DNA from: Candidatus Giovannonibacteria bacterium
Lineage (GTDB): Bacteria; Patescibacteriota; Minisyncoccia; JACPKW01; UBA11713
Direction: 5' to 3'
Length of the DNA stretch: 64,000 bases
Assembly (NCBI GenBank): GCA_016186825.1
Contig: JACPKW010000004.1
Location: forward strand, 130,237 to 194,236
A model generated the notes under the pieces. The model was given only the letters and a program-made list of their open reading frames with translations, ran no database searches and had not been told where the DNA came from. This document shows positions 1 to 64,000 of this stretch, one piece after another (position 1 is the first letter of the stretch; the number at the start of each line of letters is the position of its first letter). The translations under genes were made by a program, and so were the position numbers.

Positions 1-627
1 GTAAATGATGTATATACTATATTTCAAAATTTTGATGGAACTTGGTTTGTTGTCTCGCGTATAGAATCAATACCCTATGATCTGTTTCTAACTACTTTAA
101 AATTTACCGATATCTCAACCTGGAAAACCTATCGCAACGAAAAGTACGGGTTTGAGGTGAAATACCCAGAGAATTATTGGGCGAGTGTTTTGATTGAGCC
201 CGTATTTTCTTGCAAATATGATTTATTTATAGGCGAAAGTTGTAAATATTTGCTGATGACAGACAGTAAAGTCGACAACTTTGGTAGAGGGCAAATGGGG
301 TTTGGTATTGAGCATAGCAATTTAAACGAGAGTCAGATAATAGTAAAAGTTAATAAAAATAAGCTACCAACTTATGACGTCAGTTTTTCAAAAAAAGTAA
401 TTGGCGGAAAAAATGTGTCGTTTTTTAGGATTAACGATTTAGACTCGGGAACTTTTTGCCAAGACGATTCTTATATTATTCCTGTTCTAGAAGGGAGTAT
501 CGTTTTAGGATTCGGTCAATGTTCAGCTACAGGTGATGGTACGGCAGAGAAGCCGTTTATAGGTTTTATTCCTGAAGCTAAACAATTGAGTAATCAAATC
601 CTTTCCACTTTCAAATTTATCAAATAA
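1..627 (+). CDS. hypothetical secreted protein, 5'-truncated by the window edge (frame open from nt 1); paralog of 48935..49633
   Basis: Frame 1 is open from position 1. Shares the motif W(K)T(Y/H)RNE(K/E)(Y/F)GFE(V/F)(K/H)YP and an identical C-terminus STFKFIK with ORF 48935..49633. Confidence 0.6.
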   Translation, partial: VNDVYTIFQNFDGTWFVVSRIESIPYDLFLTTLKFTDISTWKTYRNEKYGFEVKYPENYWASVLIEPVFSCKYDLFIGESCKYLLMTDSKVDNFGRGQMGFGIEHSNLNESQIIVKVNKNKLPTYDVSFSKKVIGGKNVSFFRINDLDSGTFCQDDSYIIPVLEGSIVLGFGQCSATGDGTAEKPFIGFIPEAKQLSNQILSTFKFIK

Positions 628-664
628 ATTTTACATTTTGATTTCTGAATTTTAAAGTATAGAT

Positions 665-1666
665 ATGTCTATAAATCCAAAAGCGAAATTAGTTGAACAT
701 ATTCTGGATCTTCGGGCGATCGAGCAAGTGCCTACGAGAAAGGGATATGGGGAAGGGTTATTAGAAGCTGGGGAGAAAGACCCGCGCGTTGTTGCGTTGT
801 GCGCCGATCTTACGGAATCCACGCAGACGCACTTATTCGCAAAGAAATTTCCGGAGCGCTTCATCGAAATGGGAGTAGCGGAGCAGAATATGGCGACAGT
901 GGCGGCGGGACTCGCGAGCTACGGCAAAATTCCTTTTATCACAAGCTATGCCATGTTTTCGCCTGGAAGAAACTGGGAGCAAATCAGAACTACCATTTGC
1001 TATAACAATGTTCCTGTGAAAGTCATCGGATCGCATGCCGGAATTTCAGTCGGCCCGGACGGCGCTACGCACCAGGCGATTGAGGATATGGCTATTACGA
1101 GGGTAATTCCTAATATGACTGTTATTAATCCTTGCGACGTGCACGAAGCAAGAAAAGCAACGCTCGCAGCGCTTGAAGTCGGGCCGGTTTATATCCGCCT
1201 GCATCGTGAGAAGACGCCGGTGATGACTACTCCGGAAAGTCCCTTCGAAATCGGCAAAGCTGTTACCGTTTGGGATTCTGATTCAAACAGAGTTGACGCA
1301 TCGATTGTTGCCTGCGGTCCCTTGGTATATAACGCAATTCTTGCCGCCTCCGAACTTGAAAAAGAAGGATACAAAATTCGAGTGTTAAACAGCCATACGG
1401 TTAAACCGCTTGATGAGGAAGATGTTTTAAAAGCTGCGAAAGATTCTGGCGCGATTGTGACGGTTGAAGAGCATCAAATTACGGGGGGGCTCGGATCTGC
1501 AGTTGCCGAATATTTAGCAAAAAATTATCCAGTTCCTATGGAGTTTGTCGGAGTTGAAAACCGTTTTGGGGAATCTGGCGCACCCAATGAACTTTTAAAA
1601 GCGTTCGGGATGGAGAGCGCTGATATTAAAAAAGCAATATTAAAAGTTATTTCCAGAAAAAAGTAA
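665..1666 (+). CDS. transketolase, C-terminal (pyrimidine-binding + C-terminal domain) subunit
   Basis: 333 aa. FIEMGVAEQNM, GSHAGISVGPDGATHQAIEDMAI and HREKTPV are typical of split transketolase subunit B. Confidence 0.85.
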   Translation: MSINPKAKLVEHILDLRAIEQVPTRKGYGEGLLEAGEKDPRVVALCADLTESTQTHLFAKKFPERFIEMGVAEQNMATVAAGLASYGKIPFITSYAMFSPGRNWEQIRTTICYNNVPVKVIGSHAGISVGPDGATHQAIEDMAITRVIPNMTVINPCDVHEARKATLAALEVGPVYIRLHREKTPVMTTPESPFEIGKAVTVWDSDSNRVDASIVACGPLVYNAILAASELEKEGYKIRVLNSHTVKPLDEEDVLKAAKDSGAIVTVEEHQITGGLGSAVAEYLAKNYPVPMEFVGVENRFGESGAPNELLKAFGMESADIKKAILKVISRKK

Positions 1667-1668
1667 TT

Positions 1669-2658
1669 ATGGAAAAATACGATTTCATTTCGATCGGCGA
1701 TACGGTAACTGATGCTTTCATTAAATTGAAAGACACTTCCGCTCATCTCGATATAGATAAAGGGACGAGAGAATTATGCATGGGCTTTGCGGATAAAATT
1801 CCCTATGAAGATGTTTTTGTTGTGCCCGCTGTTGGGAATAGCGCGAATGCTGCCGTTGCTGCTGCGCGCCTCGGCCTCAAAAGCGCGCTTGTTTCAAATG
1901 TGGGCGGTGATTATTTTGGCGATGAATGTTTAGAGGCGCTTAGGAAAGAAAATGTCGGCACGAATTTTGTTATTAAGAACACCGGACGCAAAACCAACTA
2001 TCACTACGTTTTGTGGTACGACGATGACCGCACGATTTTGATTAAACACGAAGAATACGATTATATTTTTCCGGATATTGACGATCCCGCTTGGATTTAC
2101 CTCTCATCCGCCGCGGAAAATTCGCTTCCGTTCCATGATGTGCTTCTTGGATATCTTGAAGCGCGCCCGAATATCAAGCTAGCGTTTCAGCCCGGCACTT
2201 TTCAGATGAAATTCGGGAAAGAACGTTTAGCCGGATTATATAGGCGCTCGGATGTATTTATCTCCAACAAGGAGGAGTCAGAGCGAATTCTTAAAACCGA
2301 AGAAAATGATATAAAAAAATTGCTGGAAATGATCCGCGCGCTTGGGCCTAAAATCGCGGTAATTACCGACGGTGTTAAGGGCGCTTACGCTTCAGACGGC
2401 GAGAAAGCTTTGTTCATGCCGCCATATCCTGATCCGAAACCGCCGCTCGAGCGCACTGGCGCAGGAGATGCCTTCTCTTCGACATTTGTTGCAGTAATCG
2501 CGCTTGGCAAATCGGTTGAGGACGCATTAATGCGCGCCCCCGTTAACTCAATGTCTGTTGTTCAGTATGTCGGCGCTCGCGAGGGTTTATTGAACATGAA
2601 TCAAATTGAGGAGTTTTTGAAAAATGCTCCACATGACTACAAGCCTACTTCGATATAG
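1669..2658 (+). CDS. PfkB-family carbohydrate kinase (ribokinase-like)
   Basis: GNSANAAVAAARLG near the N-terminus and TGAGDAFSS near the C-terminus are PfkB signatures. Confidence 0.8.
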   Translation: MEKYDFISIGDTVTDAFIKLKDTSAHLDIDKGTRELCMGFADKIPYEDVFVVPAVGNSANAAVAAARLGLKSALVSNVGGDYFGDECLEALRKENVGTNFVIKNTGRKTNYHYVLWYDDDRTILIKHEEYDYIFPDIDDPAWIYLSSAAENSLPFHDVLLGYLEARPNIKLAFQPGTFQMKFGKERLAGLYRRSDVFISNKEESERILKTEENDIKKLLEMIRALGPKIAVITDGVKGAYASDGEKALFMPPYPDPKPPLERTGAGDAFSSTFVAVIALGKSVEDALMRAPVNSMSVVQYVGAREGLLNMNQIEEFLKNAPHDYKPTSI

Positions 2659-2740
2659 AATTAAACCATGGGGTACGGAGGTGTTGAATTTGAACCGGGC
2701 GGCGGCCCTGAAATAAAAAGAGGATCTATGCAGGCAGGCG

Positions 2741-3406
2741 ATGGAAGCGGAAGTTCAAAAATGGCTTCTTGGCTGGTTAAGCGCGGAGTGGTCAAAACAG
2801 GGAAACAGGCGACGGTTTTTTTGGTTAGCATTGCTATTATATTTTTTATTATTTCTTTATTTTTCTGGATTGGCGCATTCTAATTTTTTAAAAATCAGTA
2901 AACGAGGCTTCACTTTGATAGAACTTATGGTGGTAATTGCCATCATAAGCCTGCTTTCAAGTCTGGTTATTGCACAATTGCAGGACGCAAGAAAAAAGGC
3001 GCGGGCGGTCAGAAGAATTGAAGATTTAAAAACCATGCGGGATGCAATCGAGCTTTATGCGCAGTCTGGATCGTACCCGGTTAACGCAGACGGTAGCGCA
3101 TTTTGGTGGGATTGTTATCCTAATAACACTCATTACAACGATTTTATTCCCGGAATGAGTGCTTATTTACCAACTCTTCCTCACGATCCTTCGCAAGGTC
3201 AAAATTGTCAAAATGGAGGTAATGCTAAATTTAATTATTCTTATCGTTCCAATGGAATAGAATACAAAATCGAGGTTCAGGTTCCCAACGGAACAATGGA
3301 ATACTGTGACTTTGGAAAAAATCTAGGTTTTGAAGATCCAGTCCGTCCTTGCACGAGCGGTGATCCTGCCTGGGCAGTTTATTCTCCCGGCGCGAGCGGG
3401 TGGTAA
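2741..3406 (+). CDS. type IV pilin-like protein (prepilin N-terminal cleavage/methylation domain); the true start is probably the TTG at ~2870
   Basis: KRG|FTLIELMVVIAIISLL is a class III signal peptide. An in-frame TTG at 2870 gives the short basic leader MAHSNFLKISKRG before the G|F cleavage site. Confidence 0.75.
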   Translation: MEAEVQKWLLGWLSAEWSKQGNRRRFFWLALLLYFLLFLYFSGLAHSNFLKISKRGFTLIELMVVIAIISLLSSLVIAQLQDARKKARAVRRIEDLKTMRDAIELYAQSGSYPVNADGSAFWWDCYPNNTHYNDFIPGMSAYLPTLPHDPSQGQNCQNGGNAKFNYSYRSNGIEYKIEVQVPNGTMEYCDFGKNLGFEDPVRPCTSGDPAWAVYSPGASGW

Positions 3407-4284
3407 ATATGAGCAGTTTGGAAAAAATTTTGCATATAGCGTTCAAAGAAAAATGGTCAACAGGCCATTTTAATTTTTCGGAATCCGACCAGCTCCGCGC
3501 AATTTGCGAAGCTGCGGCTGAATTAAAATCTCCGGTGCTTGTGGGAACATCCGAAGGCGAAGCAAAGCACATGGGCTATTTAGAAGCGCGAGCATTGGTA
3601 GATGCTTTCAAACAAGAGCTCGGCGTTCCTATTTTTTTAAACTCCGACCATCATAAAAGCGTCGCGGCTGCTAAACGCGCGATCGACGCAGGGTATGACT
3701 CGATTCACATCGATCTTTCTGCTTCGCCATTCGAAGAAAATGTTCGCGGCACAAAAGAAATAGTTGAATATGCAAATTCAAAATTTTCAATTTTCAATTT
3801 ACAATTTTCAATCGAGGGAGAATTAGGCTATTTAAGGGGGGACTCAAAAATCGAGAAGGAAAAAATTGAAGTTAAAAAAGAAGATTACACAAATCCCGAT
3901 GAAGCCGGGCGATTTGTGCAAAAAACCGGTATTAACCGGCTTGCGATTTCTGTGGGCAACATTCATGGTATTTCTTTGGATGAGCCTGATTTGGATATTG
4001 AATTAATTAAAAAAATTCGCACGGCTTTGCCGGAAAATGTTGCGCTGGTTTTGCACGCGGGATCGGGCATTCCAGATGAAATGATTAAAAAAGCGATCGA
4101 AGCTGGAATTTCGAATATTCATATTAATACCGATATCCGACTGGCATATGCTTCAGCTCTGCGCGCTCAACTCGAGCAAAGCGAAGAGACAACTCCTTAC
4201 AAATTTGATGCGTCTGCGCGCGAGGCTTTAAAAAAAGTTGTGAAGGAAAAATTAGAATTATTCGGATCAGTCAATAGAATATAA
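3400..4284 (+). CDS. fba: class II fructose/tagatose-bisphosphate aldolase
   Basis: Class II FBA motifs LNSDHHKS, GNIHGIS and LHAGSGIPDE. Contains an internal AATTTTC x4 tandem repeat at 3778-3812 encoding SKFSIFNLQFSIE. Confidence 0.8.
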   Translation: MVNMSSLEKILHIAFKEKWSTGHFNFSESDQLRAICEAAAELKSPVLVGTSEGEAKHMGYLEARALVDAFKQELGVPIFLNSDHHKSVAAAKRAIDAGYDSIHIDLSASPFEENVRGTKEIVEYANSKFSIFNLQFSIEGELGYLRGDSKIEKEKIEVKKEDYTNPDEAGRFVQKTGINRLAISVGNIHGISLDEPDLDIELIKKIRTALPENVALVLHAGSGIPDEMIKKAIEAGISNIHINTDIRLAYASALRAQLEQSEETTPYKFDASAREALKKVVKEKLELFGSVNRI

Positions 4285-4286
4285 AT

Positions 4287-5258
4287 ATGCCTAAAGTTTT
4301 TGTAACGCGAATAATACCGGATGCGGGCATTAATAAATTAACCAGGGCGGGATACGAAGTTCATCTTAACCCCGAAGACAGAGTGCTCCAAAAAGACGAG
4401 CTGATCGGTCTTCTCGAAAAAGAAAGATACGATGCGGTGCTCGCGCTCTTAACTGATAAACTTGATAAAGATATTTTTAAAGCCGCTGGTCCGCAGTGCA
4501 AAATTTTTTCAAATATGGCGGTAGGTTTTGATAATGTGGATTTAGACGCAGCGAAAGAAATGCAAATAATGGTTTCAAATACGCCGGGCGTTCTCACGGA
4601 TACGGTTGCGGAACATACTTTTGCGCTCTTGCTCGCAATCGCGCATAGAATTTCTGAAGCAGATAATTTTACACGCGCCGGCAAATATCATGGCTGGGAG
4701 CCGATGATGCTTTTAGGCTCTGACGTTTCTAAAAAGACTCTCGGCATAATCGGGCTTGGACGCATTGGCTCGCGCGTGGCGTATCACGCCCGAAAAGGAT
4801 TCGATATGAACGTAATTTATTATGATGTTAAAAGAAGCGAGGATTTTGAAAGAGAATTCGGCGCAACTTTTTCTTCAGATGTAGAAGGTGTTTTAAAAGC
4901 CGCCGATTTTGTATCAATTCATGTCCCGCTTATGGAGCAAACGAGACATTTGATAAATGCCGAACGTCTGAAACTTATGAAAAAAAGCGCTTACCTTATT
5001 AATACCTCAAGAGGGCCGATCATAGATGAGAAGGCCTTGGCAGGGGCGCTTAAATCTGGCATTATACGGGGCGCCGCTCTCGATGTTTTCGAGGCGGAAC
5101 CAAAAGTTGAACCAGAGCTTCTTAAATTAAACAATGTGATTTTAACGCCGCATATCGCATCTGCTACCGAGGAAACTCGCGATAAAATGGCGGAGCTTGC
5201 GGCGTTTAATATAATAGAGGCTCTCGAGGGCAGAACGCCTCCGAATCTCGTCAAATAA
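4287..5258 (+). CDS. D-isomer-specific 2-hydroxyacid dehydrogenase (glyoxylate/hydroxypyruvate reductase-like)
   Basis: NAD-binding GLGRIGSRVA, and INTSRGPIIDE...ALDVFEAEP. Confidence 0.85.
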   Translation: MPKVFVTRIIPDAGINKLTRAGYEVHLNPEDRVLQKDELIGLLEKERYDAVLALLTDKLDKDIFKAAGPQCKIFSNMAVGFDNVDLDAAKEMQIMVSNTPGVLTDTVAEHTFALLLAIAHRISEADNFTRAGKYHGWEPMMLLGSDVSKKTLGIIGLGRIGSRVAYHARKGFDMNVIYYDVKRSEDFEREFGATFSSDVEGVLKAADFVSIHVPLMEQTRHLINAERLKLMKKSAYLINTSRGPIIDEKALAGALKSGIIRGAALDVFEAEPKVEPELLKLNNVILTPHIASATEETRDKMAELAAFNIIEALEGRTPPNLVK

Positions 5259-5263
5259 TAACA

Positions 5264-6271
5264 ATGCTCAAAAATAATAAAGGATTATTTTTCTCTCTTA
5301 TTTTTTCTATTGTTTTAATTTTTTTCCTTTGGGGAATAAACATTTTTTTGAATGGATTTTTTGAAAAAGCTTACGTAAATATCGACGGCAACAACAGGGC
5401 AGAAAATCAGGGGGCGCTCGTCTATACAGAAGATTCGGAAATCACACTGGGGTTCGTTGGAGATATCATGCTTGATCGCGGTGTTCTCTACAAACTAAAT
5501 AAATACGGCGGAGGAGATTTCTATTTTCCTTTTTTGAGAATTTACGAAGAGCTGCGCAAATATGATATTCTTTTCGGGAATCTTGAAGGCCCGATTTCTG
5601 ACAAAGGCATAAATCAAGGGTCTATGTATTCTTTTCGAATGGATCCGCGAGCGGCGGATGCTTTGAAATTCGCGGGTTTTGACATTGTTTCGGTAGCAAA
5701 TAATCACGCAAATGATTGGGGACACGAAGCGTATCTCGATACTTTCGCACGGCTGGATTCAGCGGGAATTAATTATGTTGGAGGAGGCGTAAATTTCGAA
5801 GAAGTGTGGAAAATAAAAATAATTGAAAAAAATAATTTGAAAGTTGCTTTTGTAGCCGCGAGCCAGTTTGGGAATCCAAAAAATCTAATGGCCGTGATCG
5901 ATGGAGAAAAAATTAAAGAGGCTTTGAAAGAGGCAAAGGAAAATGCAGATATAGCCGTGATCTCGCTTCATTTCGGGGATGAATACAAGGAGGAGCCGAA
6001 TGATTACCAGCGAAAGATTGCGGAAATGTCTGTGGAAAATGGCGCTGATCTTGTGATCGGGCATCACCCGCATGTAATAGAGAATTTGGAAAAATACAGA
6101 AATTCGTATATTGCATACAGCCTCGGGAATTTTATTTTCGATCAGTATTTCTCTCTAGAAACAATGCAAGGAGGCGTGCTTGATGTCAAAATCAAGAATA
6201 AAAAGATTGAGGGCGCAACTTTGAGGACGGTAAAGCTGAATTCAATGTATCAGCCTGCTTTTGTGGATTAA
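5264..6271 (+). CDS. CapA/PgsA-family metallophosphoesterase with N-terminal TM helix
   Basis: GDIMLDRG, ANNHANDWG and GHHPHV motifs of the poly-gamma-glutamate capsule CapA family. Confidence 0.75.
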   Translation: MLKNNKGLFFSLIFSIVLIFFLWGINIFLNGFFEKAYVNIDGNNRAENQGALVYTEDSEITLGFVGDIMLDRGVLYKLNKYGGGDFYFPFLRIYEELRKYDILFGNLEGPISDKGINQGSMYSFRMDPRAADALKFAGFDIVSVANNHANDWGHEAYLDTFARLDSAGINYVGGGVNFEEVWKIKIIEKNNLKVAFVAASQFGNPKNLMAVIDGEKIKEALKEAKENADIAVISLHFGDEYKEEPNDYQRKIAEMSVENGADLVIGHHPHVIENLEKYRNSYIAYSLGNFIFDQYFSLETMQGGVLDVKIKNKKIEGATLRTVKLNSMYQPAFVD

Positions 6272-6309
6272 ACTTGCTTTTAAAAATTTTCTATGCTTAA
6301 CTTTTATTT

Positions 6310-6978
6310 ATGATTTCTCTTAGAGCGGACAAACGCGGAATTACAGGAAAAAAAGTGAAAAATATCCGTGAAAGCGGCAGAATCCCTGCGGTGCTTTATG
6401 GCGCGGGTGAAAATAGCTTGCTTTTGGAAGTAAACCGCAAGGATTTGGAGAAAGCTTTCCGCGAAGCAGGGGAATCAAGTTTGGTTGAACTTGAAGTGGG
6501 GGATGCCAAAAAGAACGTTTTGATACACGATGTTGCATATGGCGCAATTAAAGGGGAACTTTTACATGTCGATTTCTTGCAGGTAAGGATGGATAAGCCG
6601 ATTAGCGCGGATGTCTTATTGGAGTTTGAAGGCGAATCTCCGGCTGTTAAGAATTTGGGGGGCGTACTCGTCAAAGTAGTTAGAGTGATAGAGGTAGAAG
6701 CTCTGCCGCAAAATTTGCCGCACAGCATTAACGTTGATTTATCTGGGCTCGAAAATATAGAAGATAAGTTTCTTGTCAAAGACTTAAAACTGCCCGAAGG
6801 CGTAACTGTTCATACAGAACCGGAAGACGTTTTGGCGCTTATTGAAGCGCCTCGTGAGGAAGAAGAAATTAAAACCGAAGAAACGGAGCCATCGCTCGAG
6901 TCAATTGAAGTAGTTGGCAAGAAGAAGGAGAAAACTGTAGAAGGCGAAGAGGAAGAAGCAGCAGAAGCGGAAAAATAG
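6310..6978 (+). CDS. rplY: ribosomal protein L25 (Ctc form) with acidic C-terminal tail
   Basis: RIPAVLYGAG and HVDFLQV are L25 motifs. The tail is Glu-rich. Confidence 0.8.
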   Translation: MISLRADKRGITGKKVKNIRESGRIPAVLYGAGENSLLLEVNRKDLEKAFREAGESSLVELEVGDAKKNVLIHDVAYGAIKGELLHVDFLQVRMDKPISADVLLEFEGESPAVKNLGGVLVKVVRVIEVEALPQNLPHSINVDLSGLENIEDKFLVKDLKLPEGVTVHTEPEDVLALIEAPREEEEIKTEETEPSLESIEVVGKKKEKTVEGEEEEAAEAEK

Positions 6979-7018
6979 CGAAAAAACAAAATTTCATCGA
7001 ATTTGCTATAATAAAGCA

Positions 7019-8386
7019 ATGGCGTTAAAAAAACGAACCAAATATTTTCTCGGGGCTTTAATGCTTATTTTTTTTGTGTCCCTAGCAGAGATGACTCCCG
7101 TTTCTAATTTTTTTAATACTTTATCTGCCTTGGCGCAGTCTAGTGTAAATCCAGTTTCAGTTAATCAGAGGCGCGCCCAGTTGGAAGCGGAACTTGCGCA
7201 AATTGAAAAGGAAATTGCGAATTACCAGGATTCCATTAAAACAAAACAAGCCGAAGCAAGAACTTTGGAGAGGGATATTTCGATTCTTGAAGCCCAGATC
7301 GCGAAATCAAAACTTGAAATAAAAGCGCGTAATATTACAATTGGAAATCTGCAAGGCTCGATTGAAGATAAATCCAAAGTTATCGGCGAACTCACGGACA
7401 AGATTGAAAAAGAAAAAGAAACGTTGGCGGAACTTTTGAGGCGGCTTCAGGAGCTCGATCAGGTTTCTATGCTCGAAACAGTTCTCGTGTATCGCAATCT
7501 TTCTGATTTTTTTGTTCAGGCGGATTCTTTGAACACGCTTCAATCTTCAATTCAGAATTCTGTGCGGAAAATAAAAATTGATAAAGCCGAAACAGAAGAC
7601 GTGAAAAAAGATCTTGAAGAAAGAAGGGCAGAGGAGCTCGAGTTGAAAGATATCCAGGTTATGGAACAAAAACGGATTCAACAGAGAGAAAGTGAAAGAA
7701 AAACAATTCTTGCCGAAACCAGACGAAGCGAAAAAGAATACCAGAAAGTTTTAACGAACAAAGCTAAAGATGCAGCCTCGATTCGTTCGCAGCTTTTCAT
7801 GCTTAACGGAAGTCCTGCGATTCCTTTTGCAAAAGCGCTCGAGTACGCGCTGACCGCTGAAAAAAGTACGGGAGTCCGTCCTGCGTTTCTTTTGGGAATA
7901 ATTACTGAAGAATCAAATCTTGGAGCAAATGTCGGCACAGGAAATTGGAAAGAAGATCTCTCGCATGCGCGCTGCGCAAAACAAAGGACAGCTTTTCAGG
8001 ATATTACTTCGCGTCTGGGTTTGAATCCCGATTTTGTTCCCGTTTCGAAAAGGGCCTGGTACGGATACTGCGGCGGTGCAATGGGACCGGCGCAATTTAT
8101 TCCCACTACGTGGCTTTTATATGAAGATCGGATTGCCGCAGCAACCGGGCACAATCCGCCGAATCCCTGGGATCCGCGTGATGCGTTTGTCGCATCAGCT
8201 TTGCTCCTTAGTGATAACGGAGCCGCTTCGAGGACCTATAAGGCTGAACATACGGCGGCGCTCAAATACTTAGCTGGATCAAACTGGTCTAAACCGGCTT
8301 ATCGTTTTTATGGTGATGAAGTAATGGCTTTTGCTTCTAAGTATCAGGACCAAATAGATCTACTCTCGAGATACGCGTCTCGCTAA
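7019..8386 (+). CDS. membrane-anchored coiled-coil protein with C-terminal MltB-like lytic transglycosylase domain
   Basis: N-terminal TM helix, ~250 aa of heptad-rich coiled coil, then GAMGPAQFIPTTW (MltB-type QFMPSTW motif). Confidence 0.7.
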   Translation: MALKKRTKYFLGALMLIFFVSLAEMTPVSNFFNTLSALAQSSVNPVSVNQRRAQLEAELAQIEKEIANYQDSIKTKQAEARTLERDISILEAQIAKSKLEIKARNITIGNLQGSIEDKSKVIGELTDKIEKEKETLAELLRRLQELDQVSMLETVLVYRNLSDFFVQADSLNTLQSSIQNSVRKIKIDKAETEDVKKDLEERRAEELELKDIQVMEQKRIQQRESERKTILAETRRSEKEYQKVLTNKAKDAASIRSQLFMLNGSPAIPFAKALEYALTAEKSTGVRPAFLLGIITEESNLGANVGTGNWKEDLSHARCAKQRTAFQDITSRLGLNPDFVPVSKRAWYGYCGGAMGPAQFIPTTWLLYEDRIAAATGHNPPNPWDPRDAFVASALLLSDNGAASRTYKAEHTAALKYLAGSNWSKPAYRFYGDEVMAFASKYQDQIDLLSRYASR

Positions 8387-8471
8387 GGAAGATAAAAATA
8401 CTTACAATCTGATAAACCTTAATACTCCCTTATAAAAAAATCTCAACTTTTTTGTTTTTATGAATTAAAAA

Positions 8472-8512
8472 AGCCCGAGAAGCAGTTAATATTTAGCTTT
8501 CGGGCTGTTTTT
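8472..8512 (+). terminator. rho-independent terminator after the transglycosylase gene
   Basis: AGCCCGAGAAG ... CTTTCGGGCT hairpin followed by GTTTTT. Confidence 0.5.
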
Positions 8513-8799
8513 CCCTCCTATTACGATTCCTCCTTTATTGGGAGAAAAGAACAATAATTTGGAAAGAACTACAGCCGTAATATCAATATAATTATGATTT
8601 AAAATCTGCTTTTTAGCAATAAAAATTTATCCACACTGGCAAGCTCAAATATAATGTAGAATTTAAATAGCTGGTGGGGTTAGTTCTAAAGTGGGAGAAA
8701 AGACAAAAACCGCACCAAAAATCTAAAGCTAGTTTTTATGAGTAGGCTTTCGAGGCCTATTTTTGTTTTGTATCAAATTTTATTGGTTTAATCATTTTT

Positions 8800-11700
8800 A
8801 TGAAAAAATATTTTCTCCCAGTCCTCTTGCTTTCTCTAATGCTCAATGCAACGGGAATGCAGTCAGCAAAAGCCGCGAGCTTGGAAAATTCCGATATTTC
8901 GGAATCACTTTTCGAATTGAATACGGTTCTTGAGTCGATTAAGGAAACGTTAAATAATTTTGCCGCACCTTCTGCCGAAGGCGAGGGATCTGTCCTAGGC
9001 GCGAGCACTGTCTATACATCGCAAAAAGCGACGAGCGCTTTCAGATTGGGGTATAACAATAATTATTCCTATTTAGTTCAGACATTCAGAGTTAATGCTG
9101 ATTCGAATCTTTCTTCCGTTTCTCTCGCACTCGCTCGCCGTGGCCTACCTACGGCGCCGATTCAATTAATTATCTCGGAACCTTACCGTTTAGGCGAAGT
9201 TGTGAATCAAACATTTTTACCTCAAGACTTGCCGACAACTTATCTAAAACCTAAATGGGTGGATGTCTCAATTGAAAAACCTGCTTTACTGAAAGCCGGA
9301 AAAGAATATCTGCTTTGGCTCAAATATAGCGATTACAATCTAAGAGGGAACAATCCGAATTATTACTTTTGGTCAGTTAATACTTCGAATCCTTATAAAG
9401 ACGGATCGATACTTACTCCGTTCAAGAGTTATCCTAAATATGATTTTCTCGCCGGATTTAATTTTTCAGGCGCACAGCCAATAGCAGTTACTTCTCCGAG
9501 TGGCGGAGAAAAATGGCTTGGAAGTCCGAAAACTACTGATACTTTAAGCGGGAATGAAATATACACTCAATACATAAAATGGACTGGCGCTCCTGATGAT
9601 TTTAGATCTATTTATGAAGGCAGAGTAAAAGCGTTTCTCGAAAAATACGAAAACGGCAAATTTATAACTGTTGGAAGAATTCCGCCTTTCGCGGCAGGCT
9701 CTATCGCATGGGTTGTCGGAGTTGTAAGCAAAGAGAATTGCGCCGAAATAAATGGAGTGGATGCAGATGGATGCTTTAATAGCGAAAATATCTTTGTTGC
9801 TCCGTCGGGAAGATATTATGTTCGCATTATAGATACAGAAACCAATATCTGGAGCAGGAGTAATGAGTTTAGCATTGTCGGAGAGACTTCCGAGGCTGTA
9901 AAAATTACTTCTGGAATTCAGCCACAAGCAACGCTTGCTCCAAGAAATTCCGTTGTTCCCTTCACAGTGATAAAAGTATCAACCTCGAAAGAAGTCAGCT
10001 TGGGAGAAATGACGGTTGAACGAACCGGACTTTCTTCCGACGGAGGCTTCAAGGAAATTGTTCTAATTGCAAATTCTGGCGTTGATAAAAACAATATCAA
10101 TAGAATTATCGCGGCAGGAACTATTGATCCCGTAACGCACCGCGCGCGTTTGCTTCCGATAAATGCGCCCAAAATCAATGGTGAAGCTCAATTCACAGTT
10201 GCGGGAGTTATGAATGACAACTTGTCGAAATATGCCGGAGAAGTGGCATACCTTTCAGTTACAGGTGCGACGTTTAGCTCGGGTGCAGTGGAATCAATTT
10301 ATTTTCCGATTACCGGAACCGCGCAAACGTTAAATGACTCGTTAACGATAGGCAGTGCGAAGATAACTTCTGATACCACGCCGTGGGTTTTATCGGCATC
10401 AAGCGTAGAGGAGCTGCTTTTAACCAAGGCAATCATAAAATTTGCGGGCGATTCAATAACTGTGGGCGGAGCTAAATATGCTTGCGAACCTTTCAGTTAC
10501 AATCTAACCATTTCAGCCTGCAATTTTGGAAACGGCATAATAATCAGCAAGGGAACTGGCGTAGCGATAACTCCGGCTTCGTCTGATGCAAGACTGCTTG
10601 CGATGAGGGAGTTTGAAATGTCCGGCAAAACATATGGATACAGAATAATTCCGGGTCAAGTTTTCGCAGGAACGGGCTCTGCCTTAGCAGTCCGCCCTTC
10701 AAAATTATTTTCTGCGCAAAATGTTATCTCCGGCGCAATGAATGCTAAACTTGGGAGCTTTGATTTGGACGCTTCGAATTCAACAGGCGAAGTTAAAATA
10801 AACACGGTAAAAGTTAGACTAACTACATCCTCAAATCTGAATCCGAATCAACTCAATAGCCTGCAATTATACGACGGAGATACTCCGATAGTTTGGGGAA
10901 GCAATACGGTTAATCCGGCAGGCACGCAAGATTCAGATGATATTTTTCTTACTTTCAACTTAAATCAGCCGCTTTCGATTAAGGCCGGAACGACTAAAAC
11001 AATTGATGTTCGCGGGAATGTCGGAACCGGAACGCAGAACGGTGACAATTTGCGTTTTGACTTCGAAAATATAGCTGACGGCGATTGGAATGTCATTGAC
11101 GCCGCGAGCGGGAACGAGATTGTTGAGGATCTTGATACGGCTACTTTCGGTTCCATAATCACTATCGTAACTTCGGGAAAAGTTTCAGAACAAATTGATT
11201 TGACAAGCCCTGTCTCAAAAAATATTCCGGCAGGTTCTGCAAGTGTTGAAGTTTTGAGGTTGCGCCTGAGCGCTTTGGATGAAGACGTAAAAATTACTAA
11301 TTTGAATGTGGCAATTGATTCGCCGGGTGATTTTTCTGCAGTCAGCTTATACGATGGCTCCGTTTTGGTTGGGCAAAAAACTTTCCCGTCGTCGAATTTG
11401 GTTCAAATCTATCTTTCTGAACCCTTTGTTGTCCCATCAAATAACTCCAAGGTCATATCAGTTCGAGTTGATGTATTGCCACAAGCGGGAGTCGGGCATA
11501 TTTTCTCGGTGTGGACGACGACGGATCCGGGTAAAGGCGTAGGACTTGTAAGCGGTAATGAAATTAAGATTTCATTAACCGGAAATGTGACAAGCGGGTC
11601 ACAGATGAAAATCGCTTCTGCAGGAGGAGAACTAAGTGGCGGAGGCGGGGGAGGTCCGGTAAATACAACCGATCTCGTTTCCAACTGGAAATTTGACGGA

Positions 11701-12381
11701 GGTACGGGCGATTCGGCGGGCACAAACAACGGTACGCTTATGAATGGGGCAAAAATCATTGATGACGGGAAAGTTGGGAAAGCTGTCTTTTTTGACGGGT
11801 CAGACGACCACGTATCAATCCCGAACGCGGCGTCTCTGATGCTCGACAAATACACGATCTCTTTCTGGTTCAGGCCGGTTGGGAACATAAATGAGTATGA
11901 TTCTTACTCTCATGTTTTTCTAGGAAAAGGCTCGAACAACACGCTCGGAACCGCTAACCGCGATGGACGCTTTGAAATTCGCGGACCTTTGCCGCGAGCA
12001 TATTCTTCATCAGCTAACTGGATTTCCGGAACATGGTATTTCGCGACGCTTTCTTTTGACGGAAGCTTACACCGCTTATATATAAACGGGAAAGAAGAGG
12101 GAAGCGCGGCAGGAAGCTATTCTTTGCTCGCAAATGACAATAAATTGACAATCGGAGGCGATCCGCAGCTTTTCTCCTGGTTTAACGGCGCGATCGATGA
12201 AGTAAAAATACATAACCGCGCGCTTTCTGCGGCAGAAATTTCCGCGCTTTATATGAGCAGCGCAGCTACTGCTTTGGAAAACAAATCTTCAACGGGAAGC
12301 AATCAGGTAGCGAGTTTGATAAGCGGCCTTGAAAAAGTTACTTCCTCGATTCTCGGATTTATAAAAAACCTTTCGCGATAA
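8800..12381 (+). CDS. large secreted protein (1193 aa) with classical signal peptide and C-terminal LamG (concanavalin-A-like) domain
   Basis: Signal peptide MKKYFLPVLLLSLMLNATGMQSAKA. The C-terminal LVSNWKFDGGTGDSAGTNNGT...GAIDEVKIHNRALSAAEISALY matches Laminin_G_3-type jelly rolls. Confidence 0.8.
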   Translation: MKKYFLPVLLLSLMLNATGMQSAKAASLENSDISESLFELNTVLESIKETLNNFAAPSAEGEGSVLGASTVYTSQKATSAFRLGYNNNYSYLVQTFRVNADSNLSSVSLALARRGLPTAPIQLIISEPYRLGEVVNQTFLPQDLPTTYLKPKWVDVSIEKPALLKAGKEYLLWLKYSDYNLRGNNPNYYFWSVNTSNPYKDGSILTPFKSYPKYDFLAGFNFSGAQPIAVTSPSGGEKWLGSPKTTDTLSGNEIYTQYIKWTGAPDDFRSIYEGRVKAFLEKYENGKFITVGRIPPFAAGSIAWVVGVVSKENCAEINGVDADGCFNSENIFVAPSGRYYVRIIDTETNIWSRSNEFSIVGETSEAVKITSGIQPQATLAPRNSVVPFTVIKVSTSKEVSLGEMTVERTGLSSDGGFKEIVLIANSGVDKNNINRIIAAGTIDPVTHRARLLPINAPKINGEAQFTVAGVMNDNLSKYAGEVAYLSVTGATFSSGAVESIYFPITGTAQTLNDSLTIGSAKITSDTTPWVLSASSVEELLLTKAIIKFAGDSITVGGAKYACEPFSYNLTISACNFGNGIIISKGTGVAITPASSDARLLAMREFEMSGKTYGYRIIPGQVFAGTGSALAVRPSKLFSAQNVISGAMNAKLGSFDLDASNSTGEVKINTVKVRLTTSSNLNPNQLNSLQLYDGDTPIVWGSNTVNPAGTQDSDDIFLTFNLNQPLSIKAGTTKTIDVRGNVGTGTQNGDNLRFDFENIADGDWNVIDAASGNEIVEDLDTATFGSIITIVTSGKVSEQIDLTSPVSKNIPAGSASVEVLRLRLSALDEDVKITNLNVAIDSPGDFSAVSLYDGSVLVGQKTFPSSNLVQIYLSEPFVVPSNNSKVISVRVDVLPQAGVGHIFSVWTTTDPGKGVGLVSGNEIKISLTGNVTSGSQMKIASAGGELSGGGGGGPVNTTDLVSNWKFDGGTGDSAGTNNGTLMNGAKIIDDGKVGKAVFFDGSDDHVSIPNAASLMLDKYTISFWFRPVGNINEYDSYSHVFLGKGSNNTLGTANRDGRFEIRGPLPRAYSSSANWISGTWYFATLSFDGSLHRLYINGKEEGSAAGSYSLLANDNKLTIGGDPQLFSWFNGAIDEVKIHNRALSAAEISALYMSSAATALENKSSTGSNQVASLISGLEKVTSSILGFIKNLSR

Positions 12382-12386
12382 ATTTT

Positions 12387-12881
12387 ATGGAAGATTTGAG
12401 CGGCCAAAAAGTTTTGTTAAAAGACATTATGACAAAAAAAGTTGTTGCAGTCAGTCCGGAAACTTCGCTTATTGAAGCCGCTCGAATTCTTTCTGAAAAG
12501 AAATTTTCAGGAATGCCAGTTATTGATAAAAAAAACAAACTTGTTGGGATTCTCACCGAATACGATCTGATCAGCAAAGAAGATTTATTGCACCTCCCGA
12601 CTTTTCAGAAAATTCTTGAGAATCTCGCGGTTTACCGCAAAAATCGCCATGAAATTTCTGCAGAGATAAAACAAGTCTCGCGCTTGAAAGTGAAAGATGT
12701 GATGAATGACGATCCTTTGACTCTTCAAGAAAATGCGACGCTTGAAAGCACAGTTAGGACATTCAAAGATCATCATCGCGTAAATCCCATTCCGGTCCTT
12801 GATCAAAACAAAAAAGTGGTCGGAGTTATCAGCCGTTTTGATTTAATAAAACCTCTTTATGCGAAGACTATCCGCGCGTAG
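12387..12881 (+). CDS. CBS-domain pair protein
   Basis: Two CBS repeats: IMTKKVVAVSPETSLIEAARIL ... GMPVID and VMNDDPLTLQENATLESTVRTF ... IPVLD. Confidence 0.8.
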   Translation: MEDLSGQKVLLKDIMTKKVVAVSPETSLIEAARILSEKKFSGMPVIDKKNKLVGILTEYDLISKEDLLHLPTFQKILENLAVYRKNRHEISAEIKQVSRLKVKDVMNDDPLTLQENATLESTVRTFKDHHRVNPIPVLDQNKKVVGVISRFDLIKPLYAKTIRA

Positions 12882-15800
12882 CAGGACTAAAGCGAAAAGT
12901 TCGGATCTCATTGTCGCCGATGCCTTTCAGGCACTTCAAGAAGAATATGTTGTAATCGGAAAGGACCGCGTTCGTTCGTGGGATGCTTGGCTTACGTTAG
13001 GATTCATTGTCGGAATCTCTGCAACTCTAATTTTTGTATCGAATAGGGGAGGGGAATTTGAGAAATCGAGCGCTTTCGAGGACTGGTTCCCGGAGGATAT
13101 GAACTTTTATGATATGAGCGATATCAATACTTCTTGGCTCGCAACGCAGCCAATAGTTCAAAGTGGAAATTATTTCTATCAGGATATTGCAAACAGCTTT
13201 AATTACGACGAAGTTGGATCGAATGATTTTTTTGACAGTCTTCGTGATACGATTACTGATTTTAGTTTAGACGTGAATTTAGAACAATATGTCAGAAATC
13301 TTCAAGACGAAGAATTTGAAAGTTTTCAAGATGATGCCGAGAATTATTTGAAATTTTTTGGAGTGTCAGAGAAGGAAATAGATGTAATTAATAATGAATT
13401 TTATTTCATTTCTCCCGAAGCGAGGGCGAAATTTGAATCGGAATTAAGCATTACTGATGATCCTAATGGCGATTTATTAATAGCAATGAATAATGCGCGC
13501 GCGGAAGAACTCGCTCGAGAATTTGACTTGTTATACGGTTCTGCCCAAAAAAGAATTTCCAAATTTTTTCCTAATATCGCGATTGGGTTCGATGATTCGA
13601 TACATAATGTTAGGAAAGAAGCTTTTTTTGACGCGCTTGAATATATTTTGGTCAAATCCGGAGATGTAATGATGCAGAATGCGGATTTAAAAATTTTAGT
13701 TGTTGGAGAGCAGGAATATCTCGACATCCTAAAAATCGGGCGGAATAGTTTGGCTGGTTTGCCAGATGGGTTGACTGTTGTCAATGCTGTTGATGCATCG
13801 AAAAAAGTTTTTGGTAGTGAGTATAAGTACGGCATGATAATCTGCACGGATTGTTTAGATATGAAAGGTGAAGCTTTCGGGGAAGATTCTTTTTCGCACA
13901 TACTTGCCCACGAGCTAAAACATGTATCTGATTTCGAGAGAAAAGGTGTTTTTCTTGATTCAGATGATAGAAAATTATTTGAAGAGTGTAAGTTGTTAGG
14001 TGGGGGCTGTTTTGCGACCGCTTACGCATCTTCTAAGGAGACTGAAATGGGTCCAGAAAATTTTGCGTGCGAAATTGTTGGCGCTCCATTTTGCACGAAA
14101 ATGGAAAATATTAGCGGATCCTTGCCTGTATTGCAAAATTTTTCTAAGCAGTATGAAAAATTAATCCGCGACGGAGCATTGAACGTTTCTGCTGGAGGCG
14201 ACGATGTTATTTTAAATAATGATTTTGGCGTCAGTCCTTTTAACCTTGCAGTTACCGATGGCGAAAATTTCAAGTCATTGCTTTCCGCAATAGACAGAAA
14301 GTTAACCACGGTTGCAGGCAACAATGCGAACTTATCTTTAAGCGAGACAGTTGAAATGACTAGAAATTTAGCTGGCGCTGCTGCAGACGTGGCGGAAATT
14401 GCTCACCTTGACGCTAGAGTTTCTATTGCGCGAAAAGATGAAGCTGACGAAAAAGCGGAGGAGTCTCTTGCTATTATTTCTGAGCTTGATTCTTACGCTC
14501 CCGTTCTTGCGTCGGGCAAGCGCGTGCTAGACGCGATCAGAAACGGGAGCATATCTGCTTATGAGATCTCGGAAATACTTTTGAAGGCCTCGATCGGAAG
14601 CAGCAAGTTGAAGTCTTTACAGCCAACAAAGACTAAAGTAAATATAACATCTCAGCCTAGTAAAAAATATTTGTCGTTTGAAACATTATTGTCCAAAGGA
14701 ATGGAAGTGATAGCAAACGAACTCACTGCTACAGTTTTGACTAAGCAAGACAAAGATCTTATTAGCGCGTTGGCTGCTACGAGAGTTAAAGCGCTTGAAG
14801 AAGCGGGGACGGTCGGAGATAAAGGGATGATTAATGCGAAAAAAGCGCTCGATCTCGCAAATCCAAAGACAGTAGATCCTTTGATGGAGCAAGCCAATGA
14901 CGCCTTAAACGCTGCGAGAGGTGCGGCGCATGCGAAAGGCACGGTCGCGGCGAATGAAGCATTCGTCCGCGCGCAGAGTGAATACAATAACGCGCTGCGC
15001 GCTTCAAATACCTTAAAATCCACCGTTGGCGGAAGCATTCGTGAAAGCGTCGGGTTTTATTCAAGAAGTAATGTTTTGCCTGCCGCGATTACAAAAGTTA
15101 AAAGCTACACTTCTTCAAAATCACCGCTCAAAAAAGCTTTGAGCGATTTTGCTTCGAAAGTCGAGGCCGCCCAAAAAGCGGAAATGGAGAAATTATCTGC
15201 CGCAAACGAGATGCTTGCATCCGCGAGAGGCGAGATAGAAAACGCTAAAGCGCGCGGAACATTTGGCAGCACAGCCGAGGCGCAGCTGAAAACGGGCGCT
15301 GAAAAAATCCAGCGCGCGCTAAATCATCTGGCCGGCAAAGCTCCCGCAAAACAGTATGCAAAAGAGCCCGCCTACTTAAAAACTGTCGCTTTCAAAAAGG
15401 CGATCAAAGCTTTGAACACTTCGAAAAAGAATGTCGATGCTAATCTAAAAAAAATTAAGTATCCCGAAAAGAAAATTGACCTGGTGCAGGATGTCAGGGA
15501 TTACGCTTACATTATTAAAAATGAGCTCGCGGATGCTGAAAGAGAAACTCAAAATCTGAAAAACGCGATTCAAAATATAAAAGCTATCACCAATGGAATT
15601 AATACGGGCCAGGCGGCCGGAACTCTGCCATCGGACGAATCTGTTTCAAATAACACAAATACGCAGTCTAACGTAATTATACAAAACAAGATAACGACGG
15701 AAATTACTTCTTTTACAGTGGACAAAGACAGGATTAATTCTGGCGAGGTCGCAACATTCATCATTTCCGGAGCTGATAATTCCCAGCTTGCATTTGCTCT

Positions 15801-16683
15801 TTCCTGCCCTGAGGGAGTCTCTGCTAAATCTGCTTCAAATTCTGAAATCTGCAACACGGCGGTTACTCTTCCTATCGGAACAAAACAATATTCTCTTATA
15901 TTTACGAATCCACATAATTCAGAAGCCGGAATTGCGGCGGTTCTTAAAATTACGGATGCGAGCGTTTCTATAACTTTGACGAGAACGCTGAAAGTAATTG
16001 CTACGCAAAGCGCTTCAGCTTCGATAATCTGTTCGGCTGTAAACGGGCTTCTCGCCCAATTTAAATTCGACGCAAACTCTGCTGCAGATTCTTCCTGCAG
16101 TAACAATAATGGGCAAGTTATCGGAGGTTCCTTCGCGGACGGGAAAACTAATTTTGGGAAAGCCTTGATCTTGAATGGTTCGGGCCAATACGTAAATATT
16201 CCGGACTCTTCTTTGCTCGACGCCTCGCAAATAACTATTTCTGCTTGGATTAAAACAACTGCAACAGCGGGAACAATCGCAGACCGCTTTCTATTAATAA
16301 ACAACAAAGGCTACGGCTGGAGACTGGGCTTGCAGGAAATTAGTGATAAACCCGGCAAAGCGACAATTTTTGGAACTATCTATATAAATGGAGATAACCA
16401 CAACCCTTGGCCGTATGGGCAAGGGCCGGTTATTAATGACGGAAACTGGCATCACGTTGCAATGACTTCAAACGGCTCTCAAGGAACTTGGTATGTTGAC
16501 GGCATTTTCACTACAAATCAAGGCAACCCTTTCGGAACTGGAAATATAAACGATGTAAACGCGCCTTTAACAATCGGAAAAGGTGAGACCGGATTTTTCA
16601 ACGGCTTGATTGATGATGTCCGCCTTTATAACCGCGCGCTTTCGTGGGGTGAGATTAATAATTTATTTCGCGAATCACAATAA
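12859..16683 (+). CDS. giant membrane-anchored surface protein (1274 aa): conserved N-terminal anchor module, HExxH region, Ala/Lys-rich helical stalk, C-terminal LamG domain
   Basis: N-terminus EEYVVIGKDRVRSWDAWLTLGFIVGISATLIFVSNRGGEFE is shared with the next three genes. HELKH occurs at ~aa 350. The C-terminus LLAQFKFDANSAADSS...GLIDDVRLYNRALSWGEINNLF is LamG-like. Confidence 0.8.
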   Translation: MRRLSARSRTKAKSSDLIVADAFQALQEEYVVIGKDRVRSWDAWLTLGFIVGISATLIFVSNRGGEFEKSSAFEDWFPEDMNFYDMSDINTSWLATQPIVQSGNYFYQDIANSFNYDEVGSNDFFDSLRDTITDFSLDVNLEQYVRNLQDEEFESFQDDAENYLKFFGVSEKEIDVINNEFYFISPEARAKFESELSITDDPNGDLLIAMNNARAEELAREFDLLYGSAQKRISKFFPNIAIGFDDSIHNVRKEAFFDALEYILVKSGDVMMQNADLKILVVGEQEYLDILKIGRNSLAGLPDGLTVVNAVDASKKVFGSEYKYGMIICTDCLDMKGEAFGEDSFSHILAHELKHVSDFERKGVFLDSDDRKLFEECKLLGGGCFATAYASSKETEMGPENFACEIVGAPFCTKMENISGSLPVLQNFSKQYEKLIRDGALNVSAGGDDVILNNDFGVSPFNLAVTDGENFKSLLSAIDRKLTTVAGNNANLSLSETVEMTRNLAGAAADVAEIAHLDARVSIARKDEADEKAEESLAIISELDSYAPVLASGKRVLDAIRNGSISAYEISEILLKASIGSSKLKSLQPTKTKVNITSQPSKKYLSFETLLSKGMEVIANELTATVLTKQDKDLISALAATRVKALEEAGTVGDKGMINAKKALDLANPKTVDPLMEQANDALNAARGAAHAKGTVAANEAFVRAQSEYNNALRASNTLKSTVGGSIRESVGFYSRSNVLPAAITKVKSYTSSKSPLKKALSDFASKVEAAQKAEMEKLSAANEMLASARGEIENAKARGTFGSTAEAQLKTGAEKIQRALNHLAGKAPAKQYAKEPAYLKTVAFKKAIKALNTSKKNVDANLKKIKYPEKKIDLVQDVRDYAYIIKNELADAERETQNLKNAIQNIKAITNGINTGQAAGTLPSDESVSNNTNTQSNVIIQNKITTEITSFTVDKDRINSGEVATFIISGADNSQLAFALSCPEGVSAKSASNSEICNTAVTLPIGTKQYSLIFTNPHNSEAGIAAVLKITDASVSITLTRTLKVIATQSASASIICSAVNGLLAQFKFDANSAADSSCSNNNGQVIGGSFADGKTNFGKALILNGSGQYVNIPDSSLLDASQITISAWIKTTATAGTIADRFLLINNKGYGWRLGLQEISDKPGKATIFGTIYINGDNHNPWPYGQGPVINDGNWHHVAMTSNGSQGTWYVDGIFTTNQGNPFGTGNINDVNAPLTIGKGETGFFNGLIDDVRLYNRALSWGEINNLFRESQ

Positions 16684-16692
16684 TTTAAAAAA

Positions 16693-19530
16693 ATGCCTGC
16701 GATGAAAAAAGAAACAGAATTATTGATTTCAAAAACTTTCCGAGCGCTCGAAAAGGAATACGTTGTGATTGGAAAAACTAGAGTGCGTTCGTGGGATGCT
16801 TGGCTCGTTGTCGGCCTCTTTGCAGGTTTTTTAATTGCCATTCTTTTTATAGCCAATAAGGATGGAGGATTTGAAAGTTCCGATGCCGCTGATGTTGCCG
16901 CGGCAAGAGAAAATATTCTCGTAATCGGTAAACGGGCTTTGTATGGCTATCACCTGGGCTCTTCTTCCGCCACAAAAAATCTTGCACAATCATTTATTGC
17001 GCCGAGCAGGCCGATAAACGGAGTGAACCTATTTTTCGCTAAAAGAGGCAGTCCAACTTACCCGGTTAAAGTTTCAATTAAATCATCTCTTTCACTGTCC
17101 GAAGATATTGTAAGCACAGTCATAACTCCCTCTATTTCATCAACTAACCATAGAGTTCCGAACGCGGTCGATGTCACATTTCCAAGCCAAGTAAGTCTAG
17201 CTCCCGGCTCGATATACTTTCTTACGCTCGCCGTTGAAGATGAAAATCTAAATGCAAGAAATTATTATTTGTTGTCTGCAGATACAAATTCATATCCGAA
17301 CGGGTCGCTTTACATAGTAAATAGACGAGCGAGTGCAGATGCACGTGTAAATTTTTACGCTATTGCTAACGTGCCGCCTGCGCAAGCCACGTCGTTTCCG
17401 GAACCTCCCAAAGACACAACCGCACCGTCTGTTTCTATTTTGACGCCCTCCGGCGGCTCAGCTGTAGCTGGCAATGTCTCCGTCCAAATTTCCGCTTCGG
17501 ACAATCTGGGAATCAGCAAGGTGGAATTGCTGAAAGACGGAGTTTTGTTCAAAGTATTCACATCCGCGCCGTATTCTTATCTTTGGAATACCGCCGGCGA
17601 TACAAATTCTTCCCATACTTTACTGGCAAGGGCTTACGACTCCGCCGGAAATTTTTCTGTATCGAATAGCGTGAGCGTTATTCTTAATAATCTTCCTGCC
17701 CAGACCACCCCAATAATTTCCTCCCTTTCAAGCGAACCAGACTTATTGGCTCACTACTCTTTTGATGAAGGCGTAGGAACAGAAGCAAAAGATTTTACAG
17801 GCAAAAATAAATCAGGGATTTTAATTGGAAGTCCGAATTGGGTGCAGGGGATTACCGGCTCGTCTTCAGATAAAGCTTTGCTTTTTAACGGAAAAACTGA
17901 TTATGTTTCAATTCCAAATTCGGCGTTTCTAACTAAAAATCACCCGCTCACAATTTCTTTTTGGTTTAAACCGGCAAAAAAAATTAGTTCCGATGATCCC
18001 GAAAGCCACATAATATTTGGAAAAAGTGTATATGACAAAATTGGGTTTGCAAATAGCGATGGAAGACTGGAAATAGGAAACCCTCCAGACCGCTTAAACT
18101 CTGTCAACAATTTATGGGAATCTGAAAAATGGTATTTTTTAGCTTATTCGGTTGATAGTTCCGGCGCAAGGTTATCCATAAACGGTGCAGAAACTGACAG
18201 TTCACCCTCCATAACTAACTCCATTCTTTCAGGAAACAATGATCTGGCTATTGGAGGCGGTTTTAGCAATGGATTTAACGGGGCTATTGATGAAGTGAAA
18301 ATTTTTGGAAAAGCTCTTTCGCAGTCCGAAATTAAGGAAATTTATAATAAAACGCCGCAGATGCATAATATAATTTCCTACGGGGCTATTCCGGATGATT
18401 TGCTTCCCGACCATGCGGCTATACAAGCTGCAATTGACGACGCGGCAATCAAAGGAGGAGGCATTGTTTTTGTTCCAAAAGGGACGTTCATAATTGGAGA
18501 CAAAGTTCTGCTGAAGAATAATATTTCTTTATTGGGAGACGGCTGGGAAAGTATTTTAAAATCACAGGATGGCAGAAGCGGTCCGAATGTAACGATGGTG
18601 ACGTGGATAAAAAATTATACATATACGGAACCGGGGCTAAGTAATGTTACGGTTAAAAATTTACAAATGGACGGGAATAAAGAGAACCAGGGCGTGTCTA
18701 TTGGGGGCAAAAAGGATATTTCGGGGAGCGTTCTTCTTTTGGCTGGCGATAATCTTATTGTTGAAAATAATTATATTCATGATTCCGTGGATTCGTGCAT
18801 AGGAACAGGAAAGATTCAAGATAAATATGGAGCGGGGAAAAACTTATTGATTAAAAATAACAAACTTGAGAGATGCGGTTTTGACCCTTATAGAAAAGCC
18901 GATGGGCAGTGGTGGGGCGGTATCGGCATTACAAGCGGAGAACATATTGTAATTGAGAATAATACGATCAGCGAAAGTATTTCTTTCGCAATAGTTTTGG
19001 AGCCTAACAATTCATACCCGGGTTGGATTATTCGCGATGCGCTTATAACAAAAAATAATGTTACCGATGGTTCTATTGCAGTTAACAGTCACAACCTGCC
19101 CTTTATTGTCGTGGACGATATTAGAATCATCAACAATACGCTGGACAATTCACGCTCCTATTCTGTTGGTATTAGAGTTGAAAATCAAACAAAAAGCGTT
19201 TTGATCAAAGATAATATTTTAACCGGCCCTAAATTATATAGCGCTGTTGTAGGATTACAAAAAACTAATGGAGTAAAAGTAATCAATAATAAAATCCATC
19301 AAACTTCTCAATATTACGATCCAAATATTGAATATCTTACGGATCTTGTCGGTATATTAATCTACGATACATCTAATTCTGAGATCCTAGGTAATAATTT
19401 TTCCCATGAACCTTCAGATGAATTTGTCAGCGGACCGGGCATAAAAGTAAAAGGAACGTCTGCAAATAATATGTTTGCAGAGAATATATTTTCTGACTCT
19501 ATTCGCAGGCCATATGAATTCAATAATTAA
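16693..19530 (+). CDS. membrane-anchored surface protein (945 aa): N-terminal anchor module, Ig-like domain, LamG domain, C-terminal right-handed beta-helix (pectate-lyase-3-like) domain
   Basis: KEYVVIGKTRVRSWDAWLVVGLFAG anchor. Ig-like APSVSILTPSGG...LWNT. LamG LLAHYSFDEGVGTEAKD...GAIDEVKIFGKALSQSEIKEIY. YGAIPDDLLPDHAAIQAAIDDAAIKGGGIVFVPKGTFII plus repeated NN-x-I-x-x-S turns indicate a beta-helix. Confidence 0.8.
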   Translation: MPAMKKETELLISKTFRALEKEYVVIGKTRVRSWDAWLVVGLFAGFLIAILFIANKDGGFESSDAADVAAARENILVIGKRALYGYHLGSSSATKNLAQSFIAPSRPINGVNLFFAKRGSPTYPVKVSIKSSLSLSEDIVSTVITPSISSTNHRVPNAVDVTFPSQVSLAPGSIYFLTLAVEDENLNARNYYLLSADTNSYPNGSLYIVNRRASADARVNFYAIANVPPAQATSFPEPPKDTTAPSVSILTPSGGSAVAGNVSVQISASDNLGISKVELLKDGVLFKVFTSAPYSYLWNTAGDTNSSHTLLARAYDSAGNFSVSNSVSVILNNLPAQTTPIISSLSSEPDLLAHYSFDEGVGTEAKDFTGKNKSGILIGSPNWVQGITGSSSDKALLFNGKTDYVSIPNSAFLTKNHPLTISFWFKPAKKISSDDPESHIIFGKSVYDKIGFANSDGRLEIGNPPDRLNSVNNLWESEKWYFLAYSVDSSGARLSINGAETDSSPSITNSILSGNNDLAIGGGFSNGFNGAIDEVKIFGKALSQSEIKEIYNKTPQMHNIISYGAIPDDLLPDHAAIQAAIDDAAIKGGGIVFVPKGTFIIGDKVLLKNNISLLGDGWESILKSQDGRSGPNVTMVTWIKNYTYTEPGLSNVTVKNLQMDGNKENQGVSIGGKKDISGSVLLLAGDNLIVENNYIHDSVDSCIGTGKIQDKYGAGKNLLIKNNKLERCGFDPYRKADGQWWGGIGITSGEHIVIENNTISESISFAIVLEPNNSYPGWIIRDALITKNNVTDGSIAVNSHNLPFIVVDDIRIINNTLDNSRSYSVGIRVENQTKSVLIKDNILTGPKLYSAVVGLQKTNGVKVINNKIHQTSQYYDPNIEYLTDLVGILIYDTSNSEILGNNFSHEPSDEFVSGPGIKVKGTSANNMFAENIFSDSIRRPYEFNN

Positions 19531-19563
19531 TTATTTATAAGATGTTTTAATTTTTTAAGGACA

Positions 19564-21441
19564 ATGAAAAAAGGAAAAAATAGTTCGGAGTTAGTATCAA
19601 GAACGTTTAAAAAGCTTCAGAGAGATTATCTCGTTATCGGAAAAGAACGGGTGCACTCATGGGATGCCTGGCTTGCCATCGGTTTTATTGCGGGAGTTTT
19701 AGCGGCCGTTATTGTAATTTCAAACCGGAGCGGAGAATTTGATACTTCAGTTGCGGCGATCGAAGAATCGGCGGCAGTGTCAAGCTATTTCCCCGGGCGG
19801 ATTTTGGTGAAGTTCAAAGAAGGTGTCTCGGACGCCGAACAGGGGAGGCTTTTGAAAAGCTGGGGTCTCGCTAAGAAAAGTGAAGTTAAACAAATAAAAG
19901 TTAAAATCCTGAATGTTCCAGAGGGGGCAGAAGAAGTTTTAGTCCAAGCGCTTTTACACAATCCAAAAGTTGAGTATGCAGAACTTGATGGGATTCTTAA
20001 GCCGGAGCTTGTGCCAAACGACCCGTATTACTCAAGCGAGTGGCACCTTTCGAAAATCGGTTCTGAATCAGCATGGGATGTGACGCAGGGGCAGGCCTCT
20101 GTAGTCATTGCAATTTTGGATAGCGGAGTAGACGGAGGTCATCCGGATCTTTTGTCTAAGTTGGTTGCCGGTTACAACTTTTACAGCAATAACACGGATA
20201 CTTTCGATGTTTATGGTCACGGGACTAAAGTAGCGGGTGTCGCCGCCGCGGTCAGCAATAATGGTTTAGGCGTTGCGTCGCCAGCTTGGATAAATAAAAT
20301 AATGCCCATCAGGGTGTCGGATGCTTCTGGTTATGCATATTATTCAACAATTTCAAGTGGCATAACTTGGGCTGCAGATAACGGTGCAAAAGTAATGAAT
20401 GTGAGTTTCGGGGGTGTTGCGGGGAGTTATTCCATTACAAATGCGGCCAATTACGCAAAAAGCAAGGGGGCGCTTGTGGTAGCGGCGGCTGGAAATTGCA
20501 GCTGTTTTGACGGGACGCCGGAGAATACTTCAATGATTTCCGTTTCAGCAACAGACTGGAGCGATGCCTCAGCATATTGGTCAAGTGTTGGAAATTATGT
20601 GGATGTTTCTGCGCCCGGCACAGCAATATATACAACTACAGCAGGGGGAGGATATGAAGCTCCTTATGGAACTTCGTTTTCGAGCCCGCTTACGGCCGGC
20701 GTTATTGCATTAATGTTTTCAGCGAATGCTGATTTGACTCCCGCTGACGCGGAAGCAATTTTAGAATCAACCGCGCTTGATTTGGGATCATCCGGTTATG
20801 ATTCCTCATTCGGCTGGGGCAGGATAAATGCCGCTGCTGCAGTAGCAAGTGCCGCGAATAATGCTCCGCCGCCCGATATTTCAGCTCCGACAACCTACAT
20901 AACATCGCCCGCAGACGGCTCAACTGTTTCCGGAACAGTTTCTGTAACAATTTCTGCTTCTGACAACAATGCTGTTTTGAAAGTTGAGCTCTGGAAAGAC
21001 GGAACACTTTTTGCATCAGACACGTCATCTCCCTATTCTTTTTCGTGGAATACCTTTAATGAAGTCAACGGGTTGCATACTTTACAATCTCTGGCATACG
21101 ACGGCGCCGGCAATGTCGGGTATTCCGGGTTAGTGAATGTAAATGTAGATAATGTTGCTGACAGCATCGCTCCAAGCGTATCTATAAATTCGCCTCTCGA
21201 AAATTCTAAATTGCCATCCAGAGGAAACGTAAATATTTCTGTTTCCGCTAGCGATAGTGTCGGTGTTACGCAAATTGATATTCTCTTCGACGGGGTTTTG
21301 AGGAAGTCCTGCTATGACATAAATTCCTGTTTTTACAAATTAAATACAAATAAAATTTCTGCCGGAGCGCATACAATTTTGGCTAGGGCTTACGATCAAG
21401 CGGAAAATACCGGCTCGGCAGAAGTTAATGTAACCAAATAG
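19564..21441 (+). CDS. membrane-anchored subtilisin-like (S8) serine protease with I9-like propeptide and two C-terminal Ig-like domains
   Basis: RDYLVIGKERVHSWDAWLAIGFIAG anchor. Catalytic Asp in AILDSGVD, His in YGHGTKVAG, Ser in GTSFSSPLTAG. Ig-like repeats are homologous to those in 16693..19530. Confidence 0.85.
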   Translation: MKKGKNSSELVSRTFKKLQRDYLVIGKERVHSWDAWLAIGFIAGVLAAVIVISNRSGEFDTSVAAIEESAAVSSYFPGRILVKFKEGVSDAEQGRLLKSWGLAKKSEVKQIKVKILNVPEGAEEVLVQALLHNPKVEYAELDGILKPELVPNDPYYSSEWHLSKIGSESAWDVTQGQASVVIAILDSGVDGGHPDLLSKLVAGYNFYSNNTDTFDVYGHGTKVAGVAAAVSNNGLGVASPAWINKIMPIRVSDASGYAYYSTISSGITWAADNGAKVMNVSFGGVAGSYSITNAANYAKSKGALVVAAAGNCSCFDGTPENTSMISVSATDWSDASAYWSSVGNYVDVSAPGTAIYTTTAGGGYEAPYGTSFSSPLTAGVIALMFSANADLTPADAEAILESTALDLGSSGYDSSFGWGRINAAAAVASAANNAPPPDISAPTTYITSPADGSTVSGTVSVTISASDNNAVLKVELWKDGTLFASDTSSPYSFSWNTFNEVNGLHTLQSLAYDGAGNVGYSGLVNVNVDNVADSIAPSVSINSPLENSKLPSRGNVNISVSASDSVGVTQIDILFDGVLRKSCYDINSCFYKLNTNKISAGAHTILARAYDQAENTGSAEVNVTK

Positions 21442-21458
21442 AATTTAAATTTGCATCC

Positions 21459-24400
21459 ATGATTCAAAACTTCCAAAATCCAGAACAGGCGAAAATTGAA
21501 ACAGGTATCTTGAAAAAAGATCTGTTTTCAATCGGAACCAAGCGCGTTCATCCACATCGTGCTTGGAGTTTTATCGCAGTTGCGGTAATGATTTTTTCAG
21601 TGGCGATAACTGCGGCGGGAATTCCAACGATCGATGAAATAACTTATGCGGACGGTATTATTCCGGAAGGAAGCGGACTTAAAGTTCACTGGAAATTTGA
21701 TGAGGGGACGGGAACGACTGCGGCTGATTCATCCGGCAATAACGTAAATGCGTCGCTACTCAACGGCGCAACATTTTCTGCAAGCGGAAAAGTCGGAGGA
21801 GCTTTGAGTTTGGATGGAGTTGATGACTACGCATTAGGAGATAGTGGACAATGGTCGGGAGCATTCACAATTTCACTATGGGTAAAACCGAGCTCGGCTA
21901 GTAACGAAGGTGGAGGAGTATTTGCTTCTTCAAATAACTGGGTTCAAGCAAACACTTTTGAAATTTCAACTGGCGGTAATGGTTGCTATGGTGCTTACAG
22001 ATTTGAAGCTTATGGTAACGGAGGAGGTGGAATCCGAGGCTGTATGGGCGTTTATGGAGCAAACACTTGGACGATGTTGACTGCAACATTCGATGGAAAT
22101 AGAAACGCCATACAGAGCGGAAGTACTGCCAGCATAAAACTTTATAGGAACGGGCAATTTATTGGTTTTGCTGATGGATATCAACAGTTTTCAGGACTTT
22201 TTACCACATATAAATTGGGCCGCGATCGCGGAGGAGAGGTTAATAAATCAAATTATTTTTTCAAAGGCGACCTTGACGAAGTTAGAATTTACAATCGCGC
22301 ACTCTCGACTCAAGAAGTTTTGGATATTTATAATTCGGATAGCGGAACACCCTCTCCGCCTCCTGCGCCGGATACTACTGCGCCGACTGTTCCGTCAGGA
22401 CTTTCTGCTTCAACAATTTCATCTTCACAGATTAATTTATCATGGAGTGCATCGACAGACGCAGTTGGCGTTACAGGATACAAGATATATAGAGGCGGAG
22501 TACAAATTGCAACCTCAAACACAATTTCATATTCTGATACCGGACTTACTGCTTCTACATTATATTCATACACTGTTGCCGCATACGATGCGGCGGGAAA
22601 TACATCGGCGCAGTCTTCAAGCGCTAGCGCAACGACGCAGGCTTCCTCTCCAACTCCTACGCCAGATACAACAGCTCCTTCAGTCCCCACAGGGCTTAGC
22701 GCTACTGCAGTTTCTTCTTCACAAATTAATCTCTCTTGGACTGCTTCTACGGACGCTGTAGGCGTAACCGGATACAAGATATATAGAAGCGGAACGCAGA
22801 TTGCTACATCAAACACAACTACATATTCAAATATAGAGCTTTCTGCATCTACTTTATATTCCTACACTGTTGCTGCTTATGACGCGGCGGGAAATACATC
22901 GGCGCAGTCGGGAAGTGCGAGCGCGACAACACAAGCTTTTGTTCCATCAACTTATTCCGTCTGTGTCCCAAGAGGAACAGTTGATCCGACTTATCGTTGG
23001 GATAAATTAAATATTTATAAAGATGCAAACGGGCTCGAACATCCAACGGCTTCAAGTTACACTTTTTTAAAAACAGATCAAACCAGCCAGATCGCCATTG
23101 ATACTGCAAGAAATGTCCAAGTCGCTTTCATTAGCGGCGTAACAATGGAAGCGCCTGTAGGAACAGAAAATTGGACAGTAGTGCAAACACAAACTTGCCC
23201 ATCTGCGCGCTGGGCAGGAGCGATGGCTTATGATTCTTTAAATAAAGAAATGGTGCTTTTCGGCGGAACGCTTTCTATTGCGGGTCCAACAAACGACACT
23301 TGGATTTATAATACTGTAAGCCGCGACTGGACAAAGCTTGATCCCGGATCCGCAAGTCTTCGCGATCTGCGCGCAAAAGTTGCTTTAATCGGCGAAAATT
23401 TAGAAACACTTCGTTGGAATTTATGGAAAACTTTGGAATGGAAAACTACTGGAAAAACAGGCGCGATGAGCGAGTCCGCTTTGAACTCCGATCTTTCTCA
23501 AATTAAAATAAATGTTTCAATTGCAAGTGACTTAGCTTCTATTCAGTCAACAACTATCACAGACACTTATGAAAAATCACAAGTAACCGGAGTAAGCACT
23601 TGGCTTATAAGCGCTGAAACTAAACTTGCGAGCATCGGAAGCGGAATTTCCGGCGGAACTTTAGCTGGGCTTGAAACAGATTACCGCTCAATTATTTCAT
23701 TACAGAATGATATCGCAAGCGCAAAATATGCAGTTAATGCGGGGCCGACATCAAGATATTTCATTAGTTTAAATTACGATGCTTCCCAGAACGGTTTTAC
23801 AATCGCAAGTACGGTTGGTGCGAGTTATAGTGAAAATTGGCTTTATTCTTTAGCAAGAAAGCGCTGGGAAAGGAGCAATCCCATAATTGGATCTGCAACA
23901 ACTTTATCGCAGCCAACCGGAGAATTTGTTCTTCGCGACAATGCTACAGTCTCAAATCTTCAGAGCTGGAAAACATCAACAGATAATTGGAAAAATTCTA
24001 TTCAACCAAATACATGGATGATCGCTCCAACTAACGGCACAGGACGTCCAAATTGGGGGCGCACTTGGAGTTCTATTGTTTACGATCCTGATCGCCAGCA
24101 AATTTATTACCGCGACGGGGGGCATGGAAGTTATCATGGAAGTGTAACGGATCACTACGACATATTAACTGGACGCTGGTTTAGAAGCGACTGGGCATCA
24201 GCGCCCGACTCAAGAATCATAGGTTCTTATTTCGGCTGGGGACGCGATTACAACTATGCTCCTTGGGCTATTCACAATTACAAGAGATCGCTTTTTTATA
24301 ATCCCTTCACTGAAAGCCTCAATAGATATGTTATTTTTGGACCAGATGCGGCGGGAGGAATGAATGACTATAATCCTGATCAAGGTAAATGGTCTAAGGA

Positions 24401-27400
24401 TATATTGACTTCAGTTCCCTCGAATGTACCTGCCGTGCCTGATGGATTTATATTTGTTGACGGTTGGGAAAGGTATAGTTCTAGACCGACTACAAAAGTT
24501 TATTATACAACCTCAACAGGGATGAAAATTTGGGATGATACGGGCAGGTTGCCTTATCCAGTTGATTTCGACGTAGTTCTTTCGCTCTTTTTTAATCCCA
24601 CAACAAAAAAACTTTATTATTATGGCGGAAGCGATGCAGAATTGGGAGTTTATTCATTAGATCTTTCTCTTGCCAATCCGCGCTGGGCAAAGCTTTCAGC
24701 TACAGTTCGCGGAGGTGGATCGCTACCCTTTCCCAGTCGGGAAGTTACATACATTCCAAAATACAATGTTTTTTTAATGCTTGAAGGCTGGTCTGATTAT
24801 AATGACACGCGCCCTCCTCAAGTTTGGGTTTTTGATCCAAATATTAACGAGTGGTCAAAAATGAATATGTCCTATGGATCAGGAGTTATAGTTGGGCAAT
24901 ATCCTGGAAATCTAAATCCGATGGGAATTTCTAGCGGACTTGCATATGATAATATCAACGACCTCGCATTTTACATAACCGGAACTGGGCAAGGAGGCAC
25001 TCCCTCGCTTTTTACATTTCGGTACGCTCCTTCCGATTTAACAGCGCCGAGCGCGCCAACAAATCTTTCGGCAACTCCCGCTTCCGATACTCAAATAAAT
25101 TTGGCATGGAGCGCATCATCGGATTCTGAATCGGGAATTTTGAAATATAATGTTTTTCGCAATGGCACGCTTGTTGCGAGCCCAAACACAAATTCATATT
25201 CCGACACCGGGCTTATCGGCGGAACTTCATACACATACCAAGTTTCCGCAGTCAACGGAGTTTTGCTTGAGTCTGCAAAAAGCGCTTCTGTATCGCAATC
25301 TACTTTTACGGATATTTCCCCTCCAACCATTGTTTCGGCCGCAGCTTCCGATTCTAGTTCCGTTTCTGTTATTTTCAGCGAACCTGTTGAACAAATAAGC
25401 GCGACACAAATTTCAAATTATGGAATTAGTAACGGCATAACGATTTCTTCTGCTTCGCTTGGCGCTGACCTAAAAACTGTTACTCTATCGGTCTCTTCTT
25501 TAACAGCGGGTACAAGTTACGTTTTAACGGTCAGCAACGTAAAAGACCGCGCTTCTCTTCCGAATACAATTTTGGCTAATTCGCAAACAAGTTTTACGTT
25601 TACATCTGGACTCGTAGCGCATTGGAAATTTGATGAAGGAGCGGGTTTTGTAGCCAGCGACTCATCAGGAAGCAACAACACTGGTAACATCAGCGCGGCA
25701 ACTTGGACTTCCGGAAAAATAGGGCAAGCCTTAAGCTTTGACGGATCAAGCAGTTACGTTGACTTTGGAAATCCATCCTCACTAAAAATTACCGGAAGCC
25801 AGACAATCTCAATATGGCTTTACCCTACCGACTTTTCACAAAGGAGAAATCCAATTTCGAAAGCTTATGGCGGCGAAGGAACCATTACAGTTGAAACGGA
25901 CGGAACTGTTAATTATTTCTACGGCACCTGCGGTGGGGATTGCACCCCTTATCAAGGGTTTACAATGACAAGCGCTCTTACGGCAAATAGTTGGACGAAC
26001 TTAGTTCTTGTCCGCGATTTAAGCGCGATGAAACTACGATGGTACAAAAACAGTGTTTTAATTAACGAGTCAACCGCAAATTACTCAAGTGCCGTAGCTT
26101 CAGCAAGTTCATTGCTTGTTGGCAAAGGTTACGTTTATAATTTCGCAGGAAATATTGATGATATAAGAATTTATAATCGCGCTTTAAGCATCGCAGAAGT
26201 GCAAAGTATTTATACAAGCGTGCCTGCGCCGGTGCCTGATACCATAGCGCCTTCGGTTCCAGCTGGTCTTACAGCAACTGCGATTTCGTCTTCCCAAATA
26301 AATCTTTCGTGGGCCGCTTCCACGGATAATGTTGCGGTAACAGGTTACAAAATTTACAGGGGAGGAGTACAAATTGCAACTTCAAACACAACTTCGTATT
26401 CAAATATTGGGCTTACTGCTTCTACATTATATTCCTACACTGTTGCAGCCTATGATGCGGCTGGGAATACTTCTGGACAGTCGGGGAGTGCGAGCGCTAC
26501 AACATTAGCCGTGGGACAAGTTGATATTACATCGGGGCTAGTTGGACATTGGAAGCTGGATGAAACTTCCGGAATATCCGCAGCGGATTCTTCAGGAAAT
26601 AGTAATAATGGCACCATTTCAAATGGTCCTCTTTGGGCATCTGGAAAAATAAATGGGGCACTAAAAATGGATGGTGTTGATGATTATGTTACAGTTTCAA
26701 ACTCGGCAAATTTAAATCCCGCAGTAATTACTTTATCAGCGTGGATTAATCCTGCGACAATCGCGCAAGAACAGAAGCCAATTATTTTAAAATCTTACAC
26801 TTCGCATGTCTCGCCTTACTATCAGTATTATTTGTTTTGGTATAATACTGCTACTTACCCGAATACTATTGCATTTGGCATAAACGTTAACGGTTCTTTG
26901 GCTGGCGCCGCTAAATCCAATGCTTTTACTCCGCCGGGATGGCATTTGGTAACAGGGACTTTTGACGGAAGCGCCTCAAAACTTTACGTCGATGGCGTTG
27001 AAGCAAGTTCGGCTAATGTTTCAGGATCTTTGACTAGTTACCCAACAGAATTACATTTCGGTCGATATAGAAATATTGCTACCGATTCAATTCATAATTT
27101 CGCGGGTTCAATTGATGATATTAGAATTTATAATCGAGCGTTAACAGCGGCCGACGTTCAGGCGCTCTATGCTACAGCTCCTCCGCCCGCATACACGTTC
27201 TCACTTTCAAACGGCGGAACAAAAAGCATAGTTCAAGGTTCGTTTATTTCAAATTCAATCACGGCAACTCTTTCTTCGGGAATTGGACAACCAATAACAT
27301 TTTCGGCTTCTGGTCTTCCGCAAGGCGCAAGCCATAGTTTTAGTTCAACAAGTTGCACGCCGACATGCGCGACAAATCTAACTATCAGCACGACGGCAAC

Positions 27401-30400
27401 GACTCCGCCCGGAACTTACAATATTGTTGTCTCCGGAACAGGTTTGGAAGGCACAAAATCAACTTCGTTTTCGCTTAATGTGTCAACCGCTCCCACAGAT
27501 CCTTCAACTGCGCCGCCTTTACCTGCGGGAAGCATTCAGGTGCCGCTTACGGTGAAAGAAGCATTGCCCGCAGGAATTTCCGGAATGTCTAGAACCTCTG
27601 AATTAGTTTCTGTCGGTATTCCGCTTCCTGAAAATAGCGGAGCAATCAGCACTTCGCAACTCGGACTTTCCGGAACAACTGCCGGACAATTTAGAACTCT
27701 CGCCAAATGGCCAAACGGGAACATTAAATGGGTGCTTGCGGATTTTCTGGCGAGCGTTTCGGCCGGAGGAACAACGAACGTCAGTTTAACGACTGGAGCA
27801 GGAAATTTTGGAGGAACGAATTTAGCCGCGGATAATGGCAATACGATAAATATAAATACCGGACCGGCACAATTTGTAATTAAAAAATCAAATTTCAATG
27901 TTTTCGACAGCGTGATAATCAATGGGCAAACTCTGGTAAACACAGGAAACAACGGTAAGTTGGTTATGCGCGATTCTTCAGATAACGAATATAATTCCTC
28001 AAATGATCCGTTCTCTGCGGCAGTCATTGAAGAAAATGGTCCAGTGAAAACAGTAATAAAAGCAGCAGGATCATTCAAAGATTTAAACGGAACGCGGCTT
28101 GCCGGATATACTTTGCGGATGACTTTTTACAAAGGCGATGCTTCCGTTAAAACCTTGTTTGCAATTACGAATTCGGACGTTGCAAGTCGAGCCCACACTA
28201 ATTTTAACAGCGTAGAAGCTGTTGTTCCGATAAACATTGGCGTTACTAAAATAGCTGAATACGCAACGAAAGTTGGAAGCACATCTGGAAATATCTCATC
28301 TGGAGAAACATCTTACCTATTTCAAGGGTACAGTCTTGATAAATTGGATGCCAGCGGACGAGATTGCTTTAACTGGAAACCACCTGTGCCCGGAACGTGC
28401 GATTCGAATTTTACATATCAATACGATCAGTCTAAGGCTGGTCTTGAAATAAAAATAGGTCAGAATACTGCCAATGTTTTGGGAAATCAAAGTGATTGGA
28501 CCGGAGGATGGGGCGAGTTGCGCGACTCATCCGGAAAAGGAGTGAGCATGGCTTACCGCTGGATGTCTTCCTACTGGCCGTCGGGTTTTGAAATGAAAGG
28601 CGATGGCAGTACTTCTATTGAAATATTTTCCAAACGGAACACAAAAAAGGGGCTGACTCTCGTTTTTGGGAAGCATGAAGCGAGAGAAATAATCTGGGAT
28701 TTCCATTCTGCGGCAGGAAATAATCAAAAGACCCTCTATAAATTGCAGTATCCGCTAATCGCCCAAGCGCCATTTTCACATTACCAAAATACTAAGGCCA
28801 TTTTTGGACAGGACGAATTTGTAACTCCCGCAGAGCAAACTAAATTTTTTACGGACATGGGAAAATCGACATGGGCGCCTAATCTTGGCAATCTTTCCAT
28901 GTATCGTATTTATCGGTCGATCGGTTGGGGGACTGGAGGCGGAGGCAATCAAACAGATTTTCCGTTAAATGACTTGCAAGACTTTTTAAGAACAGGAAAC
29001 CCGGGATTTTATCTTTTGGGCGAGCAAAGAACGTTGTTCAACAATACAGCATTTGTAAGAACTGACAACGGTGGAGTTCCATCTGGATTTGATCCAGAAC
29101 CAAGCTGGTCTTCTAGTATTAATGGCAGTTTCATTGACATGGAACACGCACATGTTTTATCCACTCCTTTTTATTACTTACTAACGGGAAATGAATGGAT
29201 AAAGGAAGGCTTTTTGGATTATGGAGATTATCTAGAGTACACCGAAACAGGATGGAAATATTATGCGATGCCAACAAATCCTTGGAATCGTTCTTGGGAT
29301 AGAAAATTACGCAACATGGCGCTTCTGTACGAATTTTCATGCCAGACTGGAAACTGCAACACAAAATATCGCGATTATCTTACAAACTGGATGGATTATT
29401 ATTTAAGTTCTCGCGATAACCCTTCCAACAAGTACGTACATGGGCGAAACATTGAGCGTGGATATCGGTATTGGGCCTATCCTTGGGCTGAAGATATCGG
29501 TTTGCGTCCAGTACAAGCTTTAACAGATGTCCAGATTCACTTTGAAGCGATGTATCAAGCACTTCGTGTGATGGAAGACACGGCTGTAACTTATTTGCGT
29601 CAAGAAGAATTGGAAGATTATTTGACTGGACTTTCGCAGTTTATATTCAACGAATATTATGACGAGATAAATGGCGGTGATGCTCTCGAGGAATTCGGAT
29701 TTATGTATGGATATCCATTAGACAGCGCCTCAACTATAAATGGCGGCAATTACTGGCTGACACTTGCTCCCTACGACGCATCTCGACCCGCTTTTTGGGG
29801 TTATCAAAAAACCGGAGATGCCTCGATGCTTACTAAAGCAAATAAGTTAATATGGGCAATTACAGAATATGCCACAGGCCGCAGTCCGTCGGAACTTCAG
29901 GATCAGGCTTTGATGTACACTCATTTCAACCCTCCCGCAACATGGAAACCGCTTTCTGTTTCAGCCGCAAACAACGGGGGCGGTTCATACACGCTTTCTT
30001 GGAATGTTCCCGCAGGCACAACGAAGTATCAAATTAAATATTCACCCAAACCGATTGTTGAATGGCTTGGATTCAATAAAGTTACGAGAACATATCAATA
30101 CGATCCTGCCCAATATACCGCTTTCTTTGCCGCGACAAATATTTCAAACGAGCCTGCGCCGCTTTCTAGCGGAACTCAAACATTCACACTCTCCGGCCTT
30201 TCCTGCGGATCTAATTGTTACTTTGCAGCGAAATATTATGACGGAGAAGTGGGATCTGTTACACCGCCTCCATCTGATACTCAAGCGCCTACAATCCCGA
30301 CAAATCTATCTGCTACCGCAATTTCTTCTTCCCAAATTAATCTTTCTTGGACCGCCTCCACCGATGCAGTTGGCGTAACTGGATACAAAATATATAGAAG

Positions 30401-33200
30401 CGGAGTTCAAATCGCAACTTCAAACACAACTTCATATTCTGACACTGGGCTTGCTCCGTCGACCGCATATTCATATACAGTTTCGGCATTCGATGCGGCT
30501 GGCAACAACTCTTCGCAATCAACAAGCGCAAGTGCAACAACGCAACCGGCGTCTGTTCCCGTAGATACCACCGCTCCTGTTATTTCAGGAATATCATCTT
30601 CTGGAATTACATCTTCTTCTGCAAATATTTTGTGGAACACAAACGAGATGTCTACGCACCAAGTCGAATACGGGCCAACTGCTTCCTATGGACAGTTAAC
30701 CACAGAAAATACGGCAATGATGACTTCTCACTCCGAAACAATTTCGAATCTTCAGTCTGGCTCAACATACAACTTCCGCGTAAAGTCCAAAGATGCCGCA
30801 GGAAATCTTGCAATCTCCTTAAATTCGAGCTTCAAGACTTTGAATGCTCCGGATAACATTCCACCAAATGCGATAAGCAATCTTTCGTCATCCGAGATCC
30901 AAACAAATTCTCTCAAGCTTTCTTGGACTTCGCCCGCAGATCCGCCTTCGAATTCAGCCGCGGACAAATATGATATCCGATACTCTATGAGCTTGCTTGG
31001 CGAATCAAATTGGCAGCAGGCTACCAGAGTTACCGGAGAGCCCGCGCCAGCCTCGCCCGGAGCCAATCAATCATATATTTTGGCTGGGCTCGCTCCACAG
31101 ACTACATATTATATTGCAATCAAATCTTCGGATGCGAAAAATAACGATTCGGCGCTCTCAAATGTATTACAAATTACAACTTTAGCTTCCGAACCTCCGC
31201 CCGCTATTCTTTCAGTGTCGCCGATTACTGCAAACATCCAGGACGTAAATTCTACTTTGCCGGGCGTCCAGTTCTACGAAGGAATGACGGTCAGATATTC
31301 TTCTTCTGCTTCGGGGCATGCGTCTTGGGAGTGGCTGTATTCGGTCAACAACGGAACACCAATTTCGTATCTTAAGGGCACAGGCAATGTGGAAGATGCC
31401 ATGTTCAAATATCCTTCAGGCAGTGCGGGAACTTCATACAAATGGATTTTCAGAGCTTCAAGTGGGACACAAATTAAAGAAGAGGCTCTCGATGTTTCGA
31501 TTATTTCTAGGCAGACTGGGACAAATCCAGCAGTTATTTCAAATATCGCTTTCGATATCGGACAAACTAGCGCAACTGTTACTTGGGAAACCGATATTCC
31601 TGCCTCCACTCAATTGGAATTCGGCGCACATAATCTTCTCGGCTCCCTGTCGCCTGAACTAAATTCGACCTCTTTGGTAACCGCGCACTCTGTGACTTCT
31701 TCAAATCTTATTCCTTGCGCCCGTTATTACTTCCGCGTCCGTTCGCGCGATTCTTCCAATAACATTTCCGCTGGCGCTCCATATTCATATTCTACCAAAG
31801 GCTGTCTTGGCGGGGCTGATGTTGCATCAAGCACAGAAAAACTTATCCGGCGCGCCGAAGGCGGAACGATCAAGCAGAAAGATAAGGGCTCTGGTTTGAC
31901 GATCACTGCTCCGATAAATTTTGCCTCCGATGATGCGGTATTCCAAATTCAAAAGCTTTCTAATAAAGTTTTCAGCACCGCGCAACTTCCTCAAAACAAA
32001 AAATTAATCGGCGATCACATATATGAATTGAAAGCTCTCTCGGATTCTTCTGTGGCAATTTCAGCTTTTGCTGATTCGCTCACGCTCACAGTCAAATATA
32101 ATTCTGCTGATCTGGGGAATATTAATCCTTCTACACTCCGGCTTTACCGCTGGGTATCTTCAAGTAACTCCTGGCAGGTTCTGTCGTGCACTGAAAGCAC
32201 TGCAGATGCTCAAGTGATCTGTTTGACAAATTCATTTTCATCATATGCTTTGCTCGGCGATGAAACGCAAACAACTGGAGGCGGGGGATCTTCGGGTGGC
32301 GGAACTTCAAGCGGGGGAGGAGGTATTATTATGCAAAGCGTTTCTGCTCCAGCCTCCTTCAAAGCTATCGGCGCCCCGAACCAGATTATTCTTTCCTGGT
32401 CTAATCCTAAAGATGCAAATTTTGTCCGCGCGCGCATTATTAAAAACCAAAACAGGGTTCCTCTTTCCGCAAATGACGGGGAAATAATATATGAAGGCGC
32501 AAAAGAAGAATTTATTGATACGAACGTAACTCTCAATGCCGTTTATAATTATGGCGTCTATGCGCTAGATCGGAATTTAAATGCCTCTGCGCTTTCGACA
32601 CTTATCGTTAAGGCTGGCGAAAAGAGCGAAGCAGACGCCCTTAAAGCTTTGAGCCAAATTGTTTCTGCCTCGAAAGTGACTGCACCAGTGACTTCCCCTG
32701 GGGCGTTATTAACTGGTCCTTTTGCTTTCGGTATTCGAAGCGAACAAGTAAAAATTCTTCAGGAATGGCTCGCGCGCGACAAATTGATCTATCCAGAGGC
32801 AAAAATCACTGGCTATTACGGCCCCGCAACATTTGCCGCAGTCAAACGCTTTCAGAAGAAATATGGAATTGCCCAAATTGGAATCGCAGGCCCCAAGACC
32901 AGAATGAAATTGAACGCACTTTATAATTCATCAGTAGTGTCCACACCTGAAGCGCCAAGTTCGAGCGAGACAATTATACTTCTCCGCGGTCCATTTTACC
33001 TCGGTGCCAGAGGTAATGAAGTTAAAGTGCTCCAGCAGCTGCTCGCGAAAGATAATGCCATTTATCCGGAAGGACGCGTAACTGGATATTACGGAGCACT
33101 TACATTTCAAGCTGTGAAAAGATTTCAGGCTAAATATGGAATTTTACAAACAGGAATCGCAGGGCCTAAAACCAGGGCTAAACTAAACGAGATATATTAA
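21459..33200 (+). CDS. giant surface protein (3913 aa): divergent N-terminal anchor module, 3 LamG domains, at least 5 fibronectin-III repeats, Kelch-like propeller region, unassigned ~800-aa central region, Gly-rich linker, two C-terminal peptidoglycan-binding (PG_binding_1-like) domains
   Basis: [24 protein letters not shown] anchor. LamG domains recognised by HWKFDEG...[10 protein letters not shown], three times. FN3 repeats [26 protein letters not shown]...AAYDAAGN. Tandem C-terminal LxGPFxxGxRxxxVKxLQxxLA...YGPATFxAVKRFQxKYGI repeats. Confidence 0.85.
   Translation: [3913 protein letters not shown]
22369..22640 (+). repeat. intragenic FN3-encoding DNA repeat, copy 1 of 4 (~270 bp, high identity)
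   Basis: Near-identical nucleotide blocks (ccggatactac...gcaacgacgcag) recur at 22663, 26235 and 30274. Confidence 0.7.
22663..22937 (+). repeat. intragenic FN3-encoding DNA repeat, copy 2
   Basis: Same block as copy 1, translated [44 protein letters not shown]. Confidence 0.7.
26235..26507 (+). repeat. intragenic FN3-encoding DNA repeat, copy 3
   Basis: Translated [57 protein letters not shown]. Confidence 0.7.
30274..30548 (+). repeat. intragenic FN3-encoding DNA repeat, copy 4
   Basis: Translated [60 protein letters not shown]. Confidence 0.7.
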
Positions 33201-33220
33201 AGATTCTATTACTGAATGGG

Positions 33221-33958
33221 CTAGTCTGGTTTTTCCAAAGCGTTTTTTTCGAACGCTTTGACAATCGGACCTAGATCGCCGTCGAGCATGCGCTCGATAT
33301 TATGAAAGCTTTTCTTTATGCGGTGATCCGTGATCCGATCCTGCATAAAATTATACGTGCGGATTTTTTCTGAACGGTCCTGTGTTCCGATCTGCTCGCG
33401 GCGTTCTTTTGAGAGCGCTTCGGATTCTTTGCGATTTTTTTCGTCGAGAAGTTTTGCGCGCAGAACCCCCAGCGCCTTTTCCCTGTTTTTTTGCTGTGAA
33501 CGCTCTTCGCGGGAGGAAACCACGATTCCAGTTGGTTTGTGGAGAATTCTTACAGCGGACTCAACTTTGTTTACATTTTGGCCGCCTGGACCGCCTGCGC
33601 GCGAGAAAGTAACCTCGAGATCGGATTCTTTCACCTCGATTTCTTTTTCCGCGGCGGCTTTTAAAATTGCGACAGAGGCAGTAGAGGTATGAATTCTGCC
33701 CGACTTTTCTGTTTTTGGAATCCTCTGAATGCGATGCACTCCCGATTCCTGCTTAAGCGATTTCCATACGTCCGGACCGGAAATTTCAGCGACAACTTCT
33801 TTATAGCCTCCGAGGTCGCTTTTGGATTCATCAAGCAGTTTGAAAGACCACTGCCTGCTTTGAGAAAAATTTTGGTACATTCTTAAAAGCTCTCTCGCAA
33901 AGAGAGAGGCTTCCTGACCGCCTGCACCGGCGCGTATTTCCAAAATTACAGTCTCCAT
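33221..33958 (-). CDS. prfA: class I peptide chain release factor, RF1-like but lacking N-terminal domain 1 (245 aa)
   Basis: GGQ motif [11 protein letters not shown]. The RF1-type tripeptide region [14 protein letters not shown] aligns with PxT. The protein aligns with RF1 residues ~115-360. Its start ATG overlaps the rpmE stop (TAATG). Confidence 0.75.
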
Positions 33959-34215
33959 TATTTTCCGGTTTGTGATTTCTTGCGGGCTTTCTTTGCGCTG
34001 GAAGGCTCGGTACTGGCTTTTGCCTGCCTGGCTTTGAATTTTTCAACTCGTCCGGCAGTGTCAATAAGCTTCGCCTTGCCGGTATAAAAAGGATGGCAAT
34101 TGGAGCAAATTTCAATTTCAATTTTTTCTTTAGTGGATCCAACTTTTATAACATTTCCGCAAGCGCATTTTATTTGAGCGTTAGGAAAATATTGAGGATG
34201 CGTATCTGTTTTCAT
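33958..34215 (-). CDS. rpmE: ribosomal protein L31
   Basis: MKTDTHPQY...CACGN...[10 protein letters not shown] is the L31 zinc-ribbon pattern. Confidence 0.85.
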
Positions 34216-35063
34216 TATTGTTTTGAAAATATTTTGTCTCGCTGAAGGTATGTTTTCATTGGTAAAATATTAACAGAATTTAATTTGGACTGCAATAGGG
34301 CGCGGACCTCTATAATTTGTTTGAGCTCTTTTAAATTTTTAATTGTGAAGTCTGGTTTGATTGAGGCAGTATCTTCATTCGCGCTTTCGTTTAACAGCAA
34401 ACATGTTTGTAGCCCAACTTTTTTTGCGAGAATAATATCATCTGATAATTTATCTCCCACATGAAGAATTTCACTTGGCTTAGCTTCGAAATGATTTATA
34501 AGTTTCTTAAAAATTTTATGCCCGCTTTTGCGATCATGCTCTTGGCTTGTAAGGACGAGATCGAAGTATTGGAGGAGCCCCCAATTCTGAAGCATTATTC
34601 TTCGCATAAGTGTCGGGAAAATAGAGTCCGATACCAGCGCCACTTTAATTTCACGTGTTGCAAAAAATTTAAAAATTGATGCAAGGTTTTCTGTAAGAGG
34701 ATACATTGTATTACTGTCAAACAGCGCATCAAGTACTATTTCATCCGCATATAGATGCTTTATTCCTTTGTTTCTTAAATAATTCTCAAAGTAAGGAATC
34801 AATCTGCCTGATTTATGAAATATTCTTTCCGCTCGATCATGTTGTATAAAATCTGCAAACAATCCATACATCTCTTTTTTGTCTACATTATTTTTTCCTA
34901 GTTTAGTTCTTAAATTTCTATATAAGCTTTCTTCATAGTTATATTTTCGCTTGCCCATTGGGAAAACGCCGTCGAAGTCAAACGATATTATTTTTATAGG
35001 CGTTAGAACTTTCCGCATGGAAGAATTATAACACTTCTTTGGATTATCGAAATTAAAGTTCAA
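34215..35063 (-). CDS. HAD-superfamily hydrolase
   Basis: Motif I FDFDGVF, and motif [11 protein letters not shown]. Confidence 0.7.
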
Positions 35064-35181
35064 AATTCAGCTCGCTTGCAATTTTTTGCAGTTGAAGCTA
35101 TTATTTAGTTAATTTAGCGGAGATTTTGCTTAAAGCTTAGCTTGAGCGTTTTTTATTTAAAGTTGCTTTTTCTGGGCTTTT

Positions 35182-35949
35182 ATGAATAATTTAATTGTGG
35201 AGAACGAAGAAATTAAAGATCCGCCATCTGGCGGAAAAGAGGAAATATTTCCAAGTGCTGACGCCGAACTAGAAGCGATGTTCCGGGCTGGCTTGCATTT
35301 TGCGTATTCCAGGTCGCGCCGTCACCCGAAAATGTCTTCTTATATGTATGGCATTAAGAATAATGTGGAAGTTTTCGAGCTTTCAAAGGTGCGCGAGTGT
35401 TTAAGGTCAGCGGAAGGCTTTTTTGCGAAAATCGGCGAGCGAAAGGGCAATATTCTGCTCGTGGGAACTAAACCTTCGGTGGGGCCGCTTGTTAAGGAAA
35501 TGGGTTTAAATCTGAATTTGCCGTACGTTTCAGAACGCTGGGTTGGGGGGACTCTCACAAACGGAAAAGTTATCCGCGAGCGAATTAAGTTTTTTGAAGA
35601 TTTAAAAAGAAAAAAAGAGTCGGGCGAGCTCGAGAAATATACGAAAAAGGAGCGGCTCGGTTTATCGAGAAAAATTGAAGCGCTCGAAAGATATCTTGGA
35701 GGAATTGTGAACATTAAAAACGACCTCGATGCTATTTTTATTGTGGATCCGAAAGAGGAAAAAACGGCGCTCCACGAAGCGCTCAATGTAAAACTTCCCA
35801 TTGTTGCGATTCTTTCATCCGATAATGATCCGAGCGGAATTCTTTACCCCATTCCTTCGAATGACACTGCTGTTTCAAGCATCGCCTATATAACTCAAAG
35901 ACTTACGGAGGCTTACCGGGATGGAAGCCGCAGAGCATTGGCTTCTTAA
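35182..35949 (+). CDS. rpsB: ribosomal protein S2
   Basis: MFRAGLHFAYSRSRRHPKM and LLVGTKPS...YVSERWVGGTLTN. Confidence 0.9.
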   Translation: MNNLIVENEEIKDPPSGGKEEIFPSADAELEAMFRAGLHFAYSRSRRHPKMSSYMYGIKNNVEVFELSKVRECLRSAEGFFAKIGERKGNILLVGTKPSVGPLVKEMGLNLNLPYVSERWVGGTLTNGKVIRERIKFFEDLKRKKESGELEKYTKKERLGLSRKIEALERYLGGIVNIKNDLDAIFIVDPKEEKTALHEALNVKLPIVAILSSDNDPSGILYPIPSNDTAVSSIAYITQRLTEAYRDGSRRALAS

Positions 35950-35972
35950 TTTTATTATAGCCTAAAGTTTTT

Positions 35973-36422
35973 ATGCCGATTTCAGCTGATCTTATCCAAA
36001 AACTTCGCACGGAAACTGGGGTTTCCGTTATGGCATGCAAAAGGGCATTGGAAAGAGCGGAAGGAGATTTGGCAAAAGCGCTCGAATATTTAAAGGAAGA
36101 AGGTGCGCTCTTGGCTTCAAAGAAATCAAGCCGCGAAACGAAGGCGGGCATAATCAGCTCTTACGTTCACGGCGGAAAAATCGGCGTTCTCGTAGAATTA
36201 AAGTGCGAAACTGATTTCGTTGCTCGCAATCCTGAATTCCAAAATTTCGCGCGTGAGATTGCCATGCAAATTGCGGCTGTTAATCCAGTCGATCTTTCTG
36301 AATTGCTCGAGAGCCTATATATTAGAAAATCCGATGTGAAAGTTTCGGAATGGCTTCGAGAAATGATCCAGAAATTCGGCGAGAACATCGAAATCGCTCG
36401 TTTTTATAGACTCGAACTTTAA
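35973..36422 (+). CDS. tsf: elongation factor Ts (short form)
   Basis: LRTETGVSVMACKRALERAEGDLAKALEYL UBA-like N-terminus, then VLVELKCETDFVARN. Confidence 0.85.
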   Translation: MPISADLIQKLRTETGVSVMACKRALERAEGDLAKALEYLKEEGALLASKKSSRETKAGIISSYVHGGKIGVLVELKCETDFVARNPEFQNFAREIAMQIAAVNPVDLSELLESLYIRKSDVKVSEWLREMIQKFGENIEIARFYRLEL

Positions 36423-36898
36423 TGATTTCGCTCTACATTTTTGGTATTTTATTTTTGGGCTCTTTATTCGGTCTCCTGTTTATTTTTTTCAGGCGCTTTG
36501 CCGAAGTCGGCCGAATGGATCAGGCAGAGCTTCATATTGGGCTTCGATCTACCCGCTCTCTTAGGAAGCAATTAAAAGAAAATTATCTCATTCCGTTCTT
36601 TAACAGGATAAAAAACACACTCCAGCCTTTTTTTTGGGGATTGATTGAGCGCATGCTTAAAAATCTGCGCTTGCTACTTTCACGTTTTGACAATAAATTG
36701 AAGGAACTTTCAGACGCAGTCCGTGGTAAGCACATTAATATAAAGTTTAAAAAACGAACGGAATATTGGGATGATCTGAACGGAGCAAAGAAAAATGGCA
36801 ACGTGATCGCTAAAGGTATTATCGAGAACGGATATAGGTCAGAAAAAATAGACAGTAAAACAGAAAATTCTGACGCAATTTCTCTAGAACGAAAGTAA
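36422..36898 (+). CDS. hypothetical membrane protein
   Basis: N-terminal TM helix, no recognisable motif. Confidence 0.5.
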   Translation: MISLYIFGILFLGSLFGLLFIFFRRFAEVGRMDQAELHIGLRSTRSLRKQLKENYLIPFFNRIKNTLQPFFWGLIERMLKNLRLLLSRFDNKLKELSDAVRGKHINIKFKKRTEYWDDLNGAKKNGNVIAKGIIENGYRSEKIDSKTENSDAISLERK

Positions 36899-36914
36899 AT
36901 TTTATCTGCAAGTC

Positions 36915-37099
36915 GCCACCTTAGCTCAGCGGTAGAGCAACGGTTTTGCGCGCCCCGTTAGAAAATGATTGCCGGGGTAGCTCAGCGGTAGAGCAACTGT
37001 TTTGTAAACAGTAGGTCGCGAGTTCAATTCTCGCTCCCGGCTCAATAAAGATTTTCTAACGGGGTAAATAGGTCCTCGGTTCGAATCCGAGAGGTGGCT
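36915..37099 (+). other. tRNA-like 5' half (acceptor + D-arm + anticodon loop UUUGCGC) and tRNA-like 3' half (variable loop + T-arm + acceptor) with perfectly complementary acceptor strands, enclosing tRNA-Thr(UGU) inside a 9-bp helix
   Basis: 5' GCCACCU...GCUCAGCGGUAGAGCAACGGUUUUGCGC at 36915-36953. 3' AGGUCCUCGGUUCGAAUCCGAGAGGUGGCU at 37070-37099. CCCCGUUAG (36955-36963) pairs with CUAACGGGG (37055-37063). The anticodon 3' strand is missing, so no canonical cloverleaf. Confidence 0.4.
36971..37043 (+). tRNA. tRNA-Thr (anticodon UGU)
   Basis: GCCGGGG/UCCCGGC acceptor (G7-U66), D-arm GCUC-AGCGGUA-GAGC, anticodon arm ACUGU-UUUGUAA-ACAGU, T-arm GCGAG-UUCAAUU-CUCGC. CCA is not encoded. Confidence 0.8.
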
Positions 37100-37187
37100 C
37101 AAATAAAATTTTAAATCGTCGTGATAAACAGCAGGTTATCAGTTTAGGTCTATCCACCGGCTCATGCTTTTGTGATATATTGAACAA

Positions 37188-37523
37188 ATGGTTCAGTTGT
37201 TAAAACCAACTAAAGAAAAATTTATAGCAGCAATAGTGTTTTTTATGATCGCCTTTTTTTCTCGTATTCTTTTACTCGGAATTGGCGGAAATCCTGATTT
37301 TTGGCAATATGCAATATTCTATATTATCTATGTCTTGAATTTGGGGATGTTCGGATCTATATGGTTAAGCGGTTTCTTATTGAAAGCCGGTTATGTTAAT
37401 CAAGACATTGCGTATCTGTGGATGCTTGTGGATTTTTTTGCTCAATTTGCGTTTTCGTATATTGTTGGTTGCTTTTGGATTTATCTGACACATAAAAGAA
37501 AAAATCTCGATTTTAAAATCTGA
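37188..37523 (+). CDS. hypothetical small membrane protein
   Basis: Three predicted TM helices. No motif. Confidence 0.5.
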   Translation: MVQLLKPTKEKFIAAIVFFMIAFFSRILLLGIGGNPDFWQYAIFYIIYVLNLGMFGSIWLSGFLLKAGYVNQDIAYLWMLVDFFAQFAFSYIVGCFWIYLTHKRKNLDFKI

Positions 37524-37618
37524 AGTTTCTAGATACTCAAAAATTCTTCACAAAAAATACTATGACATTTGCGCCGATTTTGTTAAACTTAAAATAGTCG
37601 GTTATTTATGTTGAAAGC

Positions 37619-38902
37619 GTGCAAGAATTTATGCCGAACCAAATTAAACCGGATCCAACCAAGCCGGAAATTTTAATTTTGGGCGGTGGATTTGGAGGTG
37701 TGCGCGCCGCATTAAGACTCGCGCGGAAGCTTCCGAGCTCGAAAATCACCGTTGTGGATAAAAGAAAATACCACGGCTATTATCCGGATTTATACGAACT
37801 TGCGGCGGCTGTTTTCCCGAAAAAAAATAATCTCGGCAAAAAAGATTTTCTTAAGCTCAAATCAACTGTTGCGCTTCCATTTAAATATATTTTTTCAGGT
37901 TTTCCGAATATCAAATTTGTCGAAGGCACGGTGCTCGATATCGATTTTGAAGCCGGCAAGGTTTTTCTTGAAAATAATGAAGCGCTTTCATACAACTTTT
38001 TGATTCTTGCATTGGGGTCCGAAACTAATTTCTTTAATATTCCGCATTTGGGCGAGAAAGCGCATGAGCTGAAAAATACTACCGATGCTTTGAATATCAG
38101 GAGCGCTTTTGAAGAAATTTTGGATACTCGCGGAAAAAATACAATTATTTCGGTGATTATTGCGGGCGGGGGATTTACGGGATGCGAACTTGCGGGAGAG
38201 CTTGCGCGGAGCCTTAATGCGTTTGCGAGAATATACAACCATCCTCGAGAAAATTTTTCAATTACGATGATTGAAGGATCAAGCGTTCTGCTCGGGCCTA
38301 CCGATCCATGGATTCAAAAGAAAGCAAAGGAGCGTCTGGAAGATTTGGGGGCAATAATAAAATTGAACAGTTTTATTGTTGACGTGAAAGGCGATAAAAT
38401 TGTTTTGAAAGACGGATCTGAAATCAGATTCGATCTCTTGATTTGGACAGCGGGCGTGCGCCCGAATCAGCTTTTGGAAAACATCAAGGTTAAGCTCGAA
38501 AAAAACGGCTGCGTTGGAACGGATAAAAATCTCCGCGCGCTCCCTTTTAAAAATGTATTCGCTATAGGCGATATGTGTTTTTCAAAAAACCCTGAAACAG
38601 GGAAGCCACTTCCAATGACTGCGCAGGTTGCCATGCTCGAAGCAGACTATATTGGAAAATATATTTCAAAAATGGTCTCTGGAAAAAATTATAAAGACTT
38701 TGAGCCTACGGTAGGGCGTTTTATTATTCCGCTTGGAGGGAAATATGCTCTGGCGGATCTCGGCATTATGAAAATTTCCGGTTTTCTTCCGTGGTTTTTG
38801 AAACGGATCGTTGCTCTTAAATATTTCGCATCAATAATGCCTTTTGGAAGAGCTTTTAAAATCTGGAAACGAGGACTTGGAATTTTTATTGCAAACGATT
38901 GA
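37619..38902 (+). CDS. type II NADH dehydrogenase (NDH-2)-like FAD-dependent pyridine nucleotide-disulfide oxidoreductase
   Basis: Two Rossmann motifs, ILILGGGFGGV and IIAGGGFTGCELAGEL, plus a C-terminal amphipathic region. Confidence 0.75.
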   Translation: MQEFMPNQIKPDPTKPEILILGGGFGGVRAALRLARKLPSSKITVVDKRKYHGYYPDLYELAAAVFPKKNNLGKKDFLKLKSTVALPFKYIFSGFPNIKFVEGTVLDIDFEAGKVFLENNEALSYNFLILALGSETNFFNIPHLGEKAHELKNTTDALNIRSAFEEILDTRGKNTIISVIIAGGGFTGCELAGELARSLNAFARIYNHPRENFSITMIEGSSVLLGPTDPWIQKKAKERLEDLGAIIKLNSFIVDVKGDKIVLKDGSEIRFDLLIWTAGVRPNQLLENIKVKLEKNGCVGTDKNLRALPFKNVFAIGDMCFSKNPETGKPLPMTAQVAMLEADYIGKYISKMVSGKNYKDFEPTVGRFIIPLGGKYALADLGIMKISGFLPWFLKRIVALKYFASIMPFGRAFKIWKRGLGIFIAND

Positions 38903-39452
38903 CCGCTTTTTTTGACACGAAATACAAAGTGCCGAACGCCGCGCCTCCGAATAAATCCAACATCAAATCATCCGCGGTATCGGGACCGTCGCCCAGACGA
39001 AGTTGGCGGCCATGCCAAAAGCGGTCCTCAAGGTATTCTTCTATTTCATACAAAGATCCAAAAAGCCCAACGAAAGCAAGCCCTGCAAGGATTACAAATA
39101 AAAGCGGCGTACGCAGATTGTTCAGCGCTATGCCTCTATTTATAAATGTAAGGGCGATTGCCATGATGATCGCACCTCCGAGAAAATGCATAAACTGGTC
39201 GTAGAACCAGTATTGTCCGTAAAGGCCCGCAATATCGCCCAATGCGTCAAGCCAAAGGCCGGCCGCGGATAAAATATAGCCGGCGGGGGACATGAGCGAG
39301 AATATATTCAGAATTTCGAGAACAATAAGACTAAATCCCGAGGTAACTATGAGGCCAAGCCATGAAAATTCTAGGGGAATTGCTAAAATACCGGCGAAAT
39401 TGAGGAGTTCGAATACAATTAAAGCTATTATTATTAGTCGTGCAAACTGCAT
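38886..39452 (-). CDS. integral membrane protein, possibly VanZ-like
   Basis: Five or six TM helices. C-terminal DDLMLDLFGGAAFG resembles the VanZ-family motif. Weak assignment. Confidence 0.5.
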   Translation of the reverse strand: MQFARLIIIALIVFELLNFAGILAIPLEFSWLGLIVTSGFSLIVLEILNIFSLMSPAGYILSAAGLWLDALGDIAGLYGQYWFYDQFMHFLGGAIIMAIALTFINRGIALNNLRTPLLFVILAGLAFVGLFGSLYEIEEYLEDRFWHGRQLRLGDGPDTADDLMLDLFGGAAFGTLYFVSKKAVNRLQ

Positions 39453-39606
39453 ATCCTTATTTTAGCCTAATTCCACTTGCAGGAATAACCTGTAAAATGC
39501 GCCAGATCATAGTAATTAACAGGTAATCCACAGTCAATATTTACATAAATAGCCGAAAGACTATAATCGGACAGATAATGTCCGATTTCGAATTTTATGA
39601 AATTTT

Positions 39607-39894
39607 ATGAAAAAAAGAATAGACTACGGAATTTTATTGATTGAGGAGCTGAAAAAATCTCCGACTGAATTTTTCGATGTGCGGAGGATTGCAAAAAAGA
39701 AAGAGATCCCCGCGGCTTATCTCGAAAAAATTGCCCAGGAATTTAAGCGGAGCGGCCTGATCGAATCGCGCCGGGGCGCAGGCGGAGGATACAGATTGGC
39801 TAAAAATGCATCCATGATGGAAATTTTTGGTATTTCGGAAGAGCTTAGAAGTTTTTGTCCGCTAACGCGAAAAGCAACAAAATTACTCCACTAG
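39607..39894 (+). CDS. Rrf2-family (IscR-like) transcriptional regulator, short
   Basis: RRGAGGGYRLAK wing motif. Located immediately upstream of cysteine desulfurase and IscU. Confidence 0.7.
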   Translation: MKKRIDYGILLIEELKKSPTEFFDVRRIAKKKEIPAAYLEKIAQEFKRSGLIESRRGAGGGYRLAKNASMMEIFGISEELRSFCPLTRKATKLLH

Positions 39895-39904
39895 AAACTT
39901 TTTT

Positions 39905-41188
39905 ATGAAGAATAAAAATAAAATAAAAGTTGGCAAGAGGGTTTATCTGGATCATGCGGCGGCAACGCCAATGGATCCGCGCGTTTTTGAAGCAATGGAG
40001 CCTTTTTGGGTGAAAAATTTTGGAAATGCCGGCGGACTTTATGAAGAAGGAAGAATCGCGAAAGAAGCAGTGCAAAAATCCCGCGAAGCGATTGCACGCT
40101 TGATCTTTGCAAAGCCCGAGGAAATTATTTTTACTTCCGGAGGAACGGAAGCAGATAACCTTGCTATTTTTGGAACTGCTAATTTTTTTAAAAAAGGGCA
40201 CATAATTACTTCCAAATTTGAGCACCATGCAGTTTTGAATCCCTGCTTGGAGCTCGAAAAGCGCGGATTTGACGTTACTTATCTTGAAGTTGGTTCGGAG
40301 GGAATCGTAAATCCGGAAGACTTTAAAAAAGCATTGCGCGCCGATACAGTCTTGGTTTCCATAATGTATGCGAATAACGAGATAGGAACAATCCAGCCGA
40401 TCGCCGAGATAGGGAAAATAATCCAAAACTACAGACTACAATCTGCAAACTCCAGACTGATTTTCCATACCGATGCCTGCCAGGCGGCTGCGTATTTGGA
40501 TATGAACGTAAATGAACTCGGGGTGGATTTGATGACTGTAAACGGTGGAAAAATTTATGGGCCGAAGGGCGCTGGTTTTCTTTATAAAAAAAGCGGAGTG
40601 AAAATAACTCCGATGATTTTCGGCGGCGGGCAGGAAATGCGAATGCGTTCAGGGACTGAAAGCGCTCCTTTAATTGTCGGAATGGCAAAAGCTTTTGAAA
40701 TAGCCGCGCTCGAGCGCGAAAAAGAATCAGCGCGATTGTGCGAGCTAAGGGATTATTTCATCTCTGAACTTTTCCAAAAGATTACGAAGATTGTTCTAAA
40801 CGGACATGACAAAAAAAGATTGCCTAACAACGTGAATGTCTCGATTCTCGATATAGAAGGGGAAGCTCTGATCCTTTTCATGGACGCGCATGGCGTTTCA
40901 TTTTCTACGGGTTCTGCTTGCACTTCGGAATCGCTTGATCCTTCCCACGTAATTTTGGCGCTCGGAAAACCTTATGAATTTGCGCATTCATCCATGCGTT
41001 TCACTTTGGGGCGAAGCACAAACAAAGAAGATTTGGATTATGTCCTAAGCGAACTTCCCAAAACTGTTGCATGGCTCCGGCGCGTCTCTCCGCTAGAGCT
41101 TGATCCGAACGCAGCTTCCATGTCGCATCCCGAAGCGTTTGCAGGAGAAAATTTAAGAGTTAAGGCGAAATCTAAAAGTTATAAGTAG
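39905..41188 (+). CDS. iscS: cysteine desulfurase (IscS/NifS class)
   Basis: VYLDHAAATP, SGGTEADNLAI, and a PLP-Lys region SIMYANNEIGT. Confidence 0.85.
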   Translation: MKNKNKIKVGKRVYLDHAAATPMDPRVFEAMEPFWVKNFGNAGGLYEEGRIAKEAVQKSREAIARLIFAKPEEIIFTSGGTEADNLAIFGTANFFKKGHIITSKFEHHAVLNPCLELEKRGFDVTYLEVGSEGIVNPEDFKKALRADTVLVSIMYANNEIGTIQPIAEIGKIIQNYRLQSANSRLIFHTDACQAAAYLDMNVNELGVDLMTVNGGKIYGPKGAGFLYKKSGVKITPMIFGGGQEMRMRSGTESAPLIVGMAKAFEIAALEREKESARLCELRDYFISELFQKITKIVLNGHDKKRLPNNVNVSILDIEGEALILFMDAHGVSFSTGSACTSESLDPSHVILALGKPYEFAHSSMRFTLGRSTNKEDLDYVLSELPKTVAWLRRVSPLELDPNAASMSHPEAFAGENLRVKAKSKSYK

Positions 41189-41224
41189 TTAATTATTTAA
41201 TAGTGTAAATTAATGGCGTAAATT

Positions 41225-41884
41225 ATGAATGAAAACAAGGCCCCTGAGGTCATCAATCAATTTACAGGTGAAAAATGGTATTATTCCGATACGGTTAAAG
41301 AACATTTTTTTCATCCACGCAATCTTTTATGGGAACGGCCGAAAAATCAAAATGAGTTCGATGCGGAGGGAATGGTGGGAAGCCCTGCCTGCGGAGACAT
41401 GATGCAGATGTGGATGAAAGTTGATCGGAATACTGAACGAGTAATAGATTTGAAATGGAAAACATTCGGGTGTGCTTCGGCGATAGCGGCAACTTCAATT
41501 TATTCTGTGATTCTTACGGAAAATGGGGGAATGACATTGGATGATGCCCTCAAAGTGAAGCCGCAGGATGTAATGAAGCGTTTGGGAGGACTCCCGAATA
41601 GAAAAATTCATTGCTCTGTTTTGGCCGACAAAGCATTTCAAAAAACAGCCAACGACTATTTCCGTAAAACTGGACAAAATCATAGAATAGTAGTTGAAGG
41701 GGCGAGAGTAGTTGATCCCACGCTTAATATTACGGATAAGGATATTGAAGAAGCTGTTTTGGAAGGAGCGCAGACGCTCGACGAAGTTCAGAAGAAATTG
41801 AAAGTTGGAATTGGCGCTTCGGAAGAAGTTAAAACCGATATCGAGTCACTCGTCAGATTCTATTCGGATAAATATTATGGATAA
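41225..41884 (+). CDS. IscU/NifU-type Fe-S scaffold protein with C-terminal extension
   Basis: The three scaffold cysteines lie in GSPACGDMMQ, FGCASAIA and IHCSVLA. Confidence 0.8.
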   Translation: MNENKAPEVINQFTGEKWYYSDTVKEHFFHPRNLLWERPKNQNEFDAEGMVGSPACGDMMQMWMKVDRNTERVIDLKWKTFGCASAIAATSIYSVILTENGGMTLDDALKVKPQDVMKRLGGLPNRKIHCSVLADKAFQKTANDYFRKTGQNHRIVVEGARVVDPTLNITDKDIEEAVLEGAQTLDEVQKKLKVGIGASEEVKTDIESLVRFYSDKYYG

Positions 41885-41954
41885 TGCCCCAATATGCCTC
41901 AAACTAAGTTTGGGGCATTAGAGCGAAGAAAGTCCTGGACATAGTGGAACAAAC

Positions 41955-42218
41955 ATGTCGGAAGAAAATAACCCAGAACAAATAAATAAAACAGTTGAGC
42001 CCGAGATATCTAAGATTGTCGTGGACCGAGATTTATGCATTGGGGCCGCCTCGTGCGTTGCGATTGCGCCCGGGGTCTTTGCTTTGGATAATGAAAACAA
42101 AGCTTATGTTATTGATGAAAAAGGCGCAGACAACGAAACAATTCTCCTAGCCGCCCAGTCATGTCCCACAAGAGCAATTCTTTTATACGATAAAGATGGC
42201 AAACAAATATACCCGTAA
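41955..42218 (+). CDS. small single-cluster ferredoxin
   Basis: CIGAASCV...SCP cysteine pattern. Paralog of 53027..53293. Confidence 0.7.
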   Translation: MSEENNPEQINKTVEPEISKIVVDRDLCIGAASCVAIAPGVFALDNENKAYVIDEKGADNETILLAAQSCPTRAILLYDKDGKQIYP

Positions 42219-42253
42219 ACAGTTTTTAGTTAGTAGTTTAATATATAAACAAA

Positions 42254-42844
42254 ATGAGAGAAATAAAACCACTCAAATATAAAGAACTTAAGGGTTTATC
42301 CGAAAAACAGCTGAAGGAACATCATGACGTTCTTTATGCCGGTTATGTCAAGAAAATTGCGGAGATAGAAGAAAAGCTAAAAAACACAGACGCTAATTCC
42401 GCAAATGCCACTTATTCTGATTTGCGCGAACTGAAAATGGAAGAAACATTCGCTTTAAACGGCGTGAAATTGCATGAAGGCTATTTTGACAATATGATAC
42501 CAGATGGGCCAAAACCGTCCGGTAAAATTTTGGGCTTGATCGAGCGGGATTTCGGCTCTTATGAAAAATGGGAAAGCGAATTTAAAGCGCTGGGGCTCGC
42601 GGCGCGGGGTTGGGCGATCCTCGCTTATGATCTCGACGAAAAAAAATTAAAAAATATTCTTTGCGATTCGCATAATCAGGGAGGGGTTTGGAACAGCATC
42701 GCGCTTTTTATAATGGATGTTTACGAGCATGCCTATTTTATTGATTATGCCACAGGCAGAAAGTCATACATTGAGGCCTTTTTTCGAAATCTGAATTGGG
42801 AATTTGTTAACACCCTGATTGAGAAATACGGCATTGAAACCTAA
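42254..42844 (+). CDS. Fe/Mn superoxide dismutase
   Basis: HHDVLYAGY, and the C-terminal DVYEHAYFIDYATGRKSYIEAFFRNLNWEFV (D-x-W-E-H-A-Y-Y family signature). Confidence 0.8.
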   Translation: MREIKPLKYKELKGLSEKQLKEHHDVLYAGYVKKIAEIEEKLKNTDANSANATYSDLRELKMEETFALNGVKLHEGYFDNMIPDGPKPSGKILGLIERDFGSYEKWESEFKALGLAARGWAILAYDLDEKKLKNILCDSHNQGGVWNSIALFIMDVYEHAYFIDYATGRKSYIEAFFRNLNWEFVNTLIEKYGIET

Positions 42845-43067
42845 AGAGAAAGAAATAATTTCGGTGCTTGAAAATGAGGTCAAACCATTGCTCCAGCTCC
42901 ATCTCGGCTCGCTCGATTTCGTTTCTTTTAAAGATGGGGTGGTTGCGGTGAGGCTCGAAGGGAATTGCAAAGGATGCCCGCTTTCCGAGCTCACTCTAAA
43001 GGCGGGCATTGAAAGCGTTTTGAAAGAAAAATTCAAGGATGTTACTAGCGTTATCGCTGTTGAATGA
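42819..43067 (+). CDS. NifU C-terminal domain (Nfu-type) Fe-S delivery protein
   Basis: GNCKGCPLSELT CxxC motif. The start is uncertain because the ORF overlaps the SOD 3' end. Confidence 0.65.
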   Translation: MRNTALKPKEKEIISVLENEVKPLLQLHLGSLDFVSFKDGVVAVRLEGNCKGCPLSELTLKAGIESVLKEKFKDVTSVIAVE

Positions 43068-44134
43068 GAAGTAATTTATCAAAAAACTTCATAAAGCTTC
43101 TTGTTTTAATTTTAATGGCTGGGGCGGCTCTTTTTTTTGTGCGGCCAGAGAAGGAAACAGCAGAGAATTTAAAAGATATTAGCCAAGAAAAAATAATTTC
43201 TGAAAAAAACTCGGGAGTTGCCGAAAATATTTTGGGGGAAGACAAAGAATTAGCGACGACGACTCAAAATAATAAAAAAGATGAACTGGCAAGCGCTAAA
43301 ATATCTGCCGACCGGCTGAAAAAAATTTCGCAAGAATTGGAAGTTCTTCAAAAAACTATTAACTCTTTAACTCCGCCCGCCTCGCTAGAAAAACCAAAAT
43401 TAAAAAGCGACCTCGTTTACGCGTCCGGTTTGGGGGCCTTGGTAAACATATTATGCAATGACACGGAAAACGGTTATTACATTTCTGCTTCGGGCGCCAT
43501 CATTGACCCCAAAGGGTATATTTTAACGAACGCTCATGTTGCGGAAAATTTTTCACATAAGGGAGTAATCTGCGTAATCAGGCGCGGTTCTCCCGCAGTT
43601 TCTTTCGCGCGCGCAAAAGTCGTATTTATGCCGGATGTCAGTGATAAAATTTCTGCGACTGAAGTCCCCCTTAGAGATATTGCGATTTTAAAAATAACAA
43701 GCGATCTTTCAGGGAAACCTTTTTCGGAGGTTTTTTCTTATTTTGAATTTGATCCTGACTATTCAATGAAAGAGGGCGAAGTATTATATTCATTGGGATT
43801 CCCGAATGAATTTTTAGGCTCCGAGGCGATTTTAAAAAATACAACGATTCTTTTAAGTCTCGGCTCGGTTGAGAATCTTTTAAATATCGACCAAAGCGAA
43901 AATATTGCCGAGGCGGCCTACATGAAAGGAGCAATTTCTGCCCAACAAGGCTCTTCCGGAGGAATTTTTGTTGATACTTATAGTGGAAATATTGTCGGAT
44001 TATTTGTTGCCCTTACACAAGGAGAAACAACCTCTGAGCGCAAAGAGTTTATATTTTTGTCGAGTTATGTGGATAGAATAATGAGAGAAAAAACTGGTCT
44101 TTCACTAAAAGAATTTTTGGCACAAAATCCATAA
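43064..44134 (+). CDS. membrane-anchored trypsin-like serine protease
   Basis: His in ILTNAHVAE, Ser in QQGSSGGIFVD. N-terminal TM helix. Confidence 0.7.
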   Translation: MRSNLSKNFIKLLVLILMAGAALFFVRPEKETAENLKDISQEKIISEKNSGVAENILGEDKELATTTQNNKKDELASAKISADRLKKISQELEVLQKTINSLTPPASLEKPKLKSDLVYASGLGALVNILCNDTENGYYISASGAIIDPKGYILTNAHVAENFSHKGVICVIRRGSPAVSFARAKVVFMPDVSDKISATEVPLRDIAILKITSDLSGKPFSEVFSYFEFDPDYSMKEGEVLYSLGFPNEFLGSEAILKNTTILLSLGSVENLLNIDQSENIAEAAYMKGAISAQQGSSGGIFVDTYSGNIVGLFVALTQGETTSERKEFIFLSSYVDRIMREKTGLSLKEFLAQNP

Positions 44135-44197
44135 TTTTATAACGATTTTTCTTGATTTTTCGTTATTTTTCTGATAATATAAAAATAGCGAAAATTT

Positions 44198-45430
44198 ATG
44201 GAAAATCTTACGAAAACACAGCTTATACTTCTGGTCCTGCTTGTAAGTTTTGTTACTTCAATGGTGACTGGAATTGTTTCAGTTTCTCTTACTTCGCAAA
44301 ATCCGCCCGGATTAACTCAAACCATTCAGCGTGTTATAGGGCAAACGCCTACAATCGAACCGGAAACTTTGGACAAAGTTCTGACGCAGGAGGAAATCAC
44401 GATTCAGCTCGTAAAAAATGTAACCCCCGCTGTTGTAAGCGTTATCGCTACCAAGGATGTTCCTGTTATTGAACAATACTTTGTGAACCCTTTTGAGGGC
44501 GACAATTTCTTCCAGCAGTTTTTAACGCCGGATTTCTTGGTTCCGCAATATCGCCAGCGCGGGACGGAGAAAAGACAGATTTCTGCCGGAACGGGTTTTT
44601 TGATTTCGTCTGACGGCATGATTGTAACAAACCGGCATGTCGTCGAAGACGCGGAAGCCGAATACACAGTTATAATGAATGACGGAAAGAAAATAACCGC
44701 AAAAGTGCTTGCGCGCGATCCGGTTCAGGACATTGCCGTGATAAAAATTGAAGGTGGCGGCTATCTGTATATCCCGCTTGGGAATTCCGATTCTTTGCAA
44801 GTGGGCCAGAGCGTGGTTGCGATTGGAAATGCGCTTGGAGAATTTCAGAACACGGTTTCGACTGGGGTAATTTCTGGGTTGCGCCGGACGGTAGTTGCTG
44901 GCGGAATCTCTTCCGGTGTTGAAAAACTTCAGCAGGTAATTCAGACTGATGCCGCAATCAATCCGGGAAATTCGGGCGGTCCGCTTTTGGATCTGACGGG
45001 CAGGGCAATCGGGATAAATGTCGCGATGGCCTCGGGTGCGGAAAACATTGGTTTTGCCTTGCCGATAAATGCGGTAAAAAAAGCGATCAATGACGTAAAA
45101 TCTTTCGGCAGAATCGTTTATCCGTTTTTGGGCGTTAGGTATGTGACGATAACGCCTGCCATGAAAACCGAGAAAAAGCTTGCGGTTGATTATGGAGCGC
45201 TCTTAATGTCCTCCGGCGCGGAAAATGCGGTAATCGCGAATTCTCCCGCTTCGAAGGCCGGGCTCAAAGAAGGAGATATCGTGCTCGAATTCGAAGGAGT
45301 GAAAATTACACAGGATAATACGCTCGGCGACCTGATTGCGCGAAAAAAAGTGGGCGATAAAGTTAAATTAAAAATCTTGAGAGAAGGCAAGGAATTTACG
45401 GTCGAAGCAACACTTGAAGAAAGGAAATAA
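44198..45430 (+). CDS. HtrA/DegP-family serine protease with PDZ domain
   Basis: MIVTNRHVVEDAE, NPGNSGGPLLD, and PDZ GLKEGDIVLEFEGVKI. Confidence 0.85.
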   Translation: MENLTKTQLILLVLLVSFVTSMVTGIVSVSLTSQNPPGLTQTIQRVIGQTPTIEPETLDKVLTQEEITIQLVKNVTPAVVSVIATKDVPVIEQYFVNPFEGDNFFQQFLTPDFLVPQYRQRGTEKRQISAGTGFLISSDGMIVTNRHVVEDAEAEYTVIMNDGKKITAKVLARDPVQDIAVIKIEGGGYLYIPLGNSDSLQVGQSVVAIGNALGEFQNTVSTGVISGLRRTVVAGGISSGVEKLQQVIQTDAAINPGNSGGPLLDLTGRAIGINVAMASGAENIGFALPINAVKKAINDVKSFGRIVYPFLGVRYVTITPAMKTEKKLAVDYGALLMSSGAENAVIANSPASKAGLKEGDIVLEFEGVKITQDNTLGDLIARKKVGDKVKLKILREGKEFTVEATLEERK

Positions 45431-45477
45431 AGTGATAAACTGGAACGTCATTATTATTACTAAAGCAATCCACCACG

Positions 45478-45520
45478 AACTATAAACTATAAACTATAAA
45501 CTATAAACTATTAACTAGCA
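45478..45520 (+). repeat. six tandem heptads (AACTATA x3, AACTATT, AACTAGC, AAACTAAC) immediately upstream of the clpB start
   Basis: Direct heptad tandem repeat that ends 8 nt before the ATG at 45528. Confidence 0.7.
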
Positions 45521-45527
45521 AACTAAC

Positions 45528-48206
45528 ATGCCGCCGTTTAATAATTTTACACAAAGAGCTCAAGAAGCGATCAGGCGCGCACATGAGCTTGCAATAGAAA
45601 GAGGGCAAAACCAGATTGATCCGTTATATCTTCTGGCTGCTTTGATATTGCAAGACGAAGGAGTCGTAATTTCAATACTCGACAAACTCGAAATTGACCT
45701 CTCTCTTTTAACAGATTCTATTTTAGATACGCTTGACGGCGGGATGCGGACGAACGTTGTAATGCCCTCGCCGCAAATTTACTTGACACCCGAACTTGGG
45801 AGAACACTCGAGGAAGCGCACAAAGCCGCGATTCATTTGAAAGACGATTTTATCTCAACTGAACATTTGTTTCTAGGCCTTTTGGAAGTGCCTTCGCGCG
45901 CTAAGGAAATTTTAACGCGCTTCCGGATTGATAAAGAATCTGTAGTACGCGCGCTTGCGGATGTGCGCGGCAAAGATCGCGTGGCGGAAGTCGGGGGCGC
46001 GGAGACTGAAGTAAAGCTTCAAGTTTTGGAGCGCTACGCAAAAAATATGACGCGTCTTGCGCGTCAGGACAAGCTCGATCCAGTTGTTGGGCGGGAGGAT
46101 GAGATACGGCGCGTGATGCAGGTTTTGTCCAGGCGCACAAAAAATAATCCCGTTTTGATCGGAGAAGCAGGGGTTGGAAAAACTGCAATTGTGGAAGGTC
46201 TCGCGCGCAGGATCGCGGCGGGCGATGTTCCCGAAATTTTGAAAGACAAAGAACTGATCGCGCTCGACCTCGGCTCGCTGGTTGCGGGCACAAAATATCG
46301 CGGCGAATTTGAAGAGCGCTTGAAATCCGTAACGCGCGAAATTGAGCGCGCCTCCGGGAAAATAATTCTTTTTATTGATGAGCTTCATACTATTGTCGGC
46401 GCAGGCGCGGCGGAAGGGGCAATCGACGCTTCGAATATGCTCAAACCCGCCTTGGCGAAGGGTGAACTTCATGCGATTGGCGCAACAACTTTGAAAGAGT
46501 ATCAAAAATATATTGAGCGCGATCCGGCCTTGGCGCGCCGTTTCCAGCCGGTTTATGTTGAAGAGCCTTCGCTTGAAGACACGGTGAGCATCCTTCGCGG
46601 AATTAAGGATAAGTACGAACTGCATCATGGAGTCCGCATTTCAGACGAAGCTATTCAAGCGGCGGTGAGCCTTTCATCGCGCTATATTTCGGATAGATTT
46701 TTGCCCGATAAGGCGGTGGATCTATTGGATGAAGCGGCGTCCGCTTTGCGCCTTGAACTTGACAGCATGCCCGAGGAACTTGAAAACACAAACCGCCAGA
46801 TTTTGAAACTGGAAATAGAGAAAGAAGCGCTCAAAAAAGATTCGAGTCCCAAATCGAAACAGAAAACAAAAGAAATTCAAAAAGAAGTCGAAGATTTCAA
46901 AGAAAAAATAAGCGGGCTGGAACTTAAATGGAAAAATGAAAAAGAAACGATTACAAACATTCGCCAGGTTAAGCGCGATCTAGAAACTTTGAGACTGGAG
47001 GCAGAGGGATCAGAACGGAAAAGCGATCTTTCTAAGGTTGCTGAAATTCGCTATGGGCGCATTCCAGAACTCGAACGCCGTCTAAAATCTGAGGAGGGAA
47101 GGCTTCGAAAACTTCAACAGGAACGGATGATTTTGAAAGAGGAAATTACCCAAGAAGATATTGCAGGGGTGGTTTCGCGTTGGACCGGAATTCCTGTTTC
47201 TAAAATGCTCGAGGGCGAGGCAAAAAAACTTACGCGCATGGAAGAGGATCTAAAAAAGCGGGTCGTGGGCCAAGACGAGGCAATTTCAAAAGTTTCGCAT
47301 GCGGTCCGCCGTTCGCGGGCCGGAATCGGGGACGAGGATAAACCGATCGGCTCGTTTATATTTTTGGGCCCGACCGGGGTGGGGAAGACCGAGCTTGCGC
47401 GCGCACTTGCCGAATTTATGTTTAATGACGAAAAATCTTTGATTCGTGTGGACATGTCCGAATATATGGAACGGCATACGGTTTCAAAATTTATCGGTTC
47501 TCCTCCGGGTTATGTTGGCTATGAGGAAGGCGGTCAGCTTACGGAGTTAATCCGGCACCGCCCCTATGCCGTGCTCTTGTTCGACGAAATTGAAAAGGCG
47601 CATCCGGAAGTTTTTAATATCATGCTTCAGATTCTTGATAATGGGCGACTTACGGATGCAAAGGGGCGTCACGTAAATTTCAAAAACTCAATAATTATTA
47701 TGACTTCCAATGTCGGATCGGAATTTGTGCGTGAAATGGAAAAACTCGGCTTTCAGTCTGATGAAGAAACGAAAGAGAAGCAAGAGGAACAGCTTAAAGA
47801 CAAGATCCGGAAGGCGCTTGAATCGCGTTTTCGCCCTGAATTTTTAAATCGTCTCGACGAAGTTATAATTTTCAACTCGCTTTCGAAAGAAAATCTTCGG
47901 CACATTGTTGAAATCCAGCTTCTGAAAATGATGAAACGGCTCAGCGAAAAAGATATCACGATCAAAATTTCTCAAAACTCGAAAGACTTTCTGATTGCGG
48001 AAGGGTATGACACGAATTACGGAGCGCGGCCGCTTAAACGCTTGATTCAAAATAAAATTTTAAATCCGCTTGCGGAAAAGCTTGTTTCAGGCGAGATAAA
48101 ACCCGGAAGCTTAATATCTGTAGACGCGCGGGGTAAGGAAATCGAAATCGAAGTTTTGGCTTCCAAAAAGAAAAAAATTCTAAAAGAAGTTGCTCAGGTT
48201 TCTTAA
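45528..48206 (+). CDS. clpB: ATP-dependent chaperone ClpB
   Basis: Two AAA+ modules ([10 protein letters not shown] and [15 protein letters not shown]), a long middle coiled-coil domain and an N-terminal Clp_N repeat. Confidence 0.9.
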
Positions 48207-48280
48207 ATAATATAATATTCTCTAATAAAAGCTTATTAGGGCTTTTTTGTTTTGTGACGTATTTGCGCTTTAAATTTTAA

Positions 48281-48467
48281 TATGCGTGGGTGGCGGAGTG
48301 GTCAATCGCATCCCGCTGTAGGCGGGACGACCTGCCATTTAGCTTAAAGAGAGTTAAAATTTATTGTTTATATATGCGTGGGTGGCGGAGTGGTCAATCG
48401 CATCCCGCTGTAGGCGGGACGACCTGCCATTTAGCTTAAAGAGAGTTAAAATTTATTGTTTATATAT
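48281..48467 (+). repeat. two tandem ~91-bp direct repeats, each beginning with the first ~27 nt of tRNA-Tyr (5'-fragment pseudo-tRNA), then a CCCGC-UGUAG-GCGGG hairpin
   Basis: Units at 48281-48371 and 48372-48463 are identical. GCGTGGGTGGCGGAGTGGTCAATCGCA is identical to the 5' end of the intact tRNA-Tyr at 48468. Confidence 0.75.
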
Positions 48468-48555
48468 GCGTGGGTGGCGGAGTGGTCAATCGCACGTGGC
48501 TGTAAACCACGCGCCCTGACGGGCTACGTAGGTTCGAATCCTACCCCACGCACCA
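48468..48555 (+). tRNA. tRNA-Tyr (anticodon GUA), long variable arm, CCA encoded
   Basis: Acceptor GCGUGGG/CCCACGC, anticodon arm CGUGG-CUGUAAA-CCACG, variable stem GCCC/GGGC, T-arm GUAGG-UUCGAAU-CCUAC, discriminator A, then CCA. Confidence 0.8.
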
Positions 48556-48594
48556 ATATCAAACTTTCCGATTTTTGCCCGACCGATTCGGCCG
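48554..48594 (+). repeat. 41-bp direct repeat, left copy, abutting the tRNA-Tyr 3' end
   Basis: CAATATCAAACTTTCCGATTTTTGCCCGACCGATTCGGCCG is identical to 51336-51376. Confidence 0.75.
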
Positions 48595-48811
48595 AGCGAG
48601 GCGAGGCGAACCTTTCAAACTTGAGAATTCCTTTCTGAGGCAGTATTCTTGAATTAGTCCGAACCCCGGTAGTAAAGCAAAGCTTACTACGGGGCACGTC
48701 GCATTTCTCCGCCTGCGACGGTGAGGAAGTCCCCCCAGCGAATCCGCCAGCTGGCGGACGGAAAGGCGGCGGCTTGTCCTGAGCGAAGTCGAAGGGAGCC
48801 GCACCGCTCAA

Positions 48812-48934
48812 AACCGCCAAACCTGCCTGCCGGCAGGCAGGGAACCCGTTAAAAACATCGGCTCGAATCATATTTTAATTTTGGGGGAAGAAAATTTTTA
48901 ATCATATAGTCGAAAATTATTAAATAATAAAGAA
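48812..48934 (+). promoter_or_regulatory. recurrent GC-rich upstream element, copy 1: CCGCCAAA + 20-nt perfect palindrome CCTGCCTGCCGGCAGGCAGG (48822-48841) + conserved AT-rich leader ending ...AAAATTTTTAATC
   Basis: The same ~100-bp module precedes the ORFs at 48935, 49747 and 50465. Confidence 0.6.
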
Positions 48935-49633
48935 ATGAACATGGACAATCAAAAAGGTTTTACAAATATAGTTTTGATAGCAGTAATCGTAATACTTGTA
49001 GGTACAGTTGGATATTTTGCTTTGACGAATAAACAGGGACCAGCTACACAACAGACGATAACAACACCTCCAGCCGGAATCCCAACTCCAACGCCGCAAG
49101 CATCTACTCCAACGCCAGCAGACGAAACTGCAAATTGGAAAACGCATCGAAATGAAGAATTTGGTTTTGAGTTTCATTATCCAAAAGAGTTCCCATTCGG
49201 TGCTGGCCAGAAAGTACCGGACACGCAGGGAGCATATAATTATATATTCAATATTTCTGGTCCACGCGGTGTGGGCGAAAGTATCGCAGATTTTAACGTT
49301 ACTCCTCAGGAAAAATTATATCCATTCGGCTTCAGTTTTAAAGGAGAACAACCTATAAGGAGTCTGAGCCAGCTAAAAATCAATATTCAACGATATGTTG
49401 AAGCGAAGAACAGTGTTGAACAAGTAAGGGAATCTGTGCAAATTACCGATTTTACTACTAGGGAGAACCTAAGTGGACTCAAGGCGGTTTATTACGGAAA
49501 TAGTCCACAGCAGCCCTCGGCCGTAACTTATTATTTCTATAAAGACCCATATATTTACTGGTTTAGGTCTTTTGGCTTAGAAGCAGACGGAAATGTTTCT
49601 AAAATAGCTTCAACTTTCAAATTCATAAAATAG
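48935..49633 (+). CDS. small secreted/membrane-anchored protein: N-terminal TM helix, Pro/Thr-rich linker, globular domain. Paralog of the window-start gene
   Basis: TANWKTHRNEEFGFEFHYP and the STFKFIK C-terminus are shared with 1..627. Confidence 0.65.
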   Translation: MNMDNQKGFTNIVLIAVIVILVGTVGYFALTNKQGPATQQTITTPPAGIPTPTPQASTPTPADETANWKTHRNEEFGFEFHYPKEFPFGAGQKVPDTQGAYNYIFNISGPRGVGESIADFNVTPQEKLYPFGFSFKGEQPIRSLSQLKINIQRYVEAKNSVEQVRESVQITDFTTRENLSGLKAVYYGNSPQQPSAVTYYFYKDPYIYWFRSFGLEADGNVSKIASTFKFIK

Positions 49634-49646
49634 AATTTTAAGGAAT

Positions 49647-49746
49647 TTGCCGCCAAACCTGCCTGCCGGTAGGCAGGGAACCCGGAAAAATAATCGGCTT
49701 GAACCATGTTTTAACTGAAAGAAGAAAAGAAAAATTTTTAATCAAT
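49647..49746 (+). promoter_or_regulatory. recurrent upstream element, copy 2 (palindrome imperfect: CCTGCCTGCCGGTAGGCAGG)
   Basis: Aligns with copies 1 and 3 over ~100 bp. The ATG follows TTTTTAATCAAT directly. Confidence 0.6.
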
Positions 49747-50355
49747 ATGAATAAAGGATTTTTAAATATCGTAATTCTAATCGGCATTGTTATAGTTGTT
49801 GCTCTTGCGGGCGTTTTCTTTTTGAGGCAAAAAACTGAAACGCCCTCAACGACTTTGCAGCAATCAACATCCCCAAATGGAACGGTACAAACAACACCAA
49901 ACAGTCCCTCTGGGGCAATCTCTGACTTATGTCTTTCGGAAAAAGATAAAATCATAGATTTAGTAAATACCTTTGAGAACGCTCAAGTGAAAAGAGATGC
50001 ACGAGGCGTTTTGGCATTGTTCACCTCCGCCGAACTGCCCGGCGATTCTTCTACTTACGTTCACCTTTCCGGAAGCGACACGGCGGGTCCGCGCCTCTAC
50101 AGTTCCGGGCAAACTAATTTTAACCAACCCGCCTTTAAAATCTTGGAGGACCCGAGCAAAAATGCTTCCGGCAGTTGCACTACCAAGGTTCAGGAACAGC
50201 GAAGTTATTATCCTGAAGGTGTGGGCGGAGATTTTGGTCCAGCCCAACCTTACACTGTTTACTTTGTTACAGTAAAACAAAATAATAGTTGGAAGATTGA
50301 TAATTATTTGTCTGATAATAGCAGTACGCATAAGTATAGTGGTTGGGGTTATTAG
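49747..50355 (+). CDS. small secreted/membrane-anchored protein (TM + Ser/Thr/Pro linker + globular domain). Start moved to the ATG directly after the conserved leader
   Basis: MNKGFLNIVILIGIVIVVALAG. Same architecture as 48935..49633. The ORF-table start 49699 lies inside the conserved upstream element. Confidence 0.6.
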   Translation: MNKGFLNIVILIGIVIVVALAGVFFLRQKTETPSTTLQQSTSPNGTVQTTPNSPSGAISDLCLSEKDKIIDLVNTFENAQVKRDARGVLALFTSAELPGDSSTYVHLSGSDTAGPRLYSSGQTNFNQPAFKILEDPSKNASGSCTTKVQEQRSYYPEGVGGDFGPAQPYTVYFVTVKQNNSWKIDNYLSDNSSTHKYSGWGY

Positions 50356-50366
50356 TTTTTAAGAAT

Positions 50367-50464
50367 TTGCCGCCAAACCTGTCTGCCGGTAGGCAGGGAA
50401 CCCGGAGAAAAACATCGGCTCGAACCATATTTTGAATTTTGGGAAAAGAAAAATTTTTAATCCT
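50367..50464 (+). promoter_or_regulatory. recurrent upstream element, copy 3 (CCTGTCTGCCGGTAGGCAGG)
   Basis: Aligns with copies 1 and 2. The ATG at 50465 follows TTTTTAATCCT. Confidence 0.6.
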
Positions 50465-51124
50465 ATGAATACTGAACAAGAAAAAACTATACAAAAAGTC
50501 GCCGATGAAGTAAGGCAAAAACTCGAAGGTGAAGGGTCTGGACATGATTGGTGGCACATCGTACGAGTTTGGAATATGGCCAAACACATCGGCAAAAGTG
50601 AAAGTGCCGATATTTTTTTAGTAGAACTTGCCGCACTTCTCCACGATATAGCGGACTGGAAATTTCACGACGGAGACGATACTGTCGGTCCAAAAATAGC
50701 TCAGCAAATTCTTGAAAAATATTCTGTGTCCGCTGAAGTCATTAATCAAGTTTGCGATATTATCATGAGCATGTCTTTTAAGGGTGCGGGCGTAAAAACT
50801 GAAATGAAAACACTTGAGGGTAAAGTTGTTCAAGATTCCGACCGGCTTGACGCAATCGGAGCCATTGGTGTCGCCCGCACATTTGCTTACGGCGGATTTA
50901 AGAATCGGCCTATGTTTGATCCGAGCAAAAAGTCGTCTATGCAACAGTCGAAAGAGGAATATTTTAAGAGCGAAAGCTCAACCATAAATCATTTTTATGA
51001 AAAACTTTTGCTCCTGAAAGATAGGATGAACACTAAAACCGCAAAAGAACTTGCCGAAGGTCGTCATCGGTTTATGGAAGAATATCTCGATAGATTTTTC
51101 CAAGAATGGGATGGAAAAATATGA
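50465..51124 (+). CDS. HD-domain phosphohydrolase
   Basis: H...HD...D: WWHIVRVWNMAKHIG, ALLHDIADWKF, DSDRLDAIGAIGVARTF. Confidence 0.7.
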   Translation: MNTEQEKTIQKVADEVRQKLEGEGSGHDWWHIVRVWNMAKHIGKSESADIFLVELAALLHDIADWKFHDGDDTVGPKIAQQILEKYSVSAEVINQVCDIIMSMSFKGAGVKTEMKTLEGKVVQDSDRLDAIGAIGVARTFAYGGFKNRPMFDPSKKSSMQQSKEEYFKSESSTINHFYEKLLLLKDRMNTKTAKELAEGRHRFMEEYLDRFFQEWDGKI

Positions 51125-51159
51125 TTCTGATTTTTTGTATTTATAATTCATAATTAGAA

Positions 51160-51192
51160 TGCCGCCAAACCTGCCTGCCGGCAGGCAGGGAA
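51160..51192 (+). repeat. recurrent element, truncated copy 4 with perfect palindrome, followed by GC-rich sequence related (partly inverted) to 48700-48790
   Basis: GCCGCCAAACCTGCCTGCCGGCAGGCAGGG. Downstream GCCGCCTTTCCG is the reverse complement of CGGAAAGGCGGC at ~48770. Confidence 0.55.
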
Positions 51193-51335
51193 AAACTTGT
51201 CACCGCTTTTAGCGGGATCCCGCCTTCTAAAATGTAAATATGTGGCGGGAAAATTGTCATCGATGCGGCTCCCCGCCTGCATTGAGGCTTCGGCGGGCAG
51301 GCGCCGCCTTTCCGAATTTTCGCGGGGGGATTTTT

Positions 51336-51376
51336 CAATATCAAACTTTCCGATTTTTGCCCGACCGATTCGGCCG
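51336..51376 (+). repeat. 41-bp direct repeat, right copy
   Basis: Identical to 48554-48594. Confidence 0.75.
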
Positions 51377-51528
51377 CGCTTTGCACTGCGAGGCATTGAC
51401 TTTTCCAATGCGGCGCTAATGCGCAGCTATAAAATTCTTTTATTTGTGCCTTTTAAAATTTATATGGAGCTGGTTTAATAAATAGGGCATAGTTCATAAG
51501 TTGAAGAGCTAAGATAGGGAGGTGCTCT

Positions 51529-51780
51529 ATGTTATATTGCTCCAACTGCTTGGTGGTTTCCTTGACGGAATTGGGTTCGTTAGGAAACGGTTTTGGTACT
51601 TTCGCGAGATGCGAGGATTGTGTGCAAATGATGAATCTCCGTTCAGCGAAAGAAGTTGCCTGCGAGAGGTGCAAGCGGCCATCAATGCCGGTTTTCGAGA
51701 TCCTGGGCAAGGAGCGGCTGTATAAGGCACATGTATTTCATAATATCAATGACCTCTCTAAATTTCCGGAACGAGCGTAG
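51529..51780 (+). CDS. possible small Cys-rich zinc-ribbon protein
   Basis: CSNC...CEDC...CERC pairs. Weak; sits at the edge of the GC-rich repeat area. Confidence 0.35.
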   Translation: MLYCSNCLVVSLTELGSLGNGFGTFARCEDCVQMMNLRSAKEVACERCKRPSMPVFEILGKERLYKAHVFHNINDLSKFPERA

Positions 51781-51825
51781 CGAATGCTACGCTTTGTTTT
51801 ATAATGAGAGCATAGGCTGATTTTA

Positions 51826-52848
51826 ATGAGCAATTATCTTTTTAGAGAGCTTAACGAAAATGAGGATTTCGACCCGGCTATTTTGGATCCGAGCGTTTAT
51901 TTTACGCAGGCGAAATTTTATGGAGACTGGCAGAAGGATTTTGGAAGAGAAGCGAAGCGCTACGTCATATATGAAGGTGGAACACATGTTGGGTATTTTC
52001 AGTTAGTTAAGTATCCACTTTTGCTTGGGAAGTCTTATTTATATTCTCCATACGGACCCGTGCTTGCAAATTTTTCGAAAGGTCTTCTCGCGGAACTTAA
52101 AAGTAAAATAATGAAAATTGCAAAAAAAGAAAATGCGGTCTTTGTGAGATTGGATTTCTCACCGCCTCCAGATGATAAAACTTTAGTTGAGAGTTTTTTT
52201 AAAAAAGCTAAGAAAGTCACTTATCATGCTGCTCACTTCCAGCCGCGGACCGACTGGGTCTTGCCTCTTGATAAAAACGAGGAAGCATTGCTCGCTGGGA
52301 TGCATAAAGCGACCCGCTACTCTATCAGATTTGCGGACAAAAACGGCATCGCATCAGAGATAATAACTCACGATTTTGAGAAATATTTTGACACCTTTTA
52401 TAATTTGATGGTTGAGACTTCGATAAGAGACGGTTTTTCGCTTCATCCTAAAAAGTATTATGAAAGTATTTTTAAAAATATTTCAAAAATTCCGAATTCT
52501 TACTTGGCCGCCGCGAAATATCAGGAGGAAGTTCTCGTTATCAATTTAATTATTGTGTATAACAAAAGTGCAAACTATATTTTTAGCGGTTCTGCCAATA
52601 AATACCGAAATTTATCTCCTTCCTATTCGGCGCTCTGGGCTGCGATCCGCCATGCTAAAAAAATAGGCTGCGAAAATTTCAATTTAGGCGGAATTTCTTT
52701 GGGAGAAACGTACAAAGGCTGGGAAAATTTGTCCAAATTTAAACAAAGATTTGGAGGCCGTCAGATTAATCATTCTGATTTTTATGATGTTGTTAACATG
52801 CCTTTTTGGTATCAGCTCTATAATTTGCGAAGAGTGATGAAGGTATAA
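51826..52848 (+). CDS. FemAB-family peptidoglycan interpeptide-bridge aminoacyltransferase
   Basis: 340 aa with a duplicated GNAT-like fold. YLYSPYGP and FYNLMVETSIRDGF regions are typical of FemX/FemAB. Confidence 0.75.
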   Translation: MSNYLFRELNENEDFDPAILDPSVYFTQAKFYGDWQKDFGREAKRYVIYEGGTHVGYFQLVKYPLLLGKSYLYSPYGPVLANFSKGLLAELKSKIMKIAKKENAVFVRLDFSPPPDDKTLVESFFKKAKKVTYHAAHFQPRTDWVLPLDKNEEALLAGMHKATRYSIRFADKNGIASEIITHDFEKYFDTFYNLMVETSIRDGFSLHPKKYYESIFKNISKIPNSYLAAAKYQEEVLVINLIIVYNKSANYIFSGSANKYRNLSPSYSALWAAIRHAKKIGCENFNLGGISLGETYKGWENLSKFKQRFGGRQINHSDFYDVVNMPFWYQLYNLRRVMKV

Positions 52849-52900
52849 ATAAAGAATTTGGCTAAACTCAAAAAAACTGATAGCCTTTTTTAGGCTGTAA

Positions 52901-52974
52901 GCCTGGGTAGCTCAGGTAGATAGAGCATACGCATGGTAAGCGTAAGGTCGGCGGTGCAAGTCCGCCCCCAGGCT
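52901..52974 (+). tRNA. tRNA-Thr (anticodon GGU)
   Basis: Acceptor GCCUGGG/CCCAGGC, anticodon arm UACGC-AUGGUAA-GCGUA, T-arm GGCGG-UGCAAGU-CCGCC. Confidence 0.8.
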
Positions 52975-53026
52975 CAAGTGTAAAACTTTTCTTGATTCGG
53001 GTTTTTGGTAGAATATAATTAAGTCA

Positions 53027-53293
53027 ATGGCGATAAAAAAAATCTTAGTAAACAGAGATCTATGTATAGGCGCGGCGAGCTGCGTTGTTTCTGCTGGGAG
53101 CGTTTTTGAACTCGACTCAGAAAATAAAGGAGTGTTAAAACAGCATGGCGGCGTAAAAAATTCAGGACCAGCGAAAAAAATGCAACTCGAAAATTCTGCA
53201 ATTTCCGATGAAGATCTCATGCTCGCCGCCCAATCTTGCCCCACGAAGGCAATTTTTTTATACAATGAGGCGGATAAACAGATATATCCTTGA
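53027..53293 (+). CDS. small single-cluster ferredoxin (paralog of 41955..42218)
   Basis: NRDLCIGAASCV...AAQSCPTKAIFLY...KQIYP, nearly identical ends to the first copy. Confidence 0.7.
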   Translation: MAIKKILVNRDLCIGAASCVVSAGSVFELDSENKGVLKQHGGVKNSGPAKKMQLENSAISDEDLMLAAQSCPTKAIFLYNEADKQIYP

Positions 53294-54528
53294 AAATGAA
53301 ATCTGTCCGCTACTTGATCATCGGAGGGGGGATTGCCGGAACAACTGCGGCGGAAACAATTCGCTTGCGGGATAAAGAAGGATCAATTTCTATCATTTCG
53401 GACGAACCTGCTCGGCTTTATTCGCGGATTATGCTTTCGAAGCCAAATTTTTTTTTGGAGAAGATTTCTTTTGACCAAATTTGGCTAAAAACCGATTCTT
53501 GGTATCAGGAAAAAAATATTGAACTTCTTCTGGGCAAGCGAGCAGTCTCGCTCAATCCGGCTTTAAAAAAAATTGTGCTCGATGGCGGCACTGAAATTAT
53601 TTATGAGAAGCTCCTGCTTGCATATGGGGGAGAAACAAGAAAGTGGGAGCTCAAAATTCCTGTAAGCGGCGTTCATTATTTAAGATCTCTTGCGGACGCG
53701 AAGGAAATTATTGATGCAGTTAAGATGGCGAAGAAAGCAGTTGTAGTCGGCGGAGGTTTTGTAAGTTTCGAAATGTGCGAAATGCTTCGCCTTGCCGGGC
53801 TTGAAGTTTCGCTTGTGATGAGAGAAAAGCATTTTTGGTCAAACCTTCTGGACGAAGCTTCCGGCGCGATGATTGAGAAGGCTCTGGAAACGCGTGGCGT
53901 AAAAATTTATCGCGAATCGGAAGTGGGGCGCGTTTTATGGGATGAAACAGTCGAAGAGGCGATATTAAAAAACGGCGAATCCATCCCATGCGATTTAATC
54001 ATTGTCGGGATTGGGCTTAATTTTAAACTTGATTGGATTAAAAACGCGGGGATTGAAACTGGCCGCGGAATTTTAGCAAACGAATATCTCGAAACGAATC
54101 TCCCCGATATTTGGACCGCAGGTGATATTGCAGAATTTAAGGACTTAATTTTGGGTGAGCGGGTTCAGCTCGGAAATTGGGTAAACGCGCAAATGCAGGG
54201 CAGACGCGCGGCTTTGAATATGACAGGAGAGCATGTGCCGTTTAAAATGGTCTCTTTCTATACGACCACCGCTTTTGGCATAAACGTCGCTTTCATTGGT
54301 GATGTAAGGCCGCTTGAAGGCCGCCAAATAATAACGCGGGGAAATCCTGAAAATGGCTGGTATTCGAGAATAATTTTAAAAGACGATGAAATCATCGGGG
54401 CTACTTTGATAAATCGAACAGCTGAACTTGCTCCCATTTCAAAGTTAATTGAAAATGACATAAATATTTCAGGGCATGAAACCGATCTCGCAAATCCCGC
54501 TTTTGAACTTAAAACTTTAGTTTCTTAA
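53290..54528 (+). CDS. FAD-dependent pyridine nucleotide-disulfide oxidoreductase (ferredoxin/rubredoxin-NAD(P)+ reductase-like)
   Basis: YLIIGGGIAGTTAAE and AVVVGGGFVSFEMCEML dinucleotide-binding motifs, plus TAGDIAEF. Confidence 0.75.
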   Translation: MKMKSVRYLIIGGGIAGTTAAETIRLRDKEGSISIISDEPARLYSRIMLSKPNFFLEKISFDQIWLKTDSWYQEKNIELLLGKRAVSLNPALKKIVLDGGTEIIYEKLLLAYGGETRKWELKIPVSGVHYLRSLADAKEIIDAVKMAKKAVVVGGGFVSFEMCEMLRLAGLEVSLVMREKHFWSNLLDEASGAMIEKALETRGVKIYRESEVGRVLWDETVEEAILKNGESIPCDLIIVGIGLNFKLDWIKNAGIETGRGILANEYLETNLPDIWTAGDIAEFKDLILGERVQLGNWVNAQMQGRRAALNMTGEHVPFKMVSFYTTTAFGINVAFIGDVRPLEGRQIITRGNPENGWYSRIILKDDEIIGATLINRTAELAPISKLIENDINISGHETDLANPAFELKTLVS

Positions 54529-54530
54529 TT

Positions 54531-55031
54531 ATGGCTGAAAACGATTTAGAAAAACCAAAAATAAAGGTTGGGTGGTTTTCTTTTTCATGTTGCGAAGACA
54601 ACACAGTGGTTTTCACGGAGTTGATGAACGATCACTGGCGAGATTGGAAAAAACTTTTCGATTTCAGGCATGCCCGAGTTTTGAAAAGCCAGAATATTCT
54701 TGATGAGCTGGATGTCGCATTTATCGAAGGCGCAATCGCTTCCGACCAACAAGCGGAGAGATTGCGCCAAATCCGCGAAAAATCCAAAAAACTTGTTGCG
54801 GTTGGCGCCTGCGCTGTTGTGGGCATGCCTGCTGGGCAGCGAAATTATTTCAGTGAAGGGCAAAAAAGGGAAATCGAATTTTTGACGGCGCGTTTTGCGG
54901 CTTTGCCGAAAGTTCTGAAGGTTTTCGAGGTTGTTAAGGTTGATGCTGAAGTTGGAGGATGCCCCATGGATGGCAATAAATTTTTGGAAGCAGTTAATGG
55001 TCTTGTTAGTGAGCTGCAAAATATAAAATAA
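54531..55031 (+). CDS. [NiFe]-hydrogenase small subunit, NuoB-like (single proximal 4Fe-4S cluster)
   Basis: SFSCCEDN (adjacent CC as in NuoB / group-4 small subunits), VGACAVVG, and GGCPMD (GCPP-like). Confidence 0.65.
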   Translation: MAENDLEKPKIKVGWFSFSCCEDNTVVFTELMNDHWRDWKKLFDFRHARVLKSQNILDELDVAFIEGAIASDQQAERLRQIREKSKKLVAVGACAVVGMPAGQRNYFSEGQKREIEFLTARFAALPKVLKVFEVVKVDAEVGGCPMDGNKFLEAVNGLVSELQNIK

Positions 55032-56323
55032 TGCACAATAATTTTGATTTAACTTTGGATCGTTTGACCAAAGTAGAAGGATCTGCTTCGCTTGAAATTC
55101 GTGTGCGAGAAAATAGAGTTGAGCACGTGCATTTTAAAATTACAGAATTCAAGCGATTTTTTACAAAAGCGATGGAGGGGAAGCCCGTCATCGCGCTTCC
55201 TCAACTTTTGTCGAGGATTTGCGGGACATGCTCTAATGCGCATATTCTTGCTTCTATTGAGGCGTGCGAGAATGCTTTAGGCATTAAGCCTTCGGAGCAG
55301 ACGATGGCGCTGCGCGCGCTCACAATGTATGGACTCAACATCCGTGACCACGCTTTGCATCTTTATCTTTTTGCGATGCCGGATATTTTTGGGAAAGACG
55401 CTTTTCTTGATTTTGATGAAAACGATCCTATTGAAGGCGAGCTTTTGAATGACGCTTTTGAAATTAAAGCCGCGGGGAATTTTCTTTCTACGCTTGTGGC
55501 TGGGCGGTCTGTCCACGCGCTCTATCCGAATATCGGGGGTTTTAATCAGATCCCAGGCGCTCCTGAAATTAAAATTGCAATCGAAAAACTGGAAGCGATT
55601 CGGCCCGCGGTAATCAGGCTTGTAAAAGTATTTGAAAATTCCCCGTTTCATTTTGATCGTAATACAAATTTTATGGCGCTTGTCCCAAAAGACCGTTATG
55701 GTTTTATTGACGGTGATATTTTAACATCAAAAGGGGAGCGAGTTCCTGAAAAAAACTTCCGCGAGCATCTTGAGCGCGTAGTTCTGCCGTATTCCCAGGC
55801 TTCGGCTTATAAACACGAAGGCGAAGCATATATGGTTGGCGCGCTCTCGAGAATGAATCTCGCGAAAGATCTTTTGCATCCGCGAACAAAAGAAACGCTC
55901 GCAACCACTTTGAATTTATTCCCGTCGACCGACGTCTTTTATACAAATATTGCGCAGACCGTTGAGATTTTGCATTCTATTGATGATGCGATTGAAATTT
56001 TGCAAAATCGAAAATTTGAGCCGGAAGCTTTGCAGAAAGGAACAAACAGGGAAGCAGTTGGCGTTGGCGTTGTTGAGGCTCCGCGAGGAACCTTATATCA
56101 CATGGTGAAATTAAAGAAGGATGGGACTGTTGAATCGGGGGAGGTTATTGTTCCCACGGGCCAAAATCAGGTGAACATTGAAGAAGATGTCGCGCGTCTG
56201 GTGGAAGATTTAATTCCCGAATCTTCAAAGGAAGAAATAGTTTTTGAAATTGAGAAATTAATCCGCGCCTACGATCCCTGCATGAGCTGCGCCGCGCATT
56301 TTCTCAAAGTGGATTGGAAGTAA
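55031..56323 (+). CDS. [NiFe]-hydrogenase large subunit
   Basis: L1 motif RICGTCSNAH near the N-terminus and L2 motif DPCMSCAAH seven residues from the C-terminus. Confidence 0.75.
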   Translation: MHNNFDLTLDRLTKVEGSASLEIRVRENRVEHVHFKITEFKRFFTKAMEGKPVIALPQLLSRICGTCSNAHILASIEACENALGIKPSEQTMALRALTMYGLNIRDHALHLYLFAMPDIFGKDAFLDFDENDPIEGELLNDAFEIKAAGNFLSTLVAGRSVHALYPNIGGFNQIPGAPEIKIAIEKLEAIRPAVIRLVKVFENSPFHFDRNTNFMALVPKDRYGFIDGDILTSKGERVPEKNFREHLERVVLPYSQASAYKHEGEAYMVGALSRMNLAKDLLHPRTKETLATTLNLFPSTDVFYTNIAQTVEILHSIDDAIEILQNRKFEPEALQKGTNREAVGVGVVEAPRGTLYHMVKLKKDGTVESGEVIVPTGQNQVNIEEDVARLVEDLIPESSKEEIVFEIEKLIRAYDPCMSCAAHFLKVDWK

Positions 56324-56668
56324 GCTCGCTCGCATTGGATCAAAGTTTGGCGGAATGGCGATGACAGTGATTTTTTTTAATTTTCCGATTTTTTGGAGAT
56401 GGCGCAGATTTGAATAAGCGTCAAAGTCATGCATAGTCAGGCGGGGAGGGGGCCTGAAATTTTTTAGATCGTAAAACATTTGCGGCTTTGAAATATCCTC
56501 GACAGTATCAATAATTGTTATTTCTGCTGGGATTTCCCATTCTTCGTTCGGATCGAGAACTTCAAACTCAATTTCAGGAAATATTTTTTGAAGTTCGGGC
56601 AGAATTCGAATAGGAAGTGAATCCATTTCGAGATCGGGATTTCCGAAAACAAAAATTTGCTTTTTCAT
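56258..56668 (-). CDS. hydrogenase maturation endopeptidase (HycI/HybD-like). Start moved to the internal Met that overlaps the upstream gene stop
   Basis: MKKQIFVFGNPDLEMDSLPIRIL...IIDTV is the GNxxxxDD-type maturation protease pattern. ATGA overlap with 56665..57396. Confidence 0.6.
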   Translation of the reverse strand: MKKQIFVFGNPDLEMDSLPIRILPELQKIFPEIEFEVLDPNEEWEIPAEITIIDTVEDISKPQMFYDLKNFRPPPRLTMHDFDAYSNLRHLQKIGKLKKITVIAIPPNFDPMRASLLPIHFEKMRGAAHAGIVGAD

Positions 56669-57396
56669 ATTGCTTGATTTGCAAGCGCGATATGCCGGAG
56701 CGTATATTTTTTTAACTCCTCCGCTTGCAGGGGTGAGATAACTTCGCATGGGACGTTCCAGTGTATGGATATGATGTCACCTGATTTAAGCTGTTCAATA
56801 TCATACGATGTCTCAAGATTTCTTGAAATTTTTTTAGAGACCGGTTTTCCAAGCATCAGTTTGCAGCCGTTTAAAATCAGAGGCTCCGTCAAAACTTTTA
56901 TCGCAGGACCGGAGACTTCTTTTACTTCGCCCCAGCTTACCCTGCATGAATCCATGCTTTTGAGCGTATGCGCTTCTTCGAAGTGCCCAGTCCGCTTCCA
57001 GATTGAAAAAACATGAAAAGAATGGTGCGGGACAGCTCCCTGCCTAATCTTATCGCTAACTATTTCAAAGTCTTTTTTGCCGATGCGCTTTGGAATTTTA
57101 TGCATTTCATCAAGGTGCCTCCAGAAAGTTTTTTTCTCTATTTTGTCAAGAAGATTGTTTCCGATCCAATATGCCTCAACAACGCGGTCATCAAAAGGAT
57201 CTTTGATTTTATTTTCATGCGCGATGAAATTCAAATATGGAAACATTGTTTCAAAAGCGCCGAGAAGAACGCGAAGTCCTGGGTCCGATTCGTCCTCCTT
57301 TAGATAATCAAGCATCTCCCGATTTTGATCGGGACCGCAGTAGTGGAGGCGGTTTGGGCCAAAGGCGTATCGCGAACAGCGTAAAACACCGTCCAT
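56665..57396 (-). CDS. hypothetical protein, co-oriented and overlapping with the hydrogenase maturation protease
   Basis: 243 aa, no motif recognised. A 4-nt start/stop overlap suggests an operon. Confidence 0.55.
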   Translation of the reverse strand: MDGVLRCSRYAFGPNRLHYCGPDQNREMLDYLKEDESDPGLRVLLGAFETMFPYLNFIAHENKIKDPFDDRVVEAYWIGNNLLDKIEKKTFWRHLDEMHKIPKRIGKKDFEIVSDKIRQGAVPHHSFHVFSIWKRTGHFEEAHTLKSMDSCRVSWGEVKEVSGPAIKVLTEPLILNGCKLMLGKPVSKKISRNLETSYDIEQLKSGDIISIHWNVPCEVISPLQAEELKKYTLRHIALANQAI

Positions 57397-57397
57397 G

Positions 57398-58324
57398 TCA
57401 GGAAATATGCTTTAATGGAGCAGTTTTGGGGAGATTTGTTTTCGCAAACACAATTACGAACAATACTCCGAGTAGAAGAAGCGCGGAACTTGCAACTTGA
57501 TTGAAAGGCAACGTTCCTTGGACAAAAACAGCGGAAAGTATATTGGTAATGAGCGTCGCCGGAACTAAGAGGGCTGCAACATGCGAAGCCGGGGCCATCT
57601 TGAGCGCCGAATACCATGTTGTAACGTATCCAAGGAGAAATAGGGATGAGAGCAAGGTCCAGCCCCACTCAACTTGATTCAGGGAAGTTATTGCGTTAAA
57701 GGGAGCGCCGGAAATTGATAAATAAATCAAAAGCGCGAGAGATCCGAAAACCATCCGCGCTGACGCGACAGTTAAGCTCGAAATATTTTTGAGCGCGATT
57801 TTTGCAATGATGCTTTCGATCGCCCAAAGAATTGTTGCAAAAAGAATCAGGAGTTCGGCAAAATTAAATTTGAAACCTGCGAACCCGCCTACAAATAGGT
57901 TCGCCGCGAATAAAGCTCCCACGCCGAGCCATTGCATGCCGGAGAATTTTTCTCCCAAAATTGGAATAGCCAAAATCGCAACCCACAGGAACAAGGATTT
58001 ATGGATAAGTCCCGCATTAATCGCCGATGAATGCTCTAAGCCTGAAAAAAATAAAGCGAAGGGCAAAGCGCCGCCAACCAAGCCGACTGAAATAAGCATG
58101 AGCCAGTCCTTGCGGTTTAAAGTTTTAAGCTCGGAGAGTTTTTTAAACAAAACAAGGCCGGAGATTAAAAAAACCGCCACTAGGGCGTTTTTTAAAGTCG
58201 TAAAAAGGACGGGATCTTTTATGGCTGTGACCGCGATTTTTGAAATAAAATTCGCAATTCCCGATATCAGAGCTGCGGTTAGCGCAAGATAAGTTCCCAA
58301 TCGCACGGCGTTCATTAGTCTCAT
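57398..58324 (-). CDS. EamA/DMT-family transporter (10 TM)
   Basis: Two homologous 5-TM halves with Gly-rich helices. Confidence 0.75.
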   Translation of the reverse strand: MRLMNAVRLGTYLALTAALISGIANFISKIAVTAIKDPVLFTTLKNALVAVFLISGLVLFKKLSELKTLNRKDWLMLISVGLVGGALPFALFFSGLEHSSAINAGLIHKSLFLWVAILAIPILGEKFSGMQWLGVGALFAANLFVGGFAGFKFNFAELLILFATILWAIESIIAKIALKNISSLTVASARMVFGSLALLIYLSISGAPFNAITSLNQVEWGWTLLSSLFLLGYVTTWYSALKMAPASHVAALLVPATLITNILSAVFVQGTLPFNQVASSALLLLGVLFVIVFAKTNLPKTAPLKHIS

Positions 58325-58400
58325 TTTATATAAATGAGCCCTTTTCGTAAATATAGCGATAGCTCTGGAGTTTTAGACCGTTTTCGGATATAATAATAAT

Positions 58401-58559
58401 ATGTCTCAAGACAGATTATTTAAAATGCAGTGCAAGAATTGCAAGCGGTTCAACTATTACACAACGAAAAATAAGAAGAAAGTTGAGCGTAAAATTGAAT
58501 TAAACAAGTTCTGCAAGTGGTGTAAAAAACACACTTCTCACAAAGAAGCGAAAATCTAA
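58401..58559 (+). CDS. rpmG: ribosomal protein L33 (52 aa; below the ORF-track length cut-off)
   Basis: MSQDRLFKMQCKNCKRFNYYTTKNKKKVERKIELNKFCKWCKKHTSHKEAKI. CxxC...CxxC zinc ribbon with the YTTTKNK-type motif. Confidence 0.75.
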   Translation: MSQDRLFKMQCKNCKRFNYYTTKNKKKVERKIELNKFCKWCKKHTSHKEAKI

Positions 58560-58568
58560 TAAATTTAC

Positions 58569-59342
58569 ATGACCGCTATAATCGTTTTCGGGCTTGCTAT
58601 TTTGTTCGGCTATTTTGTAATGCCGCATTTGATCAGGAGAGAAAATCTTTTTCTATTTCTGGAAAATACGACCAGCTTTGAAACGATTTGGCGCGATCGG
58701 AAGCTTAGATTTTTGACAGACCGAATGGATTTTATTTCCCCGAACGGCGTTACCGTAATCGGATTTTTTCTTGTCTTTCTGCTCTATCTGTTATATTCAT
58801 GGCAGGCGCCGATGCTCGTCATTTTTTTTGTTACCATGATCGCGGGGTTTTCGGACGCCCTTGACGGGTCGCTTGCGAGAAATTCTAATAGGGTAACAAA
58901 TCTTGGGGCGATTCTTGATGTAACGAGAGATATTCTTTTGGGGGTTGTGATTAGCTTCATTTTAATGGATTCTGGATATTTGTGGTTTCAATTCGTTTTG
59001 TGGTTTTTTATGGGGTGGATCTTTTTGGGATTAATCAGGATGCTCGAATTCAGGATTTCAGACGGCAAATTTCTACCCTCCGAGGATGACTACAAATTCG
59101 CGCTTGATCGAATGCGGTTTACGTTTTATATTTTAGGTGTTCTTTTATTGCTGCTGTTTGAGGTTTGGTTCGGCTTTACCGTAATAGGGGACACGCTGAT
59201 AATTTTTTCCATTGCGCTTTCATGGGTCTCGCTCGTTTTCCACAGCATGCATTTAAAAATTTTGCGCGATACGGGCGGAAATAAAACTCCAGCCGGTCAA
59301 GTTCCCACTGCGACTCCTAAAAATTTTCATTCGGGGGCTTAG
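58569..59342 (+). CDS. CDP-alcohol phosphatidyltransferase-family membrane protein
   Basis: DALDGSLARNSNRVTNLGAILDVTRD matches D-G-x2-A-R-x8-G-x3-D-x3-D. Confidence 0.65.
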   Translation: MTAIIVFGLAILFGYFVMPHLIRRENLFLFLENTTSFETIWRDRKLRFLTDRMDFISPNGVTVIGFFLVFLLYLLYSWQAPMLVIFFVTMIAGFSDALDGSLARNSNRVTNLGAILDVTRDILLGVVISFILMDSGYLWFQFVLWFFMGWIFLGLIRMLEFRISDGKFLPSEDDYKFALDRMRFTFYILGVLLLLLFEVWFGFTVIGDTLIIFSIALSWVSLVFHSMHLKILRDTGGNKTPAGQVPTATPKNFHSGA

Positions 59343-59403
59343 TTAAGTGGCATAATCGATGGCTCCAAACCATCGGTCGGGGGTTCGATTCCCTCAGCCC
59401 CTG
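59333..59403 (+). tRNA. tRNA-Trp (anticodon CCA)
   Basis: Acceptor GGGGGCU/AGCCCCU (G1-U72), anticodon arm GAUGG-CUCCAAA-CCAUC, T-arm GGGGG-UUCGAUU-CCCUC. Overlaps the stop of the preceding CDS. Confidence 0.7.
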
Positions 59404-59473
59404 CAAGTTTCACATCTACCCAGCACTGGATGATTTCCACCCTCATTTCCGCTTTTACGTTATAATATTTATT

Positions 59474-60061
59474 ATGCAGGAGTTTGACATAAAACTATTT
59501 TTTCTTTTAAATGACCTCGCGGGGAAGTCGATTTTTTGGGATTGGGTTATTGTTTTTTTTGCGCGCTGGCTCGCTTACATTTTGATAATTTTATTTTTTG
59601 TTTTTTTAATCCGCTCTGCTTATTCGCGTCCGGAAAAATATTATATTTTCCGTCTCACGCTGATTTCGGTGGTTTTTTCGCGCGGCATTATAACTCCAGC
59701 GATCCGATTTTTTTACGAGCGCCTGCGCCCTTTCGCGCTTTACAATGTCAATCAATTAATTTCGGAGGCAGGAAATTCATTTCCTTCGGGACATGCAACT
59801 TTTTATTTCGCGCTTGCGGCTTCTGTTTTTATTTTCAATAAAAAATGGGGTTTTTGGTTTATCATTGCTACTTTTATAATGACTGTGGCGCGGGTTGTTG
59901 CGGGCGTACATTTTCCATCTGATATTTTGGGAGGAATGATAATTGGGATTGCCGTCCCTTTTATTGTCCACGCTTCATACAAAAAGATTTTCGGCCATTT
60001 ACCAACTTCCACCAAAACGGAGATTACCGAAGAAAAAAAAGCGGCTCCGCTTGAGTTGTAA
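59474..60061 (+). CDS. PAP2-family phosphatase (undecaprenyl-diphosphatase-like)
   Basis: Motifs RLRP, PSGH and [12 protein letters not shown]. Confidence 0.8.
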
Positions 60062-60066
60062 TTTTT

Positions 60067-60561
60067 ATGGAAGAAATCGTGACAAAAAAACTTAAGAAAG
60101 CGACCTTTGCGGCGGGGTGTTTTTGGCAGGTGGAAGAAGTTTTCAGGCATTTGAACGGCGTCAAGGAAACGCGCGTTGGCTATACGGGCGGAACTTTTGC
60201 AAACCCGACATATGAAGATGTTTGCTCCGGAAAAACGGGACATGCCGAAGCGGTTGAAGTTACTTTTGATCCCGAAGTAATTTCTTTTGAAGAGTTACTC
60301 GAAAATTTTTGGGCAAATCACGACCCGACTCTGTTAAACCGGCAGGGCGACGATATCGGAAAACAATATCGTTCCGCGGTTTTTTTTCACACTGAAGAAC
60401 AGGAGAAATCGGCAATAAAATCGAAAGAGCGACTGGCTCAATCAAATAAATATGAAAATCCTGTAGTTACTGAAATTGTTCCTGTTGGAGTTTTTTATCC
60501 TGCTGAAAATTATCACCAGCAATATTTGGAGAAAAAAGGAATATCTGCGTGTAATATCTGA
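60067..60561 (+). CDS. msrA: peptide methionine sulfoxide reductase MsrA
   Basis: AGCFWQVE (GCFWG-type active site), and TGHAEAVEV. Confidence 0.85.
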
Positions 60562-60569
60562 ATAATCTG

Positions 60570-60800
60570 ATGAAAATCGTCGTGGAGGCAAAACCGAATG
60601 CCAAAAAAAGCGAAGTTATAAAAATCAATGAAGGGAATTTTAGAGTTTCGGTAAAAGAACCGCCCGCTGATGGCAAGGCGAATCTCGCGATAATCGAAGC
60701 GCTTTCCGGTTACTTCAAAGTTGCGCGCTCGAATATCAGAATTATTTCGGGGCAAAATTATAGAAAAAAATTAATAGAAATTAATAAATCACATGAGTGA
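60570..60800 (+). CDS. DUF167/YggU-family protein
   Basis: VKEPPADGKANLAIIEAL core. Confidence 0.7.
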   Translation: MKIVVEAKPNAKKSEVIKINEGNFRVSVKEPPADGKANLAIIEALSGYFKVARSNIRIISGQNYRKKLIEINKSHE

Positions 60801-61749
60801 TCTCAAAATTCCCAAAAAATTGAGCTATCTTCTCGTTTCTGACGAGCTTTTCGATTTAACTTTATATAAAAGACTGTCTTTGTTTGCCAAAGGCGACACG
60901 CTTGCAACGCTTTTGGATTTAATTCCTGTCGAGGAAAAGCACTTTGCGTTCTGGCAGAAATTTTTCGAAATAAAAATTGAAAAATTGGATTTTTTCAGGT
61001 GCGTTAAACTTTTTTTCATTGTGCTTTTTTGCAGAATTTTCGGCGAGATCGGAATTCACGTTACGCTAGAAGCAATTGAAATTCGCGGCGTTAAGAAATA
61101 CTTGGCCGTTTGGGAGATTTATCGAGATGTTCCGCTTGGGAGCGCAGTCGAAGGTGTTTTAGTGGATGAATTTAAGCATGAGGACGCGCTTATTTCAGAG
61201 TCGATCAGCAAGCGCATTCGTCCAGAAAGAATCCGCGATATTTTTCTGGGCATGAATGATGGAATTGTGGAAATTCTCGGAGCAGTTAGTGGTTTTTTTG
61301 CAGCTCTTCAGACTGCCTCAACTGTTCTTGCCGCCGCTCTGACTGTGGCGGTTGCGGGCGCGATTTCGATGGCGGCAGGGGCGTTTGTCGCAATAAGTTC
61401 AGAGAGTGAAGTTTCGAGAACGGAATATTTGAAGAAAAAGTTTTTGAGGGAAAGCCTTGAGGTTGATGGAAAAGAAAAGCCGTTCCTTTCAGCGCTTGTT
61501 GTAGGAATTTCTTATTTCGTTGGTTCGTTATTTCCGGTTTTGCCTGTTTTTTTTGGAGCGCGCAGTGTTGCAGCTCCCCTGATTGTTGCAGGGATTATGA
61601 TGATTGTAGTTTCATATATAGCCGCTTTTCTTTCAGGAATGGACATTAGGCGGCGGATTTCAATTAATTTGATAATTATGGCGCTCGCTGTCTCTGTGAC
61701 ATATATAATCGGTTTGGCCGTCAAAAGTTTTTTAGGGATTAATGTATAA
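60793..61749 (+). CDS. VIT1/CCC1-family iron transporter with N-terminal ferritin-like domain
   Basis: N-terminal [18 protein letters not shown] (ferritin-like), then [15 protein letters not shown] and five TM helices. Confidence 0.7.
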
Positions 61750-61775
61750 CTTTTCCTTGTCAAGAAAAAACAATT

Positions 61776-62165
61776 ATGCAAAATAATAAAACAAAAGACG
61801 ATTATAAAAAAGAGCTCCCGCCCGAGCTTTATCATATTGCGTTTGAGAAAGGCACCGAGCCTGCATTTAACGGAAAACTTTACGATAATCATGAAAAAGG
61901 AGTCTATAAATGCGCGGTTTGCGGGGATGAGCTTTTCTCGTCTGAAGCAAAATTTGATTCGGGCACGGGGTGGCCAAGTTTTTTTGATCCGCTCTCGCAG
62001 GAAAAAATAGAAACAAAACCTGATGAAAGTCTGGGCGATATGCGGACTGAAGTGCTTTGTAAAAAATGCCAAGCTCATTTGGGGCATGTCTTTGACGACG
62101 GGCCTGAGCCGACTGGAAAGAGATACTGCATAAATTCTATTTCTCTCAATTTCAGGAAACTTTGA
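61776..62165 (+). CDS. msrB: peptide methionine sulfoxide reductase MsrB
   Basis: [11 protein letters not shown] and [16 protein letters not shown] (two CxxC pairs plus the catalytic region). Confidence 0.85.
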
Positions 62166-62190
62166 AGCTTGTTTTTAATCTGTTGTTAAA

Positions 62191-62769
62191 TTGCACGATC
62201 GTGAAAAAGAGCAATATACTAAAGAGATGGCGAAATATGGAAAGTTAGCGATGCAAATGTTTTCATTGCTGGCGGCTGGATTGGTTCTAGGCTATGCGAG
62301 AGACAAGCGCACTCGAAACGAGCTTTTAAAGGAATGTGATAAAATTTGGCTTTCGATGGATCAAAATCTGCTCTTTGAGTTGGTGCGTCGCTTTAAATTC
62401 AATAAACTAATATCAATTGACGATATAAAGGGAAAAAAATACATAAAGTTATCTGAACGCGGTAGAAGAAAAGCATTGGAAATGGAACTAGGTAATATAA
62501 AATTAAATGTTCCAAAAAGATGGGATAAAAAATGGCGCTTTGTGGTATTCGATATTCCGGAGCCTAAACGGAAGATACGTGATGCGCTTCGCAGGAGACT
62601 AAAAGCCCTTGGTTTTTGTGAATTTCAAAAAAGTGTTTTTGCTTTTCCATATCCGTGCGAGAAAGAAATCAATATGATCATTAATTTCTTCGGATTGAGG
62701 GAAAATGTTAGATATTTAAATTCGTCCATATCTTATGATGCTGATCTAAGAAAATATTTTAAAATTTAG
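62191..62769 (+). CDS. hypothetical protein with C-terminal Cas2/PaaX-C-like beta-alpha motif
   Basis: WRFVVFDIPEPKRKIRDALRRRLKALGFCEFQKSVFAFP resembles the ferredoxin-like fold signature of Cas2 / PaaX C-domain. The N-terminal half is uncharacterised. Confidence 0.5.
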   Translation: MHDREKEQYTKEMAKYGKLAMQMFSLLAAGLVLGYARDKRTRNELLKECDKIWLSMDQNLLFELVRRFKFNKLISIDDIKGKKYIKLSERGRRKALEMELGNIKLNVPKRWDKKWRFVVFDIPEPKRKIRDALRRRLKALGFCEFQKSVFAFPYPCEKEINMIINFFGLRENVRYLNSSISYDADLRKYFKI

Positions 62770-62791
62770 TTTATTAAGATAACTCACGATC

Positions 62792-63442
62792 GTGAAAAAG
62801 AGCAATGGTGAACTTGTCGGTGAGTTAAAAACTCGCGGTGTTCTCTACGCAGCCCCGATAATCGAGGCATTTTTGAGCGTAGACCGGAAAGATTTTGTTC
62901 GGGACGAATATAAAGATCTTGCTTACATTGACGAAGCGCTTCCGATCGGAGCTGGGCAGACCATCTCGCAGCCGTATACAGTTGCCTTTATGCTCGAGCT
63001 TTTGAGTCCCAAGTTGGGGTGGAAAATTATTGATGCGGGAGCGGGGTCATTTTGGCAGACTGCATTGCTGGCAAGCATTGTCGGTTCGCCGGCTGGCGGA
63101 GGCAAAGTTTACGCTTTCGAGCGCATTTCGGAACTCTGTGATTTCGGTTCCAAAAACATCTCAAAATATCCTGAATTAAAAAAAAGAATAGAAATCTTAT
63201 GCAAAGATGCCTCTGGCGGCTTGTCCGAAGAAGAGATTAAAAAAACTGGGGGAGTGGACGGCATAATTGCGGCGGCGGAATTGAATGAAGTTCCAGAAAC
63301 ATGGAGAGAACAATTAAAAAATGGCGGCAGGCTTGTATATCCAATGGGGGGAGCAATTTTTAATGAACGTAAAATTTCTGAAAACAAGTTTCAAATCGAA
63401 AAGTACCCGGGCTTTGCTTTTGTGCCATTTATTTCTGAATAA
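62792..63442 (+). CDS. pcm: protein-L-isoaspartate O-methyltransferase
   Basis: GAGQTISQPYTVAFMLELL and IIDAGAGSFW (SAM-binding). GTG start. Confidence 0.8.
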   Translation: MKKSNGELVGELKTRGVLYAAPIIEAFLSVDRKDFVRDEYKDLAYIDEALPIGAGQTISQPYTVAFMLELLSPKLGWKIIDAGAGSFWQTALLASIVGSPAGGGKVYAFERISELCDFGSKNISKYPELKKRIEILCKDASGGLSEEEIKKTGGVDGIIAAAELNEVPETWREQLKNGGRLVYPMGGAIFNERKISENKFQIEKYPGFAFVPFISE

Positions 63443-63448
63443 AAAAAA

Positions 63449-63477
63449 CGCCCGGCAGCTGCCGGGCGTTTTTTTTT
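63449..63477. terminator. bidirectional rho-independent terminator between the convergent pcm and pilin genes
   Basis: A-run, CGCCCGGCAGCTGCCGGGCG perfect hairpin, then T9. Confidence 0.65.
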
Positions 63478-63489
63478 ATTAAACTGAAT

Positions 63490-63945
63490 TTATCGGGTTA
63501 CGGAAATAATTGAGCCAATTTCTGTTGATGATGCAACAACCGTAATTCGACCTGAAGTTGGGTGCCGCGTGACTTCATATCCCGTGTTATAAATTGTTCC
63601 GTCCCAAGCTTTTCCCGTTTTTGGGTCAGAAGGCAGTTCTGACATGTAAGTTGGAACAATGCACGGACGAATATTATAACCTGATGATGAAACCGTAGTT
63701 GTCGCCGTCGGAATTACTCCTGCAGAACATCCAGTTTCGAAGATTCCTTTATTATCTGCGGTTCTCTGCCCGATTGCATTTAAAATTGCGTTAACATTGG
63801 AGGATCTTTGCGAATCTCTTGCCTGCGCGAATTGGCGAGCCGGGTTGAGTGCGACCAAGACAATTGTTGCCAAGATGGCTATGATCCCGATCACGACCAA
63901 GATTTCAATTAAAGTAAAGCCCGATTTCTTTCTTTTTTTGTTCAT
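63490..63945 (-). CDS. type IV pilin-like protein
   Basis: MNKKRKKSG|FTLIEILVVIGIIAILATIVL prepilin leader and methylation motif. Confidence 0.75.
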   Translation of the reverse strand: MNKKRKKSGFTLIEILVVIGIIAILATIVLVALNPARQFAQARDSQRSSNVNAILNAIGQRTADNKGIFETGCSAGVIPTATTTVSSSGYNIRPCIVPTYMSELPSDPKTGKAWDGTIYNTGYEVTRHPTSGRITVVASSTEIGSIISVTR

Positions 63946-64000
63946 ATTTTTGTTTCCGCCAGCTGGCGGATTATTGAGCGCAAATCGACTCTTTCGCGCT

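What the first reader, a model, noticed from the sequence alone, without database searches (positions are those of the whole stretch)
48812..51192. Recurrent ~100-bp GC-rich upstream module with a 20-nt perfect palindrome driving three consecutive small genes
GCCGCCAAA-CCTGCCTGCCGGCAGGCAGG-GAACCCGG...ATCGGCT(C/T)GAACCAT(A/G)TTTT...AAAATTTTTAATC precedes the ATGs at 48935, 49747 and 50465. A fourth truncated copy sits at 51160. The palindrome is perfect in copies 1 and 4 and has one or two changes in copies 2 and 3. It could be any of:
- an operator for a dimeric regulator;
- a stable RNA hairpin in a shared 5'-UTR;
- part of a small mobile or recombination module.
ORFs called across these GC-rich stretches (48524-48871, 51141-51478) are probably artefacts. 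The TCGAAC/TTGAAC ... TATTTTAAT spacing would also fit a sigma-70-like promoter.
Basis: seen in the sequence. Interest (0 to 1): 0.55.

Follow-up and report, generated by a model that had tools for sequence, protein, structure and literature searches.

The report
Recombinase-gene relics between tRNA-linked cargo genes
The repeated "upstream module" is not an operator: it is the shrunken remains of a mobile element's serine-recombinase gene, with that gene's own upstream region and a 20-bp palindromic insertion, and it separates three cargo genes stacked beside a tRNA gene in a CPR (Patescibacteria) bacterium.

Summary
The palindrome CCTGCCTGCCGGCAGGCAGG occurs four times, only between 48822 and 51189, with none expected by chance, inside modules that are about 90% identical.

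The interpretation changes. Each module is a collinear patchwork of fragments of a large serine recombinase (LSR) gene. This LSR family is abundant in Candidate Phyla Radiation (CPR) genomes and sits next to tRNA genes. The fragments are:
- GAATTTGCCGCCAAA, codons E30-K34;
- the palindrome, a precise 20-nt insertion at GCCAAA^GAA;
- GAACCCGGA, codons E51-G53;
- AAAAACATCGGCTCGAACCATATTTTG, codons 446-454;
- the AT-rich region that precedes intact LSR genes.

Intact genes in L038, L039 and L040 carry the same internally deleted relic plus a cargo gene beside them. An orthologous HD-gene cassette (L060) lacks the palindrome at exactly this point.

The palindrome belongs to the 3' flank of the preceding gene, not to a promoter. 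In 12 copies from 11 loci in other CPR genomes it follows a gene, with no downstream AT-rich part.

The whole island (48556-51379) lies directly after tRNA-Tyr and has no recombinase of its own.

Best reading: a tandem stack of non-autonomous, decayed LSR-element units. Any promoter or terminator role for the parts is inferred. What inserts the palindrome is unknown.

The parts
48468..48555 (+). tRNA-Tyr (GTA). The island starts at its CCA end.
   Evidence: ARAGORN; Rfam tRNA, 61.7 bits.
48556..48639 (+). Probable copy of the recombinase 3'-terminal coding segment ('X', codons ~455-489 of intact LSRs). Its first 42 nt form the left copy of the 44-bp direct repeat (48554-48597).
   Evidence: It is collinear with X in L038, L039 and L040 in alignment A2. 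It matches L040 X at 17 of 18 positions (score 31; shuffles 13.6 +/- 2.2), but matches L038, L039 and L006 only weakly.
48640..48664 (-). 'TAIL' motif GTTCGGACTAATTCAAGAATACTGC, the usual distal end of units in other genomes. Here it is inverted and joined to the outer end of X.
   Evidence: It matches L005 and L009 at 25 of 25 positions. It occupies the same position as in L038-L040 (A2).
48665..48801 (.). Mosaic of GC-rich hairpins, including M5 (48669-48695, minus strand) and ATCCGCCAGCTGGCGGA (48742-48758).
   Evidence: In A2 this position holds a hairpin-rich segment that differs between loci.
48802..48821 (+). Recombinase relic CACCGCTCAAAACCGCCAAA, about codons 45-50 (..AQTAK).
   Evidence: It aligns with CCAAACTGCCAAA of the relics in L038, L039 and L040 and with the intact CDS.
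48822..48841 (.). Palindrome copy 1 (perfect), inserted at K50^E51.
   Evidence: It appears as a 20-nt insertion relative to L038, L039 and L040 in A2.
48842..48877 (+). Recombinase relic: GAACCCGTT (codons 51-53) fused to AAAAACATCGGCTCGAATCATATTTTA (codons ~446-454, K-x-IGSNHIL).
   Evidence: 48857-48876 matches the intact LSR CDS of L038, L039 and L006 at 19 of 20 positions. L038 relic plus P plus cargo aligns with window 48851-49020 at E = 1.4e-19.
48878..48934 (+). 'P': the AT-rich region homologous to the sequence just upstream of intact LSR start codons, plus a conserved extension (GTCGAAAATTATTAAATAATAA).
   Evidence: A 31-nt stretch is identical in L005 and L008. It aligns with P of L038, L039, L040 and L017.
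48935..49633 (+). Cargo gene 1 (232 aa, N-terminal transmembrane helix). Its N-terminal coding region is homologous to the cargo gene beside the intact LSR in L038.
   Evidence: 81.7% nt identity over 71 nt with L038 5560-5630. Only a weak Pfam hit.
49643..49657 (+). Recombinase relic GAATTTGCCGCCAAA = E30 F A A K34.
   Evidence: 15 of 15 identical to L038 6088-6102 in the intact CDS; alignment A3.
49658..49677 (.). Palindrome copy 2 (C13>T).
49678..49713 (+). Recombinase relic: GAACCCGGA (E51 P G53) fused to AAAATAATCGGCTTGAACCATGTTTTA (codons ~446-454).
   Evidence: It translates as EPG and K-I-IGLNHVL in the LSR frame; alignments A1 and A3.
49714..49746 (+). P region before gene 2.
   Evidence: GAAAAGAAAAATTTTTAATC is identical in copies 2 and 3 (D19).
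49747..50355 (+). Cargo gene 2 (202 aa, N-terminal transmembrane helix, no Pfam family).
50361..50377 (+). Recombinase relic AAGAATTTGCCGCCAAA (codons 29-34).
   Evidence: 50362-50377 is 16 of 16 identical to the intact CDS at L038 6087-6102. The full 17 nt match relic copies at L038 4947-4963 and L039 2274-2290.
50378..50397 (.). Palindrome copy 3 (C5>T, C13>T).
50398..50435 (+). Recombinase relic: GAACCCGGA (E51-G53) fused to GAAAAACATCGGCTCGAACCATATTTTGA (K-N-IGSNHIL, codons ~446-454).
   Evidence: 22 of 22 identical to the intact LSR CDS in L038 7342-7363, L039 1681-1702 and L006 5764-5785. The whole junction is identical in L015, L019 and L017.
50436..50464 (+). P region before gene 3.
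   Evidence: Relic plus P of L038, L039 and L040 align with window 50408-50462 at 78-80% identity, E about 1e-7.
50465..51124 (+). Cargo gene 3, an HD-domain phosphohydrolase (219 aa).
   Evidence: Pfam HD, 2.6e-13. An 83%-identical orthologue in L057-L060 is also preceded by P and followed by the recombinase relic.
51159..51201 (+). Terminal relic: ATGCCGCCAAA (codons ~31-34), palindrome copy 4 (51170-51189, perfect), then GAAAAACTTGTC (codons 35-38).
   Evidence: Alignments A3 and A4. The orthologous flank in L060 has the same sequence without the palindrome.
51197..51335 (+). GC-rich hairpin modules M1 (51197-51224), M3 (51238-51272) and M4 (51303-51328), shared with other CPR loci.
51336..51379 (+). 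Right copy of the 44-bp direct repeat (inner part of the X-like segment). This is the end of the island.
   Evidence: 98% identical to 48554-48597. Assemblies of the same strain break here, with contigs starting at 51350.

Best explanation
WHAT IT IS (shown). The inter-gene module is a relic of a large serine recombinase (LSR) gene from a family of small integrative elements that sit beside tRNA genes in CPR/Patescibacteria. Read 5' to 3', each module contains:
- LSR codons ~29-34 (..EFAAK);
- a 20-nt palindromic insertion at GCCAAA^GAA;
- codons 51-53 (EPG);
- a deletion of about 390 codons, which removes most of the gene; codons 1-28, including the catalytic Ser10, are also missing;
- codons ~446-454 (K-x-IGSNHIL);
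- the AT-rich segment P, which lies directly upstream of intact LSR start codons.

Each cargo gene sits between P and codon ~29, that is, where the first ~28 recombinase codons would be. So the palindrome belongs to the 3' flank of the preceding gene.

The island 48556-51379 is a tandem stack of three such recombinase-less units directly after tRNA-Tyr. It is capped on both sides by hairpin mosaics, and on the left by an inverted TAIL motif, which are further element-end sequences.

HOW IT AROSE AND WORKS (inferred).
- Units entered next to the tRNA by LSR-catalysed integration, supplied in trans or by since-decayed copies. L040 shows such accretion.
- The recombinase genes were then inactivated and shrunk: by the palindrome insertion, by replacement of the N-terminus, by the 54-445 deletion, and by loss of the long X/inverted-X repeat between neighbouring units. 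That last loss would create the IGSNHIL|P junction.
- The EFAAK-palindrome-EPG hybrids in copies 2 and 3 fit a deletion between two palindrome-bearing GCCAAA^GAA sites.
- The relic is now mainly a spacer. P, and in some copies a hybrid -35/-10 created at the IGSNHIL|P junction, probably supplies expression signals to the cargo gene. The palindrome may act as a 3' hairpin.
For: 1. L006 shows the palindrome inside an otherwise full-length LSR gene. The sequence reads GAATTTGCCGCCAAA-palindrome-GAAAAACTTGAAATTGTC and continues in frame for about 440 codons up to a convergent tRNA-Ser.

2. Intact homologues begin ..SELREFAAKEKLEIVASLCEAQTAKEPGR and end ..KQIGSNHILIDKSFSFSPKKPF. The family carries Pfam Resolvase, Recombinase and Zn_ribbon_recom domains. 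More than 6,651 proteins score E <= 1e-20, and many are 75-92% identical.

3. Window segments are identical to the intact coding sequence: 22 of 22 (50414-50435), 16 of 16 and 15 of 15. Alignment A3 shows the palindrome as a clean 20-nt insertion in the CDS.

4. L038, L039 and L040 come from three different contigs, and each carries an intact LSR. Beside it lies the relic CCAAACTGCCAAAGAACCTG|AAAACAAATCGGCTCGAACCATATTTTG (codons 47-53 joined to 446-454), then P, then a cargo gene, then EFAAKEKLEIV. Window 48540-49010 is collinear with these regions (A2; E = 1.4e-19).

5. L039 2170-3370 is a complete recombinase-less unit: tRNA-Ser, inverted X, P, LSR codons 1-53 fused to ~446-453, cargo genes, EFAAKEKLEIV, hairpins, TAIL.

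6. The orthologous HD cassette in L060 has P upstream and ACCGCCAAA|GAAAACTTG downstream, with no palindrome.

7. Link to tRNA genes. Units start within a few nucleotides of a tRNA 3' end in the window (Tyr), L003 (Tyr), L005 and L009 (Arg) and L039 (Ser), and lie a few hundred nucleotides downstream of one in L004 (Leu) and L008 (Arg). The called LSR ORFs run on into the reverse complement of a tRNA 3' end.

8. LSR coding sequences from different CPR lineages are 79-88% identical at the nucleotide level. This explains the exact 20-45-nt matches across lineages without any need for selection on the module.

9. In L038 the IGSNHIL|P junction gives TTGTAA-N18-CATAAT, pointing at the cargo gene.
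Against: - No recombinase gene is present in the window (tblastn), and none lies among the 15 ORFs scanned between 39.9 and 59.3 kb. Integration by an LSR is therefore inferred from other genomes, not seen here.
- No strain-level gain or loss of a unit was observed. Contigs of the same strain are identical and simply break at the repeats.
- The same deletion junction and relic-P-cargo layout recur in many genomes, and some stretches that differ from the intact gene are identical across lineages (31 nt of P in the window, L005 and L008). Simple independent decay does not predict this. It suggests the relic form itself is propagated, or is useful.
- The X-like assignment of 48556-48639 rests on position and one 17-of-18 match.
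- In the window the putative -10 is TTTAAT, which lacks the key A at position 2. In copies 2 and 3 it lies so close to the ATG that only a leaderless transcript could use it. No promoter passes the scan.
- The origin of the palindrome is unexplained.
Confidence: 0.72

Rival explanations
1. Active, integron-like cassette system. The relic, with the palindrome or the GCCAAA^GAA point as crossover site, would be a recombination site that an LSR encoded elsewhere uses in trans to insert, excise and shuffle single-gene cassettes next to tRNA genes.
For: - Three unrelated genes lie in one orientation, each bounded by the same ~110-nt module.
- The same boundaries surround unrelated cargo in many genomes: signal peptidase I in L008, the HD gene in the window and L060, and membrane proteins in L003, L004, L009 and L015.
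- L005 has two identical 920-bp cassettes in tandem.
- The palindrome occupies two paralogous sites, and hybrid flanks occur only where the palindrome is present.
- The palindrome plus its flanks has the rough dyad layout of a serine-integrase att site: perfect 10-bp inner arms and AATTT motifs about 20-25 bp out on each side (read from the sequence).
- The relic form is conserved across lineages.
Against: - No cassette-level polymorphism or circular junction was seen.
- The palindrome is dispensable. PAL-less units have the same architecture (L038, L039, L040, L060).
- The sequence around palindrome copy 1 is collinear with palindrome-free loci, so no palindrome-mediated rearrangement is needed.
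- The centre of the palindrome is the symmetric dinucleotide CG. By established knowledge of serine integrases, this would abolish polarity.
- Intact elements abut tRNA ends through the outer end of X, not through this site.
- The loci were fished with the palindrome itself, so the counts are biased.
Confidence: 0.13
2. The palindrome has been taken over as an RNA 3'-end hairpin (terminator, insulator or mRNA stabiliser) for the gene upstream of it, and that role explains its retention.
For: - It lies 5-40 nt after stop codons, or after a terminator and a second hairpin, in the window and in 11 other loci.
- It folds as an 8-bp G+C stem in every MFE structure.
- Both substitutions seen (C13>T, C5>T) keep G.U pairing on the coding strand.
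- Neighbouring modules are also hairpins whose stems are kept while their loops differ.
Against: - No U-tract follows it, and it is not called as a terminator.
- Only two kinds of substitution exist. The search patterns allowed only those positions to vary, so the G.U observation has no statistical weight.
- Orthologous units do without it.
- Whole modules fold no better than shuffles.
Confidence: 0.1
3. One reading: an operator for a dimeric regulator, with a sigma-70 promoter, that co-regulates the three genes.
For: - It is a perfect 20-bp palindrome that recurs 90-115 nt upstream of three start codons.
- The AT-rich P part is the native upstream region of the recombinase gene. In L038 it forms a promoter-like site with the relic junction.
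Against: - Elsewhere the palindrome is separate from P and lies 3' of genes.
- P occurs without it.
- It is an insertion inside coding-derived sequence.
- The proposed -35 hexamer consists of recombinase codons. No promoter is called in the modules.
- The fourth copy precedes no gene.
Confidence: 0.03
4. A dispersed repeat family of the REP/BIME or MITE type, unrelated to any recombinase.
For: Mosaic combinations of short GC-rich hairpin modules occur in either orientation in intergenic DNA.
Against: - All modules in the 64 kb lie in one island after one tRNA gene.
- The core segments are recombinase coding sequence.
- The island has no terminal inverted repeats of its own.
- There are no hits in viral contigs.
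Confidence: 0.02

Closest known systems
Large-serine-recombinase integrative elements and prophages (integrases of the phiC31, Bxb1 and TP901-1 type; TnpX/TndX transposons), and tandem accretion of islands at tRNA genes
   Same: The enzyme family is the same: Resolvase, Recombinase and Zn_ribbon_recom domains. The elements are integrated next to tRNA genes. Successive elements are stacked at one tRNA in L040. Decayed and truncated recombinase genes are left behind.
   Different: - The basic unit here is tiny, about 1-1.7 kb: one recombinase gene or one cargo gene.
- In the intact form an inverted copy of about 105 nt of the recombinase's own 3' coding end lies upstream of it.
- One particular internally deleted relic plus P recurs as a fixed spacer in front of unrelated cargo genes in many lineages.
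- Several different tRNA species are used.
- The att sites were not defined experimentally or computationally here.
Integron cassette arrays, including CALINs (arrays without an integrase)
   Same: It is a same-orientation array of short, unrelated, mostly unannotated genes separated by a conserved ~100-nt repeat. No recombinase lies nearby. Some cargo has its own promoter. A toxin-antitoxin-like pair lies next to the array in L008.
   Different: There are no R''/R' core sites on either strand, no long imperfect attC hairpin, and no tyrosine integrase. The repeat derives from a serine recombinase gene and is nearly identical in sequence between distant hosts. The array is anchored on a tRNA gene.
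Non-autonomous deletion derivatives of mobile elements (MITE-like or mini-elements)
   Same: The enzyme gene has an internal deletion while flanking and end sequences are kept. The copies coexist with intact relatives in the same group of organisms.
   Different: These units carry cargo genes. No mobilisation in trans has been shown. The window's internal units lack the X end sequences found next to tRNA genes in intact elements.
Short GC-rich palindromic insertions in AT-rich genomes (yeast mitochondrial GC clusters, Rickettsia palindromic elements); comparison from memory only
   Same: The palindrome and other GC-rich hairpins appear as precise, optional insertions at defined points, including inside coding-derived sequence, in a 42% G+C genome.
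   Different: At 20 nt it is much shorter than RPEs. It has no obvious target duplication and is so far seen only inside LSR-derived sequence. No mechanism is known. This resemblance was not tested.

Membership tests
Relic (pseudogene fragment) of a large serine recombinase gene | Nucleotide homology to intact family members, with segments in gene order | tested here: met
   Exact matches of 22 of 22, 16 of 16 and 15 of 15 to the CDS of L038, L039 and L006. The segments run in the order 5' fragment, then 3' fragment, then upstream region of the next unit.
Relic (pseudogene fragment) of a large serine recombinase gene | An intermediate state links the relic to the intact gene | tested here: met
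   L006 has the palindrome inside an otherwise full-length gene. L039 has codons 1-53 fused to ~446-453. L038, L039 and L040 have codons 47-53 fused to 446-454 next to an intact gene.
Functional large serine recombinase gene | Open reading frame with the catalytic N-terminal domain (Ser10 region), recombinase domain and zinc ribbon | tested here: not met
   Only about 20 codons survive per module. tblastn of the LSR against the window gives nothing beyond these fragments.
tRNA-linked integrative element | Abuts the 3' end of a tRNA gene | tested here: met
   The island starts at the CCA end of tRNA-Tyr. Units start within a few nucleotides of a tRNA 3' end in L003, L005, L009 and L039, and lie a few hundred nucleotides downstream of one in L004 and L008.
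tRNA-linked integrative element | Direct repeats (att core or partial tRNA copy) at both ends | tested here: inconclusive
   A 44-bp direct repeat brackets the island, but it overlaps the tRNA by only 2 nt. The TAIL motif ends in ..CACCGCCA in L038-L040, which looks like a tRNA 3' end, but it does not fold as a tRNA part. The att sites were not defined.
Integron / attC array | attC sites with R'' (RYYYAAC) and R' (GTTRRRY) cores | tested here: not met
   Neither motif occurs on either strand of any of the four modules. No module-spanning hairpin appears in the MFE folds of the modules, on either strand where both were folded.
Integron / attC array | IntI tyrosine integrase with attI next to the array (absent in CALINs) | tested here: not met
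   No recombinase domain was found in the 15 ORFs scanned from 39.9 to 59.3 kb. The rest of the window was not scanned with Pfam.
Integron / attC array | Same-orientation array of short cassettes separated by a conserved repeat | tested here: met
   Three genes of 202-232 aa lie on the + strand, with spacings of 836, 720 and 792 nt between palindromes.
Operator plus sigma-70 promoter module | A palindrome at a fixed position relative to a -35/-10 pair, always upstream of regulated genes | tested here: not met
   No promoter is called in the modules. The palindrome and the AT-rich part occur independently elsewhere, and the palindrome usually lies 3' of genes.
Intrinsic terminator | A G+C hairpin followed by a U-tract on the transcribed strand | tested here: not met
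   The palindrome is followed by GAACCC or GAAAAAC and is not among the terminator-like sites.
Known structured RNA family (Rfam 15) | Covariance-model match | tested here: not met
   In 47500-52500 at E <= 1, only tRNA-Tyr matched, plus a chance antisense hit on that same tRNA.
REP/BIME-type dispersed extragenic palindromes | Many copies dispersed between genes across the genome, with an associated RAYT transposase | tested here: not met
   All copies in the 64 kb lie in one island. The presence of a RAYT and a whole-genome count are not testable from this window.

The most novel reading that the evidence does not exclude
CPR bacteria may possess an integron-like gene-capture system built on large serine recombinases. 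In it, single-gene cassettes would be inserted next to tRNA genes. The conserved 'relic' (the recombinase's own 5' and 3' coding fragments plus P, with GC-rich palindromes inserted at GCCAAA^GAA) would be the functional cassette boundary and recombination site, used in trans, rather than decay debris. A covarying hairpin inside the intact recombinase CDS (codons 41-46) lies between the two GCCAAAGAA repeats, exactly where unit ends are joined. On this reading it would be part of that machinery.
Probability: 0.13. Interest if true: 0.85.

Novelty: new variant of a known kind. Interest (0 to 1): 0.5.

Why it matters
- **Annotation.** What looks like a shared regulatory module is a mobile-element scar. 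The ORFs called across it are artefacts, and assemblies of such genomes break at it.
- **A widespread element family.** The work exposes a very abundant, closely related family of small serine-recombinase elements in CPR genomes. They lie beside tRNA genes and leave arrays of accessory genes, mostly small membrane or secreted proteins, in otherwise minimal genomes. This is a plausible route of gene gain and exchange among these episymbionts.
- **Two leads for testing.** First, GC-rich palindromes are inserted precisely at defined points of recombinase-derived sequence. Second, a covarying hairpin lies inside the recombinase coding region.
- **Possible tools.** Serine integrases are genome-engineering tools, so a compact family that sits beside tRNA genes and whose ends can be recognised may have practical interest.

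Tried and rejected
- **Rfam** on 47.5-52.5 kb at E <= 1 found only the tRNA.
- **Promoter and terminator scan** found nothing in the modules.
- **RNA folding** of the modules on the + strand, and of modules 2 and 3 on the - strand, gave no excess stability.
- **attC cores** are absent.
- **Viral contigs** gave no hits to the palindrome, P or TAIL, so a phage origin is not supported.
- **Literature searches** on CPR plus integron, repeat elements or serine recombinase found no description of this. One paper gave context only: inoviruses in CPR hosts, with serine recombinases among the inovirus integration genes it catalogues (PMC6813254).
- **Searching the protein database with the spurious ORF** gave only 4 weak hits, although two of them yielded further arrays.
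- **The junction-specific metagenome scan** returned 14 loci. Only 3 are real (L015 = L019, and L017); the other 11 are chance matches in GC-rich DNA.
- **Exact look-ups of window proteins** for strain variants returned only identical, repeat-broken contigs.
- **A truncated LSR cluster (P0072)** proved to be interrupted by an IS110-family insertion, not by the palindrome.
- **The variable segment in L057-L060** has no relic modules at its borders.
- **An inversion at the palindrome**, an early idea to explain the inverted mosaic left of copy 1, was dropped. That arrangement is collinear with palindrome-free loci.
- **TAIL as a decayed tRNA 3' half** was considered. It is suggestive (TGGCGG...TCGAAC) but it does not fold as a tRNA part.

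Full report
**1. The observation**

The 20-nt palindrome CCTGCCTGCCGGCAGGCAGG occurs at 48822, 49658 (1 change), 50378 (2 changes) and 51170, and nowhere else in the window. No shuffle gave any match. Copies 1-3 sit in modules of about 110 nt that fill the space between a stop codon and the next ATG. These modules are 88-92% identical.

The three genes are 48935-49633 and 49747-50355, both with N-terminal transmembrane helices, and 50465-51124, an HD-domain protein. The region starts immediately after tRNA-Tyr (48468-48555). It is bracketed by a 44-bp direct repeat (48554-48597 and 51336-51379). Every sub-module I could define is confined to 48556-51380.

- Rfam finds only the tRNA.
- The promoter/terminator scan flags nothing in the modules.
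- The modules fold no better than shuffles.

**2. The same pieces in other genomes**

The 30-nt core, allowing the observed variants, occurs exactly in 11 loci from 10 CPR MAGs. These are labelled Curtissbacteria, Saccharibacteria, Uhrbacteria, Liptonbacteria, Minisyncoccia and others. In all of them it has the "copy 4" form. It lies just 3' of a gene and reads ..GAATTTGCCGCCAAA-palindrome-GAAAAACTTG... A varying mosaic of GC-rich hairpin modules follows, often ending in GTTCGGACTAATTCAAGAATACTGC, which I call TAIL.

The AT-rich gene-proximal part of the window module (..CATATTTTAATTTTGGGGGAAGAAAATTTTT..) is found with 100% identity about 800 nt upstream of the palindrome in L005 and L008, and 27 nt of it in L002. 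That is on the other side of a gene. So the window "module" is the 3' flank of one unit abutting the 5' flank of the next.

Units begin within a few nucleotides of a tRNA 3' end in L003 (Tyr; syntenic with the window), L005 (Arg) and L009 (Arg). They lie a few hundred nucleotides downstream of one in L004 (Leu) and L008 (Arg).

The junction form seen in the window (palindrome-GAACCCGGAGAAAAACATCGGCTCGAACCATATTTTG) recurs identically in three metagenome contigs, L015 = L019 and L017. The other 11 scan hits are chance.

The palindrome itself is optional. L005 has GAATTTGCCACCAAA|GAAAAACTTG and AAAACCGCAAAA|GAACCCG without it.

No viral contig carries any of the pieces. I found no paper describing them.

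**3. What the pieces are**

In L006 the palindrome and its right flank run in frame into a large serine recombinase (LSR) gene. That gene lacks only its first ~29 codons and ends against a convergent tRNA-Ser.

Intact homologues are very numerous: more than 6,651 proteins at E <= 1e-20, many 75-92% identical, with Resolvase, Recombinase and Zn_ribbon_recom domains. They read MKYIIYARKSTESEERQVRSIESQ.SELREFAAKEKLEIVASLCEAQTAKEPGR...TTFLKQIGSNHILIDKSFSFSPKKPFQIL....

The window module therefore decodes as follows:
- GAA TTT GCC GCC AAA = E30-K34.
- GAA AAA CTT GAA ATT GT = E35-V40.
- ..CAAAACCGCCAAA|GAACCCGG is about Q47-G53.
- ATC GGC TCG AAC CAT ATT TTG = I448-L454.

Window segments are 22 of 22, 16 of 16 and 15 of 15 identical to the intact CDS of L038, L039 and L006. 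Alignment A3 shows the palindrome as a clean 20-nt insertion in GCCGCCAAA^GAAAAAC.

Three loci with intact genes were examined: L038, L039 and L040, the last seen in 24 contigs of one organism. They all show the same neighbourhood:
- Upstream of the LSR start lies the AT-rich segment P (GAAGGGCAAAAGAAATTTTTTTATC..).
- P is preceded by an inverted copy of about 105 nt of the gene's own 3' coding end, which I call X.
- Divergently from that lies a relic in which codons 47-53 are fused to codons 446-454, followed by P, a cargo gene and then EFAAKEKLEIV.

Window 48540-49010 is collinear with that relic arm. The order is X-like segment, inverted TAIL, hairpins, QTAK[palindrome]EPG, K.IGSNHIL, P and gene 1. 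The N-terminal coding region of gene 1 is 82% identical to that of the L038 cargo gene (A2; E = 1.4e-19).

L039 also holds a complete recombinase-less unit: tRNA-Ser, inverted X, P, codons 1-53 fused to ~446-453, P, cargo genes, EFAAKEKLEIV, hairpins, TAIL.

**4. An orthologous cassette with and without the palindrome**

The HD gene has an 83%-identical orthologue (P0131) in L057-L060. There it is preceded by inverted X plus P. It is followed by the same 3' untranslated stretch and ACCGCCAAA|GAAAACTTG, with no palindrome (A4). This is a filled/empty pair for the palindrome at one orthologous site.

Upstream in L060, two different GC-rich hairpins occupy the same GCCGCCAA^AGAAAAAC point.

Across the loci in hand:

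| Flanks of the palindrome | Copies | Where |
|---|---|---|
| EFAAK / EKL | 11 | window copy 4 and 10 copies in other loci |
| QTAK / EPG | 2 | window copy 1, L017 |
| EFAAK / EPG (hybrid) | 2 | window copies 2 and 3 only |

No hybrid lacks the palindrome. The hybrids fit a deletion between two palindrome-bearing sites. These counts are biased, because the loci were fished with the palindrome.

**5. Interpretation**

Shown: the module is a relic of an LSR gene plus that gene's native upstream region. The palindrome is a secondary insertion into recombinase-derived sequence. Cargo genes sit between P and codon ~29. The island is tRNA-linked and has no recombinase of its own.

Exact matches across CPR lineages need no special selection, because the LSR genes themselves are 79-88% identical at the nucleotide level between these lineages. 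That points to recent horizontal spread.

Inferred:
- Units accumulate next to a tRNA by LSR integration. L040 shows one LSR unit displaced by a second element carrying a methyltransferase, a Rep protein and another LSR at tRNA-Ser.
- The recombinase genes are then inactivated and shrunk.
- The IGSNHIL|P junction is what would remain if the long inverted repeat X...inverted-X between two neighbouring units were lost.
- P probably carries expression signals. In L038 the junction forms TTGTAA-N18-CATAAT facing the cargo gene. The window versions are weaker (TTTAAT, very close to the ATG), and none passes the scan.
- A 3'-hairpin role for the palindrome is possible. It rests only on position and on two G.U-compatible substitutions, which the search design could not have contradicted.

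**6. What simple decay does not explain**

- One particular relic layout, and some non-genic stretches of it, are shared by distant genomes. This suggests the relic form is itself propagated or useful.
- GC-rich palindromes are inserted at precise points: GCCAAA^GAA, and GGCT^GAACC in L002, L005, L008 and L015.
- Intact LSR genes contain a perfect hairpin at codons 41-46. It covaries between loci even though this changes the protein: GCCTCGC/GCGAGGC, GCCTCAC/GTGAGGC and GCTTCC/GGAAGC. Relic units are joined to their end sequences exactly at its two sides.

These points keep an active, integron-like reading alive at low probability. I saw no cassette-level polymorphism. Assemblies of the window strain are identical and merely break at the repeats.

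**7. Verdict**

The operator, promoter and 5'-UTR readings are not supported.

It is a new variant of a known kind: decayed or non-autonomous serine-recombinase integrative units stacked at a tRNA gene. It is of moderate interest, mainly for the element family it exposes and for the unexplained palindrome insertions.

Noticed in passing
window 48275-48458: There are two 92-bp tandem repeats. Each carries the tRNA-Tyr upstream region, the first 27 nt of tRNA-Tyr and a different anticodon arm (TCCCG-CTGTAGG-CGGGA, still with a GTA anticodon). The real tRNA-Tyr forms the third copy. They look like displaced 5' halves from past recombination at the tRNA gene.
   Followed up: partly
L038 6121-6137; L039 ~460-476; L040 ~5121-5137; L006 ~4543-4559: A perfect hairpin lies inside the intact recombinase CDS (codons 41-46). 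It covaries between loci even though this alters the protein (SLCE versus SFQE): GCCTCGC-TGT-GCGAGGC, GCCTCAC-TTT-GTGAGGC and GCTTCC-TTTCA-GGAAGC. It lies between two GCCAAAGAA direct repeats.
   Followed up: partly
L038 5853-5955 vs 7363-7465; also L039 and L040: About 105 nt of the recombinase's 3' coding end is repeated in inverted orientation just upstream of its own promoter-proximal region. The gene is thus framed by long inverted repeats whose outer ends abut ..CCGCCA / TGGCGG.. tRNA-like ends.
   Followed up: partly
L060 1-80; L002, L005, L008, L015 (between ATCGGCT and GGAACCAT): Other GC-rich hairpins occupy the same insertion point as the palindrome (GCCGCCAA^AGAAAAAC), and a second point inside codons G449-N451. 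The inserts differ in sequence and length between loci.
   Followed up: partly
L038 4339-4425 (-); L039 1984-2073 (+): ARAGORN calls a tRNA-Ser with the unusual anticodon ACU beside LSR units in two unrelated contigs.
   Followed up: no
L040 5001-11296: One LSR unit is followed by a methyltransferase, a Rep protein (PF23343, REP_ORF2-G2P) and a second LSR that abuts tRNA-Ser(gga). This is tandem accretion and may be an inovirus-like element.
   Followed up: partly
L050 1317-4329: A related LSR gene is split between ..WHP and DRLARN.. by an IS110-family transposase gene on the opposite strand.
   Followed up: partly
L005 4900-6980 (minus strand): Two identical 920-bp cassettes lie in tandem, each with a GC-rich 139-aa ORF. 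In L002, L003, L004 and L005 the cargo ORFs are GC-rich and have their own consensus promoter (CTTGACT-N15-TATGCTA). Those in L002, L003 and L005 also have a terminator.
   Followed up: no
window 48742-48758 and 63954-63971; L003 3220-3236: The small hairpin ATCCGCCAGCTGGCGGA, which contains a PvuII site, recurs outside the island. In L003 it lies just upstream of tRNA-Thr.
   Followed up: no
L057/L059 2499-3480 vs L058/L060 2350-3734: Between otherwise 98-99% identical contigs, a 982-nt segment is replaced by a 1385-nt segment that includes an F420-ligase-like gene. No recombinase-relic modules lie at the borders.
   Followed up: partly
L003 4929-5750 (minus strand): An ORF that looks like a LAGLIDADG homing endonuclease (judged by eye, not scanned) lies immediately upstream of tRNA-Tyr and overlaps its start.
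   Followed up: no
window 21459-33200: A single 3,913-aa ORF. It was not examined.
   Followed up: no
window 48873, 50433, 51350 (contig ends of L032-L037): Public short-read assemblies of the same strain break inside the repeated modules. Many of the closest homologues of the HD gene sit on ~1-kb contigs, as expected if such cassettes are commonly flanked by repeats.
   Followed up: yes

Follow-up and report, generated by a model that had tools for sequence, protein, structure and literature searches.

A soluble, group-3b-related [NiFe]-hydrogenase of the CPR 'hyd2' type, probably coupled to NAD(P)H and ferredoxin and accompanied by dedicated maturation genes

To which class does a compact [NiFe]-hydrogenase locus from Candidatus Giovannonibacteria, an ultra-small groundwater bacterium, belong, and with which redox partners might the enzyme exchange electrons? 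The locus comprises six open reading frames (ORFs) at positions 53027-57396 of the window, the 64-kb stretch of DNA that was analyzed, and an ORF check recovered all six at the coordinates given in an earlier, sequence-only reading. Four genes on the forward strand encode a ferredoxin, a flavoprotein, and the small and large hydrogenase subunits. Their start and stop codons overlap or lie 2 nt apart, and they therefore form one operon, which opens, as had been proposed, with the ferredoxin and the NAD(P)H-type flavoprotein. Two further genes are encoded convergently on the reverse strand.

The large subunit (430 aa; 55031..56323, + strand; Pfam NiFeSe_Hases) carries both nickel-binding motifs recognized earlier, with L1 reading RICGTCSNAH and L2 reading DPCMSCAAH; a short conserved tail (FLKVDWK) comes after the latter. 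For comparison, we assembled 32 related loci with flanks of up to 8 kb. Because both motifs and all four Ni-binding cysteines are kept in every full-length homologue of this set, the hydrogenase is likely active. Identity to these homologues is 58-72% in 28 CPR loci and 48% in one Micrarchaeota locus. Among NCBIfam models, the group 3b models ShyA (244.5 bits, 1.8e-72) and HydA (217 bits, 4e-64) stand above FrhA (125 bits), VhuA (108 bits), and NuoD (15.8 bits), with even the best of these scores far under the equivalog cut-off (244 versus 700 bits). In the PDB, the best match is 9nez_D (1.2e-59, about 420 residues aligned), the alpha subunit of Pyrococcus furiosus SHI scores 205.7 bits, and the ranking of classes runs from 3b through 3c, HydABCSL, 3d, and 3a to group 1.

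This placement does not agree with the NuoB/NuoD-type, group-4-like class assigned from the sequence alone, under which the locus would descend from a group-4 energy-converting hydrogenase stripped of its membrane subunits and reduced to a minimal soluble form. Against the 205-245 bits to group 3b enzymes, Escherichia coli HycE reaches only 21.7 bits and E. coli NuoCD gives no match at all; furthermore, L2 ends in His here, whereas it ends in Arg in HycE (DPCYSCTDR). What made a group-4 origin attractive was the small subunit (166 aa; 54531..55031, + strand; Pfam Oxidored_q6), in which the motifs SFSCCEDN, GACAVVG, and GGCPMD are present as described. The protein has exactly four cysteines (C20, C21, C94, and C144), and the pair C20-C21 aligns column for column with C63-C64 of E. 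coli NuoB; as in NuoB, there would be one cluster only in this subunit. The tandem pair is genuine, not a misread canonical CxxC. It is kept in 109 of the best 120 of more than 1100 small-subunit homologues, with Ser replacing the second Cys in the other 11; these 120 are mostly 159-178 aa long, and the named members among them are CPR bacteria.

The tandem pair is, however, a poor guide to class. It had been taken as the signature of group-4 small subunits, but E. coli HycG, itself such a subunit, has CxxC (CGGCNGC). In single-sequence comparisons, the small subunit scores 49 bits against SHI delta, 4.8 bits against NuoB, and 0.6 bits against HycG. The family profile retrieves SHI delta first from the PDB (1.7e-21), followed by Vhu/Mvh, Frh, HoxY, and HydS; at E <= 0.001, the matches include neither a NuoB nor a group-4 chain. 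Because the Micrarchaeota homologue has the same truncated small-subunit architecture but a canonical CxxC, the CC pair must be a convergent feature that arose within a group-3 lineage. Of the 261 positions in the HydD model of NCBIfam, the small subunit matches 3-153 only, suggesting that it has been cut down to the proximal-cluster domain, with the C-terminal half and its further clusters absent. A group-4 derivation was thus rejected at the homology level, where the scores of both subunits favor group 3b, and we regard it as scarcely credible.

The absence of membrane subunits, which would also suit a group-4 derivative, is nevertheless supported. Neither phmmer searches of the six-frame translation with E. 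coli proteins nor Pfam scans of the remaining large ORFs revealed a NuoH/NuoL/Mrp-like membrane subunit in the 64 kb, and the 8-kb surroundings of all 32 homologous loci are likewise free of membrane or antiporter subunits. The view that the enzyme is soluble, with no NuoH/NuoL-like partners encoded at its locus, therefore holds.

The observed gene content, the family assignments, the conserved motifs, synteny, and fold matches make it probable that the locus encodes a soluble, group-3b-related [NiFe]-hydrogenase of the CPR 'hyd2' type, coupled to NAD(P)H and ferredoxin and served by dedicated maturation genes. Its catalytic core would consist of the large subunit and a small subunit with the proximal Fe-S cluster only; in most family members, the ligands of this cluster would be the tandem pair C20/C21, C94, and C144. 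The HydB/HydG (beta/gamma) diaphorase is absent, and so are the medial and distal clusters usual for a small subunit. In their place, the two non-homologous, co-transcribed proteins at the head of the operon, a three-Cys ferredoxin and an FAD-containing NAD(P)H:ferredoxin reductase, could stand in for the lost clusters and diaphorase, possibly as part of a physical complex.

The ferredoxin (88 aa; 53027..53293, + strand; Pfam Fer4_15, Fer4_13) is a mono-cluster protein in which only three cysteines are invariant across an alignment of 12 homologues, in the pattern C13-x2-A16-x2-C19 ... C71-P. Its profile matches Desulfovibrio africanus Fd I (6e-10) and P. furiosus Fd (1e-7) in the PDB, with A16 at the position of the second Cys or Asp14 in these two proteins, respectively. 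This pattern suggests a [3Fe-4S]-type cluster. The protein also carries a 16-residue insertion that is restricted to the compact-operon subtype. The flavoprotein (412 aa; 53290..54528, + strand), whose gene start overlaps the stop codon of the ferredoxin gene, has the Pfam domains Pyr_redox_2 (1e-52), Rubredoxin_C, and Reductase_C. Its best PDB matches are ferredoxin reductases (3lxd, 3fg2, BphA4, putidaredoxin reductase, and AorC 8c0z_E), and its best NCBIfam matches are PadH, HcaD, and AndAa, all under their cut-offs; it belongs to the pyridine nucleotide-disulfide oxidoreductase family and is of the ferredoxin/rubredoxin-reductase type. We infer an electron path that would run, in either direction, from NAD(P)H via FAD, the ferredoxin cluster, and the proximal cluster to the Ni-Fe site and H2. 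The hydrogenase is thus depicted as a cytoplasmic, probably bidirectional, NAD(P)H- and ferredoxin-linked enzyme of a fermenter.

Across the related loci, the genes of the small and large subunits are adjacent, or separated by one inserted ORF, in all 32. The ferredoxin and flavoprotein genes both lie upstream in 18 of the 32 loci. In about 10 of these, the flavoprotein gene immediately precedes that of the small subunit; in about 8, it is approximately 5 kb away, beyond divergent genes for a 2-oxoacid:ferredoxin oxidoreductase and an acetyl-CoA synthetase. Neither occurs within 8 kb in 6 of the 21 loci with full upstream sequence, and one locus (L028) has the ferredoxin without the flavoprotein; because of these cases, the two proteins may be loose associates of the enzyme and not obligate subunits. 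In about 15 of the 32 loci, genes for the alpha and beta subunits of the oxidoreductase and for an ADP-forming acetyl-CoA synthetase divergently adjoin the small- and large-subunit genes, in keeping with the fermentative setting proposed earlier. The ferredoxin pool may also connect the hydrogenase to this oxidoreductase, and an obligate fermenter could in this way dispose of reducing equivalents, or recover them, in the form of H2.

Such linkage could alternatively point to a purely ferredoxin-dependent, H2-evolving hydrogenase fed by the 2-oxoacid:ferredoxin oxidoreductase. The flavoprotein could then serve the oxidoreductase instead of the hydrogenase, since its best NCBIfam match, PadH, is a subunit of a 2-oxoacid oxidoreductase complex (phenylglyoxylate:NAD+ oxidoreductase), or it could work on its own as an NAD(P)H:ferredoxin oxidoreductase and keep the two pools in balance. 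Its absence near the hydrogenase in several loci, like the solitary ferredoxin of L028, fits this proposal, although the PadH match (220 bits) is far under the 475-bit cut-off of the model. The flavoprotein gene of the window, however, lies inside the hydrogenase operon, with codons overlapping or nearly abutting those of its neighbors, and the ORFs scanned across the 64 kb included no gene for a 2-oxoacid:ferredoxin oxidoreductase. In a further locus (L030), the flavoprotein is fused in frame to the small subunit (615 aa), although this single case, from a co-assembled MAG, could stem from the loss of a stop codon or from misassembly. A three-Cys ferredoxin of the [3Fe-4S] type is, moreover, an unusual low-potential donor for proton reduction. 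We consider a purely ferredoxin-dependent enzyme rather unlikely. Because the potential of [3Fe-4S] ferredoxins is usually too positive for H2 evolution, the hydrogenase may run in either physiological direction.

The convergent gene pair downstream probably provides dedicated maturation, combining a HybD/HycI-fold endopeptidase with a HypC-domain protein. The first of these was listed as an ORF at 56258-56749 on the - strand; its most likely true start, Met28, gives a 136-aa protein (56258..56668, - strand) identical to NCBI HYW53_02210, and the 3' end of its gene overlaps that of the large-subunit gene by 66 nt. It has no match in Pfam or NCBIfam, but its AlphaFold2 model (pLDDT 81) retrieves HybD (1cfz_A, E 7e-6) and then HycI (2kml, 2e85) in Foldseek, marking it as a divergent member of this fold and bearing out the HycI-like protease proposed previously. 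D16, D54, and H80 are invariant, and the gene is convergent and downstream of the hydrogenase in about 25 of the 32 loci. The neighboring 243-aa protein (56665..57396, - strand) was correctly delimited but is not the unknown it was taken for: it belongs to Pfam DUF6390, with a helical N-terminal domain (C7, C20, and H125 invariant) and a C-terminal third that matches the fold of a HypC-like OB domain plus helix, in which C151 aligns with Cys2 and H212 with His51 of HypC. Since this domain lies C-terminal to a 150-aa, Cys/His-bearing helical domain, unlike in HypC/HybG/HupF, the key Cys stands within the chain instead of at position 2. The HypC/HybG/HupF and HybD/HycI models of Pfam and NCBIfam recognize neither protein. 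An EamA-family (DMT) transporter gene follows (308 aa; 57398..58324, - strand; Pfam EamA, 3e-34) and adjoins the DUF6390 or protease gene in 13 of the 32 loci; it is a conserved neighbor of DUF6390, and its membership in the hydrogenase system is uncertain.

With the HypC-like third of the DUF6390 protein, the locus carries a hyp-related function, so the claim that no hyp genes occur in the window stands for HypA/B/D/E/F, which were absent from the 64 kb in the same phmmer and Pfam searches and from within 8 kb of the 32 loci, and fails for a HypC-like domain. This absence, together with the strongly reduced genomes of CPR bacteria, might indicate a relic, inactive or with a non-hydrogenase role such as a redox sensor or scaffold, in a host without the Hyp machinery for the Ni-Fe(CN)2CO site. 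The search for Hyp proteins, however, covered flanking sequence only. The conserved nickel ligands and motifs argue against decay, as do small subunits that are 72-84% identical between different CPR lineages and protease-fold and HypC-domain genes that adjoin the hydrogenase in most loci. Hence, a relic appears highly improbable.

How, then, does this hydrogenase compare with known systems? Both the large subunit and the N-terminal small-subunit domain have their top sequence matches in group 3b enzymes (P. furiosus SHI HydABGD and SHII ShyABCD, Thermococcus kodakarensis Hyh), which are likewise cytoplasmic and, as here, likely have a nicotinamide-linked flavoprotein. The present enzyme differs in that its small subunit lacks the C-terminal half bearing further clusters, that an unrelated ferredoxin and flavoprotein apparently take the role of the absent beta/gamma subunits, and that CC stands in place of the proximal-cluster CxxC. 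Similar in size to its small subunit are HoxY of the NAD-reducing group 3d enzymes (5xf9_C, 189 aa) and HydS of the electron-bifurcating NiFe-HydABCSL (7t2r_E, 179 aa), which have the proximal cluster only and pass electrons directly to a separate Fe-S/flavin module. These are more distant from the small-subunit family (5e-14 and 9e-11, versus 1.7e-21 for SHI delta), and their partner modules are NuoE/F/G-like, in place of the ferredoxin reductase and ferredoxin seen here. With NuoB (Nqo6/PSST), in which cluster N2 is ligated by both tandem cysteines (Cys45/Cys46 of Thermus thermophilus Nqo6), the small subunit shares S-C-C in the columns of E. coli S62-C63-C64, the loss of the second Cys of the hydrogenase CxxC, and a single cluster per subunit, but the overall similarity is not significant and the shared motif is convergent. 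The flavoprotein belongs to the family of putidaredoxin reductase, BphA4, ArR 3lxd, PadH, and AorC (of tungsten aldehyde oxidoreductase), with the same order of Pyr_redox_2 and Reductase_C, and like the reductases of two-component NAD(P)H-ferredoxin chains it is paired with a small single-cluster ferredoxin; the terminal partner there is an oxygenase, P450, or oxidoreductase, and here a [NiFe]-hydrogenase.

The closest precedent is the CPR-specific 'hyd2' clade, a 3b-related group with small subunits averaging 164 aa and without beta/gamma subunits, whose gene neighborhoods include PF07992 and Fe-S proteins in some genomes and a HypC-related family (Jaffe et al. 2020, BMC Biol 18:69; PMC7304191). 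The present locus shares the CPR host, the 3b-related large subunit, the truncated small subunit (166 versus ~164 aa), the lack of HydB/HydG, and a nearby PF07992 flavoprotein, small Fe-S protein, and HypC-related family. Among the features compared, we found none that distinguishes the two, and the locus thus fits a hydrogenase type already known since 2020, whose subunit composition and function were left open in that first report (PMC7304191). To that description our analysis adds the tandem-Cys motif, the three-Cys ferredoxin, the synteny counts, the fusion, the linkage to the oxidoreductase and acetyl-CoA synthetase, and fold assignments for the protease and DUF6390 proteins.

The hydrogenase locus consists of four forward-strand genes that face two genes on the minus strand. 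Just downstream of a tRNA-Thr gene (52901-52975) lie the genes for an 88-aa ferredoxin (53027-53293, +; Pfam Fer4_15), a 412-aa flavoprotein (53290-54528, +; Pyr_redox_2 and Rubredoxin_C/Reductase_C), a 166-aa hydrogenase small subunit (54531-55031, +; Oxidored_q6), and a 430-aa hydrogenase large subunit (55031-56323, +; NiFeSe_Hases). Neighbours within this set either overlap or are separated by 2 nt, and the first follows directly on the tRNA gene, so the four form one operon. Convergent with it are a protease-like ORF (56258-56749, -) without a Pfam match and a 243-aa protein of the DUF6390 family (56665-57396, -). All six ORFs had been called by the sequence-only reading, and each was found in its place. 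With 100% identity, the small subunit matches a hypothetical protein of Candidatus Giovannonibacteria, which marks the source of the window as a CPR/Patescibacteria genome. For the protease-like ORF, Met28 is the most likely start, and the resulting 136-aa product is identical to an NCBI-annotated protein.

Repeats are found upstream of the operon. Three tandem units of 92 nt span 48275-48555; the first two are 98% identical to each other and repeat the 5' part of the tRNA-Tyr gene together with sequence upstream of it, and a tRNA-Tyr call was made for the third unit alone (48468-48555). A further repeat, of up to 65 nt and with a 20-nt GC-rich palindrome, CCTGCCTGCCGGCAGGCAGG, occurs in four copies in intergenic DNA between short genes (48812-48878, 49648-49714, 50368-50434, and 51160-51192), and 48554-48597 and 51336-51379 hold more segments that match it.

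Both nickel-binding motifs, L1 (RICGTCSNAH) and L2 (DPCMSCAAH), are present in the large subunit and are kept in all full-length homologues. Against NCBIfam, it scores best with the group 3b models ShyA (244.5 bits) and HydA (217 bits), followed by FrhA (125 bits), VhuA (108 bits), and NuoD (15.8 bits). Its top PDB match is the alpha subunit of Pyrococcus furiosus sulfhydrogenase I (SHI; 205.7 bits over residues 6-426), ahead of Mvh (group 3c, 155 bits), the NiFe-HydABCSL large subunit (134 bits), Hox (3d, 98 bits), Frh (3a, 88 bits), and group 1 enzymes (~77 bits). Because all scores fall under the equivalog cut-offs, which are 700 bits for ShyA and 880 bits for HydA, the protein is a relative of the 3b large subunits rather than an orthologue.

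This placement overturns the group-4, NuoB/NuoD-type classification of the sequence-only reading, which had itself named a group 3b or 3d result for the large subunit beforehand as one half of what would speak against it. We compared both subunits with E. coli HycE, HycG, NuoB, and NuoCD taken from annotated records. HycE matches the large subunit at 21.7 bits and NuoCD does not match it, while the small subunit reaches 0.6 bits with HycG and 4.8 bits with NuoB; moreover, L2 of HycE ends in Arg (DPCYSCTDR), whereas that of the window protein ends in His. Group-4/NuoBD homology was hence rejected. The absence of membrane subunits was correctly called: phmmer searches with E. coli HycD (NuoH-like) returned nothing in the window or in 32 loci with large-subunit relatives, and HycC (NuoL/Mrp-like) returned nothing in the window. 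The sole HycC match in the 32 loci is weak (E 9e-4), covering a stretch of ~100 residues in L013 at 4 kb from the hydrogenase genes. Among the features of a 3b enzyme, the large-subunit motifs and the 3b similarity are present, and a full-length delta subunit and the beta (Fe-S) and gamma (FAD/NAD(P)H) subunits are missing; the latter two are homologues of anaerobic sulfite reductase AsrA/AsrB, and no such ORF was found in the operon or among the window ORFs scanned elsewhere.

Whereas the delta subunit of group 3b is ~240-260 aa long, with a C-terminal domain bearing further Fe-S clusters, the window small subunit has 166 aa and four cysteines and matches the HydD model, of 261 positions, just over positions 3-153. 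What is left of the 3b-type small subunit is therefore the proximal-cluster domain. A profile built from 23 members of its family retrieves SHI delta first from the PDB (1.7e-21), then Vhu/Mvh, Frh, HoxY, and HydS, and matches no NuoB or group-4 chain at E <= 0.001. A literature search aimed at truncated small subunits turned up nothing relevant.

The four cysteines are C20, C21, C94, and C144. In a MAFFT alignment, S19-C20-C21 share columns with S62-C63-C64 of E. coli NuoB, so the tandem pair had not been misread from the sequence. The canonical group-3 CxxC, which reads SCYGC in SHI delta, GCSGC in VhuG, and GCEGC in a Micrarchaeota homologue, lines up with C21 and N24. In the CPR clade, therefore, the second cysteine of the CxxC is gone and a new one precedes the first, the same rearrangement as in NuoB, in which both tandem cysteines ligate cluster N2 (Cys45/46 of Thermus thermophilus Nqo6). 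Since the protein has no overall similarity to NuoB (4.8 bits) and the archaeal relative keeps the CxxC, the pair is a convergence inside a group-3 lineage rather than a sign of common descent. Nor is it the group-4 signature for which it had been taken, because E. coli HycG reads CGGCNGC at this site.

The CC pair is present in 109 of the 120 best homologues. The remaining 11 carry C-S and have just three cysteines in the conserved core, so that the fourth ligand would be a residue other than cysteine, with S21, E22, or D23 as candidates, or the cluster would be of the 3Fe type. C20, E22, and D23 are invariant or nearly so among the homologues. For the CS variants, D23 is a possible fourth ligand in a C20-x-x-D23 arrangement; an Asp serves as cluster ligand in a C-x-x-D arrangement in FrhG.

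The Micrarchaeota (DPANN) homologue comes from MAG MNVE01000009.1 (L029:7461-9287, +). Its small subunit is likewise truncated, at 177 aa, and has the CxxC; the large subunit is 48% identical to that of the window, and a protease-like gene is present, with no DUF6390 gene nearby. This locus suggests a transfer between CPR and DPANN and a truncation earlier than the CC motif.

In mono-cluster ferredoxins with the pattern CxxXxxC...CP, Cys or Asp at X gives a 4Fe cluster and any other residue a 3Fe cluster. The window ferredoxin reads C13-I-G-A-A-S-C19 ... C71-P, placing Ala16 at the site that is filled by the second Cys in Desulfovibrio africanus Fd I and by Asp14 in P. furiosus Fd; the three cysteines and Ala16 are invariant in 12 homologues. 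With Ala at X, the rule predicts a [3Fe-4S] cluster, and we take the protein to be a putative [3Fe-4S]-type ferredoxin. A second copy of the three-Cys ferredoxin, of the subtype that lacks the 16-aa insertion of the operon protein, is encoded at 41955-42218 (+), directly after genes for NifS-like (39905-41188) and NifU-like (41225-41884) proteins. The same region (37619-42844) encodes another flavoprotein of the Pyr_redox_2 kind (37619-38902) and a superoxide dismutase of the Fe/Mn type (42254-42844). In other loci, NifS, NifU, ferredoxin, and flavoprotein genes form one block upstream of the hydrogenase.

The operon flavoprotein is of the ferredoxin/rubredoxin-reductase type within the pyridine nucleotide-disulfide oxidoreductase family. 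Its Pfam matches to Pyr_redox_2 and Rubredoxin_C/Reductase_C have E values of 1e-52, 1e-8, and 1e-7, and two dinucleotide-binding GxGxxG motifs can be read in its sequence (IIGGGIAG and VVGGGFVS). The best PDB neighbours are ArR (3lxd), PuR (3fg2), the NirB-family NADH dehydrogenase 3klj, BphA4, AorC (8c0z_E), and putidaredoxin reductase; the best NCBIfam models, PadH, HcaD, and AndAa, are all matched far under their cut-offs. After the second Rossmann strand, most homologues have a hydrophobic residue followed by Arg-Glu, but the register relative to NADH-specific ArR is ambiguous, and NAD and NADP are not told apart by it.

From these families and motifs, together with synteny and predicted folds, we infer an electron path and a physiology. 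The Ni-Fe site would exchange electrons with the single proximal cluster. Because the small subunit has no medial or distal cluster, the next carrier must be a separate protein, and the ferredoxin of the same operon is the obvious choice. Its link to NAD(P)(H) would be the flavoprotein, and the two proteins together would stand in, without homology, for the beta/gamma diaphorase of 3b enzymes.

The gene neighbourhoods of relatives bear on this arrangement. We mapped by tblastn the 32 loci with large-subunit relatives, drawn from species-representative genomes; most are labelled CPR/Patescibacteria, the others have no specific label, and one is the Micrarchaeota locus with 48% identity. In 28 of them, CPR loci of the same architecture, the large subunit is 58-72% identical to that of the window, which served us as a proxy for a place in the tree of hyd2, the CPR-specific 3b-related clade. 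The small- and large-subunit genes adjoin in almost all loci, with one ORF between them in L019; the protease-like gene is convergent downstream in ~25 of the 32 and DUF6390 in more than 21. A flavoprotein gene lies upstream in 18 loci, just before the small-subunit gene in ~10 and at a distance of ~5 kb in ~8. It is present in 15 of the 21 loci that have the full 8 kb upstream, and one locus, L028, has the ferredoxin alone. The 5-kb gap holds three genes on the opposite strand, one for an ADP-forming acetyl-CoA synthetase and two for a 2-oxoacid:ferredoxin oxidoreductase (its alpha and beta subunits). Genes of these families lie next to the hyd2 genes, in divergent orientation, in about 15 of the 32 loci, including L006, L010, L012-L014, L016, L020-L023, and L032 (for example, L021:3162-7500, -), sometimes with a short-chain dehydrogenase; none of these three kinds of neighbour was found in the window.

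In the main rival reading, the flavoprotein belongs to the oxidoreductase as a PadH-like component, or is a free NAD(P)H:ferredoxin oxidoreductase, and the hydrogenase is purely ferredoxin-dependent. The oxidoreductase and acetyl-CoA synthetase genes beside the hydrogenase in about 15 loci, the loci without a flavoprotein gene nearby, and PadH heading the NCBIfam matches speak for it. The window operon, by comparison, joins the flavoprotein gene to those of the hydrogenase, and in L030 an in-frame ORF of 615 aa (L030:4784-6631, +) unites flavoprotein and small subunit through a linker of ~30 residues. This fusion, a single case from a co-assembled MAG that may reflect a lost stop codon, suggests physical coupling of the two proteins. 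We regard a purely ferredoxin-dependent hydrogenase as improbable, though it retains some weight, and for the window enzyme we infer NAD(P)(H)-coupled H2 turnover.

The frequent oxidoreductase and acetyl-CoA synthetase neighbours place the NAD(P)(H)-coupled enzyme in fermentative redox balance. Oxidation of a 2-oxoacid would yield acyl-CoA and reduced ferredoxin, acyl-CoA would be used for ATP formation, and surplus electrons would be released as H2. A [3Fe-4S] ferredoxin is normally too positive for easy proton reduction, however, and H2-driven NAD(P)+ reduction is thus equally plausible. The enzyme is probably best regarded as bidirectional, its in vivo direction not being fixed by sequence. 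In its broader outline, the earlier picture of a fermenter whose soluble hydrogenase works with ferredoxin and NAD(P)H proved right, given the operon partners, the lack of membrane subunits, and the fermentative neighbours.

Elsewhere in the window, Pfam scans of the ORFs identified enzymes of glycolysis and fermentation, NifS/NifU, and giant surface proteins; no respiratory genes were found among the ORFs scanned, and this content agrees with a CPR origin. The surface-type or secreted proteins form a run of very large genes (8800-33200) that encode three Laminin_G_3 proteins (1193, 1274, and 945 aa), an S8 subtilase (625 aa), and a 3913-aa ORF (21459-33200). Beyond this run lies a release-factor ORF of 245 aa (33221-33958, -) whose start falls midway through the PCRF domain (profile positions 101-194), which would be consistent with a programmed +1 frameshift of prfB.

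The two convergent genes are maturation candidates. The protease-like protein has no Pfam or NCBIfam match at E <= 0.01, PF01750 included, and its family profile finds nothing beyond chance among PDB sequences. Its AlphaFold2 model (pLDDT 81), by Foldseek, is closest to E. coli HybD (1cfz_A, E 7e-6, TM 0.60), and five of the six best matches are hydrogenase peptidases (1cfz_A, HycI 2kml and 2e85, 3pu6, and 5ttx). D16, D54, and H80 are invariant in 44 homologues and stand in the order of the acidic-Asp-His metal triad of HybD, which makes them candidate metal ligands. The HycI-like protease proposed from the sequence is thus borne out at the level of fold.

In DUF6390, the C-terminal domain has a HypC-type OB-fold barrel followed by a C-terminal helix, and the invariant C151 and H212 align to Cys2 and His51 of HypC. 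HypC carries its essential cysteine at position 2, with a free N-terminus, whereas the DUF6390 equivalent is internal, after a 150-aa helical domain that bears Cys and His residues. The family HMMs do not call the protein a HypC, as Pfam gives DUF6390 alone; hhalign against the single E. coli HypC gave a probability of 2.6%, which is not significant, and the DUF6390 profile has chance matches only among PDB sequences. As the sequence-profile tests were negative, the assignments of both the protease and DUF6390 draw on predicted folds and one alignment. With these negative sequence tests and its key cysteine internal, DUF6390 would be HypC-domain-like in action and not a canonical HypC. No HypA, HypB, HypD, HypE, or HypF was detected in the window or the 32 loci by phmmer with E. 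coli queries; the earlier statement that the window has no hyp genes therefore holds for these, but it overlooked the HypC-like domain. The literature searched contained no mention of DUF6390.

Directly after the large-subunit gene, 14 loci have an ORF of ~149 aa (L015:9325-9774, +; L014:9381-9872; L021:9354-9800) that is a short DUF6390 paralogue (hhalign probability 95%, E 2e-8). It preserves the HypC-like end as well as the N-terminal Cys region, goes unmatched by Pfam and NCBIfam, and is absent from the window. An EamA-family transporter gene (57398-58324, -) adjoins DUF6390 or the protease gene in 13 of the 32 loci; the transporter may carry metals or metabolites. One database entry of 424 aa (P0386) is annotated as a single protein that combines an EamA domain with a DUF6390 domain.

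The protease-like gene and DUF6390 are the only maturation genes near the hydrogenase in most hyd2 loci. In L016, the usual place of DUF6390 is taken by genes for HydG and a HypC-HydE fusion (L016:10203-12855, -). This HydG scores 562 bits against an NCBIfam cut-off of 312 and has a C-terminal CxxCx22C motif; the fusion scores 49.5 bits for HypC (cut-off 48) and 287 bits for HydE (cut-off 254.6). A metagenome scan with the fusion returned seven loci, and wherever the flanking DNA suffices, the pair adjoins a 3b-type [NiFe]-hydrogenase; it does so in L035, L036, L038, L039, and L040. L035 and L016 are one locus, of hyd2 type. L038 and L040 have 3b-like large subunits; the small subunit is full-length in L040 (260 aa) and is cut by the contig end in L038. 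In [FeFe]-hydrogenases, the Fe-CO/CN unit is the work of the radical-SAM enzymes HydG and HydE; HypC-HydE therefore joins a chaperone domain of [NiFe] type to a maturase of [FeFe] type. The literature searched held nothing linking HydG/HydE, HypC, and CPR, and it did not mention HydG/HypC-HydE neighbours.

These pairs, together with the DUF6390 paralogue, raise the possibility of unconventional Fe(CN)2CO synthesis in CPR. That CPR 3b-type [NiFe]-hydrogenases might be matured by a non-canonical route bypassing HypD/E/F is a speculation to which we give little credence. If it were true, the Fe(CN)2CO unit of the [NiFe] site would arise through chemistry of the [FeFe] type or on a new scaffold, a HypC domain would deliver it, and the window locus would represent the DUF6390 version of such a system.

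H2 turnover is among the few energy-related traits predicted for the reduced CPR/Patescibacteria, and it feeds ideas on metabolite exchange with hosts. The hyd2 small subunits are widespread, with more than 1100 clusters at 90% identity, yet the first description of the enzyme settled neither its partners nor its function. The locus offers a testable model in which a hydrogenase core with one Fe-S cluster would use a ferredoxin and ferredoxin-reductase module in place of the classical diaphorase, with a link to 2-oxoacid oxidation and substrate-level ATP formation. That a group-3 enzyme has converged on a complex-I-like tandem-Cys site is relevant to the way in which potential is tuned by cluster ligation, and the HypC-domain proteins and HydG/HypC-HydE neighbours prompt one to ask how genomes this small assemble the Ni-Fe cofactor at all. 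Novelty is limited, as the clade was published in 2020; we consider the interest moderate, arising from the convergent tandem-Cys site, the exchange of the diaphorase module, and maturation genes of an unusual kind.

In Jaffe et al. 2020 (PMC7304191), the 3b-related hydrogenases of CPR were split into hyd1 and hyd2. As they describe it, hyd2 forms a long branch, lacks the beta and gamma subunits, and has a truncated small subunit of ~164 aa; in some genomes its neighbourhood includes a PF07992 protein, a small Fe-S protein, and a HypC-related family, and its function was called uncertain (PMC7304191). The window locus fits hyd2 in every respect tested and is a further member of this already-published kind, sharing with it the CPR host, the 3b-related large subunit, a small subunit of nearly the same length (166 aa), the lack of beta and gamma subunits, and a PF07992 protein and a small Fe-S protein nearby.
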